Positions 1 to 64,000 of a stretch of DNA of 64,000 bases are shown piece after piece. Position numbers and translations under genes: made by a program. Every line of letters begins with the position of its first letter. Position 1 is the stretch's first letter. The notes beneath the pieces were generated by a model. The model saw nothing but the letters and a program-made list of their open reading frames with translations. It did no database searches and was not told where the DNA came from. Origin of the DNA: a virus; IMG/VR virus record IMGVR_UViG_3300037454_000146, positions 32,001 through 96,000 of that record; one strand, given 5' to 3'.

Positions 1-94
1 GCGGTGAATCGAGCGGAATATAATAGTGGTTTTGTTATTTTTTCACGCTTTTTCACTCGTTTTATTATCTGATAGGTAATACGATAGGTAATAC

Positions 95-142
95 AAAAAA
101 AATAGGGTACACGATAGGTTAAACTAACTTATCATGTACCCT
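95..142 (-). terminator. Rho-independent terminator closing the late/lysis operon
   Basis: Hairpin AGGGTACA (104-111) / TGTACCCT (135-142) lies directly after the stop of the 147..512 gene. On the minus strand it is followed by eight T (plus-strand A8 at 95-102). Confidence 0.8.
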
Positions 143-146
143 AATC

Positions 147-512
147 TTATTTAGAGGCAAGAGCCGCGAAAGCCGCGCCCGCCAAAACTACTGCTGCGCC
201 ACTAACAATAGCGGATATAGCCGCTATCTTTATCTTCTTGAAATTGTTGAGCGTCTCCTTTGCTGGTGCGTTCTCTAAAGTTGAAACCTTGACCGAAAGC
301 TCTTTTTGATTTTCTTTGACTTCGCCCATGTCCCCTTCGACCCGTTGTAGTGATTGTGCTATGAGGGCAATATTGCTGTTCATCTCGTAGAGCATTTCCT
401 GTTTCTTTTCAACGTCGCCAACTCTCGCTCGGAGGTCGCCAATTTCCTTGGAATGTGTATCTGTAGTCGCCTTTAATTCGTAAAATTTCTCGTCCGATAT
501 TGCCATAGCCAA
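147..512 (-). CDS. XhlA-like lysis-associated protein (coiled coil plus C-terminal transmembrane anchor)
   Basis: 121 aa. The N-terminal part is heptad-like and charged; the C-terminus is hydrophobic (IAAISAIVSGAAVVLAGAAFAALA). It is the last gene of the lysis cassette, after the endolysin. The XhlA assignment is by architecture only. Confidence 0.45.
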   Translation of the reverse strand: MAMAISDEKFYELKATTDTHSKEIGDLRARVGDVEKKQEMLYEMNSNIALIAQSLQRVEGDMGEVKENQKELSVKVSTLENAPAKETLNNFKKIKIAAISAIVSGAAVVLAGAAFAALASK

Positions 513-520
513 GCTCCTTT

Positions 521-1378
521 CTACTTAATCTGTAGCCATAACTCGCAAAGAGCTTGGAACATCGCGTTCTGCGTGTTTGCGCCGATAATGCCGTCAGCCG
601 CGCCGCAGTTGAAACCGTGAGCGTTAAGCGCCGTCTGCAAATCCTTTATGTCCTGTGCGCTGTTTATACTGAAAGTCCTTTTGAGCTTTTCGAGTTCAAC
701 CCAACCCACGCCCGATTTTAGCTTACCGTACTTCACGTAGTTCACAACTTTTTCCTCGACAATAGTGTACTTGGTTGTGACCTCAATCTTGCCAGTTGCG
801 GCTTTGCCAATCTCTTTATAAATGGGTGTTCCGCTAACAAGAGTTTTGGTATACAAACCTACAGGCTCATTAAGCTGCGCGTTTACCTTGTTGCAAATTT
901 CCTGTGTATGTCCCTTAATCCACGTTGCGGGGCATTGTGTTGCTTGAAACATATAGTGGTACGTAAGCGAGCCATTCTTGTCGCCTGTAAACTCTAATTT
1001 CTTTATACCGTTGCGCTTGCATATATCCACGCAGAGCTTTATCAGAGAAGAATACGCCGCGTCCGAAATTGACCACGGCTCGCCATAAACATTATTTGAA
1101 ACCTCTATTGTGATAGCGCGATTGTCATTCCATGCGCTACCGCTACACCACGACCTATCCTTTTCCTCACAGAATAGACCGATGCGTCCGTCGTTGCCTA
1201 TACAGTAATTCGCCGACATTTCTCTTGCTGGATTCGCTACAAGATTGCCAAATTGCTCGACTGACATAATGCTCGCGCAATGATGTATTGTGATTTTGGT
1301 GATAGCCTGATTGCGCGGTGAGTTTCTATTAGGCGAAATCCTTGTATAAGATACTAAAGATGAATTTGTGAAAGCCAT
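521..1378 (-). CDS. Endolysin: N-acetylmuramoyl-L-alanine amidase (Amidase_2/PGRP type) with C-terminal peptidoglycan-binding repeat
   Basis: Amidase_2-like motifs are present: ITIHHCAS, NYCIGNDGRI, AITIEVSN, HYMFQATQCP. The C-terminus (DIKDLQTALNAHGFNCGAADGIIGANTQNA) resembles PG_binding_1. The gene sits next to the holin. Confidence 0.85.
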   Translation of the reverse strand: MAFTNSSLVSYTRISPNRNSPRNQAITKITIHHCASIMSVEQFGNLVANPAREMSANYCIGNDGRIGLFCEEKDRSWCSGSAWNDNRAITIEVSNNVYGEPWSISDAAYSSLIKLCVDICKRNGIKKLEFTGDKNGSLTYHYMFQATQCPATWIKGHTQEICNKVNAQLNEPVGLYTKTLVSGTPIYKEIGKAATGKIEVTTKYTIVEEKVVNYVKYGKLKSGVGWVELEKLKRTFSINSAQDIKDLQTALNAHGFNCGAADGIIGANTQNAMFQALCELWLQIK

Positions 1379-1464
1379 TATTGCACCTCCTCCTCGTCGT
1401 CGCCTTTCCCATTTGAGAGCTCCGCTTCTGTCTCGGGAGCTAAGACCATTTCCTTTTCGTCCAT
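1378..1464 (-). CDS. Possible 28-aa acidic micro-ORF between holin and endolysin
   Basis: Reads MDEKEMVLAPETEAELSNGKGDDEEEVQ. Both ends form TAATG overlaps: the holin stop overlaps its ATG, and its stop overlaps the endolysin ATG. That arrangement suggests translational coupling. No homology evidence. Confidence 0.25.
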   Translation of the reverse strand: MDEKEMVLAPETEAELSNGKGDDEEEVQ

Positions 1465-1682
1465 TACTCGTCCGCCTCCTTATCTTCTAATTCGGGCAGT
1501 CCCGCAACAGATGTCAGCAATGAGAGTATACCAGCAAGAGCCGAAGCCGATACTACGATTTTCCAATTTACAGATTCAATTGCTGCCGATGTTCCTATTG
1601 TTGCGATTGCGGTCTGAGCCACTGTCTTGAGTGCTCTGATTCCTGCCGCTTTGAGCCAGTTTTTGTCAATGATTTTTGCCAT
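1464..1682 (-). CDS. Holin (small membrane protein)
   Basis: MAKIIDKNWLKAAGIRALKTVAQTAIATIG... with two hydrophobic segments and an acidic C-terminus (EDKEADE), immediately upstream of the endolysin. Start moved to the internal ATG at 1682; the 1727 ATG has no RBS. Start uncertain. Confidence 0.7.
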   Translation of the reverse strand: MAKIIDKNWLKAAGIRALKTVAQTAIATIGTSAAIESVNWKIVVSASALAGILSLLTSVAGLPELEDKEADE

Positions 1683-1727
1683 ACTATCATTGCTACTCAA
1701 AATGTATTTAATATACTTTAAACACAT

Positions 1728-1900
1728 CGAGAATTGAAACCTTCACAGGTATTTCTTACTGCTTCAACGTATATGCTTTTGTGGTTATAAAACACACTAC
1801 TCACAAGTTCTTGTACACTCCACAGTCGTAAATTCCCGAAATAGCCTTCGGTACATACTTATATTTTGCTTTCATTATGCAATTGTATAAGTTATTGCAT
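1728..1900 (-). ncRNA. Putative TnpB omega/right-end RNA scaffold region
   Basis: In known TnpB systems the guide RNA spans the 3' end of tnpB and the right element end. Here a 147-nt ORF-free tail follows the tnpB stop and contains the hairpin CCGAAGGCTATTTCGG followed by GAATTTACGACTGTGGAG. Extent and guide position were not determined. Confidence 0.35.
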
Positions 1901-3035
1901 CTCTAAGATTCAGACTGGCATTAAAATCCCTATCTGCTACATACCCACATTCACAGTGATAAATTCGGTCTGATAGTTGCAGCTTTTTCTTGATATGACC
2001 ACAACAATGACACGTTTTAGATGAGGGATACCATCTATCTACAATTCTCAATTCAATACCATTTTCAAAGCATTTAAATGCTAATTTAGTTCTAAACTGA
2101 TAAAACTTTTGAGATGCTACGGCTTTTGCAATATGTTTGTTTTTCATCATCCCTCTTACATTCAAATCTTCAATAGCAATATAAGATGGTTTGGTTTTCA
2201 CTATCTCGGCTATTACTTTATTAATGTAATCGGTGCGGATGTTATTTAACTTATTATAAAGCCTTTGTACTTTTAGCTTTTGTTTTTGTATATTTTTTTG
2301 AGTAGCCCCTCCTTTCTTATTTTTATCATATTTACGAGAAAGACACCGTTGTTCTCTACGCAGACGTCTTTCAATCTTTTTGATTTTTTCTGACTTGTTA
2401 ATATTTGCGTATAATTGACCATTTGACAGAATCGCGAAATCCTTTAAACCCAGATCAATTCCAACACCTTCGTTGTTGCAAACTGTAGGTTCTATAGAAG
2501 GAATATCTACGAGGACAGACACATAATATCTACCAGCTTCAACAGATATAGAGCCGCTTTTAATAATTAGTCCGCTTCGAGTTGTTGGAATATATCCTTT
2601 CTCTTTAACGCGCACCCATCCTAATGTTGGAATATTGATTCTATGTCTTTCACATCTACAATCTTTTGAATTATTCTTCACAAAATACATTGTGACATTA
2701 GATCTCCCTTTCTTCTTAAAACGAGGATAACCACTTCGATTTTTAAAAAACCTCATAAAAGCTGCATACCCATTTTCAATAGATTTTTTAACTGCTTTTG
2801 AATATACTTCTTTAATCCATTTTTTATCAGAATTGTTTGGGATATACTCATTGTTCAACCATACACTAAATTCCTTGCCCGTAACAAAGTCTTTGTTTTT
2901 AAGATATAGTTCTTTATTGTAAGCAAGATAAAAATTATAAATAAATCTACAGGTATTAATCGTTTTGTCTATTTTATTCTTTTGCTCTAATGTAGGATTG
3001 ATTTCCGTCTTAAAACTCTTAAATATTTTCATCAT
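1875..3035 (-). CDS. tnpB: TnpB RNA-guided endonuclease (RuvC-like, OrfB_IS605 with Zn ribbon)
   Basis: 386 aa. RuvC motifs are GIDLGLKDFAILSNG (D), IAIEDLNVRGM (E) and ADRDFNASLNL (D). The zinc ribbon is CHCCGH...YHCECG. N-terminus is INPTLEQKNKIDKTINTCRFIYNFYL. Confidence 0.9.
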   Translation of the reverse strand: MMKIFKSFKTEINPTLEQKNKIDKTINTCRFIYNFYLAYNKELYLKNKDFVTGKEFSVWLNNEYIPNNSDKKWIKEVYSKAVKKSIENGYAAFMRFFKNRSGYPRFKKKGRSNVTMYFVKNNSKDCRCERHRINIPTLGWVRVKEKGYIPTTRSGLIIKSGSISVEAGRYYVSVLVDIPSIEPTVCNNEGVGIDLGLKDFAILSNGQLYANINKSEKIKKIERRLRREQRCLSRKYDKNKKGGATQKNIQKQKLKVQRLYNKLNNIRTDYINKVIAEIVKTKPSYIAIEDLNVRGMMKNKHIAKAVASQKFYQFRTKLAFKCFENGIELRIVDRWYPSSKTCHCCGHIKKKLQLSDRIYHCECGYVADRDFNASLNLRDAITYTIA

Positions 3036-3147
3036 CTCCTTTTATACAGATTTTATTTATTCCGCTACCACCCCTTTCGGTCGGTTGTTTTATCTATATT
3101 AAAGGCAACAACCGTTTAGCTGTGCCTATTATTTTCAAACATTTGAG

Positions 3148-3169
3148 GGTGGCGGAATTAACCGCCACC
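3148..3169 (-). terminator. Hairpin downstream of the 3179..3598 gene (weak terminator, or flank of the IS left end)
   Basis: Perfect 8-bp stem GGTGGCGG / CCGCCACC with a 6-nt loop, 10 nt after the stop. The downstream T tract is poor. Confidence 0.4.
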
Positions 3170-3178
3170 ACGAAGGGC

Positions 3179-3598
3179 TTACTTCATTTCGGAAAGGAAA
3201 CGCTCAAACTTCTTGCGAGTGCGCTCATCAGGAGCTTTCTCCATGAGTTCTTCTATCTCGTCCATAAAATCCTCTTTTGCGTCATCTCTGCTGTAGCCAC
3301 GAGCGTATGAACCGCGTCTTGCATATGAGCCACGACCATTAGAACGACCACCTCTATTTTCCATAGAGTTGTCATAATAATATCTGCCGCCCATATAGTA
3401 GCCACTGTGTCCGTCCTCCGCCTCTATCATAGCGATAGTGGTCTTGAGAGACTTCATTGTGTGAGTGAGCTTATCAAGATACTCCAAATCGCCAGCACTC
3501 AGTTCTCCGCCAGAGCCATTAATCTTCTCGTTTGCATTTTCAAGTTCCTTTGAGACCGTCTCACAAAGGTCATACAGGGTATCTAACTTCTTATCCAT
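3179..3598 (-). CDS. Hypothetical protein with Gly/Arg/Tyr/Ser-rich low-complexity centre
   Basis: 139 aa. A helical N-terminus is followed by GYYMGGRYYYDNSMENRGGRSNGRGSYARRGSYARGYSRDD and then an acidic helical tail. An RBS is present. Confidence 0.6.
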   Translation of the reverse strand: MDKKLDTLYDLCETVSKELENANEKINGSGGELSAGDLEYLDKLTHTMKSLKTTIAMIEAEDGHSGYYMGGRYYYDNSMENRGGRSNGRGSYARRGSYARGYSRDDAKEDFMDEIEELMEKAPDERTRKKFERFLSEMK

Positions 3599-3612
3599 AC
3601 TCTACCTACCTT

Positions 3613-4101
3613 TCATCTAATTCTGCGAGTGCCAATATACTCAAAGATAATATTAGCGTTCATCACATTGATTGGTTGTGTGCTTATATTGCGTACTGAA
3701 ACACTCTGACAGCCACAAAGACTTGGTACTGCCACGATTATTGAAGCTCCAACATTATCACCTGATACATCTGAAACCAGAGGTACGGTTACTGTCATAA
3801 TGGAACTCGGATCAGTTTCACCACCTATAGCTATTGCAAGGCTGATAGGTTCAACTGTTCCTGCGGGTTCTTCGGGCAAACTGATGTTGCCGTGGAACTC
3901 CACGTTGTAAAGTGTTTCATAAATACGCCTACAGCCACAACTGCAATTAGACTGAGGTGTATTGTTTGCGAGTAAGAAGATTCCGCTTTCATCTCTATGG
4001 AATACAAGTCCCTCATTGCAAGGAACAGGGGACTCCGTAAAGATTACAGGTGCGGTAGCCTGTACTACTTGTGTAGCGTTTGCGCTGTATTCTGCTGCCA
4101 T
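3613..4101 (-). CDS. Hypothetical beta-rich protein; possible C1q/TNF-like (BclA C-terminal-like) jelly roll
   Basis: Alternating beta-strand pattern with several Cys pairs (CSCGC, CGC). The fold assignment is a guess from sequence texture only. Start placed at ATG 4101; the GTG at 4110 is an alternative. Confidence 0.45.
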   Translation of the reverse strand: MAAEYSANATQVVQATAPVIFTESPVPCNEGLVFHRDESGIFLLANNTPQSNCSCGCRRIYETLYNVEFHGNISLPEEPAGTVEPISLAIAIGGETDPSSIMTVTVPLVSDVSGDNVGASIIVAVPSLCGCQSVSVRNISTQPINVMNANIIFEYIGTRRIR

Positions 4102-4119
4102 AGTTATCACCGCCCATCA

Positions 4120-5010
4120 TTAAAATGAGCCGTTGCAACCGCAAGCGTTAGTGCAGCAGTTAGGATTCTGCACCATATAAGCAGGGATAGCACGAGGAGC
4201 TACATACTGCTCTACCTCGTTAGCGAGATTTCTCTGACCAAGCTGGATAGCCGCCGTCTGAACGTCCTGTGAAGCCTGTCCACGAGCGAACATAAGCTCT
4301 GAGCGAAGCTGTGCGATGATGTCATTCTTGCTCTCAATCTTGTCTGAGCAAAGCTGATCCTTGATGCTCTGAATACCGCTATTAAAGGCTGTGAGAAGCG
4401 CATTAGTATTCTGAGCGTCGGCGGTTCTTGTTGCACATCCTTCCTGTGCGAGTGTGTACTTTACGTCAGCTGTAGCCGCACGATTCTCGCAACAGCAAGT
4501 AGCAAGCTGAGACTGAATAGCATTTAAGCCCTGAGAATTAGCAGTCTGAGCCGCATAACTTCTTTCAAGGTTTGCTATTTCGTTGCCATAGAGCTGCTGT
4601 GCAAGTGCGTTCTGTGCACCAAAGACTGAATTGTTCACGCCGTTAAAGCCGTTAGCAAGGTCGTACCTCATATCGCCGCAGCACTGACAAAGCTGAGTGC
4701 TAAGTCCCTGTATGCCGTCACGAATAGAAGTCACATTGCTATTGAGCATCTGGTCACGGAATCCGTCGTTGATGTTCTGGCTGTTGTTGAGCCACGGATA
4801 AAGACCAAAGCCGTCTGCCATACCCATTCCCATCATTGCGCCATAACCGCCGCCAAAGCCACCAAAGCCGAAGCCGCCGTTACAGAGTGCAATAAGGAAC
4901 AGTATGCCAAGCCAACTGTCTCCGCCACCAAAGAGTCCGTTGCCACCGCCGTAACCACCAGTAGGAGATACGAGCATTGTTGTGTCCATTCCGTTTTCTG
5001 TAAGAGCCAT
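4120..5010 (-). CDS. Hypothetical Gly-rich / Cys-rich protein
   Basis: Start at MALTENG follows the RBS AAGGAGGG. The N-terminus is Gly/Phe/Met-rich and hydrophobic (GGYGGGNGLFGGG...GGFGFGGFGGGYGAMMGMGM). The centre is Q/N/A-rich and helical. Cys clusters include QLCQCCGD, ATCCCEN and the terminal NPNCCTNACGCNGSF. Confidence 0.6.
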   Translation of the reverse strand: MALTENGMDTTMLVSPTGGYGGGNGLFGGGDSWLGILFLIALCNGGFGFGGFGGGYGAMMGMGMADGFGLYPWLNNSQNINDGFRDQMLNSNVTSIRDGIQGLSTQLCQCCGDMRYDLANGFNGVNNSVFGAQNALAQQLYGNEIANLERSYAAQTANSQGLNAIQSQLATCCCENRAATADVKYTLAQEGCATRTADAQNTNALLTAFNSGIQSIKDQLCSDKIESKNDIIAQLRSELMFARGQASQDVQTAAIQLGQRNLANEVEQYVAPRAIPAYMVQNPNCCTNACGCNGSF

Positions 5011-5160
5011 AAAGCCCTCCTTTCTCCCCATAACTTTTAGGGGTTGAGCGTTCACATCCGTATGTGTGAACGGGTTTTATATATCAAGGCGGAATTGCCT
5101 TAATACCATTAGAAAGGTAAAGACTATAACTCATTGTGAGCCATAGCTTTACACTATAAC

Positions 5161-5370
5161 TCACTTCCTACCAAGCATTGCGTTTACACGCCCTTGAAGC
5201 ATTGGCGGGATTCTGCCGTTATCGGCTAAGTATTGTACAATTTGTTGTGGAGTTGTAAGCTCCTTTGGGATATTCATTCCCGTAAGATATTGCATAGGGT
5301 TCTGCATAAACTGCTGATATAATGCGTTCATATCAGGCTGTTTCTGCACAAAAGGATTACCCATCACCAT
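5161..5370 (-). CDS. Hypothetical small protein
   Basis: 69-aa ORF co-oriented in the operon; its start overlaps the upstream gene end. Confidence 0.5.
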   Translation of the reverse strand: MVMGNPFVQKQPDMNALYQQFMQNPMQYLTGMNIPKELTTPQQIVQYLADNGRIPPMLQGRVNAMLGRK

Positions 5371-5767
5371 TCAACTCCTTTACTATTTTCTGCATATCAT
5401 CAATAATTGTTTTATAAGATTCAAACTCTGTCTTTGTCATATACTCCGACATATCTGGCACAACTGCGGTAGTTGTTTCTTGTTGCTGTTGCTCCTGTGG
5501 AGTGGTTCTTTTAACCATGTCGTATATTTCAAATACGGGCGGTTCAAGAATTGACATTCCAACAGATTTCTTATAAAGGCAGCCTTCGTTTTCATTTATG
5601 AAGTTTGTTGTTGTATTAGGCGGAGTGTTCCACCTATACGCAACATCTTGTGAAGGCACATTTATAAAAGTTGTAATTTGCGATTGTTGCATTGGCGGAC
5701 TCGTAGGATATTGTTGCCCGTAAGAATTATATCCGCCAGTAGGGAAGTAAGGAACTCCATAAGCCAT
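5357..5767 (-). CDS. Hypothetical protein (Pro/Gln/Tyr-rich N-terminus)
   Basis: 136 aa, tightly packed against the upstream gene (stop/start adjacency at 5767/5768). Confidence 0.55.
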   Translation of the reverse strand: MAYGVPYFPTGGYNSYGQQYPTSPPMQQSQITTFINVPSQDVAYRWNTPPNTTTNFINENEGCLYKKSVGMSILEPPVFEIYDMVKRTTPQEQQQQETTTAVVPDMSEYMTKTEFESYKTIIDDMQKIVKELNGDG

Positions 5768-6151
5768 TTACTCACCTTCTTTCGTGTAATAATATATCGG
5801 CATTACATGACCGCTATCCCAAGCGTCATAATAATCACCATTAACTACCGCTACGGCGTGAGTACCAGTCGCCACGATGTATTTGCCAGTCGGGTGATCG
5901 TTTGCAAAATCTACAAGTGAATAGCAGAACGGGCAGTCATTAGGACAGATATATCTCTTAAAACCCAAACTTCTAAGATACCAGTCCCACGATGCGTTTG
6001 TATTGCCCCAATCTCCTAAGTAAAATCCTTCGGCGCAAAGAGTAGTATAGATTTCGTCCCACGATATTCCTGTAACAATGTTAATAGCCCTTATCACGCA
6101 ATCGCCAGCGTAGTAGTTCCCACGAGGGTTTTCATTAAAGTTTACATACAT
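5768..6151 (-). CDS. Hypothetical; possible papain-like Cys-His peptidase
   Basis: 127 aa. A candidate nucleophile context is YYAGDCVIRAI. A candidate His/Asp context is GTHAVAVVNGDYYDAWDSGH. This is a motif-level guess only. Confidence 0.4.
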   Translation of the reverse strand: MYVNFNENPRGNYYAGDCVIRAINIVTGISWDEIYTTLCAEGFYLGDWGNTNASWDWYLRSLGFKRYICPNDCPFCYSLVDFANDHPTGKYIVATGTHAVAVVNGDYYDAWDSGHVMPIYYYTKEGE

Positions 6152-6160
6152 AAGCCCTCT

Positions 6161-6679
6161 TTATGCCTTTCTTGCTTGCTCATCGTAAATAGTTGCCAAG
6201 TCCCAATCAATAGCATCTCTCACTCTGTAAAGTAGTTCTGCATCTCTCAGTTCTTTGTCAACGTCCTTAACGTATTGCAAAACAAAGTCTGCGGCGGCTA
6301 TCTCTGACATATCCACAAGGTTGCGATAGGAGTCCTCGTATATTACTTTGCTTTTCTTTTCCCACTCAATCCACTCTTTAAGGGCGTACTGAATGAGATG
6401 AATTTTGTCATCTGGCGATAGCTTATCGTTTGGACGTTCTAATATGTCCAGATTCAATATATCCACTTGCGGTGGATTATCTGACGTTATCAGTATGTGA
6501 TGATGTTGCGCGGCATACTTCTCTAACTTCAAAAGACCATCAGATTCGTCGTGAAGTTGCTTCTTCTGCCGTTTAGCATCGGCTTCGAGGTCTATGAAGT
6601 TGAACAGTTCCGTGAGCTGAGTGTGGATCATCATAGCCCCAACCATGCGGTTTGATAACTTCTTGAATATTTCGTGCAT
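6161..6679 (-). CDS. Hypothetical all-helical protein (possibly ferritin-like four-helix bundle)
   Basis: Start at MHEIF follows the RBS AAGGAGG. The helical pattern, with conserved H/E/D positions, loosely resembles ferritin-like proteins. Unverified. Confidence 0.5.
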   Translation of the reverse strand: MHEIFKKLSNRMVGAMMIHTQLTELFNFIDLEADAKRQKKQLHDESDGLLKLEKYAAQHHHILITSDNPPQVDILNLDILERPNDKLSPDDKIHLIQYALKEWIEWEKKSKVIYEDSYRNLVDMSEIAAADFVLQYVKDVDKELRDAELLYRVRDAIDWDLATIYDEQARKA

Positions 6680-6790
6680 TGGCGCACCTCCTTTCATAGT
6701 AAAGGCGCAACCAAACTAATGATTGCGCCCATTTGCTTAAAAACGACAGCCACTTTTTGGCTATATACCGTTGTTTTAAATCCGATGAAA

Positions 6791-6877
6791 TTACCTTTTC
6801 TTATAATACAAATAGCCTACGGCTCTACCACCAATTCCCGCTATTAATAATCCTACTAAAAATTTAATTATTTCCAT
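6791..6877 (-). CDS. Possible 28-aa single-pass membrane peptide
   Basis: MEIIKFLVGLLIAGIGGRAVGYLYYKKR, with the RBS AAGGTGA 7 nt upstream. It lies in the otherwise empty gap after the tail fibre gene. Confidence 0.3.
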   Translation of the reverse strand: MEIIKFLVGLLIAGIGGRAVGYLYYKKR

Positions 6878-6905
6878 ATCAAATCACCTTTTTATTGCAA
6901 TACGA

Positions 6906-7952
6906 TTATACTATATATGCCCCTGTTTTCTTTACTATTGCAATATCGTTAAAGCTATAAGCCCCGTTTCCCTGTATACAATTAAGTATATTAATTTTGA
7001 AGATATAGTCGCCATTACTTAAAGCAGATACAGGCAGGGCTACTTTGAAATCTGCCGCCGAACCATTATGACCGAAAACAAGAGTATTATAATCAGATGA
7101 TTTCGTGAATGTAAGGTAATATACGCCGTTATTTGTCATAATTATATTATCTGTAAGATACCGCACTAATGTATTGCCATTAAACGCCGACATTTGAAAT
7201 CTCAGATTTGTTTGAGTGTCGGTCGTGGTTTGAGTGATTATACCAGTTGATGTGTCGATAGTTGCATTAGCCTTTACACTCAAATTAGATACATTATAAT
7301 TATTAGTCGCAAATGGCATAATAAGGCTTAATAAAATATTGTTTTTATTTGTTTCGATTTGCTCCACGTCCGCAGATGTAATACCGCTGTTCACTGCTGC
7401 AAGCTGTGCTGTGGTGAGTGTTGCCTGCTTGCCGTCGAGCGCTGACTTAACAACCTTGTTCTGTACAGGGTTTGTGGATGTTCCGTTGAGAGCAGAATCG
7501 ACTGTTGTCTTGTTAGCCTGTACCTCTATACCAGCGAGTTTCGATTTCTCATCGTTAGTATAGTCATTCGTTGACAGTCCCTTGCCTGTTTCGGGCTGTA
7601 CTGCTGTTGCACCAAGAGCCGCACCGCTTCTGATTGTCGCAAGGTCTGAAATCGTATTCTGTTTTGAACCGAGAGCTGTGTCAACTTCTGTTTTTGTATA
7701 AGTTGTTGACTTATCAGCTTTATCATCGAGAGCAGTCTCAACGTCACCAAAGCTATCAAGTGTTTCTCCGTCCTTAATAGCCGCGATATCAGCTCTTGCA
7801 ACAGTATCTTCGGAACTTACCTCACCAGATGCGTTGATTGTCTGTGTTCCGTCAGGATTATCTACTATCTGAATGTTTGAACCGCCTTTAAAGTGGGAGT
7901 TTACATATTCCGCAGAACCGTTAAGAGCCGCGCCTAATGTTACTATATCCAT
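6906..7952 (-). CDS. Tail fibre protein
   Basis: Contains the phage tail-fibre repeat KGLSTNDYTNDEKSKL. Also has T/S/A-rich fibrous segments (DTALGSKQNTISDL, VDSALNGTSTNPVQNKVVKSALDGKQ) and a C-terminal globular domain. Confidence 0.8.
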   Translation of the reverse strand: MDIVTLGAALNGSAEYVNSHFKGGSNIQIVDNPDGTQTINASGEVSSEDTVARADIAAIKDGETLDSFGDVETALDDKADKSTTYTKTEVDTALGSKQNTISDLATIRSGAALGATAVQPETGKGLSTNDYTNDEKSKLAGIEVQANKTTVDSALNGTSTNPVQNKVVKSALDGKQATLTTAQLAAVNSGITSADVEQIETNKNNILLSLIMPFATNNYNVSNLSVKANATIDTSTGIITQTTTDTQTNLRFQMSAFNGNTLVRYLTDNIIMTNNGVYYLTFTKSSDYNTLVFGHNGSAADFKVALPVSALSNGDYIFKINILNCIQGNGAYSFNDIAIVKKTGAYIV

Positions 7953-7968
7953 ATATTAAAACACCTCC

Positions 7969-8274
7969 TCACGCAAGAATAGTCGCCCATACATTAGTAA
8001 AACCGCTTGCACTATCAAGCGAGATTGTGTGCAGACCACTTGCGTCGGCGGCGTAAATTTCATTATCAGTTATAGTGTCTACAACTGCAAAGTCCTTTAA
8101 TCTAACCAGAGAAAGAACCTTATAATCGCCATTAGCGGTCAGCTTGCCAACCACCTTGCAAGAGCCTGTGCCTGAAGCCTTAATTCTGATGTCTGAACCA
8201 GTTGAAACTTTCATTTCATTTACGACACCATTTGCGTATAAGTCTCCATTAATAACAGAATATCTGTTTGCCAT
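7969..8274 (-). CDS. Hypothetical tail-module protein
   Basis: 101-aa beta-rich ORF between baseplate genes and the tail fibre. Confidence 0.55.
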   Translation of the reverse strand: MANRYSVINGDLYANGVVNEMKVSTGSDIRIKASGTGSCKVVGKLTANGDYKVLSLVRLKDFAVVDTITDNEIYAADASGLHTISLDSASGFTNVWATILA

Positions 8275-8293
8275 AACTCATCACTTTCCTTTC

Positions 8294-8905
8294 TTACGCG
8301 GGCAGTAAGCAGAACACTTGTCCTACAAGCGTGTCGCCTTGCCCTATTGCATTGTGTAAAATAAAAGATAACTTGCCCGTGTGGAGTGTGTTGTCCTCAA
8401 ACTTTGCCTCTATGTCATAGACGGCGCTGTCCGACAAATTGCGGAGCACACCGTAATAACTCCCCGAAATTGCCCCCACAGAGAACGGGTAAACATTTGC
8501 CACTGTTGCGATAGCGGTGTCAGCCGAAATTGCCGATTCCGCCGTTATTTGAAACGCCGCGAGAACAGCATTATCGGTCATGCGAATTTGAATCACTGAC
8601 GAATCCGCCAAATCCTCGCTTGCGGTAAACTCTAAGTCCGCGCTATGTTTGCTTTGCGCCGCCACAACATAAGACGTAGAGTTGCTGATGTACCCGCGAT
8701 ACGCGAGCTTCACCTCGTCGCCGACCTCAATCAGCGAGCCACTCAGATTCTTTACAGTGAAAATACGTTTATCCGAAATCATCTCCACGCGCACGTAGTT
8801 GTTAGCCTGTAAAGCCAAAACCTTGCACGGCGCGATAGAGATAAAATCGGCATCGAGGAGGGCGGCTTGCACGCGCTCGTCAATGAGTTTTACTATCGTG
8901 TTCAT
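8294..8905 (-). CDS. Hypothetical tail/baseplate protein
   Basis: 203 aa; its start overlaps the upstream stop (ATGA-type overlap at 8902-8905). Confidence 0.6.
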   Translation of the reverse strand: MNTIVKLIDERVQAALLDADFISIAPCKVLALQANNYVRVEMISDKRIFTVKNLSGSLIEVGDEVKLAYRGYISNSTSYVVAAQSKHSADLEFTASEDLADSSVIQIRMTDNAVLAAFQITAESAISADTAIATVANVYPFSVGAISGSYYGVLRNLSDSAVYDIEAKFEDNTLHTGKLSFILHNAIGQGDTLVGQVFCLLPA

Positions 8906-10725
8906 ATGCCACCTCCCTCAATTCCTGTATTGTCGGGCAACCATGATGTTTGGGTTGCGTTTACTGTCATTGCCTCTGCGCTCAAAGGCATTGTAATACT
9001 ATTCACCACGAAAGTCGCGTGGTCAAGATTATACCTTTTGTCTGTTATGCCAATTGTGCGATTTACGTCCAAGTGCGGGATTATCGGGCAAGAGAACGTG
9101 ATTGACATTCCTTGCATTGCTTCCTTCATAAGCAGATAGTCCGCGTATGCCTTGCACCGCGCTTGCATTTCGGATTGTGGTACGTTCACGTATGGGATTT
9201 CAACGTCTGCCATGCGACGTATGCCCGCGCCATCAAGTCGCAAAGGTGACGCGGGATTATTGTTTGCCGCCGTGTACGACACGTTTTCGAGGTCGCTCTC
9301 GTTTGTGTAGACCGTAACGACGTTATAGCCATCGAGGTTAAAGTCCACGCTCGCGTTGCTGTACATATCGTCCTCATCTGAGAAGTCCCACTGGTGCGCC
9401 ATAAAGCGGTAGCCGTCTATGCGGCTTTCGTCCGCCATTACCTGAAAGCAGAAGTGTCCGTTGGTATTGTAGTACGCGTCCGCGCCGTAACCGTCAGCGA
9501 TAGAGCTGAAAAGCGTCGAGATGTAGTCGTTGCTGTTTATGGTGATTTCGTTCTGCGTGCGGATTCCGTCAAACTTTGTGCTTATTATGGGCGTTATTGG
9601 GTCTACGGGATATGCTGACGCGCCCGTCCTATGATTCAGATACGGGGAACTAAATTCGTTCCACATCAATGTGTCTTTAATAACGTTGGTCAACGTCGTG
9701 CCAGCCTCTACGATACAAGAGGTATCCAACATTCCCGTCTTAATCGTGCCGTCCAAAGCGCCGCCTTTGTCCACGCCTTGTATGCTTACCGTATCGCCGT
9801 CACACGTCGCCTTTTGTGTGTAGAACACGCCATAGCTCCACCAGTATGTTTTTTTGCCAACCTCTATGCCAAGCCACAATTTGAACTTGCGATTAAACCA
9901 TATCGCGCTATCTTGCGACGGCAGATACTTCTTTTCCACGTTAATGAGATTCAGCGAGCATGAGCGTCGTGTGATTTGTTCATTGTTTATTGTAACTTGC
10001 CCCGATGAGCCAAGAGATACGTCGCGGGTAATTTCACCAATGACGTTCTCGTAATAGCCGAGGAGTTCTACGCGAATCTTATAGCGGCGATGTTTTTGCC
10101 GTAAGGCATAGAGATATTCCGCATTGTACTCGTCGTAAAATTCGAGCGGGTCAACGGTCGGCGCGGGCGGAGGAGGAGGGGTATATTCTATATTGGGTTG
10201 CAACAAGTTGAAGGGATATCCGTTGTTCCACTCTTGACTTATTCGCCATAGCTGTGCAGGATACGGTGCTGTCATTGCAGGCTCGATGATGTCAGGCGCG
10301 TCAATCGGCACAGGATAGCCGTTTTCACCTATCTCAAAGGCTATTCCATCATCATACGTTACCTTACAACCTGTTATTTCGGAAGGCGTAATATTTGATG
10401 TGTCTGAATATTTTAAACACATTTTGAAATACATCGTGGTTTGATATGATGATAAATCAAATGTGTACGGTGAATTATACCAACCTATATCACAAGTATT
10501 TGGCGGAGATGTTGTTACATAGCCAACAAGGTCAACTTGAATAGTTTTCCCTGTCGATACTGTCGCACTGGCTGTGAGTTTTCTTCCGACAAAAGTCGCG
10601 GGGAGTTGTATATAATTAATAGAGCGGACACGAGTTGAAGATTCTGTTGGTATGCCGCTTGCGAGCGTTCCCTGTTCTATCCCATATGATAGCACATCAA
10701 TAGTTCTTATCGCCACGTTACTCAA
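8902..10725 (-). CDS. Tail tip / baseplate structural protein (Tal-like by position)
   Basis: 607 aa in the distal tail module, with an internal PPPPPAP linker. No enzymatic motif was recognised. Confidence 0.65.
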   Translation of the reverse strand: MSNVAIRTIDVLSYGIEQGTLASGIPTESSTRVRSINYIQLPATFVGRKLTASATVSTGKTIQVDLVGYVTTSPPNTCDIGWYNSPYTFDLSSYQTTMYFKMCLKYSDTSNITPSEITGCKVTYDDGIAFEIGENGYPVPIDAPDIIEPAMTAPYPAQLWRISQEWNNGYPFNLLQPNIEYTPPPPPAPTVDPLEFYDEYNAEYLYALRQKHRRYKIRVELLGYYENVIGEITRDVSLGSSGQVTINNEQITRRSCSLNLINVEKKYLPSQDSAIWFNRKFKLWLGIEVGKKTYWWSYGVFYTQKATCDGDTVSIQGVDKGGALDGTIKTGMLDTSCIVEAGTTLTNVIKDTLMWNEFSSPYLNHRTGASAYPVDPITPIISTKFDGIRTQNEITINSNDYISTLFSSIADGYGADAYYNTNGHFCFQVMADESRIDGYRFMAHQWDFSDEDDMYSNASVDFNLDGYNVVTVYTNESDLENVSYTAANNNPASPLRLDGAGIRRMADVEIPYVNVPQSEMQARCKAYADYLLMKEAMQGMSITFSCPIIPHLDVNRTIGITDKRYNLDHATFVVNSITMPLSAEAMTVNATQTSWLPDNTGIEGGGI

Positions 10726-11566
10726 CTCCTATCGGAAAGCCGACAGTATCGTGAAGATATTGTGCGTCCTTCATCTGTGCGGTTGTAAGGCTATATACAA
10801 CACCCGCGATTGTGGTTACAGGCAAGGCATTCTCAACGATATTCTTGCCCGAAGCGGTTGTGTAGCCCACTCCGCTTCCCTTGCCGATAACACAGCAGTT
10901 GTTGATGTTGTTGCCGAGATTAACTGCGATGTTTGCATTTTCTGCGGTGATATCGAACAATGTATTATCCCATGACCAATCCGTAAGTGCGACTTGCGGT
11001 GAGCAATTCAAGTATTTCACCCTTATATTACCATAATAAATAGTATTCTTATCATTATTCCCACTATACCGATTAACTAAGATTTTGCAGTTTCCCGTGC
11101 TTGTTTCGATATTTGCCGCAATTTTCTGCACATCAGCATTAATTCGCGGTGAATTCTGATACGCGGCTCGAATCAATGCCGCATTGTCAACGCGACCCGA
11201 AAAGCCAACATTTTTAACAATGTCTGCACCATTATTGGGGTTAATATCTATGGCATATCCGCCAGTCAGATATAGGTTTGTGAAGGAAATGTTTTTTATC
11301 CACCGTTCCACTTGTTGACCCGAGGGTGTCGCAAGGGTAATTGCCGCGCTATCCGTTCCCGAATGGCAGAGGTTGTTTATCGCATACCCTTTGCCATCAA
11401 GTGTGTGTGTGTTTGTGGTTGATACTGTTACATTTCCCTCGGGAGCTTCAATATCATTCGCAAGCTCAATATAGTTTTCTGACACTCCGTCGAATGCCTC
11501 TAACAGCTCACTCCAATCATGGACGATGTAGGGGTCTGAGCTTGTTCCGCTTCCGCCTAATGCCAT
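10718..11566 (-). CDS. Putative beta-helix receptor-binding/depolymerase-type protein
   Basis: The N-terminus MALGGSGTSSDPYIVHDWSELLEAF is the G-x-G-T-x-x-DPY-x-I motif that commonly precedes GLUG/right-handed beta-helix domains. N/G/I-rich repeats follow. Paralogous in N-terminus to the next gene. Confidence 0.5.
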   Translation of the reverse strand: MALGGSGTSSDPYIVHDWSELLEAFDGVSENYIELANDIEAPEGNVTVSTTNTHTLDGKGYAINNLCHSGTDSAAITLATPSGQQVERWIKNISFTNLYLTGGYAIDINPNNGADIVKNVGFSGRVDNAALIRAAYQNSPRINADVQKIAANIETSTGNCKILVNRYSGNNDKNTIYYGNIRVKYLNCSPQVALTDWSWDNTLFDITAENANIAVNLGNNINNCCVIGKGSGVGYTTASGKNIVENALPVTTIAGVVYSLTTAQMKDAQYLHDTVGFPIGVE

Positions 11567-11579
11567 ATAATCCCTCCTT

Positions 11580-12707
11580 TCATTCTATTAGCGTGCCGCC
11601 TGTGATTAACATACCAGACTTAAATGACGTACTGTAATAAGTACAACTTGTCGGCAACGTAGCTCTATCAAGTTGATTTATTGAAAAAGAGTATCGCCCA
11701 ATTGAATTTGTGGTCATGGGGAATATGCAATCCTCGTCGCCGATTTCTCTAAGTTGAACATTGCCATTAAAAGCACCAAGACGATTTATCGTTATCCAAT
11801 CAGATTGCCATAATTCATTCGCGTCAAACTCCCACGGGCTGTCACCGCCAGTTGTGAAACCAGCATTATTCAAAGCCGTTTCGTCAGCCAGCGTTGCTGA
11901 ATCAAGCCCTGTCCAACTGGTTGTACCGACAGTAAATGTCATTTTGTCTGAATTATAAAACGCCGCCGCATCGGGGACGGGTTGGTCAGGATAACTATCC
12001 CATCTCGCAGTAGGTGTGTCCGCCTTTAAATCAATCAGTGAATCGGGATAAGTTGTATCGCCAACCTGTTTTACGGTGTCGTAAATCGAAAGCCACGTTG
12101 AGCATTTTGCAATACCCTTAATGGTACTCGCGTTAAGGTCAATTCTGTCAAGCTGTCCACATTGGCAATCCCAATCAAGATATATTTCGCAATTGTTGAG
12201 CCGCACATGATTTGCTTGTCCGCCCCCTAAGAAATACACAAATCGAGATTTACCCTTAAACTCCATTTGGCAATTGGTTAGCGTAAAATTCTGCAAATAC
12301 GCCTTAGATAGCATATACACGTCAGCGGTAGAACCACCCTTAAACTGACAAGTTACACGCAAATTCTCCGCGTCATTTTCGAGCTCAATGATTGAAAGAA
12401 CCTCGTTCACAAATAATCCGTCGATATAAAGCCCCTCGACCGTCCCCTTGAAGTTTATAGCCTTGGTACTAAACTTATTGCCGAAAATTACCAAATGCCT
12501 CCAATGTGCGTCGTTGCCTATAATGTTAGGGTAAATAACCAATCCCGTATTCGTCGTAAAACCTTGCGGGTAAACGTGCCCGAAATTGATAGTGGTACGA
12601 TTTGCAAATTTCACGTAACTGCCAATATTATCGACGACATTATACTCCGAAAATTCGTCCCAATTATTAACAACCCAAGGGTCAACTTGTGTTCCGCTTC
12701 CAGCCAT
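11580..12707 (-). CDS. Putative beta-helix receptor-binding/depolymerase-type protein (paralogue)
   Basis: The N-terminus MAGSGTQVDPWVVNNWDEFSEY carries the same motif as the 10718..11566 product. Confidence 0.5.
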   Translation of the reverse strand: MAGSGTQVDPWVVNNWDEFSEYNVVDNIGSYVKFANRTTINFGHVYPQGFTTNTGLVIYPNIIGNDAHWRHLVIFGNKFSTKAINFKGTVEGLYIDGLFVNEVLSIIELENDAENLRVTCQFKGGSTADVYMLSKAYLQNFTLTNCQMEFKGKSRFVYFLGGGQANHVRLNNCEIYLDWDCQCGQLDRIDLNASTIKGIAKCSTWLSIYDTVKQVGDTTYPDSLIDLKADTPTARWDSYPDQPVPDAAAFYNSDKMTFTVGTTSWTGLDSATLADETALNNAGFTTGGDSPWEFDANELWQSDWITINRLGAFNGNVQLREIGDEDCIFPMTTNSIGRYSFSINQLDRATLPTSCTYYSTSFKSGMLITGGTLIE

Positions 12708-12719
12708 AACATCGCCTCC

Positions 12720-14708
12720 TTATTCAATAATCTGTATGTTATCGGGCAAGCATACGGTATTAATGTTTGCCTCATAAAACGCTGTCGAACATATCTGAGT
12801 GACTATTTTACCATTAAGTGTATTAGGAATCTGCGGATTCTTATAATTACCAATATATGCAATAATGATAGCTTTGCCATTTTCAATTGTATAAATATAA
12901 TCCGCTTCGCTTGTCGGGTCGTACTCGTCGGGTATATCACGAGCACAACGATACTGCTCAGAATCTTCAAATATAGATGTGTCGCCGCCGCTTTGTGCGA
13001 GATAATACTCAATCTGAATATTATCAACGTCCGCACATTCAGCCCACGAGAACGTGAAACGTGTCGGTATTTTGTAATAATCTTCCTGATATTCCACAGA
13101 TGGACTCTCCACTATATTGACAACCCAAACGTCGCCCTTTTGCGATTTTAACAAGAACGGGTGAGGGGCGGAGATAAACTCGCGCCAAGCCCTTACAAGA
13201 GAAATGTCATCGTGATATTTGTGGTCGCAACAATTGAAATATCCAACATAACCCGATAGCGTACCAGTCATGTAGTTGACCTCTGTCGAGGACATGGTGG
13301 TATATTTACTATATCCGACCTGAAGAACGTTGCCAAGATTCTGCGCAACCGTTGTGTTTTCTATATCACATATAAACTTCCAAGTATCTGTGAGCGTGTA
13401 ACTGTTTTCGCCATTAGGCTCAAGGGCTGAAATGAAATATCCGTCAAAATTCGTCTTGACATTACAGTGGCTTATGCTACGCAGATAAGGTTGACCCGTT
13501 GTTGCATTATAAGGAATTGTAGTATATTCATAATTGCCTTTAGTAGAAACCTTGAAGTCAAATTGAACTTCTTTGCCAGTTAAGCGCACGGTTTTGCCTG
13601 TATTGAGGTCTGTACGATAATATCGAGTGCTTCCACCCGCATTGTTCTTATCGTAACAACAACCATAGCCGTTAATAGGATGCCATACGTGAGTAATTTC
13701 GATGGGCGAGTAGTCGTCAATTCCTTCTATATCAATCATCGTATATGCGGAATAAGTTACGTTATCCTGAGTAACCATATCGCAAACCACACGATAATAC
13801 ACCTTGGATATATCTTCGCCTTCATCATCTATAAATCTGGCAAAACAATTCTTGAATAAGTATTCCAATCTCTGAGAGAATATTTTACCCGATTTCTCAA
13901 TCTCGATAGCTGAAGCCGATTCTGTATCACTCGTTTGTGCATAGAGCGTCATCTCATAATACTTTATAGGCGTGTTATTTGCCTGTGAGTAAGCGCCTGT
14001 AACATACAAACTATCATCAGGATTATGTTGATACCCTAATTCGAGCGTCAAACTCGGCAGAGCACGGCACATGAAATAATATTGCGGGCTGATAAGATAA
14101 TTTGAATATATTTGATAGCGTGCGCCCGTAGTCGGCAAATTCGTGAACGCCGAGTCTATCGTGACCGCGCCATACTGGTCGTATGTGTCCGCTGGCAGAT
14201 AATTCTCGATAAACCGCCTCTCGCCGTTTATCTCTATCACCATGCCAGCCATCACCACATCGTCAACCTTCGTGGGGTAATACTTGCCGTCGTTGCCGTT
14301 ATAGCCCCACTCATACAGCGGCAAATGTTTGTCAATGAAAAGCACCGTGGGACTGCCCGAGCCGCCGCTCTGAATAGACCCGCGACATACGGGAATGTCG
14401 TACAAATTATTCTCGCCCGCAAGGTCGCGTTGCGCCATCATCACTTGCCACACGTAGTCGTGACCGTCCGTAAGCCCTTGTGCGCTGGTCGCCATTGTTA
14501 TTTGGTCGCCGTTAAACGCGGGACAACCGCCGTGGCTTTCCATTGCTTCGCCCCAATAGCCAATACCGATTTTTTCGCCAGTCGCCATATCCGTCGCTTT
14601 AATGTTGTAGTACGAGAGCCTGTCTCCGTTGAACGTGAAGGACATAACCGTTGAGTTCGCAGGTTTCGCCGTGTTCTCAGGACTTACATTTGTTGGGTAT
14701 TGTAGCAA
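12720..14708 (-). CDS. Large distal-tail structural protein with BspA-type leucine-rich-repeat-like C-terminus
   Basis: It is the first gene after the tape measure gene (the usual Dit position). The C-terminus IIAYIGNYKNPQIPNTLNGKIVTQICSTAFYEANINTVCLPDNIQIIE resembles a BspA-like LRR unit. A likely TTG start at 14708 lies 7 nt after AAGGAGG; the ORF-track ATG at 14741 lacks an RBS. Confidence 0.6.
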   Translation of the reverse strand: MLQYPTNVSPENTAKPANSTVMSFTFNGDRLSYYNIKATDMATGEKIGIGYWGEAMESHGGCPAFNGDQITMATSAQGLTDGHDYVWQVMMAQRDLAGENNLYDIPVCRGSIQSGGSGSPTVLFIDKHLPLYEWGYNGNDGKYYPTKVDDVVMAGMVIEINGERRFIENYLPADTYDQYGAVTIDSAFTNLPTTGARYQIYSNYLISPQYYFMCRALPSLTLELGYQHNPDDSLYVTGAYSQANNTPIKYYEMTLYAQTSDTESASAIEIEKSGKIFSQRLEYLFKNCFARFIDDEGEDISKVYYRVVCDMVTQDNVTYSAYTMIDIEGIDDYSPIEITHVWHPINGYGCCYDKNNAGGSTRYYRTDLNTGKTVRLTGKEVQFDFKVSTKGNYEYTTIPYNATTGQPYLRSISHCNVKTNFDGYFISALEPNGENSYTLTDTWKFICDIENTTVAQNLGNVLQVGYSKYTTMSSTEVNYMTGTLSGYVGYFNCCDHKYHDDISLVRAWREFISAPHPFLLKSQKGDVWVVNIVESPSVEYQEDYYKIPTRFTFSWAECADVDNIQIEYYLAQSGGDTSIFEDSEQYRCARDIPDEYDPTSEADYIYTIENGKAIIIAYIGNYKNPQIPNTLNGKIVTQICSTAFYEANINTVCLPDNIQIIE

Positions 14709-14762
14709 GTTACCGCCTCCTTTCATATAGTTTAGGCGCACACCGAAGTATGCGCCTGTTAG

Positions 14763-17700
14763 TTATCTGCGCGGCTTGAATACCTGACTTTCGGTCAGAA
14801 CCGTCTGCATATAGGATTCCATTTGTCTCGCGAATTGCTCCGCGTTCTGTACGTTGGGGAGATTGATTACTGTGCCGTTAAATGTGACCGCGTTTGCCGT
14901 GTCGGATTTCTTGCCCAAATTCTGTGCGATTCGCATATTGCCCGTAATAGCAGAAGGTGTTAGCGCGGGAGAGTTGTGTAGCGCATTATAGAGCTTTGCC
15001 GCATCGGTCGAATTGAGCACGAGCTCGGGGCGTTGCTTTGTTCCGTGGAGCATTGCAAGTCCCGTATAAGTATTCACTCCGCCGTCTGCGTATGCGCCTA
15101 TTTTTCGTAAATATGCGTCCCAAGCCGAATTAACATCTTGATTATACTTAGACAAATCTTCTTTAACGATAGCTCTCCTAATACCATATTCGTCTACCTC
15201 TAACCTATCAAGTCTCTTTTCAATATCGTCTATGCGGTTGTCATAAGAAGAATAGTCCATACCCGCAACAGACTCATTGAGTTCATCTTGGGCTTGAGTT
15301 AATTTGCTTATGATAGTCGAATACTTTTTATAAAACGAATCAAGATTTCGAGCCATATCGCCCTCGTCACTACCCATGCTTAATGAAATATTGTAGGCTT
15401 CTTTATAAAAATCTTGAACCGAGTCTTTGGCTTCTTTCGCAACATTTTGCACCTTAGATTTGTATTCTTGCCATTTCTTAATTTCTTTATCAACGGCTGC
15501 AATCTGTTTGTTTGAGGCTTCGATACTCTTATTTACAGCCACCATTTCTACATTAGAAACACGACTGAGCTCGTCGGCATACTTATCATATTCCGTTTCG
15601 TAATCATTAAGAATATCTAAGTCCTGCTCGGCAATCTTATCACGCCAATCAGCACCAAGTATCTGCTCGGCAAGTCGCTCATCTTCTGCTTTTTGCCTTT
15701 TTTGAGTAACACCTTCCCATTGTTTCAGATATTCCTCTAAGACCTTAATATCTTGATTAGCTTGCGCCTTATCTACTTCCCGTTGAGCCTTATCAATATC
15801 TGACTTCTTAGCCTCATACTGCCAACCGCCCGCTTCTGTATAGGTACGAACTTTCTTGTTTTTAGCATTTTCGAGATTTGCAAGTTTCTCCGCGAGGTCA
15901 AGAGCTTCTTCACGCTCCTCGTTCTGCTCCTTAATTGCTTCAATCTGTTCCTTGATAGCGTTTTGAACGGTATTTGCAACCTTTTCGTAATTCTCAGTAA
16001 TTTCTTCGAGAGCGTCTTTCTGTTCCTGCAAGACCGTGAGTTGCTCCTCCATTGCTTCTTTAGAGGCTTCAATAGCAGATTTTTCAGCTTCATAACCCTC
16101 TATAACGGAATCAATTTTGTATTCCTGTGCCTTTAAAAGAGTGTCCGCTTCTTCATTGAGTTCTTTAGTAAGATTGTTAAGCGCTTGCTGACGGTCTACT
16201 GTGTCACCAAGACTTCCGTTGTAATATTGCAACACAACATTATTGCGATCCCAATCCTCTCCAATCTCAACAACTTTTTGTTCTGCCGTCTCTAACTGAT
16301 TCTGCAATTCAACGTATTGATAATAGTTAGGATTGTGAGAGTTTTTACGCATTTCAGACCACGTGTTCATTTCAGCCCGAATTGAAGCTACTTCTTCTTG
16401 CGCGGCTTTTTTAGCATTAAGCAACTCAATTTGTTTGAGCTCTATAGATTGAATTTGTTTTTGAATATAAGCATCTTTCAGGTCAATAAGTTGTTGCTCT
16501 GTGACTTTAAATTGTCCACTAATACTATCAAAACTTGCAGGACTTAAATATTTAGTGCCTAATTCGTCATCCAACTTATACAAGTCCATAAATGCATCTC
16601 TGTCAATACCGTTGCCATTAGCAAGCGTCTGAAGTGCTGACTTCATAGCGTCGATATTCTTTAACGTCGTTTTCTTTAATTCGTCATAGCTTTCATACCA
16701 AGCCTCAGACATACTTTCGATTGCTGTAATTGCACCAGAAGCTCCTGTTTCAAAGGAAGAAAACAATGAATCTACGTCTTGTTGCAAAGAAGGATAGTCT
16801 GCCCCAATTTTATTTAGCTCTTGCCTAATCTCATCAAGGCTTTGCGCCGCTTGTCTCTTTTTTATAGTGGTATTATCACCCGCAATAACGTGATTTAATT
16901 CTTTGGCTTTATCAATCAAAGAATTGTAATTATCTAATACGTCTTGTGGAACTTCAAACGAATTATAATATTTGGTTTGACGCTCCATTTGGTCGGCATC
17001 GGCTTTATCAACTTCATATTTTGCTCTTGCCGCTACGTATTGCGCCATTAAGCCCTTATAAATATCTTCGTCATATCCGTCGATTTCTTTATAAGTGTCG
17101 GCTATTTTTTTCCAGCCCTCAACTTGCTCCTCTAAAGTACCCATAACTGCAATGTCAGCTTCTTTGCCCCACATATCAGTAGCTATATGGTCAAAAGCAA
17201 CCCCTGTGTCATGGAACAGCTTTAACATATTAGACAAGTCGGTTGTTGTATCGGCTTTTATCTTTGCACGATAAAATTGAGTTGAATCAGAATCGGCAAT
17301 TCTTGCATTTTTGTCAGTACCCTCAAGCGATTCAACGGCTTGTTTGTACCTCTTTTGATTTTCGGTATCGAAAATGTAATCTTCAACCTTTTCTTTTTTT
17401 AACTGTCTTATCTTTTCAATTTCTTCCGATAATTTGCCATTAACCAAATCAATACCCTCGGCTTCTTCGCCATATTTGGATATTAATTCGCCTTGCATTG
17501 AAGATAATTCCTTTTGGATTCCAACTAAATCATCTGTAGAAGTATAAAGTTGAAGGTATCTATCCATTATTGAATCTAACGAATTGATTTCCTCGCCCAT
17601 AGCCTCTATAGATTGATGACCAGAATCGCGCAACTCTTTTGCGGCTTCAGCAGCTTTTTCTTCTGCGTGATACCACTCGTCAATTTGTTTAACAACTAAT

Positions 17701-17996
17701 GATAAAGCATAACTTAACCCAAATGATATAGCCGCATTAAGAGCTGCGGTTGCAACTTGTAATGCAATAGTCTTAGCACGAGCAACCACGAGGGATTTGA
17801 CATACCCGCCCATTGTTGCTTCTGCACCATTAAGCCCTGATAGATAATTTTTTAGTCCGACATTCGAGCCGCTAATCTCATCATCAAAAGCCTCTTGGAC
17901 ATATTTAGCTTTATTAAGAGAATAGTTATAATCGTCTAAACTCGTTGTTATCTTCTTTATATCATTGCCAAATTTACTAATGTCAGAACCGAATAT
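14763..17996 (-). CDS. Tail tape measure protein, exon 2 (3' part)
   Basis: Coiled-coil-rich product that continues the hydrophobic and helical TMP sequence (IFGSDISKFGNDIKK...). The first 8 nt AUAUUCGG pair perfectly with the intron guide sequence (P10). The ATG reported by the ORF track is the last 3 nt of the intron. Confidence 0.85.
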   Translation of the reverse strand: MFGSDISKFGNDIKKITTSLDDYNYSLNKAKYVQEAFDDEISGSNVGLKNYLSGLNGAEATMGGYVKSLVVARAKTIALQVATAALNAAISFGLSYALSLVVKQIDEWYHAEEKAAEAAKELRDSGHQSIEAMGEEINSLDSIMDRYLQLYTSTDDLVGIQKELSSMQGELISKYGEEAEGIDLVNGKLSEEIEKIRQLKKEKVEDYIFDTENQKRYKQAVESLEGTDKNARIADSDSTQFYRAKIKADTTTDLSNMLKLFHDTGVAFDHIATDMWGKEADIAVMGTLEEQVEGWKKIADTYKEIDGYDEDIYKGLMAQYVAARAKYEVDKADADQMERQTKYYNSFEVPQDVLDNYNSLIDKAKELNHVIAGDNTTIKKRQAAQSLDEIRQELNKIGADYPSLQQDVDSLFSSFETGASGAITAIESMSEAWYESYDELKKTTLKNIDAMKSALQTLANGNGIDRDAFMDLYKLDDELGTKYLSPASFDSISGQFKVTEQQLIDLKDAYIQKQIQSIELKQIELLNAKKAAQEEVASIRAEMNTWSEMRKNSHNPNYYQYVELQNQLETAEQKVVEIGEDWDRNNVVLQYYNGSLGDTVDRQQALNNLTKELNEEADTLLKAQEYKIDSVIEGYEAEKSAIEASKEAMEEQLTVLQEQKDALEEITENYEKVANTVQNAIKEQIEAIKEQNEEREEALDLAEKLANLENAKNKKVRTYTEAGGWQYEAKKSDIDKAQREVDKAQANQDIKVLEEYLKQWEGVTQKRQKAEDERLAEQILGADWRDKIAEQDLDILNDYETEYDKYADELSRVSNVEMVAVNKSIEASNKQIAAVDKEIKKWQEYKSKVQNVAKEAKDSVQDFYKEAYNISLSMGSDEGDMARNLDSFYKKYSTIISKLTQAQDELNESVAGMDYSSYDNRIDDIEKRLDRLEVDEYGIRRAIVKEDLSKYNQDVNSAWDAYLRKIGAYADGGVNTYTGLAMLHGTKQRPELVLNSTDAAKLYNALHNSPALTPSAITGNMRIAQNLGKKSDTANAVTFNGTVINLPNVQNAEQFARQMESYMQTVLTESQVFKPRR

Positions 17997-18034
17997 CATA
18001 TATTAAAAATCGTTTTTTTATTTGATTTTTAACT

Positions 18035-18063
18035 TGACAAATTAGAAAATATTTGTTATAATA
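18035..18063 (+). promoter_or_regulatory. Sigma-A type promoter for the zinc-ribbon membrane protein gene
   Basis: TTGACA, a 17-nt spacer ending in TG (TGTTATAAT, extended -10), then TATAAT, 25 nt upstream of the ATG at 18088. Confidence 0.6.
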
Positions 18064-18087
18064 TAATAGAAGAAAGGGGTTGATGTT

Positions 18088-18603
18088 ATGAAAAATAATC
18101 TTATCAACGAAATTAAAAAATATTCAATCGCAGATTTAAAGATTATATTAGACACTCAACAAGATTTATATACCATTGACGAGATGAACATTATTAGAGA
18201 TTATTATGAAAAGTGTAAAAATGAATACATATCTAAGCACACACCAAAGCTAATCCCTTGCCCTAAATGTGACGCGCAAAATGATTTTAATTCTACAACT
18301 TGCACATATTGTGGTCAACCTATAAACAACAAACCTTATTTAGATAGAATATGCAACGAAATGCTTGGGATTATAACCGCAGAAGATGTGAAAGACGACA
18401 ACGATGATTATAATGGCAAATCCCCCTCGTTCTTATTCCAGTATATAATCAGCTTCATAATACCTCTTATTGGTTTAATTGTAGGTGGCGTGTTTATTGC
18501 AAGCGATGACGAAGATAAGAACGCGTCGGGCAAGATTTGTATTGCGATTAGCATTATATCTATCATTGTAAGCACCACTCTATATGTTTTAATATCAAAA
18601 TAA
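18088..18603 (+). CDS. Zinc-ribbon membrane protein (possible superinfection-exclusion/moron product)
   Basis: 171 aa with the RBS AAAGGGG. Has a CPKC...CTYCG zinc ribbon and two C-terminal transmembrane helices (FLFQYIISFIIPLIGLIVGGVFIA; ICIAISIISIIVSTTLYVLI). It is encoded antisense to the intron. Confidence 0.7.
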   Translation: MKNNLINEIKKYSIADLKIILDTQQDLYTIDEMNIIRDYYEKCKNEYISKHTPKLIPCPKCDAQNDFNSTTCTYCGQPINNKPYLDRICNEMLGIITAEDVKDDNDDYNGKSPSFLFQYIISFIIPLIGLIVGGVFIASDDEDKNASGKICIAISIISIIVSTTLYVLISK

Positions 18604-18607
18604 CCTC

Positions 18608-18636
18608 TTGACAAAATCTCTTGCTTGTGCTATAAT
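18608..18636 (+). promoter_or_regulatory. Consensus sigma-A promoter of the type III TA operon
   Basis: TTGACA (18608-18613), 17-nt spacer, TATAAT (18631-18636). Confidence 0.7.
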
Positions 18637-18665
18637 AACCTTGCGGAGCAATCCGCACCGTGTCG

Positions 18666-18755
18666 TGTCGCTCCCGATTAGCGTCTAATAAATCATCGGA
18701 TATGAATGTTTGTCGCTCTCTGATATGCGACTAATAAATCGTCAGACTCAAATCT
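18666..18755 (+). ncRNA. Type III antitoxin RNA: two tandem 45-nt repeats
   Basis: R1 (18666-18710) is TGTCGCTCCCGATTAGCGTCTAATAAATCATCGGATATGAATGTT. R2 (18711-18755) is TGTCGCTCTCTGATATGCGACTAATAAATCGTCAGACTCAAATCT. They share TGTCGCTC and CTAATAAATC blocks and lie between the promoter and the toxin gene, as in ToxI/antiQ/CptI. Confidence 0.7.
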
Positions 18756-18756
18756 A

Positions 18757-18783
18757 AAGCCTTGCCTAATCGCAGGGCTTTAC
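18757..18783 (+). terminator. Intra-operon hairpin/terminator between antitoxin RNA and toxin gene
   Basis: AAGCCUUGC / GCAGGGCUU form 9 bp with one U.G pair. That pair is valid only on the plus-strand RNA and would be C.A on the other strand. A short U run follows. This matches the ToxIN-type layout. Confidence 0.55.
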
Positions 18784-18798
18784 TATTAGGAGTATTTT

Positions 18799-19251
18799 AT
18801 GATTACAGGTCACTTCTATTTTCTCAAGCCAGAATATACACAACAATTTGCAAATCCAAAGTTTATGAATAACAATGAACATAACCGCCCGTATTTCTGT
18901 GCCTTTACAGAGGATAGCCACATCTTTTGGCTTGTGCCGATTTCCTCTAAAGTGGATAAATTTGAACGTATTTACAACAATAAAGTTGGTCGTTATGGTA
19001 AGTGTGACACCATTGATTTCTGCCACATCCTCGGCAGAAAGAAAGCGGTTTTAATCCAGAATATGTGTCCTGTAACACAAGAGTTTATTTTGAATGAGTA
19101 TAACGATCCGCATGGTAAGCCAGTACAACTTTGTGAGAAAGTGCGCAAGCGCATTACTCATAAAGCAAAGAAAGTCCTCGTTCTTCACCGCAAAGGCGTT
19201 GACCTGTTGTTTGGGGACGTTCTAAAAATTAAAAAAGAATTATCAAAATAG
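18799..19251 (+). CDS. Type III toxin, ToxN/AbiQ/CptN-family endoribonuclease
   Basis: 150 aa with the RBS AGGAG. Family-like blocks: FYFLKPEY..., NRPYFCAF, WLVPISSKVDKF, AVLIQNMCPV (compare PLSSxK and NMIPV in ToxN/AbiQ). Preceded by repeat RNA and a terminator. Confidence 0.75.
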   Translation: MITGHFYFLKPEYTQQFANPKFMNNNEHNRPYFCAFTEDSHIFWLVPISSKVDKFERIYNNKVGRYGKCDTIDFCHILGRKKAVLIQNMCPVTQEFILNEYNDPHGKPVQLCEKVRKRITHKAKKVLVLHRKGVDLLFGDVLKIKKELSK

Positions 19252-19308
19252 TTGAATATCGTACCCCTAATTCCATTCACTGAGACTGAATTATGAGGTG
19301 ATGAAAAA

Positions 19309-19413
19309 ATGAGTTTTGTTTATAAACCCGTACACGTTAGAGCATATTATCGTATACGTTACGGCGCACTGGAATATGTGCGTGAACACTATCGCTCATA
19401 TCCCATAAGATAA
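19309..19413 (+). CDS. Possible 34-aa basic Arg/Tyr-rich peptide
   Basis: MSFVYKPVHVRAYYRIRYGALEYVREHYRSYPIR with a good RBS (GAGGTGA). However, it lies entirely inside an intron RNA domain closed by a 15-bp helix on the opposite strand, so it may be fortuitous. Confidence 0.25.
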   Translation: MSFVYKPVHVRAYYRIRYGALEYVREHYRSYPIR

Positions 19414-19848
19414 TGGGAGTTCACCAGTAATTTGGTCAGGATTCAAACTCTTTAATCCAGTGGACGGAACTAAGGGTACGATTTTTCTGCTTTCTCCACG
19501 CTTGCAGTAGCGCAAAACAATAGGGGAGAATCCTCTTTGAAACCAACGCATTTCTGCGCCTATGGACTATATCTTTGTGGTGTTACGCCACAGCTTCTTT
19601 TAGTCTCTGAACCTTCCCTTGCGGGCTTGGCTGCTGATTAACCGTTAAACAACCTTTAGCTTTTGAGCATGGGTTATCCGCATAATTTTTTCTGCTTTCG
19701 CAACATTCACGCTTGCAACCAGTGGTTGCTACGTTGTAGTCTACGCGGCTTTGGGTACTTCCAGCAATTAAAAAGCTCATTTGTGAGGGACGTATCACCC
19801 CGCAACAATTTCGTAACAATGCGAGGTTAGGCATATTCGGTTAGGTTT

Positions 19849-22362
19849 ACCTATCCCTTTGAAGCTGCCGACAGCGGCGAGCCCTGTAAGTAAAGTCGGG
19901 AGTGTCCCGAACTTGTCGATGATTTTTGTCAGTATCTCTAAAAACTCTTTGGCGGTGTCTACCACGCCCTTAATAAAGTCGCTACCTACGACCGTCTGAG
20001 CGAGGTCTTGGTATGCCGCCTTTAAGCTGTCAATAGAATACTGAATCGACTTCGCGTATTCTTCTTGCTCGCGACGTGCAGAGCCCGCAGAACCCTCGGC
20101 GGTCTTGTAAACCTTTTCAAGCAACTCGCCGTTTTCGAGGATTGCCGCACCTATATTCGACTGACGTTTGCCAAATAGCTGCTCAAGAACTGAGCTTCGC
20201 GAGAGGTCATCAAGTTGACCCCACACCTTAGAGATTTCGAGAAGAATCTGATATGTTGATTTATATGTTGTGTCGTCAAGCTGAATGTCTACGCCTGTAA
20301 GCGCAAGCATCTGCTGTCTGAGCTTCGATATATTTTCAGCCGCACCCTCTGCATCCTCACCAATCTGTTCAAGCTCTGTCTTGGTTGAACGGAGACGAAG
20401 TGATACGGTTTTGATGCCCTGTCCGACAGTGGTCGGGTCTTGGGCGACAGTGTTTGCCGTGGTGATAAGCGCTATACTTTCGCTCAGAGTGTTATTTCCA
20501 GCCGCTAACGCGGAAGCAGAGCGTTTGAGAGCCTCACCTATACCACCAGAAGATATTGCGAAGTTATTGCCGACTTCGTTAAATTTGTCTACAATTTCTA
20601 TCGAGTTCTGCGCCTCTATATTAAAGGCTTTCATCGTAGACACTAAATCTTCTGCCGCTTGTGTTTCAGTTATGCCGTCGCCGACATTCTGATAAAGTAT
20701 CGCAACCTTACCGAGCTCCTCCGCGTCGGGCAAAGATTCACCCAGTCGTGCAAAGGTGCTTGTGGCGTTGATTACGTCGGTTATGCTCGCACCGAGCTCT
20801 TTGGCGGTATTGCCCGCAGACTTCTGAAATTTTCTGAAATCTTCTTCGGTCGCTTCAGTAACCTTGCGAAGTTCAACCATTGCCGTGTCAAGCGCCGTTA
20901 CCTCGTTTACCATATCTCTAATCTGCCTCTTGACAAAATTAAAGACCATATTCGCGGTAATGTAGCTCGACATTAGTTTGAATGAATTTAAGAATTTACC
21001 CCAAGCACTTTCACCTTTGAGTCCTGCGGCTTCAGCCTCTTTACCAAAGATGCGGAACTCCTCGCCAAGATGTTTAACTTCACTCGCGCTCAAATCCGCG
21101 CCTTTCGCCATACGAGATGTCAAGTCCGCCCACTTGGAGGCGAAAGTTGTGCCGTCAGACATTTGCTTGGTAGAATCTATGGCTCTCTTATTAGCAGAAG
21201 CATACGCTTGCATATCTGCTGAGAGTTTCTTAATCTTATTAGATAAAGAAGTTTCTCGACTAAGAGCCTTTTCTTCCTTTTGAGCCGCCTTTAAACCATT
21301 GGTAATATCTTGAATGGCTTGGCTTACTTCTCCATATTTCTTACTCCATTCTAAGCCACGACCAGATTCACTTTCAATCCGCTGCAACTCTACGAGATTT
21401 TTACTTGCATTTGCAAGATTGTCACCCAAAGACGATTTCGCGGACTCATCTGATAGAGCATCTATATCTTTTCTTAACGCATTAAGCGTATTATCAAAAT
21501 TTTTAGCTTTGTTAATTGCGTTATCAAATATATTAAAGGAACTTCCAGTCGATTTTAGCGACGTTCCGATATTAGCCGCAGCCGTCTTGAGATTATCAAG
21601 TGCCTTCTGTGCGGATTCCACAGAGCCAACGCCAGACTCTAAATCAATAATGGCGTTACGAGCTGTGGTCAGCGGCTCAATTAAACCACTTTCGATTGAT
21701 TTGTGGCTTGCCTCGAAATTAGCAAGCTCTTTACTTAGTCTTGCTAAATCTTGCTGTATTTTGCCAACGCCCTTGTCAGAATAAGAACCACCAATATACT
21801 CAAACTTTTGACCAGTAGAATCAAGCAAGAAATTAAGTTCTCTAACCTCGCCAGAAGCAGCCTGTATTCTCGCAATTATCTTATTTATACTATCCGCCGA
21901 CTCTTGATCGTTATATTTGCCTGTAACGGTAACAGTACCCAATGATGATAGGCGACTTTGTATTGTAGCCATTGTACGCTCGGCGTTGATTATCCCGTCT
22001 GCATTTGTCGCAACCTTAAACGGCTCAACAAACCTACTATCTAAATCCGCAAGCGTTTTCTTTAAAGTGAGAACTTTGTTTGTTACAGTTTCGACACTCT
22101 TAGCAACATTCTCGATGTTTTGCGCCGATTGTCCAGTACCAGCCTGTATTTCTATTTTGGGAATATCTATTTTCAGTTTTTTAGATATTTCGCTAACTTG
22201 ATTTTGCAGAGTAGCCAAACTGTTTGTGTCGAGACTACAAGCTATTGATAATGCTTTGTTGGCATCCAATCGCTTTTTAACTTCTTCTAAATCTTTTTCA
22301 ATTGTACTGACGGTCTTGGGTATGTCCAAACTCGCCACTATTTCAATTCTGTTATCGTCCAT
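19849..22362 (-). CDS. Tail tape measure protein, exon 1 (5' part)
   Basis: Exon 1 is 838 codons and ends ...AAVGSFKGIG at a codon boundary. It contains a TP901-type TMP core (FNEVGNNFAISSGGIGEALKRSASALAAGNNTLSESIALITTANTVAQDPTTVGQGIKTVSLRLR). The ORF-track extension beyond 19849 (KPNRICLTSHCYEIVAG) is intron read-through. Confidence 0.85.
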
Positions 22363-22379
22363 TTCATCACCACTCTTTC

Positions 22380-22868
22380 TTAATACCAGTCAGATATATC
22401 TACATCCCATGAAACTGTTACGCCCCAACGGTTGCTTGCATTGAATTTTTGCACTCCTTTGCTAATATAATCATATCCGTCAAAACGTCTAAATCTATCT
22501 TCTTCGCCAGTATAACCATGCCAACACCAACCGTTTAGCATAAGCACATTAACTGGACTTCTATGGTCTTTGTTAAAGTTCCACGCCCACACATTGTTGC
22601 TAAATTTGAGGGACAACTTAATACGGTTGTCCTTTATTCTTGCCTGTATGAAATCTTCGGCGTATAGCGCAGTCCGCAGGTTTGCACCATCAGGTCTGCG
22701 CTTATAATAACTTGGGCTGTAACTGTCATACATGAAGTCAATCTCGTCTTGTATACAGTCATAAAGATAATCCACAGCTTCTTTGAGATTTTGCTCTACC
22801 GTTTTACCATTAGCAAGTTTTGCCTTTTTAATAACTATGCGTTTAAGCTGTTCTGCAATAGAAGCCAT
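22380..22868 (-). CDS. Hypothetical protein between chaperone-like gene and TMP
   Basis: 162 aa with its own RBS (GAGGAG). Confidence 0.6.
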   Translation of the reverse strand: MASIAEQLKRIVIKKAKLANGKTVEQNLKEAVDYLYDCIQDEIDFMYDSYSPSYYKRRPDGANLRTALYAEDFIQARIKDNRIKLSLKFSNNVWAWNFNKDHRSPVNVLMLNGWCWHGYTGEEDRFRRFDGYDYISKGVQKFNASNRWGVTVSWDVDISDWY

Positions 22869-22880
22869 GTCATCATCTCC

Positions 22881-23426
22881 TCACTTCTTTTTAGTTTTCT
22901 TTACGCTTTGTTCTACAACAGCCTCTACAAACTCCTGCTTGTCTACCTTGTCGAGCTTTTCAAGCACTTCCTTAATATCGGCAAGATTCTGTGTGTTATC
23001 CGTATTAATTATTGCCGATAAGTCAGCACAAAGCTTGTCAAATGAGGTCTGCCTTGTTGCTATGATATAGTCAATCTGCCTGTCAATCGCAGACTCCACT
23101 TCGCCCCAAACAGGCAACTTCACAACGTCGGCTTCAATCTGCGAATACCAGTTGCCGCCCTGCGTTGTCTTGAATATCTCGTTTACATCAGCATCTTCAG
23201 GCTCAATGTCGGTCATGTACTTGATGATAGAGTAGCGACGAGCTATCTCGCGATTTTCTGCGTGATATTCACCGTCCACGAATGAGGACTGCGCTACAGT
23301 CTGCACGATTGACGCAAATGTGTCTACGTCAAGATAGGTCTTGATTGTGACAGGTGCGCTATTAATGCGCTTGGTTGTGTTCTTGAGGGCAAAGTTCTTG
23401 CCGATAACGTCTGTAAGTTTACTCAT
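22881..23426 (-). CDS. Tail assembly chaperone-like protein (by position)
   Basis: 181-aa acidic protein with a Lys-rich tail, upstream of the TMP. No slippery site was noticed. Confidence 0.45.
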   Translation of the reverse strand: MSKLTDVIGKNFALKNTTKRINSAPVTIKTYLDVDTFASIVQTVAQSSFVDGEYHAENREIARRYSIIKYMTDIEPEDADVNEIFKTTQGGNWYSQIEADVVKLPVWGEVESAIDRQIDYIIATRQTSFDKLCADLSAIINTDNTQNLADIKEVLEKLDKVDKQEFVEAVVEQSVKKTKKK

Positions 23427-23490
23427 GTTAAAATCTCCTTTTTATTAGTTTACTTTCTCGCTTATATCCGTGTTGAAATAAGCACAAAAG

Positions 23491-24033
23491 TTAGATTTGA
23501 GTCTCAACTGCATATCGCCCGATAGCGATAGCGTCAGATACGTCGTCTACTTGTATATCAAGATTATAATAATCGTTTACTTTCTGCCTTATATCTTCTT
23601 TTCGTTCTGGTCGCTTTACACCTCTGCCGTATTTGCCCCACGCCGTTATCCACTTTGATTCCTCTATAATGGTATACTTAACATTGTGTTTGTGGGCAAT
23701 GTGTGCTATGAAGCCTTGCAGTCTTGCAAGCGACCTAAACCCTTTCGGATTTGCATTTTCAAATATTTCCTCAAACCATATCTCGTCAGGCTTGAACTTC
23801 TCAATAAGCTTTTCGAGTTGGTCTGTTATCGCCGTTATTCGGAGTAGAGTAGTGCCATAATCCGCTTCGGGCATAATAATACTGATAAGGTGCGGTTCTT
23901 CTTCTACTCGCAACTCATCAGCTCGTTTACTCATTTTTGGTTTTATTAGGCAATAATCTTTTAGCTTGCCATTAACAAAAAAGCCAGCCCCCGTTGCGGA
24001 AGTTGACTGGTCTATGCTCAAAACTCGTTTCAT
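23491..24033 (-). CDS. RuvC-like Holliday junction resolvase
   Basis: Start at MKRVLSIDQSTSATG follows the RBS AGGAGG. Acidic catalytic motifs: SIDQS (D), WFEEIF (E), DVSDAIAIG (D). Confidence 0.8.
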   Translation of the reverse strand: MKRVLSIDQSTSATGAGFFVNGKLKDYCLIKPKMSKRADELRVEEEPHLISIIMPEADYGTTLLRITAITDQLEKLIEKFKPDEIWFEEIFENANPKGFRSLARLQGFIAHIAHKHNVKYTIIEESKWITAWGKYGRGVKRPERKEDIRQKVNDYYNLDIQVDDVSDAIAIGRYAVETQI

Positions 24034-24075
24034 ATTTCCTCCTATAAAAAAGCACACCCGAAGGTGCGCTGTAAA

Positions 24076-25167
24076 TTATTCTGCGTATTTCCAGATGCAA
24101 TTGGCATATATTTCTTTCTTATTCTGACAACATAGTGACACATAATAAGAATTATATCCATTTTGTTTTATTTCTGAGAGCGATGCATATTGATTTAATA
24201 AAACATTATTCATATCATATTGCTCATATTTAATAGCGTTCTGTTGCGATTGCAATTCTTGATAATATAAACGGTCATTCTCCAAATTTTCGGTCGATTC
24301 ATTTTCGTATCTCCACACATAACCAAAAGCAGTATCAACCATTCTCCTACAACAAGACGAAATCAGCGATCTGTTTGTATAACCAGTTTTATCTTCAATT
24401 TCTCTAATTGAATTAAAACTACAAATTAGATTCATACCCATATCGTATTGATTAATTTTTAATCTTTGAGCCTTTTCATTAGCATAATCCAAGCGTTTTT
24501 GTAACAACTCATCAGAATAATCTTCCTCTTTAATCCATATAAATCCTTTATAAGAACGCTTAATACCACTTGCTACCGCTGACACACAGCTATGAATATA
24601 GCCATCTTGTTCAGCCTCTGTCAATGAATTGTATTTATGAAGTATTTCTCCACTATCTTTATCTATTTTATATATAGGACGAATACAACGTTCTTTATTT
24701 CTTTCAGCAATTCCCGTATTATCTTTTGTATAATCAGTTCTTTTCTTTCGAGTGCCAGAAGCCCAAGATTCTTTTTGAGCTTTTCTCATATTATTACAAG
24801 CATCAGCAGGAATTGGAACTCCCAAATGAGCCATTGATTGCCTAAGTCGTGTTTCCTCAGTAATTTCTTTATTTAAATTTCCGCCTTTTTCAATATTAAA
24901 TCCTCTTTTAAGATTTGTAGAATCGTAAAAAGCAATTAATTCAATTTCTTTTGTTTCAGCTTCTTCTTTTGATAAATTATCATACAATATCTCCGAAACT
25001 ATACAATCCCATCCGTTTTTTAATATGAATCTGAAGAAGTGAATATTGTCTTTATACCCTCGACCTCTATCAAACCTTCTTTTCGGGTTTTTCTGACAAG
25101 TGACTCCGATATATACTCGACCATCTGGGACAGTGTGTTTATACACTTTATATTTCTTTTCTTCCAT
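24076..25167 (-). CDS. Free-standing GIY-YIG homing endonuclease with NUMOD3 and three NUMOD1-like DNA-binding repeats
   Basis: The GIY-YIG region is KVYKHTVPDGRVYIGVT...RRFDRGRGY...EEAETKEIELI...GFNIEKGG. NUMOD3-like: EETRLRQSMAHLG. Three repeats are of the type YNSLTEAEQDGY...KGFIW, FNSIREIEDKTGY...FGYVW and YASLSEIKQNGY...ANCIW. Confidence 0.9.
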   Translation of the reverse strand: MEEKKYKVYKHTVPDGRVYIGVTCQKNPKRRFDRGRGYKDNIHFFRFILKNGWDCIVSEILYDNLSKEEAETKEIELIAFYDSTNLKRGFNIEKGGNLNKEITEETRLRQSMAHLGVPIPADACNNMRKAQKESWASGTRKKRTDYTKDNTGIAERNKERCIRPIYKIDKDSGEILHKYNSLTEAEQDGYIHSCVSAVASGIKRSYKGFIWIKEEDYSDELLQKRLDYANEKAQRLKINQYDMGMNLICSFNSIREIEDKTGYTNRSLISSCCRRMVDTAFGYVWRYENESTENLENDRLYYQELQSQQNAIKYEQYDMNNVLLNQYASLSEIKQNGYNSYYVSLCCQNKKEIYANCIWKYAE

Positions 25168-25237
25168 ACAAACCTCTCTTCACTCTCATTAGTTGCTCTG
25201 TGTGGATATAAAAATATCCATAACTTTTCCTAATTAT

Positions 25238-25266
25238 ATTATACCACTAATTTTATGCTCTGTCAA
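25238..25266 (-). promoter_or_regulatory. Dedicated promoter of the GIY-YIG endonuclease gene
   Basis: Minus strand reads TTGACA (25266-25261), a 17-nt spacer ending in TGG, then TATAAT (25243-25238), which gives an extended -10. Confidence 0.55.
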
Positions 25267-25271
25267 GGGGT

Positions 25272-25314
25272 TTATAAAAATTAGGGGTAAGTTTCTGTAA
25301 AGTCACTTACCCCT
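25272..25314 (-). terminator. Rho-independent terminator after the 25322..25648 gene
   Basis: Perfect 10-bp stem AGGGGTAAGT (25283-25292) / ACTTACCCCT (25305-25314), followed on the minus strand by AATTTTTAT. Confidence 0.75.
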
Positions 25315-25321
25315 TTCTTAA

Positions 25322-25648
25322 TCAATCATTATAAAGCTTTGATTTCTTTGTCTTTTTAAGCACCGTCTTTTCCTCATTAGATTTCTCGACAGTTAAAATA
25401 TCCTTAATTTGCTCGGCAATACTCGGTTTTAAATTGCTTAAATCACTATCGGCTGTAATGCCAAGATTTTCAAAAGCAATACGAGCATCATCCTTACCAT
25501 ATAACTTGGAGTTATACTGTTCAATTATCATATAAATTTGATAGTGTTCATGCGTGTCAGTATAAAACTTCCACGCATGAGTACCAGCACATGAAGGACA
25601 ATATGAATATTTCTCACCGCAAATTAAGCATTTTGTGAGATTAGCCAT
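25322..25648 (-). CDS. Hypothetical Cys4 zinc-binding protein
   Basis: 108 aa with an N-terminal CLICGEKYSYCPSC motif. Confidence 0.55.
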   Translation of the reverse strand: MANLTKCLICGEKYSYCPSCAGTHAWKFYTDTHEHYQIYMIIEQYNSKLYGKDDARIAFENLGITADSDLSNLKPSIAEQIKDILTVEKSNEEKTVLKKTKKSKLYND

Positions 25649-25662
25649 TATATGCCTCCTTA

Positions 25663-26529
25663 TTATTCGCCAGCCACAACCATTCTATAAAGCTCACGAT
25701 CCTCAGAGCAATAATCATAGCTACAAGTTAAGTTACAGTCAATATTCTGATCGAGTGCCATACCCAGAGTATAATTTGTCTGGAATTTTGCTGATGGGAA
25801 TATAAAGTATGCGTAAATAGGTGATGTCTTATCACAAACATCGTAACCTCTTACAAGAACCTTTACTACAGAAGCAACAGGGAACTCCTCTGCGGAGTTA
25901 ATAATCTGAATTGCATTAGCAGTATCATACTCATAAGTAATGAGGATAGATGAACCTTCATCATAATCTGCATTAAGAACAGTAATTGTATCTGCCGAAC
26001 CGCTACCCTTTGTGAATACAAATTCACCAGAAGAAGGTGTAGTCGTACCCTTTTCAAGCTTCTTTCTTGTTGAACCGTCTTTTGTCAGAAATGCAGCCGA
26101 TACCTTGTATACAGGAGTTCCAGCAGTACCACTATTTCTTACAGCCTGTGCAAGCGCGATAGTTGTAGTGGTTGTATCGATTGTAACCTTACCAGCGGTT
26201 GCAACAAGTTTTACTGTCTCAAATTTTGGAACAGCAATCTTGTCATCATTTGTTCCTCTTTCAACCTCTGATCCGTTCATGGCTGCCACTAATTCTAATG
26301 TCAACAGTGGAGTTGAAAATGAAACATTACAAGACTTGGCTCTCGAAATTGAGAATATAGTATTTCCTTGAGCGTCCGTCTTAGTATCTTCCTCTGCATC
26401 TACGTTAATCTGAAAATCAGCCACCTGATTCGTCATGAAAGCAAGTGATCCGTCGCTATTTTCACCGACTACATAAATGGCTCTTTCAGGCACGAATGTA
26501 GAGAGATCTGTGCTAAAAGCTACTGCCAT
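25663..26529 (-). CDS. Major tail (tube) protein, by position and composition
   Basis: 288 aa, T/S/G-rich and beta-rich. It lies downstream of the head-tail joining genes and upstream of the chaperone and TMP. Confidence 0.55.
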   Translation of the reverse strand: MAVAFSTDLSTFVPERAIYVVGENSDGSLAFMTNQVADFQINVDAEEDTKTDAQGNTIFSISRAKSCNVSFSTPLLTLELVAAMNGSEVERGTNDDKIAVPKFETVKLVATAGKVTIDTTTTTIALAQAVRNSGTAGTPVYKVSAAFLTKDGSTRKKLEKGTTTPSSGEFVFTKGSGSADTITVLNADYDEGSSILITYEYDTANAIQIINSAEEFPVASVVKVLVRGYDVCDKTSPIYAYFIFPSAKFQTNYTLGMALDQNIDCNLTCSYDYCSEDRELYRMVVAGE

Positions 26530-26549
26530 ATTATTACCACCTTTCTGTG

Positions 26550-27308
26550 TTAGTCAATTGGTTTTAGCCAATCTAATTCTTTCTTAATTTTGCTGTATTC
26601 AATACAGCCACTATATAAACCTTGATATAAATGATTTGCATTATCAATTATCGAGATACGTTTCAAACTATCAAAGAACGCATACACTTTCATATCCCAC
26701 ACTTTATCCCAACCATACTTGAAGTTTGGGTGGTTTACGAGAGCCGAAATGTATGGCAAGTAAGCCGAGTGAGTGCCTTTAAAAGCACGAAGTCTCTCTT
26801 GATATTTAGCGTCATTTCGAGCGTCAATTATCAACTGCTTCTTTGCAAAACCGCCTTTGACCTGTGTGTACTGAGGTTGTGGCATACCATGCATTTTGCG
26901 AATATACGCCGTCATTTCCTCAAAAATATCACTATTGAATTTGATGCCACTTTTATCAACCATACACAATTCGTTATCACACTCTACAGGAATAAAAGAT
27001 GAAAAGTCTAAATCACCGAATAAAGGAGATGTGTCTAACTTGTTATTCTCTTTATCCTTGTGGTTGGACAACATCATTGCAAATATGGTGAACATTTGAA
27101 AATTTGTTATCTCAGTATAATCAATTCCCATATCTTCTAATTGCGCACATCGGTCTATATTAGTTGCTGTGAATACTGAAATCATGGAGAGATATTCGCT
27201 CTCCCCATAATCACATATTTCGCCCAAAGTTGGGCATTTTATTTCAACACCGTTTGGCAACTTATAATTGTCGCCACGGTATAGTTTTAATTCGTCAATG
27301 TCTCGCAC
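26550..27308 (-). CDS. Hypothetical structural-module protein
   Basis: 252-aa ORF, co-oriented and tightly packed. Confidence 0.55.
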   Translation of the reverse strand: MRDIDELKLYRGDNYKLPNGVEIKCPTLGEICDYGESEYLSMISVFTATNIDRCAQLEDMGIDYTEITNFQMFTIFAMMLSNHKDKENNKLDTSPLFGDLDFSSFIPVECDNELCMVDKSGIKFNSDIFEEMTAYIRKMHGMPQPQYTQVKGGFAKKQLIIDARNDAKYQERLRAFKGTHSAYLPYISALVNHPNFKYGWDKVWDMKVYAFFDSLKRISIIDNANHLYQGLYSGCIEYSKIKKELDWLKPID

Positions 27309-27314
27309 GAGAGA

Positions 27315-27812
27315 TCACCCCTCGCACAATCCACTATCCAAATCTACCGCCTCAAACACAAGCTGTCTAAACCTGTATGTCGTATTAACGCTACCTGCTG
27401 TGTCCGACTTTAATTGAAGCGTACCCACGCCGAAATCCTGCCGTCCCTCATATTTTTCTTCTATGAGTTCTGCAAGGTAGTCCATACGAGTTCCACTTTC
27501 GCCAACCATATCCATGTGCATATCCTCTTGGTGAGTGAGCACATAAAACACGATTGTCGGGTGAACCCAAATGTTGCTGTCACTACTGCCGTAACGTGTA
27601 CGACGCTCTGGTATGTCAATCTCGATGAGAATATAGGAACGCACTTGCTCCTCAGTTTGAGGAATGAAGTAATGGCAAAATATTCGTTTCCATACAAGGT
27701 CATCGGGATCTTCATCAGGATTTAAGCCGAGAGCATTTATGATTTCTTCGTCTTGAGATAATTCAGAAACGATTTTGTTTTTCCATTCTCGTATGCATTT
27801 TGACTTAGCCAT
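27315..27812 (-). CDS. Hypothetical head-tail joining / tail completion protein (position only)
   Basis: 165-aa ORF in the neck region of the module. Confidence 0.5.
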   Translation of the reverse strand: MAKSKCIREWKNKIVSELSQDEEIINALGLNPDEDPDDLVWKRIFCHYFIPQTEEQVRSYILIEIDIPERRTRYGSSDSNIWVHPTIVFYVLTHQEDMHMDMVGESGTRMDYLAELIEEKYEGRQDFGVGTLQLKSDTAGSVNTTYRFRQLVFEAVDLDSGLCEG

Positions 27813-27826
27813 CTCTCAGCACCTCC

Positions 27827-28810
27827 TCACACAGCCCCTATAATATCGACCAGTAACTCCGATGATAAGCTGCCCGCCGTTGCAACAACCTTGAAACTTG
27901 CACCGACCATTGCACTATCATTAGCACACTTCACCACGCACTTGTTACCAGTCTGCGTCATAGTAATCTTACCTTCCCACATCTCGGAATATACCAAAGT
28001 AAACACAATATTATACTCTGTCTCCGCTGTAAAGGTCTTACGACCACCAATGCGAATTGATGGACTGCCCGCATAACTTATGAGGATGGGGGATGTCGGT
28101 TGCGGTACATCGCTCGGATTTACATAGTCGCAAAGCATTAAGTCAACTCTGTCAACGTCGGGGTTAATCTCGGTTTCCGTGAGTACAAGCAGAATACAAC
28201 CCTTGCCGTCATATCTCGGCTCGGCTGTTCCGTCATATCCCATAGTTACCGTATCGACACGAGTAATGTCGTAACATTTTGGAGACTCTATGTTGAAGTC
28301 AACCATAAGACGCTTGTCCGATTTCAGTTTTAAAGTTTCCTCATCAATCGGCAAATACACCATGAGCTGATTTGAGCCAACAACTATGACGTTATTGTAC
28401 TTCTCGCCGTTGTTATACTTCGAGGCACTGAGCACTACCGACCAACGCTCAATAATATCCGCTTCTGTATTCTGCCATTTGAGGACGTAGTTGCACTGTT
28501 GCATCTTGCCATATGTGTAAACTTCCTTATCCCAATCACATGAGACTATAAGCCACATAGCATCTGCCCATTCAACATAATCGCCAGCGTCAAAATATTC
28601 ATCGGGCAAACTTTTTACGTCCTTGTAATAGGGGAGAGTACCGTCATCAATAACGAGTTTCTGCGGTACGCCATTAACAAGACAATCTTTGCAGGAGAGG
28701 GAGTTGACGGCATTGATTTTCAAATTACGTTTTTCTTGGTATAAAGTGCGTTCTCTCACGGTATTTCCGCGAAACTTAACTCGCGCCTTATACGAATCGA
28801 AATCCGCCAT
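27827..28810 (-). CDS. Hypothetical structural protein
   Basis: Start at MADFDSYK follows the RBS AAGGAGGG. The ORF-track N-terminal extension lacks an RBS and overlaps the upstream gene. Confidence 0.55.
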   Translation of the reverse strand: MADFDSYKARVKFRGNTVRERTLYQEKRNLKINAVNSLSCKDCLVNGVPQKLVIDDGTLPYYKDVKSLPDEYFDAGDYVEWADAMWLIVSCDWDKEVYTYGKMQQCNYVLKWQNTEADIIERWSVVLSASKYNNGEKYNNVIVVGSNQLMVYLPIDEETLKLKSDKRLMVDFNIESPKCYDITRVDTVTMGYDGTAEPRYDGKGCILLVLTETEINPDVDRVDLMLCDYVNPSDVPQPTSPILISYAGSPSIRIGGRKTFTAETEYNIVFTLVYSEMWEGKITMTQTGNKCVVKCANDSAMVGASFKVVATAGSLSSELLVDIIGAV

Positions 28811-28811
28811 A

Positions 28812-29144
28812 CTATCCCTCCTTTGCAAAATATTTCTTGTTGATACTTTCGATGTGGCGAATTGCCTTGAACACCTCGCGCCTACAAACAGGCACATCAA
28901 CGTCGTTATCAATAAGATACTCGACGATATTTAGAGCACTCATAAACTGAGGTTCTTCAATAAGCTGCCTATATAAATGATAGCTCCCCACCATTTCAAC
29001 TTTAAGGCTTTCAAGATATGTGGTGAGCGTTTGACAGCCTTCTTCTTTCATCGGCAGAATCTTGTAAATCTTTCCAATCATATATTGGAAGTAATTCTGA
29101 AACGCCTTTTCATCCAACTCAGCATAATCTATCTTCACACTCAT
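28812..29144 (-). CDS. Hypothetical neck protein
   Basis: 110 aa with an ATGA overlap to the upstream gene. Confidence 0.5.
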   Translation of the reverse strand: MSVKIDYAELDEKAFQNYFQYMIGKIYKILPMKEEGCQTLTTYLESLKVEMVGSYHLYRQLIEEPQFMSALNIVEYLIDNDVDVPVCRREVFKAIRHIESINKKYFAKEG

Positions 29145-29566
29145 ACTAAATCTCCTACGTCATTGTGAATAAACGAATATTCTTTAATGCGTGATAAAAA
29201 ATTAGCGTGAGCCGTTAAATAGGTAGTGTTGACCTTATCAAGCAGATTGGCGGGAGAGAACGTAGTAAAATCCTTTGTGCTCAATGCGTTGCGCAGTAAT
29301 TCAAGATTATTGCGATACGGTTTCAGCCACGATTCAATCATTCCCTCGGACAGTATGTCAATCTCATCAAGGTCTAAATCCTCGGTAAAACCGTTCTCGT
29401 CGGTCAGAGATAAATCCTTTTTACAGGATTCCAAAAACCTCACAACAGCCTGATTGAGTAAACCACTCATAACAGTATTAGCGTCACCTACCGCCATATC
29501 TGCCAAATCGTAGTCATTAATCTTGTCGAGAAAACTGTTGTAAACTACGTTATAAGCCGTCGCCAT
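29141..29566 (-). CDS. Head-tail connector/adaptor-like protein (position only)
   Basis: 141-aa helical, acidic protein downstream of the capsid gene. Confidence 0.45.
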   Translation of the reverse strand: MATAYNVVYNSFLDKINDYDLADMAVGDANTVMSGLLNQAVVRFLESCKKDLSLTDENGFTEDLDLDEIDILSEGMIESWLKPYRNNLELLRNALSTKDFTTFSPANLLDKVNTTYLTAHANFLSRIKEYSFIHNDVGDLV

Positions 29567-30108
29567 TAAGTCACCTCGTCCATATCAAAACTAATTCCCA
29601 GCGCCTTTTCGAGAGCTTCCGTTTTAGCCTTTGAATCAAGACGCGAATCATTGTCCGCAAGCATTGTATACGCTTTTGTGGTAATTGTCTCCTTAACGGC
29701 TTTAGGCAGATTGGGAACAATCTCACCTATCTTCTTTGCCGAAAAATCGAATATATCGTCAATCGTCTCATAAAGACCGTTTGATACATAATACTTGTCT
29801 ACATTAAGCGCTTTGTAAATTTGCTCTGCGGTATAATCATCTGTGTCCTCAATAGTAATCCAGTTATTCACAAAAAACTTCTTCTGACTGTTACGCATAG
29901 AAACGAGCTCGCCGTATTCCATTTCAATAACCGTACCAGATTCGTCCCATGTTTCCTCATATCCCGTTTTCTTAGACTTGTAGTACAGCACGCCGCCTAC
30001 GTTACTTCTAACAGGAATAAGATAATCTGAATCTATCTTTACCTTTACAGGCTTGGGAGCTTCTACTTGAATAGGAGCTTCGGTTACTTTCTTTGCAGTT
30101 CTTGCCAT
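29566..30108 (-). CDS. Hypothetical head-module protein
   Basis: Start at MARTAKK follows the RBS AAGGAG. Confidence 0.5.
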   Translation of the reverse strand: MARTAKKVTEAPIQVEAPKPVKVKIDSDYLIPVRSNVGGVLYYKSKKTGYEETWDESGTVIEMEYGELVSMRNSQKKFFVNNWITIEDTDDYTAEQIYKALNVDKYYVSNGLYETIDDIFDFSAKKIGEIVPNLPKAVKETITTKAYTMLADNDSRLDSKAKTEALEKALGISFDMDEVT

Positions 30109-30172
30109 TTGAAAAATCTCCTTTAACCCATAATAAGGGCGGTGTATTTCAACCGCCCATTGTCTTATTTGA

Positions 30173-31153
30173 TTATGTGAAATCGTAAACACCCATTGTT
30201 GCAGAAACAGCAACGGCAATACCCTCGCGACGGATTACAGTGTACTCCTGTGTGAGGTCAGCGTTGTCAGCAGCATCTCTTGCAATTACGATAGGCTCGC
30301 CCTCGATATAGTGCTTGATGAACTTATCGTCAGCAGCGATTACGTAAACTCTTGTGTCAGAGAGTACGAAGTTGTCATTTGCGTCAAGATAGTTGCGGAG
30401 TCTAATGCAATCTGTACCATTAAACTTTCCGCTGTAACCCATCTCATAGAAATCATCCTTCACCGTCTCACCAGTCTGAGCCATTGTGAAGTTTCTGAGG
30501 GCTGTTCTTGTGCCAAATACATAAGCAGTCTTGCCTGTTGCAGCCTCTACCTTTTCAATAAGACCAAGCAGACCAGCCTCGGTTGCAGAACCAGAAGCAG
30601 TTACTGTGAATCTTGCTGTAGAGAGGTTATTAAGCTGCTTTGCAACGCTTGCATAGAACTCGCGCTCGAAGCTCTTAGCAACACGGTTTACAAACTCAAC
30701 CCAATCAATGCGACCAGAGAGTATGAGAATGAGCTCCTCATAAATCTTGACAGCCTTGTTTACGGGTGTGAGAGCAACCTTCTGACCGCCGATAAGTCTC
30801 TGACGGCGAATACCCTGTGTGCCATTAGCAACAACGTCAACAGTAAGGAGTGAGTTGTCGGGGATAAGGAACTCAGGCTTGTCGCCCCACTCGCCGCTCT
30901 TTGTCTCAATCCAATTAGCGATAGGAGAATCCTCGAAACCAGCAACGTCGAGAGCGACATCAATAAGCTCCTCGACTACAGCAAAAAGCTCGGGGCACTT
31001 GCCGTCACGGATTGCCTTGTAGTCGATAGTTGTAGAGCCGTTGTTAGCTTCCTTAATCTTATTTACGATAACATCAGTGGGGTTGCCCTCTGCAAACGCA
31101 GTAGGAACACCACGATAAGCGTCAATACAGAGCTTTCTAAAATTTGCTTCCAT
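30173..31153 (-). CDS. Major capsid protein (HK97-fold type, by size and position)
   Basis: 326 aa, directly after the scaffold and decoration-like genes, with a strong RBS. Confidence 0.7.
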   Translation of the reverse strand: MEANFRKLCIDAYRGVPTAFAEGNPTDVIVNKIKEANNGSTTIDYKAIRDGKCPELFAVVEELIDVALDVAGFEDSPIANWIETKSGEWGDKPEFLIPDNSLLTVDVVANGTQGIRRQRLIGGQKVALTPVNKAVKIYEELILILSGRIDWVEFVNRVAKSFEREFYASVAKQLNNLSTARFTVTASGSATEAGLLGLIEKVEAATGKTAYVFGTRTALRNFTMAQTGETVKDDFYEMGYSGKFNGTDCIRLRNYLDANDNFVLSDTRVYVIAADDKFIKHYIEGEPIVIARDAADNADLTQEYTVIRREGIAVAVSATMGVYDFT

Positions 31154-31179
31154 AGTACAATACCTTCCTTTCTATAAAA

Positions 31180-31674
31180 TTAGAGAACCTCGTAAACGAA
31201 CATTGTAGTGCCGCCTACGTTTTCTGTTGCGAGATACTTAGCAAAGTTCTTATCAGCATTAGCTGTAGATGTTGCTACCCAACCGCCGTCTGTCGCATTG
31301 ATATATGCGTTTGTAGACGAAGGAGTACCGCTTACTACTGCGCCAGCAATAGAGAATATGTCGCACTTTACGAGCTTAGAAACACGGATTATATCACCAT
31401 TAGAATTGAAAAAGTTCTCAAGAGGCTTCTTCTCTGTTGTGTAAGCGTGCTCGGGAGATGTAACAACCCAAACGTCAGCGGCATCTGCGCCGTTAGCTGT
31501 TGCGGTCTTAAATACCTCTCTCTCTCCGTAGTAAGGCTCTGCGTTGCTTGTAACAAGAGTTGTAACCTTGATGGGTGCGCCGTTGTCTATATCGCCGTAA
31601 GCTACACCAGTTCTGATGAGTGCGCCGTCGTGTGTATAAGAACACGAGTCGCTTCTAAAAATACCATGTGCCAT
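31180..31674 (-). CDS. Possible head decoration/auxiliary capsid protein
   Basis: 164-aa beta-rich protein between the scaffold and the capsid gene. Confidence 0.4.
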   Translation of the reverse strand: MAHGIFRSDSCSYTHDGALIRTGVAYGDIDNGAPIKVTTLVTSNAEPYYGEREVFKTATANGADAADVWVVTSPEHAYTTEKKPLENFFNSNGDIIRVSKLVKCDIFSIAGAVVSGTPSSTNAYINATDGGWVATSTANADKNFAKYLATENVGGTTMFVYEVL

Positions 31675-31697
31675 AAACTTTTAACCTACCTTTCTTA

Positions 31698-32945
31698 TTA
31701 ATCGTTATTTCCATATCTCTCGAAGATGTCGCCATAGGGCGAAACCTTTGTGGGAGTTGCGCCAACCGAGAATTTGATTGATTCGGTCTTGGTTGACTTG
31801 TTGTCATTAAGGGCGAATGTACTCATAGCAAACTTGCCAACGAGAATCATACACTCCTTATCAAGCTGTTCAAGGTCATAATCATTGGATTTAGCCTTAA
31901 GCTCGTTGTACTCGGGCATTTCGCCAATGCGACCGTCGTACTTGGAGAAGATTTCGTTCTCTGCCTTTTCTCTCTCAGCCTTTTCAGCCGCGATCTTAAA
32001 GGGAGTAAGAATCTCAATCTGCGAATTGAGGTCAGCAATCCGAGCCTCATATTCGGCGTTCTTAATCGTAAGAGCGTCGATTGCGACAAGAGAATCGTTG
32101 TAAAGCGCCTCGTAATCTACGGGTGCTTCCTCCGCGCTGTTGGTCGTTGTCTCAGGGTCAGTTGCTTCAGATTCATTTTCATTTGAAAAAGCCTCGGGCT
32201 CTGTTCCCTCAGTGACTTCCGTCTCCTCGGATTCGTTTACAATTTCCTTGTTCTCGTCCATGTTTTCACCTTCCTCATCTCCAAAAGCAAAGACTTCGGA
32301 CATAGCCTGTTTCATTTCGTTCATCTTTATTGCGAAATCGTCCGCGCTAAAGTTAATGGGAGTTACGTCTGCGGATATAAAGCAAGGCTCTACATTCTCC
32401 TCGCGATTATCTGATTTGTAAAGCAGACAGAGAGCACTAAACTCAAAGTCGAGTACCTCAATGAAATTACTATCTTCCTCAAGAGGACGGTACTGAGCAC
32501 AGTTTACTTCCATTGACTGATTCCACCAAACTTCGTCAGAATAAATTGTCTCTTTGAGCTCGGGGTATCTGCCAGTCCATAGAATCGCCTCGCAAGTAAG
32601 ATATTCAACATCAGTGCCATACTCATTAATGGTTTCCCACTCAAAAGTATCTGCCTTTACAACGCCAAAAGGAACGCAAAGTGATTTGATAGACCAATCT
32701 TCCCAATCTATGTACATATCGTGTCCGCCAATGCGATACTCTCCATTCTCGTCCTTAAAAAGATGAGCAACGACAGGCGCATAATTTAGTGAATTGAGAT
32801 GAGCCTCAACTACATCACGGCTAAAATAAGACATATTGCGATTCTTGCCTGTAGCCATTACCTTAATCTTAACAAGCGTAAACTCGCTATTAAGCTCCTC
32901 AAGTACGGTAAATTTCGTAGATGAATTAATGCTAAACTTATCCAT
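31698..32945 (-). CDS. Scaffolding protein (possibly protease-scaffold fusion)
   Basis: 415 aa. A globular N-terminal domain is followed by a very acidic E/T/S linker and a C-terminal coiled coil (ADLNSQIEILTPFKIAAEKAEREKAENE). Follows the portal gene. Confidence 0.55.
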   Translation of the reverse strand: MDKFSINSSTKFTVLEELNSEFTLVKIKVMATGKNRNMSYFSRDVVEAHLNSLNYAPVVAHLFKDENGEYRIGGHDMYIDWEDWSIKSLCVPFGVVKADTFEWETINEYGTDVEYLTCEAILWTGRYPELKETIYSDEVWWNQSMEVNCAQYRPLEEDSNFIEVLDFEFSALCLLYKSDNREENVEPCFISADVTPINFSADDFAIKMNEMKQAMSEVFAFGDEEGENMDENKEIVNESEETEVTEGTEPEAFSNENESEATDPETTTNSAEEAPVDYEALYNDSLVAIDALTIKNAEYEARIADLNSQIEILTPFKIAAEKAEREKAENEIFSKYDGRIGEMPEYNELKAKSNDYDLEQLDKECMILVGKFAMSTFALNDNKSTKTESIKFSVGATPTKVSPYGDIFERYGNND

Positions 32946-32987
32946 TGTTTTACTTCTACCTCCTTTCTCAGTAGTTTCTCACATTAC

Positions 32988-33185
32988 TCAGAAACACAAG
33001 AGGTTTCGCTTCATATAATGCCACTCCTCGTCTGAAAACTTTTCAGCCAAGTATCGTTGCAAAGCCTCTGTATCGGCAAAAGCATAAACAGTCTTGCCAT
33101 TGATTTCTGTTTTTGTATAAGTAAAGCCCAAAGCAGCAAGTTCTTCCTGTGCTTTAGGCTGTACCACCATTATAAATTTGTCCAT
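32988..33185 (-). CDS. Hypothetical small protein
   Basis: Start at MDKFIMVVQP follows the RBS GAGGTGG. Confidence 0.4.
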   Translation of the reverse strand: MDKFIMVVQPKAQEELAALGFTYTKTEINGKTVYAFADTEALQRYLAEKFSDEEWHYMKRNLLCF

Positions 33186-33195
33186 TGATTCCACC

Positions 33196-34707
33196 TCACT
33201 TGTATTCATTAGAGGTATTCTCGTTATTCTCAGTGTTATCCGTAGGATTTTCCTCTGTCGGTCTACCACTTTCTCCGTCTATTCCGCCGTTGCTCATTGT
33301 ATTCGAGCTAATAAGTGGACGATTGAGAATTTCGTCACAACACTTGAGAATATCGTTTTCAAGATAGCTCTGATTTATTACATCTATAGGCTCTAAGCCG
33401 AGCGATGCCGCATAGTATAACTTACTACACATTCCGTACTGAGAAGCCTTTAAGTAATAATTCTGCACTCTCTCAAACGTGTAAATGCTCTGTTCTAAGA
33501 AGCAAATCTCAAACAGATTCTTCATCTCCATTTTCTGAATTTTAACATTGTATACGTGTTGCACTTGACGAATAATCTTCATCATCATGGACTCTACAGG
33601 ACGTATCGCAAGTTCAAGAGACTGCGAAGTTACATTATCCATAATACCAAACAACACAGGAGCAATACCAAAATTATTGAACAGGTCTTTAGTCGCGTCC
33701 TTTGTGTAGTTCTTAGTTGCATCATTGCTATCCTTTAAAGTAACAGTGTCAAGTCCAAATGGCGACATTGCAACGCCGATACCTTCTGGCACTTGGTTGG
33801 CAGTAAGATTATAGTATTTTTGTGCTTGCTCAAAGCTCAGTTTAGGTACGCCGTCTGTGTCAGTCGGAATACGATAATGTATGAGTTTGTAGTTGTCAAG
33901 CATTGCGCCGTCTTTCTTAATTTCCTCATAAGTGTCAAGATCAATAATAGACTTGAATATGCCTACGAATGGCGGCACTGTCCAATCCATTTCGGGATCA
34001 AACTTGACGCATATCTGCTTCTTTGGCTCAAACCAACGCTTCGTTTTGTTTGGCTCAATTATCCACTTACCATCAAGGTCTTTCTTACCCTTATAAGCCC
34101 AATACGCAGCCTCAAAGTCTCTACCGTACTGTGGTAAGTAGATAAGCGTTTTCTGCGTAAAGTAATCAAGGTCAAATGAGAAACGCCAAACACCATTCTC
34201 AATACTTGTGATGATACAATACTCAGGGCGCACAGGTTTAATAAAGTAGTTATCAGTATCGTCATACTCGATACCAAAGAACACACCGTCAAGGAGACAG
34301 GTTGTCATAATCTGTGGCAAGTAGGATTTTAGTTTGTAATGACTAACTGTACGGCATAATTTGCGGTACTCCTTATTGAAAGTTGCAGTACCCTTATTGC
34401 CCGTATCACCAACAGGACGTATGAGATAATTGTTTAACTCTAATGTTGCAAGCATTGTTATTGCTCTGCGGTAATGTGGCGACACGGCGTAAAAGAAGTG
34501 ACTAATCTCACGAAGCATTTTCTCCGACGCTGGCTTATCAGGGCAGAGAAGTGCTTTTAATATTTTGTCTCGCGGGTGCTTTTTGAGAAAGATGTTTCGC
34601 TGGTCAACCGCCGTTGTAAGGTCTGCAAGAACCTGTTTGCGAAGTCGTGCAAAGTTGCGGTAGTCGTAGAGTTCATCTATCTCAGTTTGATTTAATTCGT
34701 CTTTCAA
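33196..34707 (-). CDS. Portal protein (by size and position)
   Basis: 503 aa immediately downstream of the large terminase. Confidence 0.7.
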   Translation of the reverse strand: MKDELNQTEIDELYDYRNFARLRKQVLADLTTAVDQRNIFLKKHPRDKILKALLCPDKPASEKMLREISHFFYAVSPHYRRAITMLATLELNNYLIRPVGDTGNKGTATFNKEYRKLCRTVSHYKLKSYLPQIMTTCLLDGVFFGIEYDDTDNYFIKPVRPEYCIITSIENGVWRFSFDLDYFTQKTLIYLPQYGRDFEAAYWAYKGKKDLDGKWIIEPNKTKRWFEPKKQICVKFDPEMDWTVPPFVGIFKSIIDLDTYEEIKKDGAMLDNYKLIHYRIPTDTDGVPKLSFEQAQKYYNLTANQVPEGIGVAMSPFGLDTVTLKDSNDATKNYTKDATKDLFNNFGIAPVLFGIMDNVTSQSLELAIRPVESMMMKIIRQVQHVYNVKIQKMEMKNLFEICFLEQSIYTFERVQNYYLKASQYGMCSKLYYAASLGLEPIDVINQSYLENDILKCCDEILNRPLISSNTMSNGGIDGESGRPTEENPTDNTENNENTSNEYK

Positions 34708-34721
34708 TTAATCATCTCCTT

Positions 34722-36476
34722 TCATCTGTAGGTTTTGGCAGGACGGGATAGGAAGAAGTCGGCAACTCCTGATTCTTCATTTATTATACGCTTCTGTAAC
34801 ACCTGTTCTAATTGAAGGCATACCCACCAGTTATATTCGAGTGATGAGAAACGGTCTTTTCGCATACCAGTTTTCTCTTTTACCTTTATGTTTACACCCT
34901 TTGTCTCTGTCTGTAAATTGATAAGCTCATTTATAAGTAAGGTTGTATGAATATAAGGCATCTGTAATTCAATCTTTTCTTGTGGAGTAAGCGAATTATA
35001 TCCTCTAAACCCAGCAAGAATTTCTTCTGCATCAAACTCTGATACAAGAAGATTTATTCTGTTTTGTCTAAAGGCTTCTCTTAACGCAAGAGCCATATCA
35101 TTATTTAACTGTGCCGTTGCATTGATTGCCCATATAACCTTTGGAGCTGTCTTATCCAAACATCTGTCAGCAAATACAGAATCGTTACAACATGATAACG
35201 CTCTGTAAGTAGTTGCCAACTCATTGTCATAAATATCTCGACAAAGATGATCGTAGACAGATACACCAACACCTCTTGTATCAATTACGAGCTGCGTACA
35301 ATGATATTGCTCAAACAACCTTCTCACTCTAAGAGCCAAATCTTCTGAATGTAATCCCTCATGGTTCTCAGTGTAGATTATATTACCTACATAGCGATTG
35401 TCTTTATTAGGTAACGCACTATTGATAAAAATTGATGCCGCATCGTTATCATGTTTTGTAGAAGCCAAAAGAGCAACGTCCAAAGACAAGATACGTTCCT
35501 CATTTTTAGCAAGAGGCGGTATCTTCAAATTTTTATCAGCCATTAGATTTGAAATCTGTGGCGGATATACAGGCACTTTAAGTTTTCTATTCCTTGATAA
35601 ATCATCATAAGAGAATAGAGCATTTTCATCGTCACCCAACCATTCACACTCCATTTCCATTTGGAATGAAAGTTCATTGAAATCAGACTCCGACATCTCA
35701 TCTTCTACCTGTTCACGACTTAGTAAATTTTCTTTAATAGCTAACTCATAAGGCAAACCACAACAGAAATATCGCTTCGTATCATCAACAAGATTGGTAG
35801 CAAAAGCCTTTAATTTCTCAAAACTCCAATGCTGTTTATACCAAGCAGACGAAAGATAAAGTTCTTTATTTCTTTCTGTTAAATGAGCGTACTCTGGTTT
35901 GCTTAAATATCTTGGTTGACGAGGCGCAGTGTTGAATTTACGCAATACCTTGTTGATAATATCAAGGTCAATCATGCGAAATTCGTCACATACGATTATG
36001 TTGGATCTATTAGAGCGAGCACCGTCATTTGCCGTTACAACTTTTATTCGTGAGCCATTTTTAAATGATATATACGCATCTTGACCTTTGGTGTTAGCCG
36101 TTTCTATTTCATTTCTTAAATTTGCCGAATTTGGCATAAGAATGGTCGTTATTTTTTCAAGTACATTTATACTCTGTGAACGATTCTTTGCAGCTACGCA
36201 TATTTGTGTTTCGGGATAAAGAATACATCTTACTACGCAGAATATCGCAGTAAGAAAGGTTTTGCCTTGTCCACGCGAAGCGATGTACATGAAATAATTT
36301 GACCAATTCATTAGGAATAATAATATTTTCTGAAATAGTTTGAGATGTATATTCAGATAATCGGCACAAAACCTATGAGGATTTGCTCTGTAATAGCTAC
36401 ACCAAATGCCAACACCTGTCATCATGCGCTCTACTTTATCATTAGCTATTTCTTTATCAGTCTTTTTCGCCGCCAT
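34722..36476 (-). CDS. terL: Terminase large subunit
   Basis: Walker A-like ASRGQGKTF and Walker B IIVCDEF, with a C-terminal nuclease-like acidic region (LSLDVAL..., VIDTRGVG). Confidence 0.9.
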   Translation of the reverse strand: MAAKKTDKEIANDKVERMMTGVGIWCSYYRANPHRFCADYLNIHLKLFQKILLFLMNWSNYFMYIASRGQGKTFLTAIFCVVRCILYPETQICVAAKNRSQSINVLEKITTILMPNSANLRNEIETANTKGQDAYISFKNGSRIKVVTANDGARSNRSNIIVCDEFRMIDLDIINKVLRKFNTAPRQPRYLSKPEYAHLTERNKELYLSSAWYKQHWSFEKLKAFATNLVDDTKRYFCCGLPYELAIKENLLSREQVEDEMSESDFNELSFQMEMECEWLGDDENALFSYDDLSRNRKLKVPVYPPQISNLMADKNLKIPPLAKNEERILSLDVALLASTKHDNDAASIFINSALPNKDNRYVGNIIYTENHEGLHSEDLALRVRRLFEQYHCTQLVIDTRGVGVSVYDHLCRDIYDNELATTYRALSCCNDSVFADRCLDKTAPKVIWAINATAQLNNDMALALREAFRQNRINLLVSEFDAEEILAGFRGYNSLTPQEKIELQMPYIHTTLLINELINLQTETKGVNIKVKEKTGMRKDRFSSLEYNWWVCLQLEQVLQKRIINEESGVADFFLSRPAKTYR

Positions 36477-37539
36477 TTACAGCACCTCCAAACACTGAGT
36501 CAAAGAGAGCTTCATCATCGCCTTCATACTGCGGTTTCTCAACCTTATACTTTGCCATTTCTTCGTCATACATTCGTGCATAATTGTTTTTTATACCAAT
36601 CATCTTGCACAAATGTCCTAAGAAATAAACCGTAATATACTTTACAATGCCGTCCACATCTTTCCATTCAGGATCGGGTTCTGGTATTGGTTTTTCTTCT
36701 TCAAATTTCTTTATCAGCGTTCCAAAACTTTGACTATCAGCAAGAGCATTATCATTGTTTTGTACAGGTTTCAGATTTGCAGAACCAAGTAATGACTGGA
36801 ATGTGTCCATAGCGTCTTTGACTTTGCCACCCGTTTGTTGTGCTATTTGAATATTCAACTGAGCTATACAAAGATTTTTGAACAATTCTTCTTGTGCCTT
36901 TGTCTTTGCTTCGCATCGTGCTGTCCAGTCATCATATTGTTCTTGCAAGAATTTGTATTGTTCCATACTATATCCCATACCAAACATAGATATAGTTTTC
37001 TTCCGCACCTTTAAATCTGCAAGGTCGTCTTTGGCATCTATCAAATCTTCTGCGTCGTTTATGTTGACACTCGCCCTTTCTTTGATAGTATCAAGATATG
37101 TTGTGCCTCTTTGTTTATACTGAGGAAGTTGCATCTTACTCGGATATGCTCCTATACGCGATCTATCAGATGATATTTTTCTGCACGAAGCCAATATATC
37201 ATCTGCATAATACCAGTCGAAAATTTGACACATACGGTCAACAGCTTTTTCTTCATTGCTCGAATAAAAATCCGTTAATGTATGAAAATATTTATCTACG
37301 CAAGTTTTACATATTGTAGTATAACCGCCATTTCCCGCAAATAGAGGACTATTTGAAAAAGGGAAGTTGCCCTTTTGCTTTGTGTATTTTTTGCCGCAAC
37401 AAGTACAATAAAACTCTGTTCTTTCTTCTTCTGCCATTATACGTCCAACTTGGACATTCTTATCTATTTTAGTTTTAGAAGTGCGAGAATTTGCTGTTTT
37501 CTTCGTACTTCCTGTGTTACCTCTCGGCACTCCACTCAC
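36457..37539 (-). CDS. Candidate terminase small subunit / DNA-recognition protein
   Basis: 360 aa directly upstream of and overlapping terL. Has a basic N-terminus and a Cys4 motif (CTCCGKKY...CKTC). Assignment is by position only. Confidence 0.4.
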   Translation of the reverse strand: MSGVPRGNTGSTKKTANSRTSKTKIDKNVQVGRIMAEEERTEFYCTCCGKKYTKQKGNFPFSNSPLFAGNGGYTTICKTCVDKYFHTLTDFYSSNEEKAVDRMCQIFDWYYADDILASCRKISSDRSRIGAYPSKMQLPQYKQRGTTYLDTIKERASVNINDAEDLIDAKDDLADLKVRKKTISMFGMGYSMEQYKFLQEQYDDWTARCEAKTKAQEELFKNLCIAQLNIQIAQQTGGKVKDAMDTFQSLLGSANLKPVQNNDNALADSQSFGTLIKKFEEEKPIPEPDPEWKDVDGIVKYITVYFLGHLCKMIGIKNNYARMYDEEMAKYKVEKPQYEGDDEALFDSVFGGAVNGGEKD

Positions 37540-38450
37540 TCCTTTAACTCATTATCTAATATCTCAGAGATATTAGAATATTCATAATATGGTATGCGAA
37601 TAAGCTTAATGCCATTATCCTTGCAATATTTATCTTTAATAGCATCATGCATTTGTATTTTTTCAAACTCTTTTTCCGCCCATTCACCGCCTCTACCAGC
37701 GAAATCAATAGGCATCATGTGATGTCTCCCATCAAACTCACACAACGTATTATTATCAGGCAAATAGAAATCGAATGGCAACATATCTTTATCAGCACAC
37801 TCTACAAAGCGTTTTTGTTCTTCAAAACGAATATTGTGTTCTTTAAGATATTCTGCAATTCTCAATTCGCCCTTGCTTCGATTAGCACAACCACAACTGA
37901 TAATGTTTTCGGATTTTAGATTACTACCAGTCACAACAGTCATATTCCCACAGTCGCAAAGACAATTCCAAGCTGGCTCTTTTCCAATATTGCTGGCTCT
38001 ACTAATAACCGTAAGAAAATTATATCTATTGCCTGTAATATCAATAAAATGTGTTTCCCTATTTCTGTCTTTTACATAGCATCCGCAAGAACGCGTTTCA
38101 CCATCGCGAAGATTACACCCTTGCACTACAGTTTCATTACCACAGTCACATATGCAACGCCACATTGGTTGGATTCCTTTGTTAGCTTCTCTGTTCAACA
38201 CAACAAGCCTTCCGAATCTTTTGCCCGTAAGGTCAATTAAATTGTTTTTACTTCTTTGACTTGTCGCTTCTCTGTTATAACAGCCACATGACTTAGTATG
38301 CCCATTTTTTAAGTTTCCACTTGCAACTACACAAGTATTACCACAATCGCATAAGCAATTCCATGCGGTTAGATGTCTTTTATTCTCGGCTCTACTAACA
38401 ACGGTCAATCTACCAAATTTCATCCCAGTTAAATCAATAAACTTTGCCAT
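37536..38450 (-). CDS. Putative free-standing homing endonuclease: three Zn-ribbon DNA-binding repeats plus PD-(D/E)xK (Vsr/EDxHD-like) nuclease domain
   Basis: Three repeats of D(L/I)TG.(R/K)(F/Y)(G/N)(R/F)L(T/V)V...W.C.CDCGN...V....L..G...SCGC. The C-terminus LPFDFYLPDNNTLCEFDGRHH...KIQMHDAIKDKYC fits a D...E.D..H/K endonuclease core. Confidence 0.6.
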   Translation of the reverse strand: MAKFIDLTGMKFGRLTVVSRAENKRHLTAWNCLCDCGNTCVVASGNLKNGHTKSCGCYNREATSQRSKNNLIDLTGKRFGRLVVLNREANKGIQPMWRCICDCGNETVVQGCNLRDGETRSCGCYVKDRNRETHFIDITGNRYNFLTVISRASNIGKEPAWNCLCDCGNMTVVTGSNLKSENIISCGCANRSKGELRIAEYLKEHNIRFEEQKRFVECADKDMLPFDFYLPDNNTLCEFDGRHHMMPIDFAGRGGEWAEKEFEKIQMHDAIKDKYCKDNGIKLIRIPYYEYSNISEILDNELKE

Positions 38451-38599
38451 TTTTTGTTCCCCTTTCTATCCCCACTTATTACACAACAAGTGAGGGCGGT
38501 AGGGGAACAAACCACCCTCATATACGGGTAGCTACTCCCATATATTCTGTTGTTTGGTAAAGCTCCGACCTCGTGCGGTCATCACTCCATAAGAGGGGA

Positions 38600-39565
38600 T
38601 TAACCCCTCATCTTTTCCACAAACTGTGGTAAACTTATAGTCGGTACTCTAAAGCTAAACTCTGGCGACTTCATAGCGTTACCATAAGCTCTCGTGACCA
38701 GTGCATCCGTCAAAAAGTATTCACACTTGCTCAGACTATTCTTATAATACTCCCGACATCTTTCAATGTATTTTTCAATGTGTGCCTCATCGTAGGTGTC
38801 ATATAACTCTTGTAAATAGATATAATTTACCACAACACCGTTTGCAATAAAGGCTTGTGCAATCTCGTTATCAAGTAAATCGCGCTTTACACACTCTTGA
38901 ATAAAACCGTCATTCATAGCCACGAAATCATACAACACATTAAACCGCGTCTCGGGCGACTTTGCTCTGGTGGTACTCGTCTCATTATAAAGCCATGAAT
39001 AACAAACCTTATCTACCGTATGGGCTTTGGGGTCATACGCTAAGAATGTCTGATTCCACAAAACATCCTCGTTGGTACGAAGCCCCTCGGCGAAACGTAT
39101 ATTGTGCTTGTCAACAAATTCGCGCTTAATCAGCTTACCGTGCATCCAAGTGACTGATTCATTTGTGACATTAATAAAAAACTTGCCGTCTCTACGGACA
39201 TCATTCTCAAATGCACCACACACTAAATCAGAATCGTTTTTGATTGCGTGAGAAAGCAAAATCTCGGCAGCTAAAGACGAAGCAAGGGTATCGTCTGCAT
39301 CTACAAACATTATGTAGGGCTCGGAGCTATTATCTATTCCATATTGCCGCGCCATTCCACAACCGCCGTTTTCTGGACGCACAAGAAATATAACGTCTAT
39401 ATCGTACTTGTTAATTATGTCAGAGTAATCAAGCCCGTCACAGTCGTCAACAACGTAAACCTGAATCCTATCTTTAATGGTCTGTATTTCGATTGAAGCG
39501 AGGGTGCGCCCAAGCGTTGCCCTTGCTTTATATGTTGGGATAATAATTGCTATCTGCTTATCCAT
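38600..39565 (-). CDS. Family 2 glycosyltransferase
   Basis: IAIIIPTYKARATLGRTLASI...VYVVDDCDG...GGCGMARQYG...IMFVDADD are typical GT2 (GT-A) motifs. Start at MDKQ lies 7 nt after AAGGAG. Confidence 0.85.
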   Translation of the reverse strand: MDKQIAIIIPTYKARATLGRTLASIEIQTIKDRIQVYVVDDCDGLDYSDIINKYDIDVIFLVRPENGGCGMARQYGIDNSSEPYIMFVDADDTLASSLAAEILLSHAIKNDSDLVCGAFENDVRRDGKFFINVTNESVTWMHGKLIKREFVDKHNIRFAEGLRTNEDVLWNQTFLAYDPKAHTVDKVCYSWLYNETSTTRAKSPETRFNVLYDFVAMNDGFIQECVKRDLLDNEIAQAFIANGVVVNYIYLQELYDTYDEAHIEKYIERCREYYKNSLSKCEYFLTDALVTRAYGNAMKSPEFSFRVPTISLPQFVEKMRG

Positions 39566-39692
39566 ACACATTCTCCTTAAACTCAAATTTGGTGCGGTCG
39601 CCGTCTCATGCAACTTAGACCACATAGGGGCGCAACGCCCCAATTTTTAAGGAGGAAATAAAAATTTGAAGTTATCTAATAAAATGTGGGTT

Positions 39693-40721
39693 CTATTTTA
39701 TATCAGCAATACCCTTATTTTCTTGCTGTATAATGCCATCTGCGCTAAAGTATTTACCAAAGTCATCAGCCGCAGAAGCATCGTTGTAGTGGCTAATCAT
39801 TTCTACAGACTCCCACTTGAAAAATTCTTTTATAACTTCTGACGGTATGTTCATTTGAACGAGCTCGGTACACAATGCGTGTCTAAGAGCATGAAAATAG
39901 AAAGGACAACCGAGAATCTGAGTAAACTCATCTTTCCAATTCTCAATATCTGTTCTCTGTTCCCAAACGTCGCCGCGCTTTATAACAAGAACCCACTCAC
40001 TGTCAATACCTAATTCTTCACGCTTCTTGCGCCATAAATCCATATAGGTATCAACTTTATTCATTACATACTTGTTTATCTGTTTGCCACGCACACCACG
40101 ACCTTTGGCTCTTACCTTATCTGTTTTATAAAGGCAACCAAACTCTAAGTGGTCTGTGTTAAAGTATTCCATTTTCATTTGAAGCAGTTCTGCCTTACGC
40201 ATACCTGAATAAGCAAGAATTGCAATGCAAACAGCCCTATCATATTCTTCACGTTTTACAAGTTCATCAAGTAACTTCTGCACCTGTTCTGTAGAAAGCA
40301 CAGTCTTTTCTCTGACGGCTTCATTTACAGGCGACTCAATTTTCTTGATAATACTGCGGTAATCTTCGTAACCTTCTTCCTCGTCCAATATGTTCTCGAT
40401 ATAATTGGAAAGGGAAGAAATTGTGGATTTAACTCGCCTTATCCTACGAGGACTCCATTTCCACACATTAAGAGCATGATTCTGAAATCTCGCAAAGTCA
40501 CGTTTACTAATCTTGATAAATTCCTTATTGGCGTTTTCCTCTAAATTCCAAACAAAGAATATTTCAAGGTCAGAATTATATGCAAAAATAGTCTTAGGAC
40601 TTCTGTCAATTGAAGCAAGGTAATCAAGAAAGTCTTTGCTCAACTGAACATTTTCGGGATTAATCTGCTTAATCTTTTCATCGCTTGTAATCTTGTTGTA
40701 AACCGTTGATCTGCCTTCCAT
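39693..40721 (-). CDS. int: Tyrosine recombinase / phage integrase (internal copy)
   Basis: Has an N-terminal SAM-like core-binding domain. Catalytic residues are in SGMRKAELLQM (R), FHALRHAL (H-x-x-R) and MISHYND (Y). Confidence 0.85.
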   Translation of the reverse strand: MEGRSTVYNKITSDEKIKQINPENVQLSKDFLDYLASIDRSPKTIFAYNSDLEIFFVWNLEENANKEFIKISKRDFARFQNHALNVWKWSPRRIRRVKSTISSLSNYIENILDEEEGYEDYRSIIKKIESPVNEAVREKTVLSTEQVQKLLDELVKREEYDRAVCIAILAYSGMRKAELLQMKMEYFNTDHLEFGCLYKTDKVRAKGRGVRGKQINKYVMNKVDTYMDLWRKKREELGIDSEWVLVIKRGDVWEQRTDIENWKDEFTQILGCPFYFHALRHALCTELVQMNIPSEVIKEFFKWESVEMISHYNDASAADDFGKYFSADGIIQQENKGIADIK

Positions 40722-40774
40722 TCAATCATCTCCTTAAAATCAATTTTCTCCACGAAATTACCTTTAATACAATA

Positions 40775-41428
40775 AAGAGGAGTAAATAAATGCTTGTGGC
40801 TTTGCAGGACTTATCCTGAGTACCTACTGCTGCAAGCACAGCGGAGAGTACGGTTTTCATCTCTCGTAGAATCCTAAAACTCTACCCTCTATTTGGTCAC
40901 ACCAGACGGTGACGCTCCGTCCTTTTCGCCTTGAAAGGGCGATGTCCTTACTAATCATAGACGATGGTGCGATAATGCGCAGGTTTGCTACTTGTCCGTA
41001 ACCTACCAATGCGCAGGTTTGCCTTTCCACATTAGGTTGTGGCGACCATTAAAAGACCTTGTGTAGTCAGCTTGTAGGCATAACAGAGGCTTACAAGGTA
41101 CATAAAACCTCGGATTTTGCGACAACAATTTAATCGTGAAGTTACTCTCCGAAGCTTGCTTTGGTGCGGATTCCAAGTCGTGACCTCAAAATCCACATGG
41201 GCGGTGTATTATAACTGACCACCGCCTTGCCAGTGTCGGTTCTCCCGTCAGGAGGAGTGGTGAGCAATCTCGGATGTGCGCCGAGGACTTCCGCTTTTTA
41301 TCGCGTTGCTTTACTACCAAGCTCATTGCCCATACGGGGCTTCATCATGCCCCGTCCCGTAATTTATTACTCGCCACAGCTTTCAGGCGAGAATTATTCC
41401 GCAGCCGACTAATGCCGACCGTTAATAA
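40775..41428 (-). ncRNA. Candidate large structured non-coding RNA (class unassigned; ROOL/GOLLD-type ornate RNA is one hypothesis)
   Basis: - About 650 nt with no RBS-preceded ORF.
- Visibly more GC-rich than its flanks.
- Many local hairpins, for example 41334-41355 and 41200-41226.
- Helix 41166-41172 / 41190-41196 has a U.G pair only on the minus strand (C.A on the plus strand).
- The locus ends in a long bulged GC-rich helix (40792-40841) followed on the minus strand by UUUAUUU, a terminator just upstream of int. Confidence 0.45.
40974..41022. repeat. Two copies of a 15-nt direct repeat AATGCGCAGGTTTGC
   Basis: Exact copies at 40974-40988 and 41008-41022, inside the structured locus. 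Confidence 0.9.
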
Positions 41429-41842
41429 TCAAAATGCCCCATCGAAAATATCACGTTTTACTTTAAACGGCACAATCTTTGCGTGTAGAGGCAACGTAAC
41501 TTCTTCCGCCGATTTCTCAACAAAATAAAGTACATCATCCACGTAAGCATCGGGGTTGTCCAACGCCTTTTCACAAATCATCTCTGCGCTATCAAAAAGA
41601 GTGATAAGCATATTTCCGTCCTGTGCCTGAACGTCATCATACGCCGCCTCCAAAAATTCAGGGCGCATTGCTATAGACACTCCTCCAATTGTATACTGGT
41701 TGAGCAGTTGGCAAATTCCCATTGCGTTTTCCCAGCTCACAATCAAGCCAGCAACGCCATTTGACATTGCGCAACTTATAAACTCTGTGGCGAAATCCCT
41801 GTAGTCAATAAACGTTTTGCACTGATTATCGTTGATTCTCAT
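41429..41842 (-). CDS. Hypothetical protein
   Basis: 137 aa with an ATGA overlap to the upstream gene. Confidence 0.55.
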   Translation of the reverse strand: MRINDNQCKTFIDYRDFATEFISCAMSNGVAGLIVSWENAMGICQLLNQYTIGGVSIAMRPEFLEAAYDDVQAQDGNMLITLFDSAEMICEKALDNPDAYVDDVLYFVEKSAEEVTLPLHAKIVPFKVKRDIFDGAF

Positions 41843-42180
41843 ACAATCTTAATGGTACTGCAACCCTCAATACCCCATCTCTCAGGCTCGTCGATGAACT
41901 CGTCCACAAGTACATAGCCTTCGCAAGCTCCAACATTTCCGCTATCGTAAACAGATTTCTCACGCCACACCTGTCCGTCCACGTCATATGTCAGAGTAAA
42001 GGGATCAATATACCCCTCCCAATCAGGGTCGTGAAGGTTTATATTCTTTATGCAAATATCTTTAAGGGCAACTATTCTCTCGAAAAGAACCTTAATGTCC
42101 TCGTAATAACCAACCACTGAAACGTCCTCGCCCTTATAGTGATGTTTGAGAACTTTCGCAAACGCCTTATCTACGTTCAT
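41839..42180 (-). CDS. Hypothetical protein
   Basis: 113-aa ORF with an RBS. Confidence 0.55.
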   Translation of the reverse strand: MNVDKAFAKVLKHHYKGEDVSVVGYYEDIKVLFERIVALKDICIKNINLHDPDWEGYIDPFTLTYDVDGQVWREKSVYDSGNVGACEGYVLVDEFIDEPERWGIEGCSTIKIV

Positions 42181-42193
42181 TTATTACACTCCT

Positions 42194-43411
42194 TTAATTC
42201 AAAATAACATTATAGAATTGGCATACTTCCCCATCTTCAGCAATTGCCATAAGCTGAGTGGGCTTACCTTTCAGTCGCTTCTCAATTGTATAATCATTAC
42301 CACTACCGCAAAGACTACCACCGCGACAAATCTTTACGTCATAGCAGTCATCAATCGCCATTGTGTGCATATGACCACTGAAAATCGCATGAGGTTTATA
42401 TCCTTTTGCAAGAACGAGATTGCTCAACCCCGCCTTACCAAATACGTCATTGTCGCCATGAACAAACCAATAGCCATCTATTTCTGCAAGAGTTGTATCT
42501 TGTGGCTTTGCGTAAATAAAGTTAGGATAATCCTTTAAGTGCGTAGATACAAACCAACCCACGAGATTGTCAAGTCTCTCATCTTTAACGGCTTCATCTT
42601 TTCTCGAAATCCTTGAATGATTTCCCGCAATATTTGTAAATGTTACCACAAATCCCTTGTCAACAAACGCCTTTACAAAACCAAGCATATATTCACTTGC
42701 AAGCATAATCTGTTCAATAACATTTTCCCTATTTGTAACGGCAATCGCGGCGTGAATGTTTCCGCTGCATAGATCACCGCAGCCAGCTATAATCACATTC
42801 GATACTCCCTCTAAAATGCATCTCTGTATTGCTTTGCTCGCATATTCAGTTATGCGTTCACGAGCAATGTCTGAGTTATAACGCCCCCACTCGTTGTCAA
42901 AGCACTCACCTATATGCCAGTCGGAGCAAGTGACAATTGCTGTTTTCTTAGCGTTATTCTCTCGGAGTGCAATCCGCAAATCTGTCGGATTGCTTTCTGT
43001 GATTACCTTTTCGAGATAGTCGAGCTTCTGTTCAACTCTTGCCGAATTATAATTCTGTCTTTGCCAAGCATTGCGCTCATCGCGGAACTGAATCTTAGCA
43101 CGTTCAAGTTCACGCTTTGTATTTGAAAGCTCGTCATGGTATTCAGTAGAAATCATCTTGCTGAATACATCTTCGTAATATGCCTTTGCCATTTGAATAG
43201 GTTTTCTATATGCGCTCTCGTTGCGGTATTCCGACTCATCTTCACGCCATACCTCATTAACTTTATCAGCAAATTCTTGCCAAGTCATCTCGCCGTTATC
43301 AACAGCTTTAGAAGTACGCCAAAGATATTGTCTTTCGTTTTCGCCGTCCAGCTTATTAAAATTCAATCTCACATTCCTCCTTAAATTCATTCCCTTATGT
43401 GGGTTCTTCAC
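42194..43411 (-). CDS. Calcineurin-like metallophosphoesterase
   Basis: Ordered motifs CSDWHIG (D-x-H), GCGDLCSGN (G-D), AGNHSRI (G-N-H), VHGDND and SGHMHT (G-H-x-H). The N-terminal ~130 aa is an extra helical domain. Confidence 0.8.
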   Translation of the reverse strand: MKNPHKGMNLRRNVRLNFNKLDGENERQYLWRTSKAVDNGEMTWQEFADKVNEVWREDESEYRNESAYRKPIQMAKAYYEDVFSKMISTEYHDELSNTKRELERAKIQFRDERNAWQRQNYNSARVEQKLDYLEKVITESNPTDLRIALRENNAKKTAIVTCSDWHIGECFDNEWGRYNSDIARERITEYASKAIQRCILEGVSNVIIAGCGDLCSGNIHAAIAVTNRENVIEQIMLASEYMLGFVKAFVDKGFVVTFTNIAGNHSRISRKDEAVKDERLDNLVGWFVSTHLKDYPNFIYAKPQDTTLAEIDGYWFVHGDNDVFGKAGLSNLVLAKGYKPHAIFSGHMHTMAIDDCYDVKICRGGSLCGSGNDYTIEKRLKGKPTQLMAIAEDGEVCQFYNVILN

Positions 43412-43595
43412 AAGTAACCGTAATAATTACGTCCTTGCCGTTTAGTCTGTCTATACTATCTGCTAACACCACAGGCTCATCATCTCCACGCTCGATGGCA
43501 ATAATGCCGTCATCAAGATTGAGAACGCCTGAAATTGTAAATTTATTATTCCAACCGTCTTTTGTCGCCATTTTTAATCTCCTTGTTTTCCGCAA
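43395..43595 (-). CDS. Hypothetical small protein
   Basis: 66-aa ORF. Confidence 0.4.
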   Translation of the reverse strand: MRKTRRLKMATKDGWNNKFTISGVLNLDDGIIAIERGDDEPVVLADSIDRLNGKDVIITVTCEEPT

Positions 43596-43667
43596 AATCG
43601 CATATTTTTCTAAAGGTGAGTAGGGAAGTACCCTATAATCTCTGCGCCCACAGGCTACCTTTAAAAA

Positions 43668-44474
43668 CTAATTTGAAATTTCACTTAAATCATTAAGATA
43701 AGCATATTCACCATATAACTCGATAGCCTTATCGTTATACGCTTTTGCAGCATCATATAACGTTTCAAAACAGCCTAAACTCAATCTCTTGTTTTTAAAT
43801 CCAATGCGAGCTACAAACTTTTTAATAGATTTGTGATAAGAAACACCTTTAATATTAGTAGAAGAATAAGCAGACAAACCTTTATTATAATTATTCTTCT
43901 CTTGAGTGCATATTCTCAGATTGGATTTCCTATTATCCATTGTATTGCCATTTTTATGGTCTACAACCACAGCATTATCATCCAAAACCTTCATTAATAA
44001 TCTTGACAAAGTGATATAGCCACGCCTTTTAACTCCATCTATCTTATTATAGTCTTTCATTGTTGTACAAAGATATTGCGAGTCGTTTATGCTGCCATCT
44101 TTATGCTTTATCCTTTTATGATTTATATGCCAACAAAAATTTTCAACTATCGGTCTATCTTCTATGTCGAAATAAAATTCTTCACCTTTAGAAGTATATC
44201 CAATGCAATAACCATCTTTTTCTTCTATGCGATTTCTTTTCTTCTTGGACATTATATTTTTTTCAATCATAAGACATCCGCATGATATCGTTGGCTTTCT
44301 TTTCCTCTTTAAATTTTTCCCTGTTACATAAGTGATAGTGTGATTAGGACACGAACATTGACACTTCCATTTAGCCTCATGTTCCCCGCTTGGACTAATA
44401 TAATCCTCTGCTTGTTCAAGCACCACTAACCTACCGAAAGTTTTTCCTGTTAAATCTTCTTTAACCTTTACCAT
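43668..44474 (-). CDS. HNH endonuclease with AP2 DNA-binding domain and N-terminal Zn-ribbon repeat (homing-endonuclease type)
   Basis: The N-terminus DLTGKTFGRLVVL...WKCQCSCP...SCGC is the same module as in the 37536..38450 product. The HNH_3-like core is VVDHKNGNTMDNRKSNLRICTQEKN. The AP2-like part is KGVSYHKSIKKFVARIGFKNKRLSLGCFETLYDAAKAYNDKAIELYGEYA. Confidence 0.8.
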   Translation of the reverse strand: MVKVKEDLTGKTFGRLVVLEQAEDYISPSGEHEAKWKCQCSCPNHTITYVTGKNLKRKRKPTISCGCLMIEKNIMSKKKRNRIEEKDGYCIGYTSKGEEFYFDIEDRPIVENFCWHINHKRIKHKDGSINDSQYLCTTMKDYNKIDGVKRRGYITLSRLLMKVLDDNAVVVDHKNGNTMDNRKSNLRICTQEKNNYNKGLSAYSSTNIKGVSYHKSIKKFVARIGFKNKRLSLGCFETLYDAAKAYNDKAIELYGEYAYLNDLSEISN

Positions 44475-44534
44475 ATTTACCCCTTTCTCGAAGAAAGGGT
44501 GGGCGGTAGTTATCCGCCAAATCCCTTCACTTGT

Positions 44535-45236
44535 TTATTCTAACTCGTCAGCCATATTTGAAAGCCAACCGCGATAATTAGTGGTCAGCTCACACACCGC
44601 ACACTTATCATCCTTTGAAAAATGATTGAGGTACTTCATGAAACCGCTTCTCTCAGGGTTGTGAAATAAGTCGCACTGTTTGCTATGCCCTATAACAACA
44701 ACCTTACAAGAATCGTGCATACGAGTAAGCACCTTCTTCAACTCGTCAAAGTAATAGTTCTGCGCCTCGTCAATAATGACAACCTTGTTCTCAAAATTCG
44801 TACCGCGCAGAAACGTGTGTGTGATTGCCTTAATATAAGCCGTGCCGTTCTTCTCATTCATAATATCGTCATACGTCGCCGTATTGATATTAACACCTAT
44901 CTTTTCAAGTGCTTCAAAGAATGGCTCGGCATAAGGCTGACTTTTTTCTTCCAATGAGCCTTTTAGGTAGCCCTGTTTTTCTTCCATACAGGGTGCGCTA
45001 ATATAGACTACACCGTCGTATCGCCCATACTTAACAAGCAGATTTGCGGTAGCGGTGGCAATAGTCGTCTTGCCTGTACCCGCCTTTGCGTTGCAGAACA
45101 CGATAATTTTGTCCTTAGACCATATCGCGTCTCTAAAGGCTGTCTGCTCGTCGTCAAGCTGAAAACCATAAAACGGGTGTTCCGCCAGTGATTCGGGAAC
45201 TTCCGTGTAGTCAACCATCTTAGACTTCTTAGCCAC
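44535..45236 (-). CDS. PhoH-like ATPase
   Basis: Walker A NAKAGTGKTTIA, Walker B VVIIDEAQN, and GHSKQCDL. Confidence 0.8.
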   Translation of the reverse strand: MAKKSKMVDYTEVPESLAEHPFYGFQLDDEQTAFRDAIWSKDKIIVFCNAKAGTGKTTIATATANLLVKYGRYDGVVYISAPCMEEKQGYLKGSLEEKSQPYAEPFFEALEKIGVNINTATYDDIMNEKNGTAYIKAITHTFLRGTNFENKVVIIDEAQNYYFDELKKVLTRMHDSCKVVVIGHSKQCDLFHNPERSGFMKYLNHFSKDDKCAVCELTTNYRGWLSNMADELE

Positions 45237-45247
45237 TCGACACCACC

Positions 45248-45874
45248 TCAGATTATTTCATCGAGTGACTCGACAACCTTATCCACAATGCCGAGCGATA
45301 CTTGCTCCTCACCGCTCTGGATATACCAGTCCTTCGATTTATTGCGATTAAATAGCTTCGGGTCAATAGTAGTACGCTCAAGGATATAATCGCGCATTGT
45401 ATCAATCAGCTTGCGGTAGTTCTTCTGCTGTTCCTCCATTTCAGAGTACGTACCCTGTGCGCCGCCGCTACCCTGATGAATCATAGCCGTGCTGTACTTA
45501 ACGGCATAGCGCTTATGTCCCGCCAGAAGCAGAAGCAGTCCCGCGCTCATCGCAACACCGCAGTTGACCGTGATAATCGGAGTCTTGCTGGCAAGCATTA
45601 CCGACGTGAGACAAAATGTCTGCTGAAGGTCGCCACCGTATGACATAATATACATAATTATCGGCTTGCGCTCCTCAACCGCCTTGCCCTTGTCCTCGCG
45701 GTTGTATTCAAGTATCTGCTTTGTGACCTCAAACAGCCAGTCGTCTATGTCACACTCTACGCTGATTCTGCGGTTCTCCCAGTCCTTATAGTAATGTACT
45801 AAGTCGGGGTTAGGGAGGCGCACGTCAGCCTCTTGCGGCACGACCACGTTTAATACCTGTACTTCTTCGTTCAT
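45248..45874 (-). CDS. ClpP-family serine protease
   Basis: IIMYIMSYGGDL, GVAMSAGLLLLLAG (Ser) and MIHQGSGG (His) are typical of S14 ClpP. It lies far from the head module, so it is probably not the prohead protease. Confidence 0.75.
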   Translation of the reverse strand: MNEEVQVLNVVVPQEADVRLPNPDLVHYYKDWENRRISVECDIDDWLFEVTKQILEYNREDKGKAVEERKPIIMYIMSYGGDLQQTFCLTSVMLASKTPIITVNCGVAMSAGLLLLLAGHKRYAVKYSTAMIHQGSGGAQGTYSEMEEQQKNYRKLIDTMRDYILERTTIDPKLFNRNKSKDWYIQSGEEQVSLGIVDKVVESLDEII

Positions 45875-45930
45875 GTTAATTCCACCTTAAACATTTGATA
45901 CGGGCATCCACCCGCCCTCTTGCGAGGATA

Positions 45931-46119
45931 TTAGACCTTGCCGTAGACCTCTACGACCTTCTGCGACTGCGCGTACTCGTCAAGCAGAGCGAGAATGTAG
46001 CACTCCTCTGCCGCGTAATAATTGTGTCGCCGAGACTTCTGAGCCATCGTCCTTGTTATACCTTCCTTGACACCGTGGGTGCGGAGGTACTCTGACTGAG
46101 CCTTGCTAATCTGAATCAT
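45931..46119 (-). CDS. Hypothetical small protein
   Basis: 62-aa ORF. Confidence 0.45.
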   Translation of the reverse strand: MIQISKAQSEYLRTHGVKEGITRTMAQKSRRHNYYAAEECYILALLDEYAQSQKVVEVYGKV

Positions 46120-46190
46120 AATTTCACTACTTTCGCGTTTTTATTTATGAACACTTGAACAAGTATTCATATATCCATATTCCCCACTAT

Positions 46191-46222
46191 CCAAAAGAGA
46201 AAAAACGGCGTAACATCGCCGT
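46191..46222 (-). terminator. Rho-independent terminator after the RNA polymerase gene
   Basis: Stem ACGGCG (46205-46210) / CGCCGT (46217-46222), followed on the minus strand by TTTTTTCTCTTTT. Confidence 0.7.
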
Positions 46223-46257
46223 TTATCTCTTGTTAATTATTTTACTATCGTGCAAAA

Positions 46258-49113
46258 TTAGCCGATTTTTTGCTTAAAATAGTCATAATTGAATAATCTT
46301 ACGCAGTTTTCGCTACTCTTTTTTGAGAGCTTATACTGCTCGTCAGAACTACTTCTTATCATTTCATACAGGTCGGCATTGCCTGTTGCAAACAACGTGT
46401 CAAAAATTGTTCTGGCAAACCCCGCATTCTTATCTTTATCAATTTCCCTAAGAAGAAGATACATTTCTACGTCGTTTAAATGAATGTTTGCAATATAGTC
46501 TACACAGCGACTTCTGATTTCTGCAACTTCTTTAATTATAAGTTTCTTTTCGTCCTTAGTCTTATCGGCATATCCGACATAAGCACTTTGAATATTTTCT
46601 CTCATCCCCTTAATCTTATTTATAATCTCATAAACTTTATTATAAAGGCGAGAGTTTGCTTTGCGCCAATCTACATCCATAGGCTTAATAATCTCACAGA
46701 ACGGCAAATTTTTTGCTTCAATCTTGTCAGCTCTAAATTTATCAATTGCCTTTTGTAAGTAATCCATAGATGTTTCAAACTGCCTGTAATGCTGATTAGG
46801 ATTAAGTGTATATCCGTTTCCGAGGGTGATATTGCGGAAGAAAAGCGGTTTCGTAAATCTCTCTTTGCCATTAATTTCAGTATAGATGCCGTACTTTTCT
46901 TTTAATATTGTAAGCATTTTTGACGTATCAACATCAAACATCTTCTTGGCTCGGTCAATCTCAGAACCGCTGGCGGCACTGAGTATACAAATATCATCAT
47001 ATAATTTATGTTGATGTAGAATCGCTTCTTCATTTGGGACACCTTGTTTGACTTCATCATAAATGCGTTCCCACATTATTGAATTAAGATACTGCGATTG
47101 ATTAACAATCTGACCAATAAGGTTGACACTTGTATTTATATCAAGCTGCGCCTTTGATTTTGCGTCATAAGTCCACTGAATCTTCTTTGCCTCAATGAAA
47201 CTTGTAGGAACTCTAAACTTATCGTAATTTTTCTTAGCGGCATTTATAAGGACTTCATTGTCAGTCAAAAGAACCTGATCGCTGTCAAAATCCGCACCTT
47301 GAAGCCTTTGCAAAATATTCTCGCCAATACTATTTACATGGACAACCTCTTTACTTGATACAAAATATTTCTCATGCAACGAGCTTGCCACATTTTTTGC
47401 TAACAACACATCACCTGAATTAATGTGTGGTGATCTTGTACCAAGAACCATTTTGCCGTACTCGAATCTCTTTGTATGAATATTGCCAACTCCTAAAATG
47501 CTTTCACCCTTAAACGTGCCGATAGCAGCTTGCAACATTTCTATGCCATTGCCAATCAACGTTTCATAATTGCCACTAATCCATATATGCCCCTTGCGAT
47601 ATTCTTTAAGCATAGACTTCACAAGTTCTTTGCGGAAGTTGTCATACAGCTTTGTTTCCACAAATTTGCTATTCATGCCCATTACCTTCATTACAACCTC
47701 ATCACGATTAAGACAAGGCTCATCACTATCGGCTAAAGCATAAGGGTATTTGAGATGATAGCGCATTACAGCCGCGTCCTTGCGGATGAGATTAAGATAG
47801 TCAAAATTAGGCTTCAATAACGTCTGTATATCCTCACGAGTAAGTTGCAGGGAATTAAGTAGCTGATAGTGGCACTGAACCATTCTACCGTCAAGATACT
47901 TAGTGGGCTTCTCGTACTTTACTATTCCAAAAATCGGATAGAGATTGTCAAGCCATTGCTCAATAGTCCCAAACTTTACATACTTTATACTGGACGGAGT
48001 GGTAATAAGCTTTATATCTTCTATGCAAGTTGCTCTGGTGTAACCCTTGAGCTGAGAAACTTCTGTGATGCCATTATCCCTAAACCAGTCCTGTATTCTT
48101 ACCTTGAATGACGCACTCTTGAAGAAACGGTTGCGGAGGAGGAGCATCGTTCTGTCTGCGTAATGCTCATCATACATACTTACATCTAAAAGGCTCTGTC
48201 CGTCCCAAATACTATTCTTTATCTTGGCACGTTCCTCTTTGGCGACAAAATCTTCACCCTCACCATAAACCGCCACAACATCATCCACAAACTCGGACTC
48301 ATAATCATCAATAACAAGTATATTTTCAGGACGTATCTCAAGAGTGTCAATGCAACTACTGGAAGGCAACGAGATGTAGGCTTCAAATGCAGCGAGGTCA
48401 ATCTTGTCACCCTCTTTTATCTTCAAACCGCACAGTTCCCATTTGTGCATTGCAGGATAAAGATTTTCGTCTATAAAGAGACACTTACCAACGCGACTAC
48501 TTCCAGATGATCTCTTGTAACGCACATACTTTATACCGTTACAGATAAACCCATTCTCGTAAAGGTCAAAGCGCAGCTCCCCACGACTCATAAGCGTCGG
48601 TATGCTCTTACTAAGTTTGATCTTGCGATTGGTTTCATCATACACAAAATACTTCGGTACACCGTCCCACACCACAACTTCATCTTCTGCGACATCGCCA
48701 ACCTTTACACCAATACAAATTCCGTCCTTATAGAATGTTCTGTCGCCATACTTACCAATCTCTTTGATGTCTGCCATGCCATATCCGTCACGCACGTATA
48801 TGTCGCCGTGGCGATTCCACTCTTTATAGGCTAAGTCAAAGTCCACGTTAATAACACGCTGAGTAAATTCCTTGCCCAACTCCTTGTCGAAAAAGAATGA
48901 ACTGCGGTTATGGTAGTGCTGATAGGCGACTTCACGAAGTTTCATAAGATCAAGGCTGAAGTCAAGTGTGTTCTTCCAACGCTTCAGATTAGTATTGGTG
49001 TGTCCAAGAACCACTCCTTTATCATCTACCACAGGATTAACCAATCTCTTGGCTGCATAAAGATCTTTTGCCTCGCATGAAAGTATGTATACTGAATTTG
49101 TTTCCAATCTCAT
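46258..49113 (-). CDS. YonO-like single-subunit two-barrel RNA polymerase (cellular RdRP superfamily homologue)
   Basis: 951 aa. GTRSPHINSGDVLLAKNV...(about 45 aa)...LQGADFDSDQVLLTDN matches the R-x-P-x(4)-GD ... D-x-D-x-D arrangement of eukaryotic-type RdRPs and of the SPbeta YonO RNA polymerase. Only the catalytic region was recognised by eye. Confidence 0.6.
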   Translation of the reverse strand: MRLETNSVYILSCEAKDLYAAKRLVNPVVDDKGVVLGHTNTNLKRWKNTLDFSLDLMKLREVAYQHYHNRSSFFFDKELGKEFTQRVINVDFDLAYKEWNRHGDIYVRDGYGMADIKEIGKYGDRTFYKDGICIGVKVGDVAEDEVVVWDGVPKYFVYDETNRKIKLSKSIPTLMSRGELRFDLYENGFICNGIKYVRYKRSSGSSRVGKCLFIDENLYPAMHKWELCGLKIKEGDKIDLAAFEAYISLPSSSCIDTLEIRPENILVIDDYESEFVDDVVAVYGEGEDFVAKEERAKIKNSIWDGQSLLDVSMYDEHYADRTMLLLRNRFFKSASFKVRIQDWFRDNGITEVSQLKGYTRATCIEDIKLITTPSSIKYVKFGTIEQWLDNLYPIFGIVKYEKPTKYLDGRMVQCHYQLLNSLQLTREDIQTLLKPNFDYLNLIRKDAAVMRYHLKYPYALADSDEPCLNRDEVVMKVMGMNSKFVETKLYDNFRKELVKSMLKEYRKGHIWISGNYETLIGNGIEMLQAAIGTFKGESILGVGNIHTKRFEYGKMVLGTRSPHINSGDVLLAKNVASSLHEKYFVSSKEVVHVNSIGENILQRLQGADFDSDQVLLTDNEVLINAAKKNYDKFRVPTSFIEAKKIQWTYDAKSKAQLDINTSVNLIGQIVNQSQYLNSIMWERIYDEVKQGVPNEEAILHQHKLYDDICILSAASGSEIDRAKKMFDVDTSKMLTILKEKYGIYTEINGKERFTKPLFFRNITLGNGYTLNPNQHYRQFETSMDYLQKAIDKFRADKIEAKNLPFCEIIKPMDVDWRKANSRLYNKVYEIINKIKGMRENIQSAYVGYADKTKDEKKLIIKEVAEIRSRCVDYIANIHLNDVEMYLLLREIDKDKNAGFARTIFDTLFATGNADLYEMIRSSSDEQYKLSKKSSENCVRLFNYDYFKQKIG

Positions 49114-49167
49114 TCCTCCTCTATAACACTAACTACTTACCTTGTGAGCACAAAAACTAAGCGATTC

Positions 49168-49470
49168 TCAATAACCTTTACACATTTCTCGAAGATTTTT
49201 CTCTACCCGCTCCAGCTCGTCAATGTAATTTCTGATAGTCTCTATCTGTCCGCCAGCCATTTTCTCTTTCACAAGAATCTCAGCCAGTCTCCGCAGCATT
49301 GCCGTCACCGTCTTGAAGTAGCCAACCTCATCCTGTTTGATCACGACCTCTCCACTGTCAACGCCGACTTTGCCAAACACTCCTTTTGCTTTCTCATACT
49401 TATGAACGAGCACATATTGGAACTCATCAATTTTGAAATACCAGCCGTCTAAAATTTTAACCATTGTCAT
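49168..49470 (-). CDS. Hypothetical protein
   Basis: 100-aa ORF. Confidence 0.5.
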   Translation of the reverse strand: MTMVKILDGWYFKIDEFQYVLVHKYEKAKGVFGKVGVDSGEVVIKQDEVGYFKTVTAMLRRLAEILVKEKMAGGQIETIRNYIDELERVEKNLREMCKGY

Positions 49471-49555
49471 CCTCCTTATAAATTACTGTAAAATTCTCAT
49501 TCTGCGTTTTGCCATATAGTTTGACCTGCAAAGGTGTAGCGTGGCAAATTTACAG

Positions 49556-49774
49556 TTAGTTGTCAGTATAAAGACATATTTCTCCGTCACGTAGCTTCTG
49601 CAAGAATGCCAAACCCATTTCTTCCGAAATGTCCGACAGTCTTGTTTTGTCATAATAATCCAACAGAGCACTATAAGCGTCAGTCTGCGCCTCATCTCTG
49701 GAATATGCCTTTATTGCAATAGTTGTTTCGTGCGTCACTGTCCCACCAACTCCTTTATCGAATAAAAATCGCAT
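49556..49774 (-). CDS. Hypothetical protein
   Basis: 72-aa ORF; overlaps the upstream ORF by 40 nt, so the start is uncertain. Confidence 0.4.
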   Translation of the reverse strand: MRFLFDKGVGGTVTHETTIAIKAYSRDEAQTDAYSALLDYYDKTRLSDISEEMGLAFLQKLRDGEICLYTDN

Positions 49775-50001
49775 TTTGTTATATCTCCGTTACAGGAACA
49801 TGATTCCTGTTCTCTTGTGCCAATACACACTCCTTTACGCCAGCACTTACACTTTTGCTTACGAATCCACTCCATTGCCATATCATCAGTAATAGGGGAG
49901 AGGTCATTATCATCTATGTTGAAGTATTTTAACAACTTACGTAAAGCAGAACCTTTCTCGTCGCCCTGTTTCATTACGAGCTTCAGCACTTCAATCGTCA
50001 T
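49735..50001 (-). CDS. Hypothetical Cys-rich protein
   Basis: 88-aa ORF. Confidence 0.45.
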   Translation of the reverse strand: MTIEVLKLVMKQGDEKGSALRKLLKYFNIDDNDLSPITDDMAMEWIRKQKCKCWRKGVCIGTREQESCSCNGDITKCDFYSIKELVGQ

Positions 50002-50329
50002 GTGACCACCCTCCCAAATCTTCCAGTCTCAGTTTAGCAGCGTAAGCCGACAACTTAGTGGGGCAGCCCTCTCCAAAGGTTATATTGTAATAAGGACAAT
50101 CTTCGCAATCCTCATCGCCACGCACGCAGGTCACGGCGGCTCTCAAGGTTTCTATAAGCTCCTTTTTATAAGCATTGCGCTCTGCCTCTAACTCAAACAT
50201 CTCTTTCGCGGTTTCCTGCGCCATTGTGTCAACGGCTTTTAGATAACCCTCTCGGAACGCTTCTTCTTTTGCTTGTTTTATGTACGCCTGTATCTCAGGT
50301 TCAGTCATAAATTTACCGTCAATCCACAT
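49991..50329 (-). CDS. Hypothetical protein
   Basis: 112-aa ORF with a coiled-coil centre and a CEDCPYY...GC motif. Confidence 0.5.
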   Translation of the reverse strand: MWIDGKFMTEPEIQAYIKQAKEEAFREGYLKAVDTMAQETAKEMFELEAERNAYKKELIETLRAAVTCVRGDEDCEDCPYYNITFGEGCPTKLSAYAAKLRLEDLGGWSHDD

Positions 50330-50559
50330 TAAGACTCACCTCCAGTCTGCGGATAGTATTCCGAAGCCAAGTGTTGCTCTCTAACAGCAATATAAATGTT
50401 GTCTCTTAAAACTGCAAAAGCAATAGAACTTCTATTATCGTGATTTATTGCAACTATCATATCGTCCTCTGTCTTGATTTCGTCTATCCCATAGCTTTTA
50501 CACAATCCAGCCAAATCGGATAGAAAACCTTTGTGCACCTCTTTCAAAGTTTCTTTCAT
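50329..50559 (-). CDS. Hypothetical protein
   Basis: 76-aa ORF with start/stop overlaps to its neighbours. Confidence 0.5.
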   Translation of the reverse strand: MKETLKEVHKGFLSDLAGLCKSYGIDEIKTEDDMIVAINHDNRSSIAFAVLRDNIYIAVREQHLASEYYPQTGGES

Positions 50560-50563
50560 ATTA

Positions 50564-50746
50564 TCACCTACCTAAAAAACTTTCTATATTAGCACCACCT
50601 AAGAACATCATCAAAGAACCCCAAACAATCCAAAGCGTTCTTTGTAATTTGCCATTTTTGTTGGTAACATCAAGTCTGCTCCATAATATATTTATAGACA
50701 AACCTGAAATAACCTGAATAATACCAAGTATTATACATCGCATCAT
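50564..50746 (-). CDS. Hypothetical two-helix membrane peptide
   Basis: 60 aa with two hydrophobic segments. Confidence 0.4.
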   Translation of the reverse strand: MMRCIILGIIQVISGLSINILWSRLDVTNKNGKLQRTLWIVWGSLMMFLGGANIESFLGR

Positions 50747-51231
50747 TATTGTTCCTCCTCATCAAAAATAATCTCGTAAATGTTTGTGTCTTGATACTGC
50801 CCGTCAAAAAATCCGCTGCCGTGTAGATGTCCTACGCACTGTCCACCGTATTCCTCAACAAGTCGCCTATACAGCCTATTGGCTCTCTCATTGTTTGCCC
50901 AAGCCCAAAACTCACATCTGCGTATGCCATTAGCGACCATCTTATTGATGTCTACCAAACAATCTCGCACAAGATCGGCATTGTAATTCTTGAAGCCTAT
51001 AAGTCCAAAGTTGTACAGGCTCTTGGATTGCCAATCTATTTGGTATGAAAAGTAACCATCTATGTCGCCATTATCATCTAAGTGAACAAGGTCGTGTCGG
51101 TTTTCGTTATTGTCTGGGATTGTCAGCTCATACGCCGAGCCGCTAAAATAATACTTGTATCTTGGGTCGTACCAACAACCGATGAGCTTACGTTTAAGTT
51201 CTTCCTTATATAACTGCGCTGGGTAAAGCAT
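50746..51231 (-). CDS. GNAT-like acetyltransferase
   Basis: 161 aa. The segment FGLIGF...DLVRDCLVDINKMVANGIRRCEFWAWANNERANRLYRRLVEEYGG resembles the GNAT motif A / acetyl-CoA pocket region. Confidence 0.55.
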   Translation of the reverse strand: MLYPAQLYKEELKRKLIGCWYDPRYKYYFSGSAYELTIPDNNENRHDLVHLDDNGDIDGYFSYQIDWQSKSLYNFGLIGFKNYNADLVRDCLVDINKMVANGIRRCEFWAWANNERANRLYRRLVEEYGGQCVGHLHGSGFFDGQYQDTNIYEIIFDEEEQ

Positions 51232-51234
51232 TGT

Positions 51235-51378
51235 TCAATTCCACTCCTTTTGATATTCGTACCACGACTGACAACCCTGATATGTGTCGTAAGCGTCGTA
51301 GTCATTCTGTATGCTATCCGTGTACACATCGGCACACGGCTCTGTTATGGTCTGCCTGTAAGCTGTGTAGTCATCCAC
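51235..51378 (-). CDS. Possible 47-aa acidic/aromatic protein (GTG start)
   Basis: (M)DDYTAYRQTITEPCADVYTDSIQNDYDAYDTYQGCQSWYEYQKEWN, with AGGAGG 8 nt upstream of the GTG at 51378. Not in the ORF track, which shows a different overlapping frame at 51123..51335. Confidence 0.35.
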   Translation of the reverse strand: MDDYTAYRQTITEPCADVYTDSIQNDYDAYDTYQGCQSWYEYQKEWN

Positions 51379-51447
51379 CGTTTGCGCCTCCTTTCTAACT
51401 TTGTACTGTGCGAGGAAATAAAAATACCGTCCTCATCTTTCAAGAGT

Positions 51448-51476
51448 ATTATAACACTAATTTTCTACCTTGTCAA
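51448..51476 (-). promoter_or_regulatory. Conserved extended -10 promoter
   Basis: Minus strand reads TTGACA-aggtagaaaattagtgT-TATAAT. A near-identical cassette recurs at 53007-53035. Confidence 0.6.
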
Positions 51477-51490
51477 GAGCTTTTTTAAAA

Positions 51491-51817
51491 TTATTTTGAT
51501 TCTCCAACGACAGGGAACAAATGAATAGAAAGATTAGTAAATGGCTTTATTGCATAAAGATTTTCATTTGTTTTACGTAATTTCCAATCTTCTGACCATT
51601 CATTAAGATTATGTAACATATCTTTAGTATTATTAACAATTTCCATATACTTCACTTCAGTTTTAGCCTTTTCGGACAACTGTGCGTCACACCACTGACA
51701 GTAAAGCTCTCTGAGTTCTCGAAGCTCATCAGACTTCATACATCTCGAATGTATTTCCAAAATGCCCTCGCAAGTTTTTAAATCATGCTTTCTTATTTTT
51801 TCGTCGTAATAAATCAT
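51491..51817 (-). CDS. Hypothetical protein
   Basis: 108-aa ORF with an ATGA-type overlap to the upstream gene. Confidence 0.5.
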   Translation of the reverse strand: MIYYDEKIRKHDLKTCEGILEIHSRCMKSDELRELRELYCQWCDAQLSEKAKTEVKYMEIVNNTKDMLHNLNEWSEDWKLRKTNENLYAIKPFTNLSIHLFPVVGESK

Positions 51818-52734
51818 TATATCTCTCCTTCTTTAATTAAAAACGCATCACTTAACCCTGTAAGCTCCATGATTTTTTCTTTATTAGCAAAAACGCTATA
51901 CAATCTTGGGTTGACACATAGGAACTCCCTTAGTTTGTCGTTCTTAGTGTCTTTAACTGAAATAAGAATGCTACGAGTGTCGCCATTGCGATCAGGATAC
52001 TGTATCTTTAAGAGCTGATTTACGAATCGTCCCGAATGAGACACGTCAAGTCCGAGTTTCTCACATAATGTTTCAACAGTCATTTTTCGTACTTTGTCTT
52101 TGTCGGTTTCAAGAGGGTTCTCACACAAAACATTATAAGTGAGGTTGATATAAGGAACTATAACATATAAATAGCCGAGCATCTTATGCGACGATACCGT
52201 AGCATTCTCATAAAGGAATCTTACGGAATGAATAAATAACTTCGCAGCCACTTGGTTTTTATCTTTTGTCATTGTGCCTTTGCCAAACTTATCAAGTGGC
52301 AATCTAAATCCCACATCATCCTCTAATAAATAATTGTTTGCCCTTGCCTCTTTTAGGAAACGCATAAATGTTCTATTATCCAACTTCAAAACTTCTTGAA
52401 TATTTTGCCTCGTCATAATTCTTCCATTATCAAAAGCAATATAATTGTCCTTGTTGATGTAAGTTGCCAAATACACGAGGCGAGCCACTGTTGGGTTGAT
52501 GATATTTGTGAAGTTCACCTCTAAAGGAACATAATAATTCCACACATAAGTGCCGCCATCGCCTACCGCACTAAGGAAGTCTTTTCTGTCCTGTTTCTCA
52601 ATTTCAAAATGTTTAACTCCAAATTCTCTGCGAGCATCAATCTCCGCCTGAGACTGCACATTAACTACCTCATCATCTTGCACGGGCTTCACTAAGCCGT
52701 TCTTCATTACGACCGCTTCTATGTCATTAGCCAT
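51817..52734 (-). CDS. Putative replication initiator / winged-helix DNA-binding protein
   Basis: 305 aa and first gene of the leftward operon. It is next to a ~1-kb ORF-free, repeat-bearing region. Function is inferred from context only. Confidence 0.4.
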   Translation of the reverse strand: MANDIEAVVMKNGLVKPVQDDEVVNVQSQAEIDARREFGVKHFEIEKQDRKDFLSAVGDGGTYVWNYYVPLEVNFTNIINPTVARLVYLATYINKDNYIAFDNGRIMTRQNIQEVLKLDNRTFMRFLKEARANNYLLEDDVGFRLPLDKFGKGTMTKDKNQVAAKLFIHSVRFLYENATVSSHKMLGYLYVIVPYINLTYNVLCENPLETDKDKVRKMTVETLCEKLGLDVSHSGRFVNQLLKIQYPDRNGDTRSILISVKDTKNDKLREFLCVNPRLYSVFANKEKIMELTGLSDAFLIKEGEI

Positions 52735-52789
52735 TAAAAACCACCTTTCCTAAATTGTTTGCCTATTTATAGCCTTCTATCACCATTTT

Positions 52790-52835
52790 CGCCATTTTTG
52801 TCACTTTTTTTGGGTTTTCTCGCCATTTTTGTCAC
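52790..52835. repeat. Two 15-nt direct repeats CGCCATTTTTGTCAC in the leader of the initiator-like gene
   Basis: Copies at 52790-52804 and 52821-52835. They are candidate iterons or an operator. Confidence 0.8.
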
Positions 52836-53006
52836 CTACCAAAAATGCCCATACGCCCCTAAACATAGAACTAAACTGGTGATTTTTGAGGACTGTCACT
52901 CTTATAGTATATAGTGACCAAGTTGGGGTTCTCCACAAAGTGAATTGAACGTATCATTTCTTTCTCTGTCAGAGCATACCTACCCCGTGCTTCTCTCCTC
53001 AATCCC

Positions 53007-53035
53007 ATTATAACACTAATTTCTTACTTTGTCAA
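53007..53035 (-). promoter_or_regulatory. Conserved extended -10 promoter for the leftward operon
   Basis: Minus strand reads TTGACA-aagtaagaaattagtgT-TATAAT. Confidence 0.6.
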
Positions 53036-53806
53036 GCCCCTAAAAGAAAAAAAAATAGCCCTTACTGTAATAGTAGCCGAGAGTTCTTTGGTAGCCCATA
53101 ATAATAAATATTTATTTTTCTCTTAAAGGTTGCCCAACTCGTTCCGCAACGGCGAGAATTGAAGTAGCCACTACTCCGCAAAAGGCTCGTAAAAGTCGCC
53201 ATTCGCCCCAAAGCCCAGTATTTCGCCCAAAAGCAGGGATTCCGTCAGAGTTTGCTCCGCAATTGCTGGGATTTGCATCTTCTTTTAAAGGCTATAATAG
53301 GGGATTTGTCCGAAAATGACAGCGATGAAAAATGGCATAAATTTCGCAGACTTTAAAAATTTAATGGACAGTGCGATTCATCACCTATGCCCTGCCTGTG
53401 CTGCGGAATCAGCCCCTAAAATGTAAATATAGCCCCTGATCCATCGCCAAAAAACCGCGATATATAGCCAAACAATTGATTTGTCCAAATGCAATTGTTT
53501 AAATTCTTATTTTATTAAAGATTCTGTAAAGATTCAAGCTCCAAAATCAGTGGCGAAAAGGTGTAAACTGTTTTTGCTTTACAGGCTTGTAAAGTGGTTT
53601 TAGTTTACAGTTCGCAAAAATGACTATTAATGAAAAGTGAAGAAAATAAGAGTATTAACAATCATAGTCAAGTTATTTTACAATAAAATATGCAATTCCG
53701 ATTTGCTGGTAATAATTCACACTTTTAACAAAGTCTCTTTTTGTATTATAATGGTATTATATATAAAGGGCAGCCTGATATACAAACTGTAAAGCTTGTA
53801 ATATGC

Positions 53807-54031
53807 CTATTTATCGGCGTTTATGACATATTCTGATAGATCAATATTATTATGTATGCAATAGTTTATACAAGCAGTCATAAAAGCAGTACGATTTAGA
53901 TTATTCTTTTTAGCTCCTGAATCAATATAATTAACAATATGCGGTCTAAGATTCATTACAATGCGTTTATAATTATCTTTTATATACTTTTGGTCATATT
54001 TCTTTTTGTCAAATTTATTTTCTTTTTCCAT
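53807..54031 (-). CDS. Small ribbon-helix-helix-like regulator (candidate repressor)
   Basis: Start at MEKENKFDKKKYDQKYIKDNYKRIVMNLRPHIVNYID follows the RBS GGAGG. It is divergent from the operator-bearing early promoter. A similar N-terminal pattern occurs in the 61468..61809 product. Confidence 0.5.
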   Translation of the reverse strand: MEKENKFDKKKYDQKYIKDNYKRIVMNLRPHIVNYIDSGAKKNNLNRTAFMTACINYCIHNNIDLSEYVINADK

Positions 54032-54131
54032 GATCCAAGCCTCCAAACGCCTATTTATGGGCAATTATAAAGTTTGTGCAATTTTTTATTGTATTTTTTC
54101 AAATTTATGATTTTTTTGTGCTGATTTATGC

Positions 54132-54280
54132 ACTATGTACATAGTATAAGCTGATCCGCTTACATCCTGAAACAGCCGACAGCCTGAATTTGGCTAGTTA
54201 CCGTTTATGCACTATGTACAAAGTGTGCTATTGTTTGTGAGATATGCACAAATCGCCCAACTTGAAACTATGTACACAGT
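54132..54280. promoter_or_regulatory. Three operator sites with 14-bp core ACTATGTACAnAGT
   Basis: 54132-54145 is ACTATGTACATAGT, a perfect palindrome. 54211-54224 is ACTATGTACAAAGT. 54267-54280 is ACTATGTACACAGT and overlaps the rightward promoter spacer. Confidence 0.7.
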
Positions 54281-54290
54281 GTGGTATACT
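54262..54290 (+). promoter_or_regulatory. Rightward promoter of the plus-strand gene block
   Basis: TTGAAA (54262-54267), 17-nt spacer, TATACT (54285-54290). Confidence 0.6.
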
Positions 54291-54782
54291 AAAATCACAG
54301 AAGAACGAAAGACACAAACAAAGCGGTCAGACAAACCGCAAAACATAAGCCAGTAAAGGTTAGCCAGAGTGACCGACAAATGACAGTAACTTGAAAATTA
54401 AATAGCTCCGAATCGGTAATGTGAAAAGCCGATTGACCGCGAAAAGCTGAAAAAGCAAGTAACGCGATAATAAACAGCCGAAAAGCCTTGACGGGATAAA
54501 GAGTAACTACCTCAAAGTCAAACGCCGATTAAGTGAGATAAAACGCGGAACGCCTAAAGCAAGTACAAAGAATATAAATGGAGCATAACGTAACAAGAGA
54601 TACAACACGCCGATATTTTTTGAAAGTTTTTCACGGCAGTTAAGCCAATCAGAAAAACAGTACAAGTCTATTATATCACGCTTGACTGCACAATGTCAAG
54701 CGATATCTGCCAAACAAGTTCAAGAGCTTGCAAGGCAGTCCAGAACAAGCAAATTAAATTAATATTTTAAGGAGGCATCATT
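54291..54782 (+). other. Roughly 490-nt ORF-free, A-rich and T-poor transcribed leader
   Basis: No ORF with an RBS lies between the promoter and the first gene at 54783. Hairpins include GCGGTcagacaaACCGC, AATCGG...CCGATT and GCTTGACtgcacaatGTCAAGC (around 54680-54703). Confidence 0.5.
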
Positions 54783-55115
54783 ATGAAAGTTAATGTTACA
54801 AGAAAGTCTATCGCTCAGAACTATTATTGCAAATCCGCAGGATATTGTTCTTTACAGTATCTCTTTAGAGGCATAGAGCCTAACTTCTACACACACGGCA
54901 TTTACGGATGGAACTTCGACGCGTACACACACGGTAACAAATGCGTGACTACTGGATACCGTAACATGATAGGCGATTCAATCCCCTATGACGTATGCAA
55001 GAAGTATGAAGAATCCGCCGAAAAGATATGGAGCTATGAAAATAAAGCTACATATGACGAAAAGAGAAAAGCAGCGGATGAACTTCTTGAAAAGTTTTGG
55101 AATGAGGCATTCTAA
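54783..55115 (+). CDS. Hypothetical protein
   Basis: 110 aa, RBS AAGGAGG. Confidence 0.65.
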   Translation: MKVNVTRKSIAQNYYCKSAGYCSLQYLFRGIEPNFYTHGIYGWNFDAYTHGNKCVTTGYRNMIGDSIPYDVCKKYEESAEKIWSYENKATYDEKRKAADELLEKFWNEAF

Positions 55116-55280
55116 TAAAATTCAAATTCAATGGTTTTTGACGGGCTGCACCATAAGCAACCCGATCCCATACCGCTATTTTTGCAATTTTTTCGTGCGG
55201 ACAAACTGAAAAATTACAAAACAATAGCGCGTTTGCAATAGTGAGCGCGTGACGACTGGAATATTTAAGGAGGTTATTTT

Positions 55281-55511
55281 ATGTATACAGAGAAGGAAAG
55301 AAAACAGCTTGAAAGAGCTTTAAAACGTGTTGAGAAGTGCAGCGGGGACTGTAAACATTGTGAAAAATGTCATATCTACACTTCAGAAAAATCTTTTTGC
55401 TATGCTATAGGATGCGACTTATTACCGCAAAATATGTTTGATATGATTGACGATCATATCACCACATTAAGACAAACAGCTATTGACTTACTTAAATTTG
55501 AATTATCATGA
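55281..55511 (+). CDS. Hypothetical Cys-rich protein
   Basis: 76 aa, RBS AAGGAGG, CSGDCKHCEKC motif. Confidence 0.6.
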   Translation: MYTEKERKQLERALKRVEKCSGDCKHCEKCHIYTSEKSFCYAIGCDLLPQNMFDMIDDHITTLRQTAIDLLKFELS

Positions 55512-55526
55512 AATGGAGGTTTAATT

Positions 55527-55679
55527 ATGAAAAAATATCGTGTTGATGTTTATTCAAAGTTTAATGCTGATATGCTTGTAAGTCGAAATTATGTGTTTTT
55601 TATGACTGAGTCAGAAGCTATTGAGTACGGAAATTCCATTGCTAATGGCAATACAGTAAACGTTATTGAAGTAAAATAA
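55527..55679 (+). CDS. Hypothetical 50-aa protein
   Basis: RBS GGAGG; not in the ORF track because it is below the size cut-off. Confidence 0.45.
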   Translation: MKKYRVDVYSKFNADMLVSRNYVFFMTESEAIEYGNSIANGNTVNVIEVK

Positions 55680-55780
55680 AATCAAAGTTTCAAATGCTTT
55701 TCAAGTGTATCAGCGGAAAAGTTGATACACTTCATAAAGCACTTGAAAAGTGCTAATATTGGAAAATCGGAGGCGATTAT

Positions 55781-55945
55781 ATGACCATTACAAGAATAAT
55801 CGACAAATACAATCCGCATAAAGTATGGATTATTAAGCGGACAAAATGCGGTCACTTTTATGTCAATCAGGAAATATGCGGACGGAAATTTTATACAGCT
55901 TTTCAGCGTATGACAAAAAGATATATTAAGGAGGTATTATCATGA
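55781..55945 (+). CDS. Hypothetical 54-aa protein
   Basis: RBS GGAGG, with an ATGA overlap to the next gene. Confidence 0.45.
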   Translation: MTITRIIDKYNPHKVWIIKRTKCGHFYVNQEICGRKFYTAFQRMTKRYIKEVLS

Positions 55946-56166
55946 ATACTATGGAAAAATTAAATGCTATGTCAATTATAAGCAAGTACGCACAAACCAA
56001 AAGGGAAAATTTGTATAACAATTCTCTTATGAAGGATGAGATCAAAAACATTATTGTATCATATGTAACCGAGACGGAAAATTTATTCAAAAAAGATTTT
56101 ATTACACTGGATGAGGCTGTAATGCGTATTGCAATGGCAGCGAGCTATGCGCTTGAAAATGCATAA
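55942..56166 (+). CDS. Hypothetical protein
   Basis: 74 aa, RBS AAGGAGG. Confidence 0.6.
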   Translation: MNTMEKLNAMSIISKYAQTKRENLYNNSLMKDEIKNIIVSYVTETENLFKKDFITLDEAVMRIAMAASYALENA

Positions 56167-56265
56167 CGGAAAAATAAAGCGGTTTTCTAAAGAGTTTTCC
56201 GCACAAAAAAGCTCTATTCCATACAGAAAAAACCACATAAAACACATATTCTAAAGGAGGTCATT

Positions 56266-56403
56266 ATGGAAAAATGGTATGCTTTAATGCAATGTGGCAT
56301 AGTCTACGAAGTGTTACATTGTACGGAAAATCAGATCAAATTAAAAGCAGCCCGATACAATCAGCAATCGGAAAAATTTTACTGGAGCTATGAAGAAGTA
56401 TAA
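56266..56403 (+). CDS. Hypothetical 45-aa protein
   Basis: RBS AAGGAGG 7 nt upstream. Confidence 0.45.
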   Translation: MEKWYALMQCGIVYEVLHCTENQIKLKAARYNQQSEKFYWSYEEV

Positions 56404-56409
56404 TAATTA

Positions 56410-56438
56410 TTGACATATCGAATGATATGTGATATTAT
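56410..56438 (+). promoter_or_regulatory. Internal promoter
   Basis: TTGACA, a 17-nt spacer ending in TGA, then TATTAT. Confidence 0.5.
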
Positions 56439-56473
56439 GGAACTATAGCAACGGAAAATTCAAGGAGGCGACT

Positions 56474-56725
56474 ATGGAAAAATATTGCATATATCACGCA
56501 CGTGGCATTTTTACGGAGTCAACTGCATATGCGGAAAAATCGCAAACAGAAATACTGGATGATATTCTTGCAAGCTATCCTGCATTTGTGCAGCTTGCAA
56601 ACTTTGATTCAGAAGCAGAAGCGGAAAAAGCATATAGCAAATACAATAACAATATATCAATACGGAAAAATGGTGACGGAGTTATCATAAACTATAACAT
56701 CTACACGATCAAAGCGGAAAATTGA
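56474..56725 (+). CDS. Hypothetical protein
   Basis: Start at MEKYCIYH follows the RBS AAGGAGG. Confidence 0.6.
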   Translation: MEKYCIYHARGIFTESTAYAEKSQTEILDDILASYPAFVQLANFDSEAEAEKAYSKYNNNISIRKNGDGVIINYNIYTIKAEN

Positions 56726-56775
56726 ACAGAAAATTTGCACAAGTTTTCAGTCGGAAATTTGTGCAGAATCCATAC

Positions 56776-56804
56776 TTGACAGAGTATAAAATTTGTGATA
56801 TACT
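56776..56804 (+). promoter_or_regulatory. Internal promoter
   Basis: TTGACA, a 17-nt spacer ending in TGA, then TATACT. The hairpin CAGGGAaaaTCCCTG follows. Confidence 0.5.
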
Positions 56805-56888
56805 ATAATCACAGGGAAAATCCCTGAATAGTTATGCCCTAACAAAGTAAGAAATTAAATGAAAAGTGTATTTTAAGGAGGTCTATTT

Positions 56889-57233
56889 ATGAATAATTAT
56901 TTTGAAAAGGTACAGGAAATAGCGGAAAATTTAGGCTGGAATGTTGAAATTCAGGATAATATTGCTATATTCCAAAGGTATAGCGGATGCGGTCAGGACT
57001 TCAATATTGAGCTTGACATAGCGGAAACTTCAGATGAATTTGCGGATAATCTTTATAACTACTATAGCGAATTTGACGTATCGTATGAAGCTTATCTATG
57101 GTTAGATAGCACTGGTCATGGAACTAATGGAGCACCATATGAAATGATAGATGTATACAACGATATGAAAGAATGTGAAGAAGCTATACATGAGTTATGG
57201 GCGGAAATTCACAACACAGATTTTGATGAATAA
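56889..57233 (+). CDS. Hypothetical acidic protein
   Basis: 114 aa, RBS AAGGAGG. Confidence 0.6.
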   Translation: MNNYFEKVQEIAENLGWNVEIQDNIAIFQRYSGCGQDFNIELDIAETSDEFADNLYNYYSEFDVSYEAYLWLDSTGHGTNGAPYEMIDVYNDMKECEEAIHELWAEIHNTDFDE

Positions 57234-57260
57234 AAGAGTGATTTAAAGGAGGTCGGAAAA

Positions 57261-57518
57261 ATGAAAATGTATACAGAGCTTGAAATAGCTGAAATAATAG
57301 GTGATGCCAATACGGAAAAAGCAATTGAAAAAGCTTTATCTGATATACCACATGAACGATCAAAAGAATGTGATTATTACAATATATATATTCCTTATCG
57401 CTGTAATGGCTGTATTAGGGTATATCTGGAAAAACGAGGTACACACAAATATTCAAGAATACAGCGACTTGTAAACACTACATTTAAGTATAGCGGAACG
57501 CCTGTATTTTTTGGTTAA
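57261..57518 (+). CDS. Hypothetical protein
   Basis: 85 aa, RBS AAGGAGG. Confidence 0.6.
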   Translation: MKMYTELEIAEIIGDANTEKAIEKALSDIPHERSKECDYYNIYIPYRCNGCIRVYLEKRGTHKYSRIQRLVNTTFKYSGTPVFFG

Positions 57519-57611
57519 TCATACGGAAAAAGCTTGACGGGGAGCTTACAATTCCCGTCACCATAGACGATAAACCACAAACCACAACGGAAAATTAAGG
57601 AGGTCAAAATT

Positions 57612-57881
57612 ATGAACGGAAATTTTATTGAAGCTAATCACAGTCGAGCAGTATTACATCTTGATAAGAGTACAGCGGAAAAATTAAACAGAATCGCACC
57701 AAAGGGATGCCCATTTGATGATTATACTTTCCTTGACTTACTGAAGGATTATGTATGGCAGTACGATTGGTTAGTGCAGGGAAAAATGAGCGTTATTAAC
57801 TTCATAAACATGATTAGCAATAAGAGCTATAACGCTTATGTGTACGGAAAAACAATTATTGAAGTGATTCAGGAGGCATGA
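57612..57881 (+). CDS. Hypothetical protein
   Basis: 89 aa, RBS AAGGAGG. Confidence 0.6.
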   Translation: MNGNFIEANHSRAVLHLDKSTAEKLNRIAPKGCPFDDYTFLDLLKDYVWQYDWLVQGKMSVINFINMISNKSYNAYVYGKTIIEVIQEA

Positions 57882-58084
57882 CTATGAAAACATCTTGTAT
57901 ATGCAGCGCACCTACAAAAGCCGATTTGGAAAAGCAGATCAACAACTACTTCTTATCGGAAAACTATGTTATCACAGACGATAACAGGGTATACAACACC
58001 AAAACGGAAAAGTATTGGAGTTCTGAAGCTGCTATAATAGTTGAGCGCAAAGGCAGATGGCAGTTCAGAAGGATTGAGAGCTAA
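57878..58084 (+). CDS. Hypothetical protein
   Basis: 68 aa with an ATGA overlap. Confidence 0.55.
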   Translation: MTMKTSCICSAPTKADLEKQINNYFLSENYVITDDNRVYNTKTEKYWSSEAAIIVERKGRWQFRRIES

Positions 58085-58115
58085 ATAAAATGACTGTTTA
58101 AAGGAGGAAATTATC

Positions 58116-58805
58116 ATGTTAAATGAAATGATTAAAGAATATAAAGAGCTTATGACTTCTCTTAATGAGATCAAGGAAAAAGCAGATACTATGCACAAGG
58201 AAATGTTTAAGACAGATATTAAAGACAGACTTGCCGACAAAAACAACTGGAAAAAGCAGCTTGATGAATATGCTGAAATGGAAAAGTGTGTAAAGCACAA
58301 ACAAGAATATCTGTACATTTTTCAGTATAACATATTCAATACTTTCATAGTAGAGAATATGGAAACTATGATGGGAATTATAAACAAGTATGCTAATAAA
58401 CCCATTGGGGAAAAACGTAGAAGAAACTTATACGATGAGCTTTACGCTCTTATTCCAAAAGAAGTTGTTTACACTTTCGGCATAAATGTCAAATACGGAA
58501 CTTTCGGCGGAATAGAAATATACCTTGATTACAAAAACAATCGTCATTGGGTATGGATAATTGATGATAAAGAAGGCAATACCTATTCAGAACTAACCGA
58601 GGAAAAGACGATTGATATAATCAGCAAGGCGAAGGGAAAAATCATTGACGATATTGACAAGTATATTGCTGATACTTATGAAAAAATAGCGATCCTTAAT
58701 GGAAAAATTGAAGAAGTCGAAAAGCTGTATTCAGAAGTTAGGGATGCAGCCAGTGAAATGAATATATGGTCGTATGATACAACTGTAAAGAAGTATAGAA
58801 CATAA
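58116..58805 (+). CDS. Hypothetical protein with N-terminal coiled coil
   Basis: 229 aa, RBS AAGGAGG. It is the only sizeable gene of this block with no CGGAAA site. Confidence 0.65.
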   Translation: MLNEMIKEYKELMTSLNEIKEKADTMHKEMFKTDIKDRLADKNNWKKQLDEYAEMEKCVKHKQEYLYIFQYNIFNTFIVENMETMMGIINKYANKPIGEKRRRNLYDELYALIPKEVVYTFGINVKYGTFGGIEIYLDYKNNRHWVWIIDDKEGNTYSELTEEKTIDIISKAKGKIIDDIDKYIADTYEKIAILNGKIEEVEKLYSEVRDAASEMNIWSYDTTVKKYRT

Positions 58806-58899
58806 AAGTAAACGCTTGTACTTGCCTATAATGGTCAGAGCTTATAGGCAATGACAAACGCTTAGCGGAAAATTAAAACGTATACAGGAGGTCGATATT

Positions 58900-59163
58900 A
58901 TGACAAATAAGGTAAAGGAAAACGCATATTCAGATTGGTTTGATATGATATTCAAATCATGGACATGGGAAAAGTTGACGGACAATGAGCGCACCGTATT
59001 TGTAGATCAGATGGATTCATGGTGCAATTGCAGAGGACTTCTCATTGGTACATACAAGCAGCGATGGGAAATCTTAAACGAGATGTATCACATATATCTG
59101 TTAGGCGTGGGATATGATTCACCTAATTGGAGAGACAACGCAGAGGAAAATCCAAAGTTTTAA
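58900..59163 (+). CDS. Hypothetical protein
   Basis: 87 aa, RBS AGGAGG. Confidence 0.6.
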   Translation: MTNKVKENAYSDWFDMIFKSWTWEKLTDNERTVFVDQMDSWCNCRGLLIGTYKQRWEILNEMYHIYLLGVGYDSPNWRDNAEENPKF

Positions 59164-59176
59164 GGAGGTCAATGTT

Positions 59177-59521
59177 ATGTTATCATTCAAACACATTTAC
59201 AATGCGGAAAAAGCAAAGGCAGTATGCGATATGTATACTGATATTGAAAAGACTTTTGATAAAGATGGTGGGAAAATCTGGACAATGACAGCACATTTCT
59301 GGAATAACACACATAAAGTCAAGGTTATACAGGCAGCAAGCGGAGATTATCAGTACAAAATTGATGAGGGAAATTTTGTGTGCAGTTTTGACGGAGATCA
59401 AATAACCATTAAAGAGGGCGTATATAACGGCAGAAAATGCAAGGCAGACAGCAATTTAAAGAAGTTTGAAAACATTTCAATGATGTTATATGCACTTGTG
59501 AAGTGCGGAAAATTAAACTGA
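59177..59521 (+). CDS. Hypothetical protein
   Basis: Start at MLSFKHIYN follows the RBS AAGGAGG. Confidence 0.6.
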   Translation: MLSFKHIYNAEKAKAVCDMYTDIEKTFDKDGGKIWTMTAHFWNNTHKVKVIQAASGDYQYKIDEGNFVCSFDGDQITIKEGVYNGRKCKADSNLKKFENISMMLYALVKCGKLN

Positions 59522-59533
59522 GGAGGCATGAAT

Positions 59534-59812
59534 ATGAATATCACGCTGAATGATTTGAGAGATATGTTTTGCAAGGCTACAAAGATAGTTCTTGTCAATG
59601 ATGTATTCGACAAAGACGGAAATTACATAGACACTGAGAGAATCGAGATTAATAATCTGCTATGGGGTACACCTACATTCGGCGGAATACCCGTAGAGCT
59701 TTATCGTGTACAGGCGATAGGGAAAAATGCAGTTGAAGTAACCACAAATATGCCTAATAGAGTATTTGCAGCATGGAAGGCATATGCAGAGGAAAATTCA
59801 GAGTACAATTAA
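59534..59812 (+). CDS. Hypothetical protein
   Basis: RBS GAGGAGG. ATG 59534 is better spaced than 59528. Confidence 0.55.
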   Translation: MNITLNDLRDMFCKATKIVLVNDVFDKDGNYIDTERIEINNLLWGTPTFGGIPVELYRVQAIGKNAVEVTTNMPNRVFAAWKAYAEENSEYN

Positions 59813-59882
59813 ATAACACTTTTAAGGCGGACACTGGCGAAAAGAAATATGATGCAGTCACAAATTTTAAGGAGGTGTGATT

Positions 59883-60170
59883 ATGGCTACACTATTACAG
59901 GCAATACAGCTTGCAGAGCGATTGGAAAAGTCGCATATCAAGGTTCTGAAGTGGTTTATCCAGAACGGAAATTTTGAAGGCTCATACAGAGAGCTTGCCG
60001 AGAACATTTACGGAAATGCTAAGTATGCAAGCAACGTTCACAAGTACATAACCGTACTCGCAGATATGGGACTTCTGGTAGTCGCGGTCAATACAGAGTG
60101 CAATTGCTTTGATACAAAGCGCACATACATCTATCTGAATAAGGAGAGTGATTTAATTGACGGTAATTGA
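59883..60170 (+). CDS. Hypothetical protein, possible winged-helix DNA binder
   Basis: Start at MATLLQ follows the RBS AAGGAGG. The segment SYRELAENIYGNAKYASNVHKYITVLADMGLLV looks like an HTH. Confidence 0.5.
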   Translation: MATLLQAIQLAERLEKSHIKVLKWFIQNGNFEGSYRELAENIYGNAKYASNVHKYITVLADMGLLVVAVNTECNCFDTKRTYIYLNKESDLIDGN

Positions 60171-60171
60171 G

Positions 60172-60321
60172 ATGTTGGAAAATCGGATAGCACAACATAG
60201 CGCAGCTCTATGCAGAGATTTGTCAGCCGAAGATCGCGCAAATATCACAGGCAGAATTGCAGAGGATAGGAATTTGATATTCATTCTCACAGCCAATAAA
60301 CAGATAAGTCGTGTAGAATAA
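60172..60321 (+). CDS. Possible 49-aa protein
   Basis: MLENRIAQHSAALCRDLSAEDRANITGRIAEDRNLIFILTANKQISRVE. The RBS is weak and a TTG at 60157 is an alternative start. Confidence 0.35.
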   Translation: MLENRIAQHSAALCRDLSAEDRANITGRIAEDRNLIFILTANKQISRVE

Positions 60322-60342
60322 AAAGAAAAAGGGGAGACAATT

Positions 60343-60561
60343 ATGAGAATCGTAATCAATGGAAAATCGTATAAACTAAGAGACAATATTGCGATACGCC
60401 TACGGGGAATTGCTTTGGCTATTGTAGCGGTATTCTGCTTTATCGCAGACGTAGACACGGCAGGAATATTCTTTGCTGGACTCGCAGCGTTAATGCTATT
60501 CCCGTATGGTTGCTTGTATCGCATTGCAGAGAAAATTGTCGAGAGCGAAAGGAGAATGTGA
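60343..60561 (+). CDS. Hypothetical two-helix membrane protein
   Basis: 72 aa, RBS GGGGAG, with hydrophobic segments. Confidence 0.55.
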   Translation: MRIVINGKSYKLRDNIAIRLRGIALAIVAVFCFIADVDTAGIFFAGLAALMLFPYGCLYRIAEKIVESERRM

Positions 60562-60693
60562 TATGTATGAAGCAGTAAAACACGAATTAGAACTAAGAGA
60601 TACTAACCAGAGAGGTTTACTTGGAAATTTGAGTTACCTTGAAGTGTTATGTCTCGCATATAAATTACACATATTTTAAGGAGGAAAAATCAA

Positions 60694-61413
60694 ATGAATG
60701 CAAACGTAAACACACAGATTGACAACATGGTAGACAACAAAGAGGAAGCAATAAAACAATATTGTAATGACATAATTAACTTCATACATCAAGACGTTAG
60801 CGGACTAAAGATAGCATGGAATATGTACTTAATAGAAGGATGCAAAGATAGAAATGTCGTGTACTTTATTGAAAATGCGGAAAATCATAATGTGAAGATA
60901 GGAAAAACAACTGATTTGATAACAAGATTAAAGAGACTACAGGATTGTGCGTCGCAAATTGGCATGCCTTTACCCCACCTAAAATGCAGGTGTGTTATTT
61001 GTTGCTCTACTAAAAAAGAATGCCATGCGTTGGAAAAAGAACTGCATAATCGGTATAAAAGCAAGCGTTGTGTTGGGGAATGGTTTAATATTTCAATTGA
61101 AGAAATAAAAAAATATTTAGACAAATGTTATGCAGAGCCTATAATTATAAATAACATACTTGTATATTGTGGACTTCCAGATGTTGAAGATATGGAAATG
61201 CCATTGATTATCGGAGATGACTACAATCGTTTTGTGGATTTATTGAATTACCTTAAAACTCATTCATTTGAAGAACATAATTTTTGGATAAAGAAATACT
61301 GTGGTATAACGTTTACAGAAGCAACTAATATTTATTGTCAATATAAGAATCGGAGATTGGATGATTTTATTAAAGATTTTTACGCGCCCTATCTTCCTAA
61401 AAATGACGAATAA
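60694..61413 (+). CDS. T5orf172 (GIY-YIG-like, MUG113-type) domain protein
   Basis: VVYFIENAENHNVKIGKTTDLITRLKRLQ...ALEKELHNRYKSKRCVGEWFNI matches the T5orf172 pattern (YxI...KIGxT...RxxxLQ...GEWF). Confidence 0.7.
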   Translation: MNANVNTQIDNMVDNKEEAIKQYCNDIINFIHQDVSGLKIAWNMYLIEGCKDRNVVYFIENAENHNVKIGKTTDLITRLKRLQDCASQIGMPLPHLKCRCVICCSTKKECHALEKELHNRYKSKRCVGEWFNISIEEIKKYLDKCYAEPIIINNILVYCGLPDVEDMEMPLIIGDDYNRFVDLLNYLKTHSFEEHNFWIKKYCGITFTEATNIYCQYKNRRLDDFIKDFYAPYLPKNDE

Positions 61414-61467
61414 AAGAAAAGCCCCTCACTAATCTGAGGGGCAATATCACAGTCAGCAGAAGAACGT

Positions 61468-61809
61468 TTATTCTTCTTCTCCTTCTTTGATTGTGAGGTT
61501 GTTCACGCTAATATTATTCTCGCGGGCATAAATAGCGTCAGCTTTGATTTTTTTAATCTCATCATCGGACATTTCAAAGGCTTCAGCAATCTCATGAATT
61601 TCATCATCGCTCCATTGACCACTCGCCATCTCATCGAAAATGTATTTGCGGATTGCATTGGAAATTAGTTTGGCTTTGCTGATATTGAAATGAGCGCAAT
61701 AAACACACGCGCCATTATAGGTGATTTGCTCGATATTAGCTTGAATCTTGGAGTAATGCTCTTTATTATACTTGTTGCTGGCTTTGATGTGAGCTTTTGT
61801 AACTGCCAT
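61468..61809 (-). CDS. Ribbon-helix-helix-like regulator
   Basis: Start at MAVTKAHIKASNKYNKEHYSKIQANI follows the RBS AAGGTGG. It is divergent from a promoter that carries two 16-nt repeats. Confidence 0.5.
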   Translation of the reverse strand: MAVTKAHIKASNKYNKEHYSKIQANIEQITYNGACVYCAHFNISKAKLISNAIRKYIFDEMASGQWSDDEIHEIAEAFEMSDDEIKKIKADAIYARENNISVNNLTIKEGEEE

Positions 61810-61843
61810 AAAAACACCACCTTTGTGCAAAAGTAACAATCTG

Positions 61844-61910
61844 ATAACCGTAATCTATGTTATCATTGTAGTAAAAATGTATTGCAAATAACCGTAATCT
61901 ATGATATAAT
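61844..61910 (+). promoter_or_regulatory. Promoter with two 16-nt operator repeats ATAACCGTAATCTATG
   Basis: Repeats at 61844-61859 and 61888-61903. The second fills the spacer between TTGCAA (61882-61887) and TATAAT (61905-61910). Confidence 0.65.
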
Positions 61911-61985
61911 GTAGCCATAGAAGAACGATTTCGTTCAATAATATTATACCATTTCCAATTGGAAATGTCAAGGAGGTCATGTAAA

Positions 61986-62255
61986 ATGAAGTTGTTTAGG
62001 AAATACATTCCGTTATGGGCAGAAAAACGCATAAAGGAATTGTACCGTGAGTGCATTAACGATGTAGTCCGCTGCCGTAAGGACGTGAACATCGAGGTTA
62101 TGCTCAACGGAAAAATGGTGCTCGACAAAAAGACCGTAGAAAAACTCCGCAAGTATTCCTTCGCGGTGGGTGAGGTTGCGGCTCTTGAGGTAATGATGGA
62201 CAGATTGTTTATCGAATACGATGATAAAGGAAAAATCAAAGAATTATATTTTTAA
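61986..62255 (+). CDS. Hypothetical protein upstream of recombinase (possible directionality/accessory factor)
   Basis: Start at MKLFRKY follows the RBS AAGGAGG. Function is guessed from position only. Confidence 0.45.
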   Translation: MKLFRKYIPLWAEKRIKELYRECINDVVRCRKDVNIEVMLNGKMVLDKKTVEKLRKYSFAVGEVAALEVMMDRLFIEYDDKGKIKELYF

Positions 62256-62267
62256 GGAGTGGTTGCT

Positions 62268-63194
62268 ATGCTAGCAAACGCAAAAGAACAGTGCAACATA
62301 ATAGAGATGTTTCCGCAGAACAAGCCCGACTTCTCAGCGATGATCCCTCAGAGCATACTGCCTGATACCGAGAAGGAACTCAATGAAGTTATCAGCATAG
62401 AGGATAACATGGCGGACTCCGAAGGAATGGACGCTATGAATGAGTCTATATTTAATGGCATGATTGACTATCTATTGGAAAAAGGCAAGACAAGAGATGC
62501 ACTGATGTACGTATTACAGGCGAATTTCGGAATACGCCACAGTGATCTCATTAAGCTAAAGCTCATAAACCTGATTGACGTTGACGGAAATTTCCGCGAT
62601 AAAGTTAATTGGTGCGAGCAGAAAACAAGCAAAACTCGCCAGTATGTAATTAACGATGCAGTCAAAGCGGCGACTATTATTTATCTCAGGACTCACGCAG
62701 ATAAGAAGTTGACCGACTTCCTGTTCACGGCAGAGGGGAAAAATAAGGGATATAAGAAGGCAACCTATAAAGACGAGAACGGAAAAGTCAAGGCACTTAG
62801 AGTGAACGGAAAATTTGTCTATGAGCGCGACGAGAACGGCAATCTTATTCCAGAACCGCTACGCAGAGATCAGGCGGAGAACACCTTGAAAGATGCTCTC
62901 ATTGCCATAGGCGTAAAGCTGAAGAACGACAGACGTTGCAAAGATGGTGAGTACAAACTAAATACGCACAGCAATCGGAAATTTTACAGCGAAAAGTTTA
63001 GTGAGGTTGCTTATGAGTTAAAGGCAAGTGGAAAGCTTAATGTGGATGCCGATGTGTTAGCATTGGTACAGCTTGATTTACGTCATAGCTCAATGCAGAC
63101 TACGATGCGATATAACCACAGTTTTGATAGAATAAAGGAGGTTGTTTGTCGGAATATGAACATCGGTCTTTCCGTCTTGGAGAGATACCTTTAA
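62268..63194 (+). CDS. Tyrosine recombinase / integrase (second copy)
   Basis: Catalytic residues are in FGIRHSDLIKL (R), NTHSNRKFY (H-x-x-R) and LRHSSMQTTMRY (R...Y). ATG 62268 lies 9 nt after AAGGAG. Confidence 0.8.
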   Translation: MLANAKEQCNIIEMFPQNKPDFSAMIPQSILPDTEKELNEVISIEDNMADSEGMDAMNESIFNGMIDYLLEKGKTRDALMYVLQANFGIRHSDLIKLKLINLIDVDGNFRDKVNWCEQKTSKTRQYVINDAVKAATIIYLRTHADKKLTDFLFTAEGKNKGYKKATYKDENGKVKALRVNGKFVYERDENGNLIPEPLRRDQAENTLKDALIAIGVKLKNDRRCKDGEYKLNTHSNRKFYSEKFSEVAYELKASGKLNVDADVLALVQLDLRHSSMQTTMRYNHSFDRIKEVVCRNMNIGLSVLERYL

Positions 63195-64000
63195 AGAGAT
63201 TGAGCCAGAAATCCCGCTGGCTTTAGACGGTGGGATGAATGGCTTTGGTAAAGTATGGATAAATGGGAAAGGGGATAAATTTATATCCTCGTAAAGCAAC
63301 AAATAAAATTGGGGGGATCTGGTGGCAAACAAAGCGTATAAATTTAGGCTATATCCGAATGAAGAACAAAAGATATTATTTGCAAAAACCTTTGGTTGTG
63401 TCAGATTTATCTACAATCAAATGCTTTCGGATAAGATAGCACACTATAAAGAAACTGGAATGAAACTCAATAATACTCCTGCACAATACAAGAAAGAGTT
63501 TGAGTGGCTTAAAGAAGTTGACAGTCTTGCCCTTGCAAATGCACAAATGAATTTACAGGCTGCTTATAACAACTTCTTTAGAACACCTAAAGTCGGCTTT
63601 CCTAAATTCAAAAGTAAAAAGAGAGATAAAGATAGCTACACTACTAATAATTGTCATTCAACTAACCAAAATAATGGCACGGTTAGTATTATTGACGGTA
63701 AACTCAGACTTCCTAAAGTTGGTCTTGTGAGAATGCTGCAACACAGAACTATTCCAGTAACCGAAAAGATTAAGTCGGCTACAATTACAAGAACGCCATC
63801 TGGCAAATATTATGCTTCTATTCTTGTGGAGTATGACAAAATTATTCCTGAGATAGAATTATCAAAGGATAAGGCGATAGGATTAGATTACGCAAGTCAT
63901 AGCTTTTATGTCGATAGTCAAGGCAGAGAAGCAGACTATCCTAAGTTCTATCGTAAGGCGCAAGACAAGCTGGCACGTGAGCAACGCAAACTTGCCAACA
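63195..64000 (+). mobile_element. Second IS200/IS605-family tnpB element (partial; runs off the window)
   Basis: A 127-nt left-end-like region with the hairpin GCCAGaaatcccgCTGGC is followed by a tnpB ORF. It begins 1 nt after the recombinase stop. Confidence 0.55.
63322..64000 (+). CDS. tnpB: TnpB (N-terminal part, truncated by window end)
   Basis: GTG start: (M)ANKAYKFRLYPNEEQKILFAKTFGCVRFIYNQML...GFPKFKSKK...AIGLDYASHSFYVDSQG (first RuvC Asp). The sequence differs from the 1875..3035 TnpB. Not in the ORF track because no stop falls inside the window. Confidence 0.85.
   Translation, partial: MANKAYKFRLYPNEEQKILFAKTFGCVRFIYNQMLSDKIAHYKETGMKLNNTPAQYKKEFEWLKEVDSLALANAQMNLQAAYNNFFRTPKVGFPKFKSKKRDKDSYTTNNCHSTNQNNGTVSIIDGKLRLPKVGLVRMLQHRTIPVTEKIKSATITRTPSGKYYASILVEYDKIIPEIELSKDKAIGLDYASHSFYVDSQGREADYPKFYRKAQDKLAREQRKLAN

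What the first reader, a model, noticed from the sequence alone, without database searches (positions are those of the whole stretch)
55600..60020. Strand-specific hyper-abundance of CGGAAA (consensus R-CGGAAA-A-W) in the rightward small-gene block
Counts, all by hand:
- 31 plus-strand copies of CGGAAA between 55,627 and 60,016. Most are extended to (A/G)CGGAAAA(A/T).
- About 6 more copies between 60.8 and 63.0 kb.
- Only one copy of the reverse complement TTTCCG in 55.6-60.0 kb.
- Only scattered copies of either orientation in the 52 kb of leftward genes.
- A rough composition-based expectation for 4.4 kb is about 2 copies (my estimate; needs computing).

Where the motif falls:
- It occurs in all three codon phases: gCG GAA AAx, CGG AAA, xxC GGA AAx.
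- It also occurs in intergenic DNA, RBS spacers (GGAGGTCGGAAAAATG) and hairpin loops.
- It is therefore a nucleic-acid-level signal, not a peptide repeat.
- The 690-nt gene 58116..58805 has none, as if acquired separately.

Candidate roles, all unproven:
- A polar Chi-like site. Several copies embed AGCGG or GAAGCGG, which I recall as the Chi sequences of B. subtilis and S. aureus.
- A recognition word for a phage DNA- or RNA-binding protein.
- A replication or primase signal.
- A translocase-orienting skewed motif.
Basis: seen in the sequence. Interest (0 to 1): 0.75.

Follow-up and report, generated by a model that had tools for sequence, protein, structure and literature searches.

The report
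Strand-polar CGGAAA word array, early genes
The early "host-takeover" genes of this large gut or rumen phage are saturated on one strand with the short word (A/G)CGGAAA(A/T); selection acts on the word as nucleic acid, it is conserved in related phages, and it matches the 5' handle of type III-A CRISPR guide RNAs, so it may be a new kind of RNA decoy.

Summary
**Observation: confirmed and stronger than reported.**
- There are 31 plus-strand CGGAAA in 55,628-60,016 and one on the minus strand. The order-1 Markov expectation is 1.7.
- In genes, 23 copies are observed; synonymous-codon shuffles give 4.3±1.9.
- The core word is GGAAA(A): 83 plus-strand copies in 54.8-64 kb, 8 in the other 54.8 kb.

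**Conservation.**
- Every relative found through a nearby marker gene, down to 30% identity, has the same sense-strand cluster, although the early genes themselves are not homologous.
- In 90-94% identical segments, 2 of 126 motif bases differ, against 7.8% of the other bases.
- A sister clade carries the word as a ~1.9-kb non-coding array, with σA-like promoters and flanking intrinsic terminators.

**Rest of the genome.** The late operon is purged of the word on the same absolute strand: TTTCC 4 observed, 17±3.6 expected.

**Context.** The phage is ~100 kb, infects Firmicutes and encodes a YonO-like RNA polymerase.

**Function: unproven.**
- Best reading (about 0.45): an RNA-level, multi-copy recognition word on early transcripts.
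- Favoured reader (about 0.2 overall): the type III-A Csm complex. ACGGAAA is the crRNA 5' handle in S. thermophilus, and in at least nine metagenomic arrays, one of them next to a full csm operon.
- Rivals: a polar DNA barrier or brake, another RNA-binding protein or RNase, and Chi. Chi is disfavoured.

The parts
55281..63194 (+). Whole motif-enriched zone: rightward early small-gene block with GGAAA(A) saturated on the sense strand
   Evidence: 83 '+' GGAAA in 54.8-64 kb, against 8 in 0-54.8 kb. Every gene from 55,281 to 63,194 carries at least one copy. Enrichment ends at about 63.2 kb.
55628..58010 (+). Dense core: 25 CGGAAA in 2.4 kb (one per ~95 nt), in genes and in intergenic DNA
   Evidence: Positions are conserved in 90-94% identical relatives.
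58866..60016 (+). Six further CGGAAA copies
60878..62981 (+). Tail of the cluster: six CGGAAA copies, with GGAAA still at 5-6 per kb
58116..58805 (+). 229-aa gene without CGGAAA but with 9 GGAAA (A/T/G-prefixed variants)
54783..55511 (+). First two early genes (110 and 76 aa), which lack the word. In all relatives the first 0.8-1.5 kb of the early block is also motif-free.
52735..54782 (.). Regulatory gap between the divergent gene blocks: perfect σA-like promoters in both directions, operator-like direct repeats and an A/C-rich leader
56410..56438 (+). σA-type promoter inside the cluster (TTGACA-17-TATTAT, with TG)
56776..56804 (+). σA-type promoter inside the cluster (TTGACA-17-TATACT, with TG)
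1..52734 (-). Leftward middle and late operon (lysin, tail, head, terminase, YonJ/K-like, PhoH, ClpP, YonO-like RNAP), purged of GGAAA on the '+' strand
   Evidence: 8 '+' GGAAA against ~29 expected, and none in 11.3-39.6 kb. Sense TTTCC is 4, against 17.1±3.6 in synonymous shuffles. The purge is reproduced in relatives with TerL identity of 74% or more.
46258..49113 (-). YonO-like single-subunit (RdRP-fold) RNA polymerase
   Evidence: tblastn matches to annotated RdRP-like genes of Enterocloster, Thomasclavelia and SPβ-like phages. Pfam RdRP hits on the homologues in relatives.
43586..43592 (-). One of only two sense-strand CGGAAAA copies in the late arm, 15 nt upstream of the YonK-like ORF start codon (43,571)
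   Evidence: In SPβ the YonO-dependent TSS maps upstream of yonK (PMC5467207). The copy is only partly conserved in relatives.

Best explanation
**What the region is.** It is the immediate-early, host-takeover block of a ~100-kb Firmicute phage that encodes a YonO-type RNA polymerase.

**What the word is.** The sense strand of the block is overprinted with the word (A/G)CGGAAA(A/T), core GGAAA. The word is maintained by selection on the nucleic acid itself.

**Proposed action.**
- I think the word acts in the early transcripts made by host σA RNA polymerase.
- It would be a multi-copy, single-stranded recognition word, about one per 55-100 nt and rarely closer than ~35 nt.
- It would titrate or engage an RNA-binding machine, so the early RNAs double as a decoy or sponge. 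This holds for the mRNAs here and for the dedicated non-coding RNAs of the sister clade.

**Favoured reader.**
- The type III-A CRISPR effector (Csm). ACGGAAA is the repeat-derived 5' handle of type III-A crRNAs.
- Handle-sense copies in early RNA could act in two ways. They could sequester the handle-binding subunits Csm4 and Cas10. They could also force any crRNA raised against an early mRNA to carry an internal anti-handle.

**Shown.** The enrichment, the selection, the conservation, the strand polarity, the non-coding arrays and the identity to natural type III-A handles.

**Probabilities.** RNA-level recognition array: about 0.45. Type III-A handle mimic specifically: about 0.2.
For: **Nucleic-acid-level selection.**
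- Codon shuffles do not reproduce the count.
- 8 of 31 copies are intergenic.
- In 90-94% identical segments, 2 of 126 motif bases differ against 195 of 2,516 other bases. Both changes are C>T and keep GGAAA.

**Conserved independently of gene content.**
- L130-135: 22-42 copies against 2-3.4 expected (L134, cut 3.4 kb into the early side, holds 5 against 1.1).
- L124/L125: 18 against 0 on the other strand.
- L146-150 and L138 also carry the cluster.
- The early genes of these relatives show essentially no homology to those of the window.

**Always on the transcribed sense strand.**

**Sister clade (L022, L174, L219, L225, L235, L194).**
- The word forms a ~1.9-kb ORF-poor array.
- σA-like promoters conserved between L022 and L235 lie inside it, and strong intrinsic terminators lie at both ends. 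That is the anatomy of ncRNA genes.

**Spacing.** There is no 10.5-bp phasing, and spacings under 35 nt are about three-fold under-represented.

**Handle identity.**
- The S. thermophilus type III-A crRNA tag is 5'-ACGGAAAC-3'; that of S. epidermidis and L. lactis is ACGAGAAC (PMC9297841).
- A metagenome scan found at least nine CRISPR arrays whose 36-nt repeats end exactly in ...GGGG/GGAG-ACGGAAAT.
- One of them (L341) lies next to cas10/csm1, csm3, csm4, csm5, cas6, csm6 and cas1. Another, from human gut (L319), lies next to cas6 and cas1.

**Location.** Early regions are where phages keep anti-defence functions, and early transcripts are the most effective type III-A targets (own knowledge).
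Against: - No transcript data exist. A block that is co-oriented with transcription is also co-oriented with any DNA process that diverges from the gap.
- Motif copies are no more accessible, and no more often in loops, than with shuffled flanks.
- The phage copies lack the hairpin that Cas6 and the known RNA anti-CRISPRs rely on.
- It is unclear how a free 5' end at the handle would be made.
- The eighth base is A (22/31; 32/42 in L022), whereas natural handles have C or T there. The first base is A in only about half of the copies.
- The word is handle-sense. It is not the anti-handle that is known to switch off Cas10.
- The host, and whether it has a type III-A system with this handle, is unknown.
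- The same-strand purge in the late operon is explained more directly by a polar DNA signal. Under the RNA model it needs an extra assumption: that antisense RNAs must not carry the word.
- The handle match was found after the fact, and a 7-mer coincidence is possible.
Confidence: 0.45

Rival explanations
1. **Polar DNA-level signal.** The word is read by a machine that traverses the genome in one direction. It could be an orientation-specific barrier or terminator for leftward RNA polymerase (for example the terminator-insensitive YonO-like enzyme) or for replication forks. It could also be a brake or stop for DNA packaging or ejection, analogous to T5 first-step transfer. Copies are concentrated in the early block and purged elsewhere on the same strand.
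For: - Absolute-strand behaviour: '+' GGAAA is 83 in the early block but 8 against ~29 expected in the 52.7-kb late arm, with none across 28 kb.
- Sense TTTCC in late genes is 4, against 17.1±3.6 in synonymous shuffles.
- That purge is reproduced in relatives with TerL identity of 74% or more (2 against 11.9; 10 against 23.8). It is absent in PMBT24, which has no cluster.
- The opposite orientation is near neutral in late genes.
- The cluster has a sharp proximal edge and a tapering distal edge.
- The sister clade has an 11-bp-periodic TGGAGAA array, a spacing typical of proteins that bind one face of dsDNA.
- In SPβ the pac site maps to the equivalent yonR-yonP region (PMC8270828).
Against: - The dispersed array shows no helical phasing.
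- The conserved promoters and terminators around the non-coding array have no role in a DNA-only model.
- The purge is not seen in relatives at 48-61% TerL identity, some of which may carry clusters.
- No physical termini are known. Contig ends in the early block scatter, as expected from strain mosaicism.
- There is no precedent for a 5-8-nt word at 30-80 copies acting as a brake.
Confidence: 0.25
2. **RNA-level word read by a factor other than CRISPR.** One option is a sponge for a global GGA-binding regulator, such as CsrA. Another is the target of a sequence-specific endoribonuclease or RNA-binding protein that marks early transcripts for timed decay or stabilisation, like T4 RegB acting on GGAG.
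For: - The anatomy is the same as for the best explanation.
- ACGGA formally fits the CsrA core A(N)GGA.
- Spacings of 11-60 nt lie within the range a CsrA dimer can bridge (own knowledge).
- Every early gene carries at least one copy.
- The full word is mildly depleted in late mRNAs: GGAAAA 16 against 25±4.3, CGGAAA 8 against 13.6.
Against: - The strong conservation of C before GGA and of AAA after it is not CsrA-like.
- The copies are not presented in loops.
- No candidate nuclease was identified, and the β-CASP gene of some relatives is absent from the window.
- The late-sense depletion is not reproduced in relatives.
Confidence: 0.2
3. **Chi-like site.** A polar word that attenuates host AddAB or RecBCD entering from a DNA end and stimulates recombination. 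It would protect or circularise the incoming genome and limit CRISPR spacer acquisition.
For: - The word is strictly polar and clustered.
- 12 AGCGG (B. subtilis Chi) and one GAAGCGG are embedded in the copies, with none on the reverse strand.
- Homology-block boundaries between relatives lie within 6 nt of a GGAAA more often than random positions do: 28% against 18%.
Against: - A, not G, is the commonest base before CGG here and in relatives. In distant relatives the conserved unit is GGAAAA, so AGCGG is not the selected word.
- Purging the same orientation from the rest of the genome is the opposite of what Chi predicts.
- The boundary effect is small and can arise because conserved motif islands end BLAST alignments.
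- The host genome is unavailable, so skew with replication could not be tested.
Confidence: 0.07
4. **Initiator or core promoter word for the phage's YonO-like RNA polymerase.** Transcripts would start at GGAAAA. Antisense-directed copies would be purged from the late operon.
For: - This explains the orientation-specific purge while sense copies stay neutral.
- One of only two sense CGGAAAA copies in the late arm sits 15 nt upstream of the YonK-like ORF start. In SPβ the YonO TSS lies upstream of yonK, and the YonO promoter is unknown.
- Several copies abut Shine-Dalgarno sequences.
Against: - The yonK-upstream copy is TGGAAAA in L135 and absent in L122 and L130.
- Copies are not enriched upstream of start codons: 4 observed against ~3 expected.
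- No second promoter element is conserved.
- Strong σA promoters already drive the block.
- One promoter per 55-100 bp is implausible.
Confidence: 0.05

Closest known systems
RNA anti-CRISPRs (Racrs; phage-borne solitary CRISPR-repeat mimics)
   Same: Both are phage-encoded RNA carrying repeat-derived sequence, sit in early or anti-defence regions, and are driven by their own promoters in the sister clade. Both are proposed to engage Cas proteins that recognise the repeat-derived part of crRNA.
   Different: Only the 7-8-nt 5' handle is copied here, with no repeat hairpin or Cas6 site. There are tens of copies instead of one. In this window the copies are overprinted on protein-coding mRNAs. 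The target would be type III-A. Function is untested.
Type III-A crRNA 5' handle (tag), e.g. S. thermophilus ACGGAAAC
   Same: The sequence is identical over ACGGAAA. Natural arrays ending in ACGGAAAT lie next to csm operons.
   Different: The phage copies are not part of repeats, are irregularly spaced, prefer A at position 8, and are handle-sense in target transcripts. They are not the anti-handle known to block Cas10.
Protein-sponge RNAs with multiple GGA motifs (CsrB/RsmZ type)
   Same: Many copies of a short GGA-containing word lie in one RNA, and the sister clade has dedicated promoter/terminator units.
   Different: The flanks (C before, AAA after) do not match the CsrA consensus. The copies are not presented in loops. 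Here they are embedded in mRNAs. No such sponge is known in Firmicutes (own knowledge).
T4 RegB target GGAG in early mRNAs
   Same: A short word is concentrated in early transcripts, including next to ribosome-binding sites.
   Different: The word occurs mostly inside genes and in non-coding arrays. No cognate nuclease was identified. The late-mRNA depletion is weak.
Chi / KOPS-type polar chromosomal words
   Same: A strict single orientation and strong over-representation of a 5-8-mer.
   Different: The word is confined to 8 kb and purged elsewhere. It is not any known Chi. Host skew is untestable here.
T5 first-step-transfer region / SPO1 host-takeover terminal repeat
   Same: A block of many small early genes with repeat-rich DNA next to a regulatory or terminal region.
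   Different: No terminal repeat or terminus has been shown here. No comparable short polar word is described for those phages (own knowledge).

Membership tests
Chi site (AddAB/RecBCD) | The word is over-represented and skewed with replication direction in the host chromosome | not testable with these tools
   The host is unknown. The nearest named relatives are Eubacteriales or Clostridium MAG contigs that are themselves phage DNA.
Chi site (AddAB/RecBCD) | The conserved unit equals a known Chi (AGCGG or GAAGCGG) | tested here: not met
   Base -1 is A 16, G 11, T 4 here, and A in 27/42 (L022) and 13/18 (L124). In distant relatives the top word is GGAAAA.
Chi site (AddAB/RecBCD) | No selection against extra copies elsewhere in the genome | tested here: not met
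   The same-strand copies are purged from the late arm.
RNA anti-CRISPR (Racr / solitary repeat unit) | Mimics a full CRISPR repeat, including the Cas6-recognised hairpin | tested here: not met
   There is no conserved sequence or G-rich stem upstream of the word (position matrix) and no structural signal.
RNA anti-CRISPR (Racr / solitary repeat unit) | Contains the repeat-derived sequence of a real CRISPR type | tested here: met
   ACGGAAA is the 5' handle of the S. thermophilus type III-A system. It also ends the repeats of at least nine metagenomic arrays, one next to a full csm operon.
RNA anti-CRISPR (Racr / solitary repeat unit) | Inhibits the cognate CRISPR system; the host carries that system | not testable with these tools
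   There is no host genome and no experiment.
CsrB/RsmZ-type sponge RNA | Multiple GGA motifs in a dedicated non-coding RNA | tested here: inconclusive
   Met by prediction in the sister clade, which has promoters and terminators around a ~1.9-kb array. In the window the copies lie in mRNAs.
CsrB/RsmZ-type sponge RNA | GGA presented in hairpin loops or accessible sites | tested here: not met
   Unpaired probability is 0.647 against 0.617 with shuffled flanks (p = 0.24-0.39) in the window. In L022 it is 0.653 against 0.647.
Iterons / centromere-like arrays / pac-site repeats | Tandem or helically phased direct repeats in a compact array | tested here: not met
   There are no tandem repeats in the window and no 10-11-bp periodicity. 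Only the sister clade has an 11-bp TGGAGAA array.
Phage RNA-polymerase promoter | Conserved multi-element consensus at a fixed distance upstream of genes | tested here: not met
   No second conserved element. 4 of 31 copies lie 5-35 nt upstream of start codons, against ~3 expected.
Peptide repeat / codon-usage artefact | The count is reproduced when protein sequence and codon usage are preserved | tested here: not met
   23 observed against 4.3±1.9 (maximum 12 of 3,000).

The most novel reading that the evidence does not exclude
The early transcripts of these phages are saturated with mimics of the type III-A crRNA 5' handle (ACGGAAA). These are coding mRNAs in this clade and dedicated ~2-kb non-coding RNAs in the sister clade. 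This would be a new, hairpin-less class of RNA anti-CRISPR. It could soak up the handle-binding Csm4/Cas10 module. It could also 'poison' any crRNA raised against early genes with an internal anti-handle. The word should then co-vary with the host's repeat handle across phage lineages.
Probability: 0.2. Interest if true: 0.9.

Novelty: new variant of a known kind. Interest (0 to 1): 0.8.

Why it matters
- A 7-9-nt word is maintained at 30-80 copies on one strand of the first-expressed DNA. It is written over unrelated genes in several phage lineages and purged from the rest of the genome. I know of no description of this for any phage. It implies a trans-acting reader that matters during the first minutes of infection.
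It would also show that anti-defence information can be overprinted on coding sequence.
- Either way, the prediction that the phage word tracks the host repeat handle can be tested directly, by computation and at the bench.

Tried and rejected
**Explanations rejected**
- Composition or codon artefact: rejected by Markov and codon shuffles.
- Local duplication or tandem repeat: TRF finds nothing in the window.
- Helical phasing: none.
- Primase recognition site: the strand distribution would leave the lagging strands of a bidirectional origin in the gap without sites (reasoned).
- Anti-handle ('self' flag) protection from type III: rejected on orientation. The sense RNAs carry the handle, not its complement, and UUUCC is purged rather than enriched in the late mRNAs.
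- A link to the YonO polymerase in general: PMBT24 (complete genome) and the 96 kb examined of the 176-kb MT835469 also encode it but show no cluster.
- Contig ends as evidence for genome termini: rejected, because the ends scatter within the mosaic early block.

**Tests with no or weak signal**
- RNA accessibility or loop presentation: no signal.
- Known RNA families: no Rfam hit reaches its gathering score, either in the window at 50-64 kb or in the sister-clade array.
- Promoter function: no second element and no enrichment upstream of start codons.
- Mosaic breakpoints at the word: only a weak excess, which may be an alignment artefact.
- SPβ-like BUCT082 yonN-yonK spacer: no GGAAA array there.

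**Searches that found nothing**
- megablast of 54-62 kb and 30-50 kb against 50,697 phage records: no match.
- PHROGs for the small early proteins (10 of them; Pfam was run only on three larger genes of the block): no function found.
- Spacers of the ACGGAAAT-type array L420 against cultured phages: no match.

**False leads removed**
- Other IMG/VR loci with many CGGAAA (L046, L006, L023, L036, L186 and others) are explained by their trinucleotide composition.
- Short 14-16-nt tandem arrays containing ACGGAAAA (L187, L232, L253) are products of the search pattern.

Full report
**1. The observation**

- 31 '+' CGGAAA lie between 55,628 and 60,016, with one '-' copy at 56,196.
- Six more '+' copies lie at 60,878-62,976.
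- Only 2 '+' and 11 '-' copies lie in the 52.7 kb of leftward genes.

The expectation for the 4.4-kb interval is far lower.
- Order 0 and order 1 Markov models give 1.6-1.7.
- An order-2 simulation gives 5.8 (maximum 14). Order-1 simulations never exceed 8 in 2,000 runs.
- By order-1 z-score, CGGAAA (22.7) and GGAAAA (18.7) are the two most over-represented hexamers of the interval.

I called 14 genes, all with Firmicute-type AAGGAGG ribosome-binding sites. They agree with the gene calls on an identical Logan contig.
- 23 copies lie inside genes: phase 0, 2; phase 1, 13; phase 2, 8.
- 8 copies are intergenic or overlap a gene end.
- Shuffling synonymous codons, which keeps the proteins and the codon usage, gives 4.3±1.9 copies (maximum 12 in 3,000).
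- Permuting codon order gives 2.1±1.4.
- Ala before GAA is GCG in 7 of 10 cases, but in 7 of 60 cases elsewhere.

The extended consensus has no C at -1 or -2, a purine at -1, then CGGAAA, A/T, W, T.

Two corrections are needed.
- The selected core is GGAAA(A). In the interval there are 61 GGAAA and 45 GGAAAA against 2 and 1 reverse complements. In genes GGAAA is 50 against 20.9±3.1.
- Gene 58,116-58,805 lacks the C-prefixed hexamer but carries nine GGAAA. It is therefore not an exception.

The enriched zone runs from about 55.3 to 63.2 kb. It holds 83 '+' GGAAA. It ends before the IS605-type tnpB gene and the genes beyond the window.

**2. What the window is**

The window comes from a tailed phage with no close relative among 50,697 deposited phage genomes.

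The leftward arm (1-52.7 kb) encodes the following:
- a lysin, tail proteins, a tape-measure protein, portal and large terminase;
- a tyrosine recombinase and tRNA-Glu;
- a YonJ-like metallophosphoesterase and a YonK-like ORF;
- an HNH-AP2 endonuclease, PhoH and ClpP;
- a 951-aa protein.

The 951-aa protein matches the RdRP-fold, YonO-type RNA polymerases of Enterocloster, Thomasclavelia and SPβ-like phages. Its homologues in relatives hit Pfam RdRP.

A 2-kb gap (52,735-54,782) carries perfect σA-type promoters in both directions and operator-like repeats. Small rightward genes follow. The first two (54,783-55,511) lack the word. The cluster then starts abruptly. It contains further strong σA-type promoters at 56,410 and 56,776.

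This layout matches SPβ, where YonO transcribes the late operon from a start site upstream of yonK and the pac site maps near yonR-yonP (PMC5467207; PMC8270828).

**3. Relatives**

I used the 305-aa gene next to the gap as a marker and recovered relatives from several collections.

| Loci | Marker identity | Source | Sense-strand cluster |
|---|---|---|---|
| L130-L135 | 93% | ENA metagenomes | 22-42 CGGAAA against 2-3.4 expected and 0-3 on the other strand (L134 is cut 3.4 kb into the early side and holds 5) |
| L124/L125 | 56% | ENA metagenomes | 18 against 0 |
| L146-L150 | 37-59% | IMG/VR | 12-23 CGGAAA; GGAAAA 31-36 per 3 kb in L146-L149 with no reverse complement |
| L138 | 30% | Eubacteriales MAG | 13 CGGAAA in 2 kb |

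- The early genes of these phages are mosaic and mostly not homologous to those of the window. The word therefore follows the region, not the proteins.
- In every case the first 0.8-1.5 kb of the early block is free of the word.
- Where homologous segments exist at 90-94% identity, 2 of 126 motif bases differ against 195 of 2,516 other bases. Both changes are C>T and leave TGGAAA. At ~70% identity, half of the copies persist and new ones appear.
- Individual sites are therefore under purifying selection in the short term. Over longer times sites turn over while the density stays conserved.
- The cluster is absent from Enterocloster phage PMBT24 and from the 96 kb examined of the 176-kb MT835469. 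Several more distant marker homologues also lack it.

**4. A sister clade with non-coding arrays**

Pattern scans of IMG/VR for clustered copies found a second group: L022, L174, L219, L225, L235, L194 and L255. Their contigs are 70-130 kb.

They share no DNA similarity with the window but have the same architecture.
- A leftward arm carries a 966-aa YonO-like gene, 22% identical to the window's.
- A gap with palindromic operators follows.
- The rightward side then contains, in order:
  - one or a few small genes;
  - a terminator;
  - a ~350-nt array of TGGAGAA/TGGAAAA at 11-nt period;
  - a 53-aa membrane ORF;
  - a terminator;
  - a ~1.9-kb ORF-poor stretch with about 35 copies of ACGGAAAAW, one per ~55 nt and all in one orientation;
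  - a strong intrinsic terminator.
- σA-like promoters inside the stretch are conserved between L022 and L235.

A third, GC-richer locus (L176) also ranks CGGAAA first: 43 against 13.6 under an order-2 model. Other loci with many copies are explained by their composition.

**5. The rest of the genome avoids the word on the same strand**

- On the '+' strand, GGAAA occurs 8 times in 0-54.8 kb, with about 29 expected, and not at all between 11.3 and 39.6 kb.
- In 41.5 kb of late coding sequence, the sense strand has 4 TTTCC. Synonymous shuffles give 17.1±3.6 (minimum 9 in 300) and codon permutation gives 24.1±4.7.
- Sense GGAAA in late genes is only mildly low: 55 against 69.4±6.9.
- Neighbouring words (TTTCA, TTTCG, TTTCT) are near expectation.
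- The TTTCC purge recurs in the late regions of relatives at 93-97% TerL identity (2 against 11.9) and at 74-78% (10 against 23.8). It fades at 48-61% identity and is absent from PMBT24.
- There are two equivalent descriptions. Either one absolute strand carries a signal confined to the early block, or no mRNA of this lineage may contain the complement of the word.

**6. Tests that constrain the mechanism**

- The dispersed copies show no 10-11-bp phasing. Spacings below ~35 nt are about three-fold under-represented.
- Motif copies are not more unpaired than with shuffled flanks.
- No Rfam family fits.
- No second conserved element accompanies the word, and copies are not enriched upstream of start codons.
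- One of only two sense CGGAAAA copies in the late arm lies 15 nt upstream of the YonK-like ORF start. The copy is TGGAAAA in L135 and missing in L122 and L130.
- Homology-block boundaries lie within 6 nt of a GGAAA in 28% of cases against 18% for random positions. This could simply reflect conserved motif islands ending the alignments.

**7. The word is a type III-A crRNA handle**

- The 8-nt repeat-derived 5' tag of S. thermophilus type III-A crRNAs is ACGGAAAC. That of S. epidermidis and L. lactis is ACGAGAAC (PMC9297841).
- I scanned metagenome contigs for ACGGAAAW at CRISPR-like spacing and then analysed the sequence context.
- At least nine arrays have 36-nt repeats that end exactly in this word after a short G:C hairpin. 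In these arrays 27-28 upstream positions are conserved and at most one downstream.
  - L341, L386 and L420: ATAAGAATGAATGATACTCCGTAAGGAG-ACGGAAAT.
  - L305: ...CCCCGAAAGGGG-ACGGAAAT.
  - L407, L421, L422, L423 and human-gut L319.
  - A tenth, L398, ends in ACGGAAAA, with 12 conserved upstream positions.
- The L341 array lies beside cas10/csm1 (HD plus palm), csm3, csm4, csm5, cas6, csm6 (CARF-HEPN) and cas1. L319 lies beside cas6 and cas1.
- ACGGAAA is therefore a genuine type III-A handle in nature.
- The sister clade's 11-nt unit TGGAGAA resembles the other known handle in 5 of 8 positions, which is weak.
- In the phage the word is handle-sense in the early RNAs.
- The under-representation of spacings below ~35-40 nt matches the length of a mature crRNA (own knowledge).

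**8. Interpretation**

Shown:
- a strand-polar word under nucleotide-level selection;
- a word specific to the early block and conserved over deep divergence and across unrelated genes;
- a word able to exist as promoter- and terminator-bounded non-coding arrays;
- a word avoided elsewhere;
- a word identical to a type III-A handle.

Inferred: the word works in the early transcripts as a multi-copy recognition site for an RNA-binding machine. I put this at about 0.45. The favoured reader is Csm, at about 0.2 overall. Two modes of action are possible.
- Handle-mimic decoys could sequester Csm4/Cas10.
- Any crRNA complementary to an early mRNA would contain an internal anti-handle.

Under RNA-level models the late-arm purge needs an added assumption: antisense RNAs must not carry the word. 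For example, a pseudo-crRNA made from an antisense RNA would guide Csm3 cleavage of late mRNAs.

The main rival (about 0.25) is a polar DNA signal. It could be a barrier or terminator, or a packaging or ejection brake. It explains the purge directly but not the ncRNA-like anatomy.

Other RNA readers (CsrA-type sponge, RegB-type nuclease target) have about 0.2. Chi-like function has about 0.07 and a YonO initiator about 0.05. Neutral or compositional origin is excluded.

**9. Novelty and verdict**

I found no description of such a word array. Two literature searches returned nothing on the word in phages or on the YonO promoter, which PMC5467207 states is undetermined.

By logic it is closest to sponge or decoy RNAs and to RNA anti-CRISPRs. 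It fails their defining structural features: there is no loop presentation and no repeat hairpin. Here it is also written over coding sequence. I file it as a new variant of a known kind, with a real chance of being a new class.

The finding is real, general to several phage lineages, and leads to a sharp, testable prediction: co-variation of the phage word with the host repeat handle.

Noticed in passing
window 46258-49113 (-): A 951-aa ORF with no Pfam hit is a YonO-like (RdRP-fold, two-barrel) single-subunit RNA polymerase. YonJ-like, YonK-like, PhoH and ClpP genes lie nearby. The phage therefore belongs to a largely uncultured gut and rumen group with SPβ-like late transcription.
   Followed up: partly
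window 1-52734 (sense strand of the leftward genes): Short palindromes are strongly avoided. CTAG-containing pentamers are 0 against 34-50 expected. GATC, CATG, TTCGAA and GAATTC are near zero, and GAAGAC is also near zero. This looks like restriction-site avoidance.
   Followed up: no
window 1875-3035 (-) and 63322-64437 (+): Two IS605-family OrfB/TnpB (Cas12f-like TNB domain) genes lie inside the phage genome. One sits immediately after the distal edge of the motif zone.
   Followed up: no
window 52735-54782: The gap is a regulatory region. It has perfect σA-consensus promoters at 53035(-), 54699(-) and 54262(+). It has direct repeats TCGCCATTTTTGTCAC (52.78-52.84 kb) and three CACTATGTACA-type repeats (54.13-54.29 kb). 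It has a ~500-nt A/C-rich, G-poor leader with repeated GCCGA. Relatives carry an HTH_26 gene here.
   Followed up: partly
window 43668-44474 (-), 60694-61413 (+), 24076-25167 (-): Three homing-endonuclease-like genes: HNH+AP2, GIY-YIG/T5orf172, and a NUMOD1-containing protein. There are also two tyrosine-recombinase-like genes (39693-40721 and 62268-63194) and a tRNA-Glu(UUC) at 40894-40971.
   Followed up: no
L235 4190-4540 (- strand); L022 1-200: An array of about 25 units of (T/A)TGTGGAGAAA at 11-nt period lies just upstream of a 53-aa hydrophobic ORF and is bounded by terminators. Its role is unknown. It could be a centromere- or pac-like DNA site, or a second handle-like RNA array (compare ACGAGAAC).
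   Followed up: partly
L235 6350-6500 (- strand): Three copies of the palindrome TTGTCCACGTTTTTTGTGGACAA lie at the start of the late arm. They are probably repressor operators. An AT-rich region with ATCA(A/G)AGAT repeats follows and could be an origin.
   Followed up: no
L303 (Bacillus phage BUCT082) 7243-8962: A 1.7-kb apparently structured non-coding region lies between the HU-like gene and yonK. This is where the SPβ paper places the YonO start site and an unannotated ncRNA. It was not screened against Rfam.
   Followed up: no
window 56167-56201: The single reverse-oriented copy (56195-56201) pairs with the forward copy at 56167 (CGGAAAA...TTTTCCG). Together they form a 7-bp stem in the intergenic region after gene 55942-56166.
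   Followed up: no
L333, L317, L415, L417 (metagenome contigs): Other CRISPR repeat families carry ACGGAAA(A/T) inside the repeat rather than at its 3' end. One example is GTCCGAAACGGAAATCCAGCAAAACAAGGATTGAAAC.
   Followed up: no
early blocks of window, L130-135, L124, L146-150, L138: The early block is highly mosaic between strains that are 93% identical in the adjacent marker gene, and many assemblies break inside it. Homology-block ends fall near motif copies slightly more often than chance (28% against 18% within 6 nt).
   Followed up: partly
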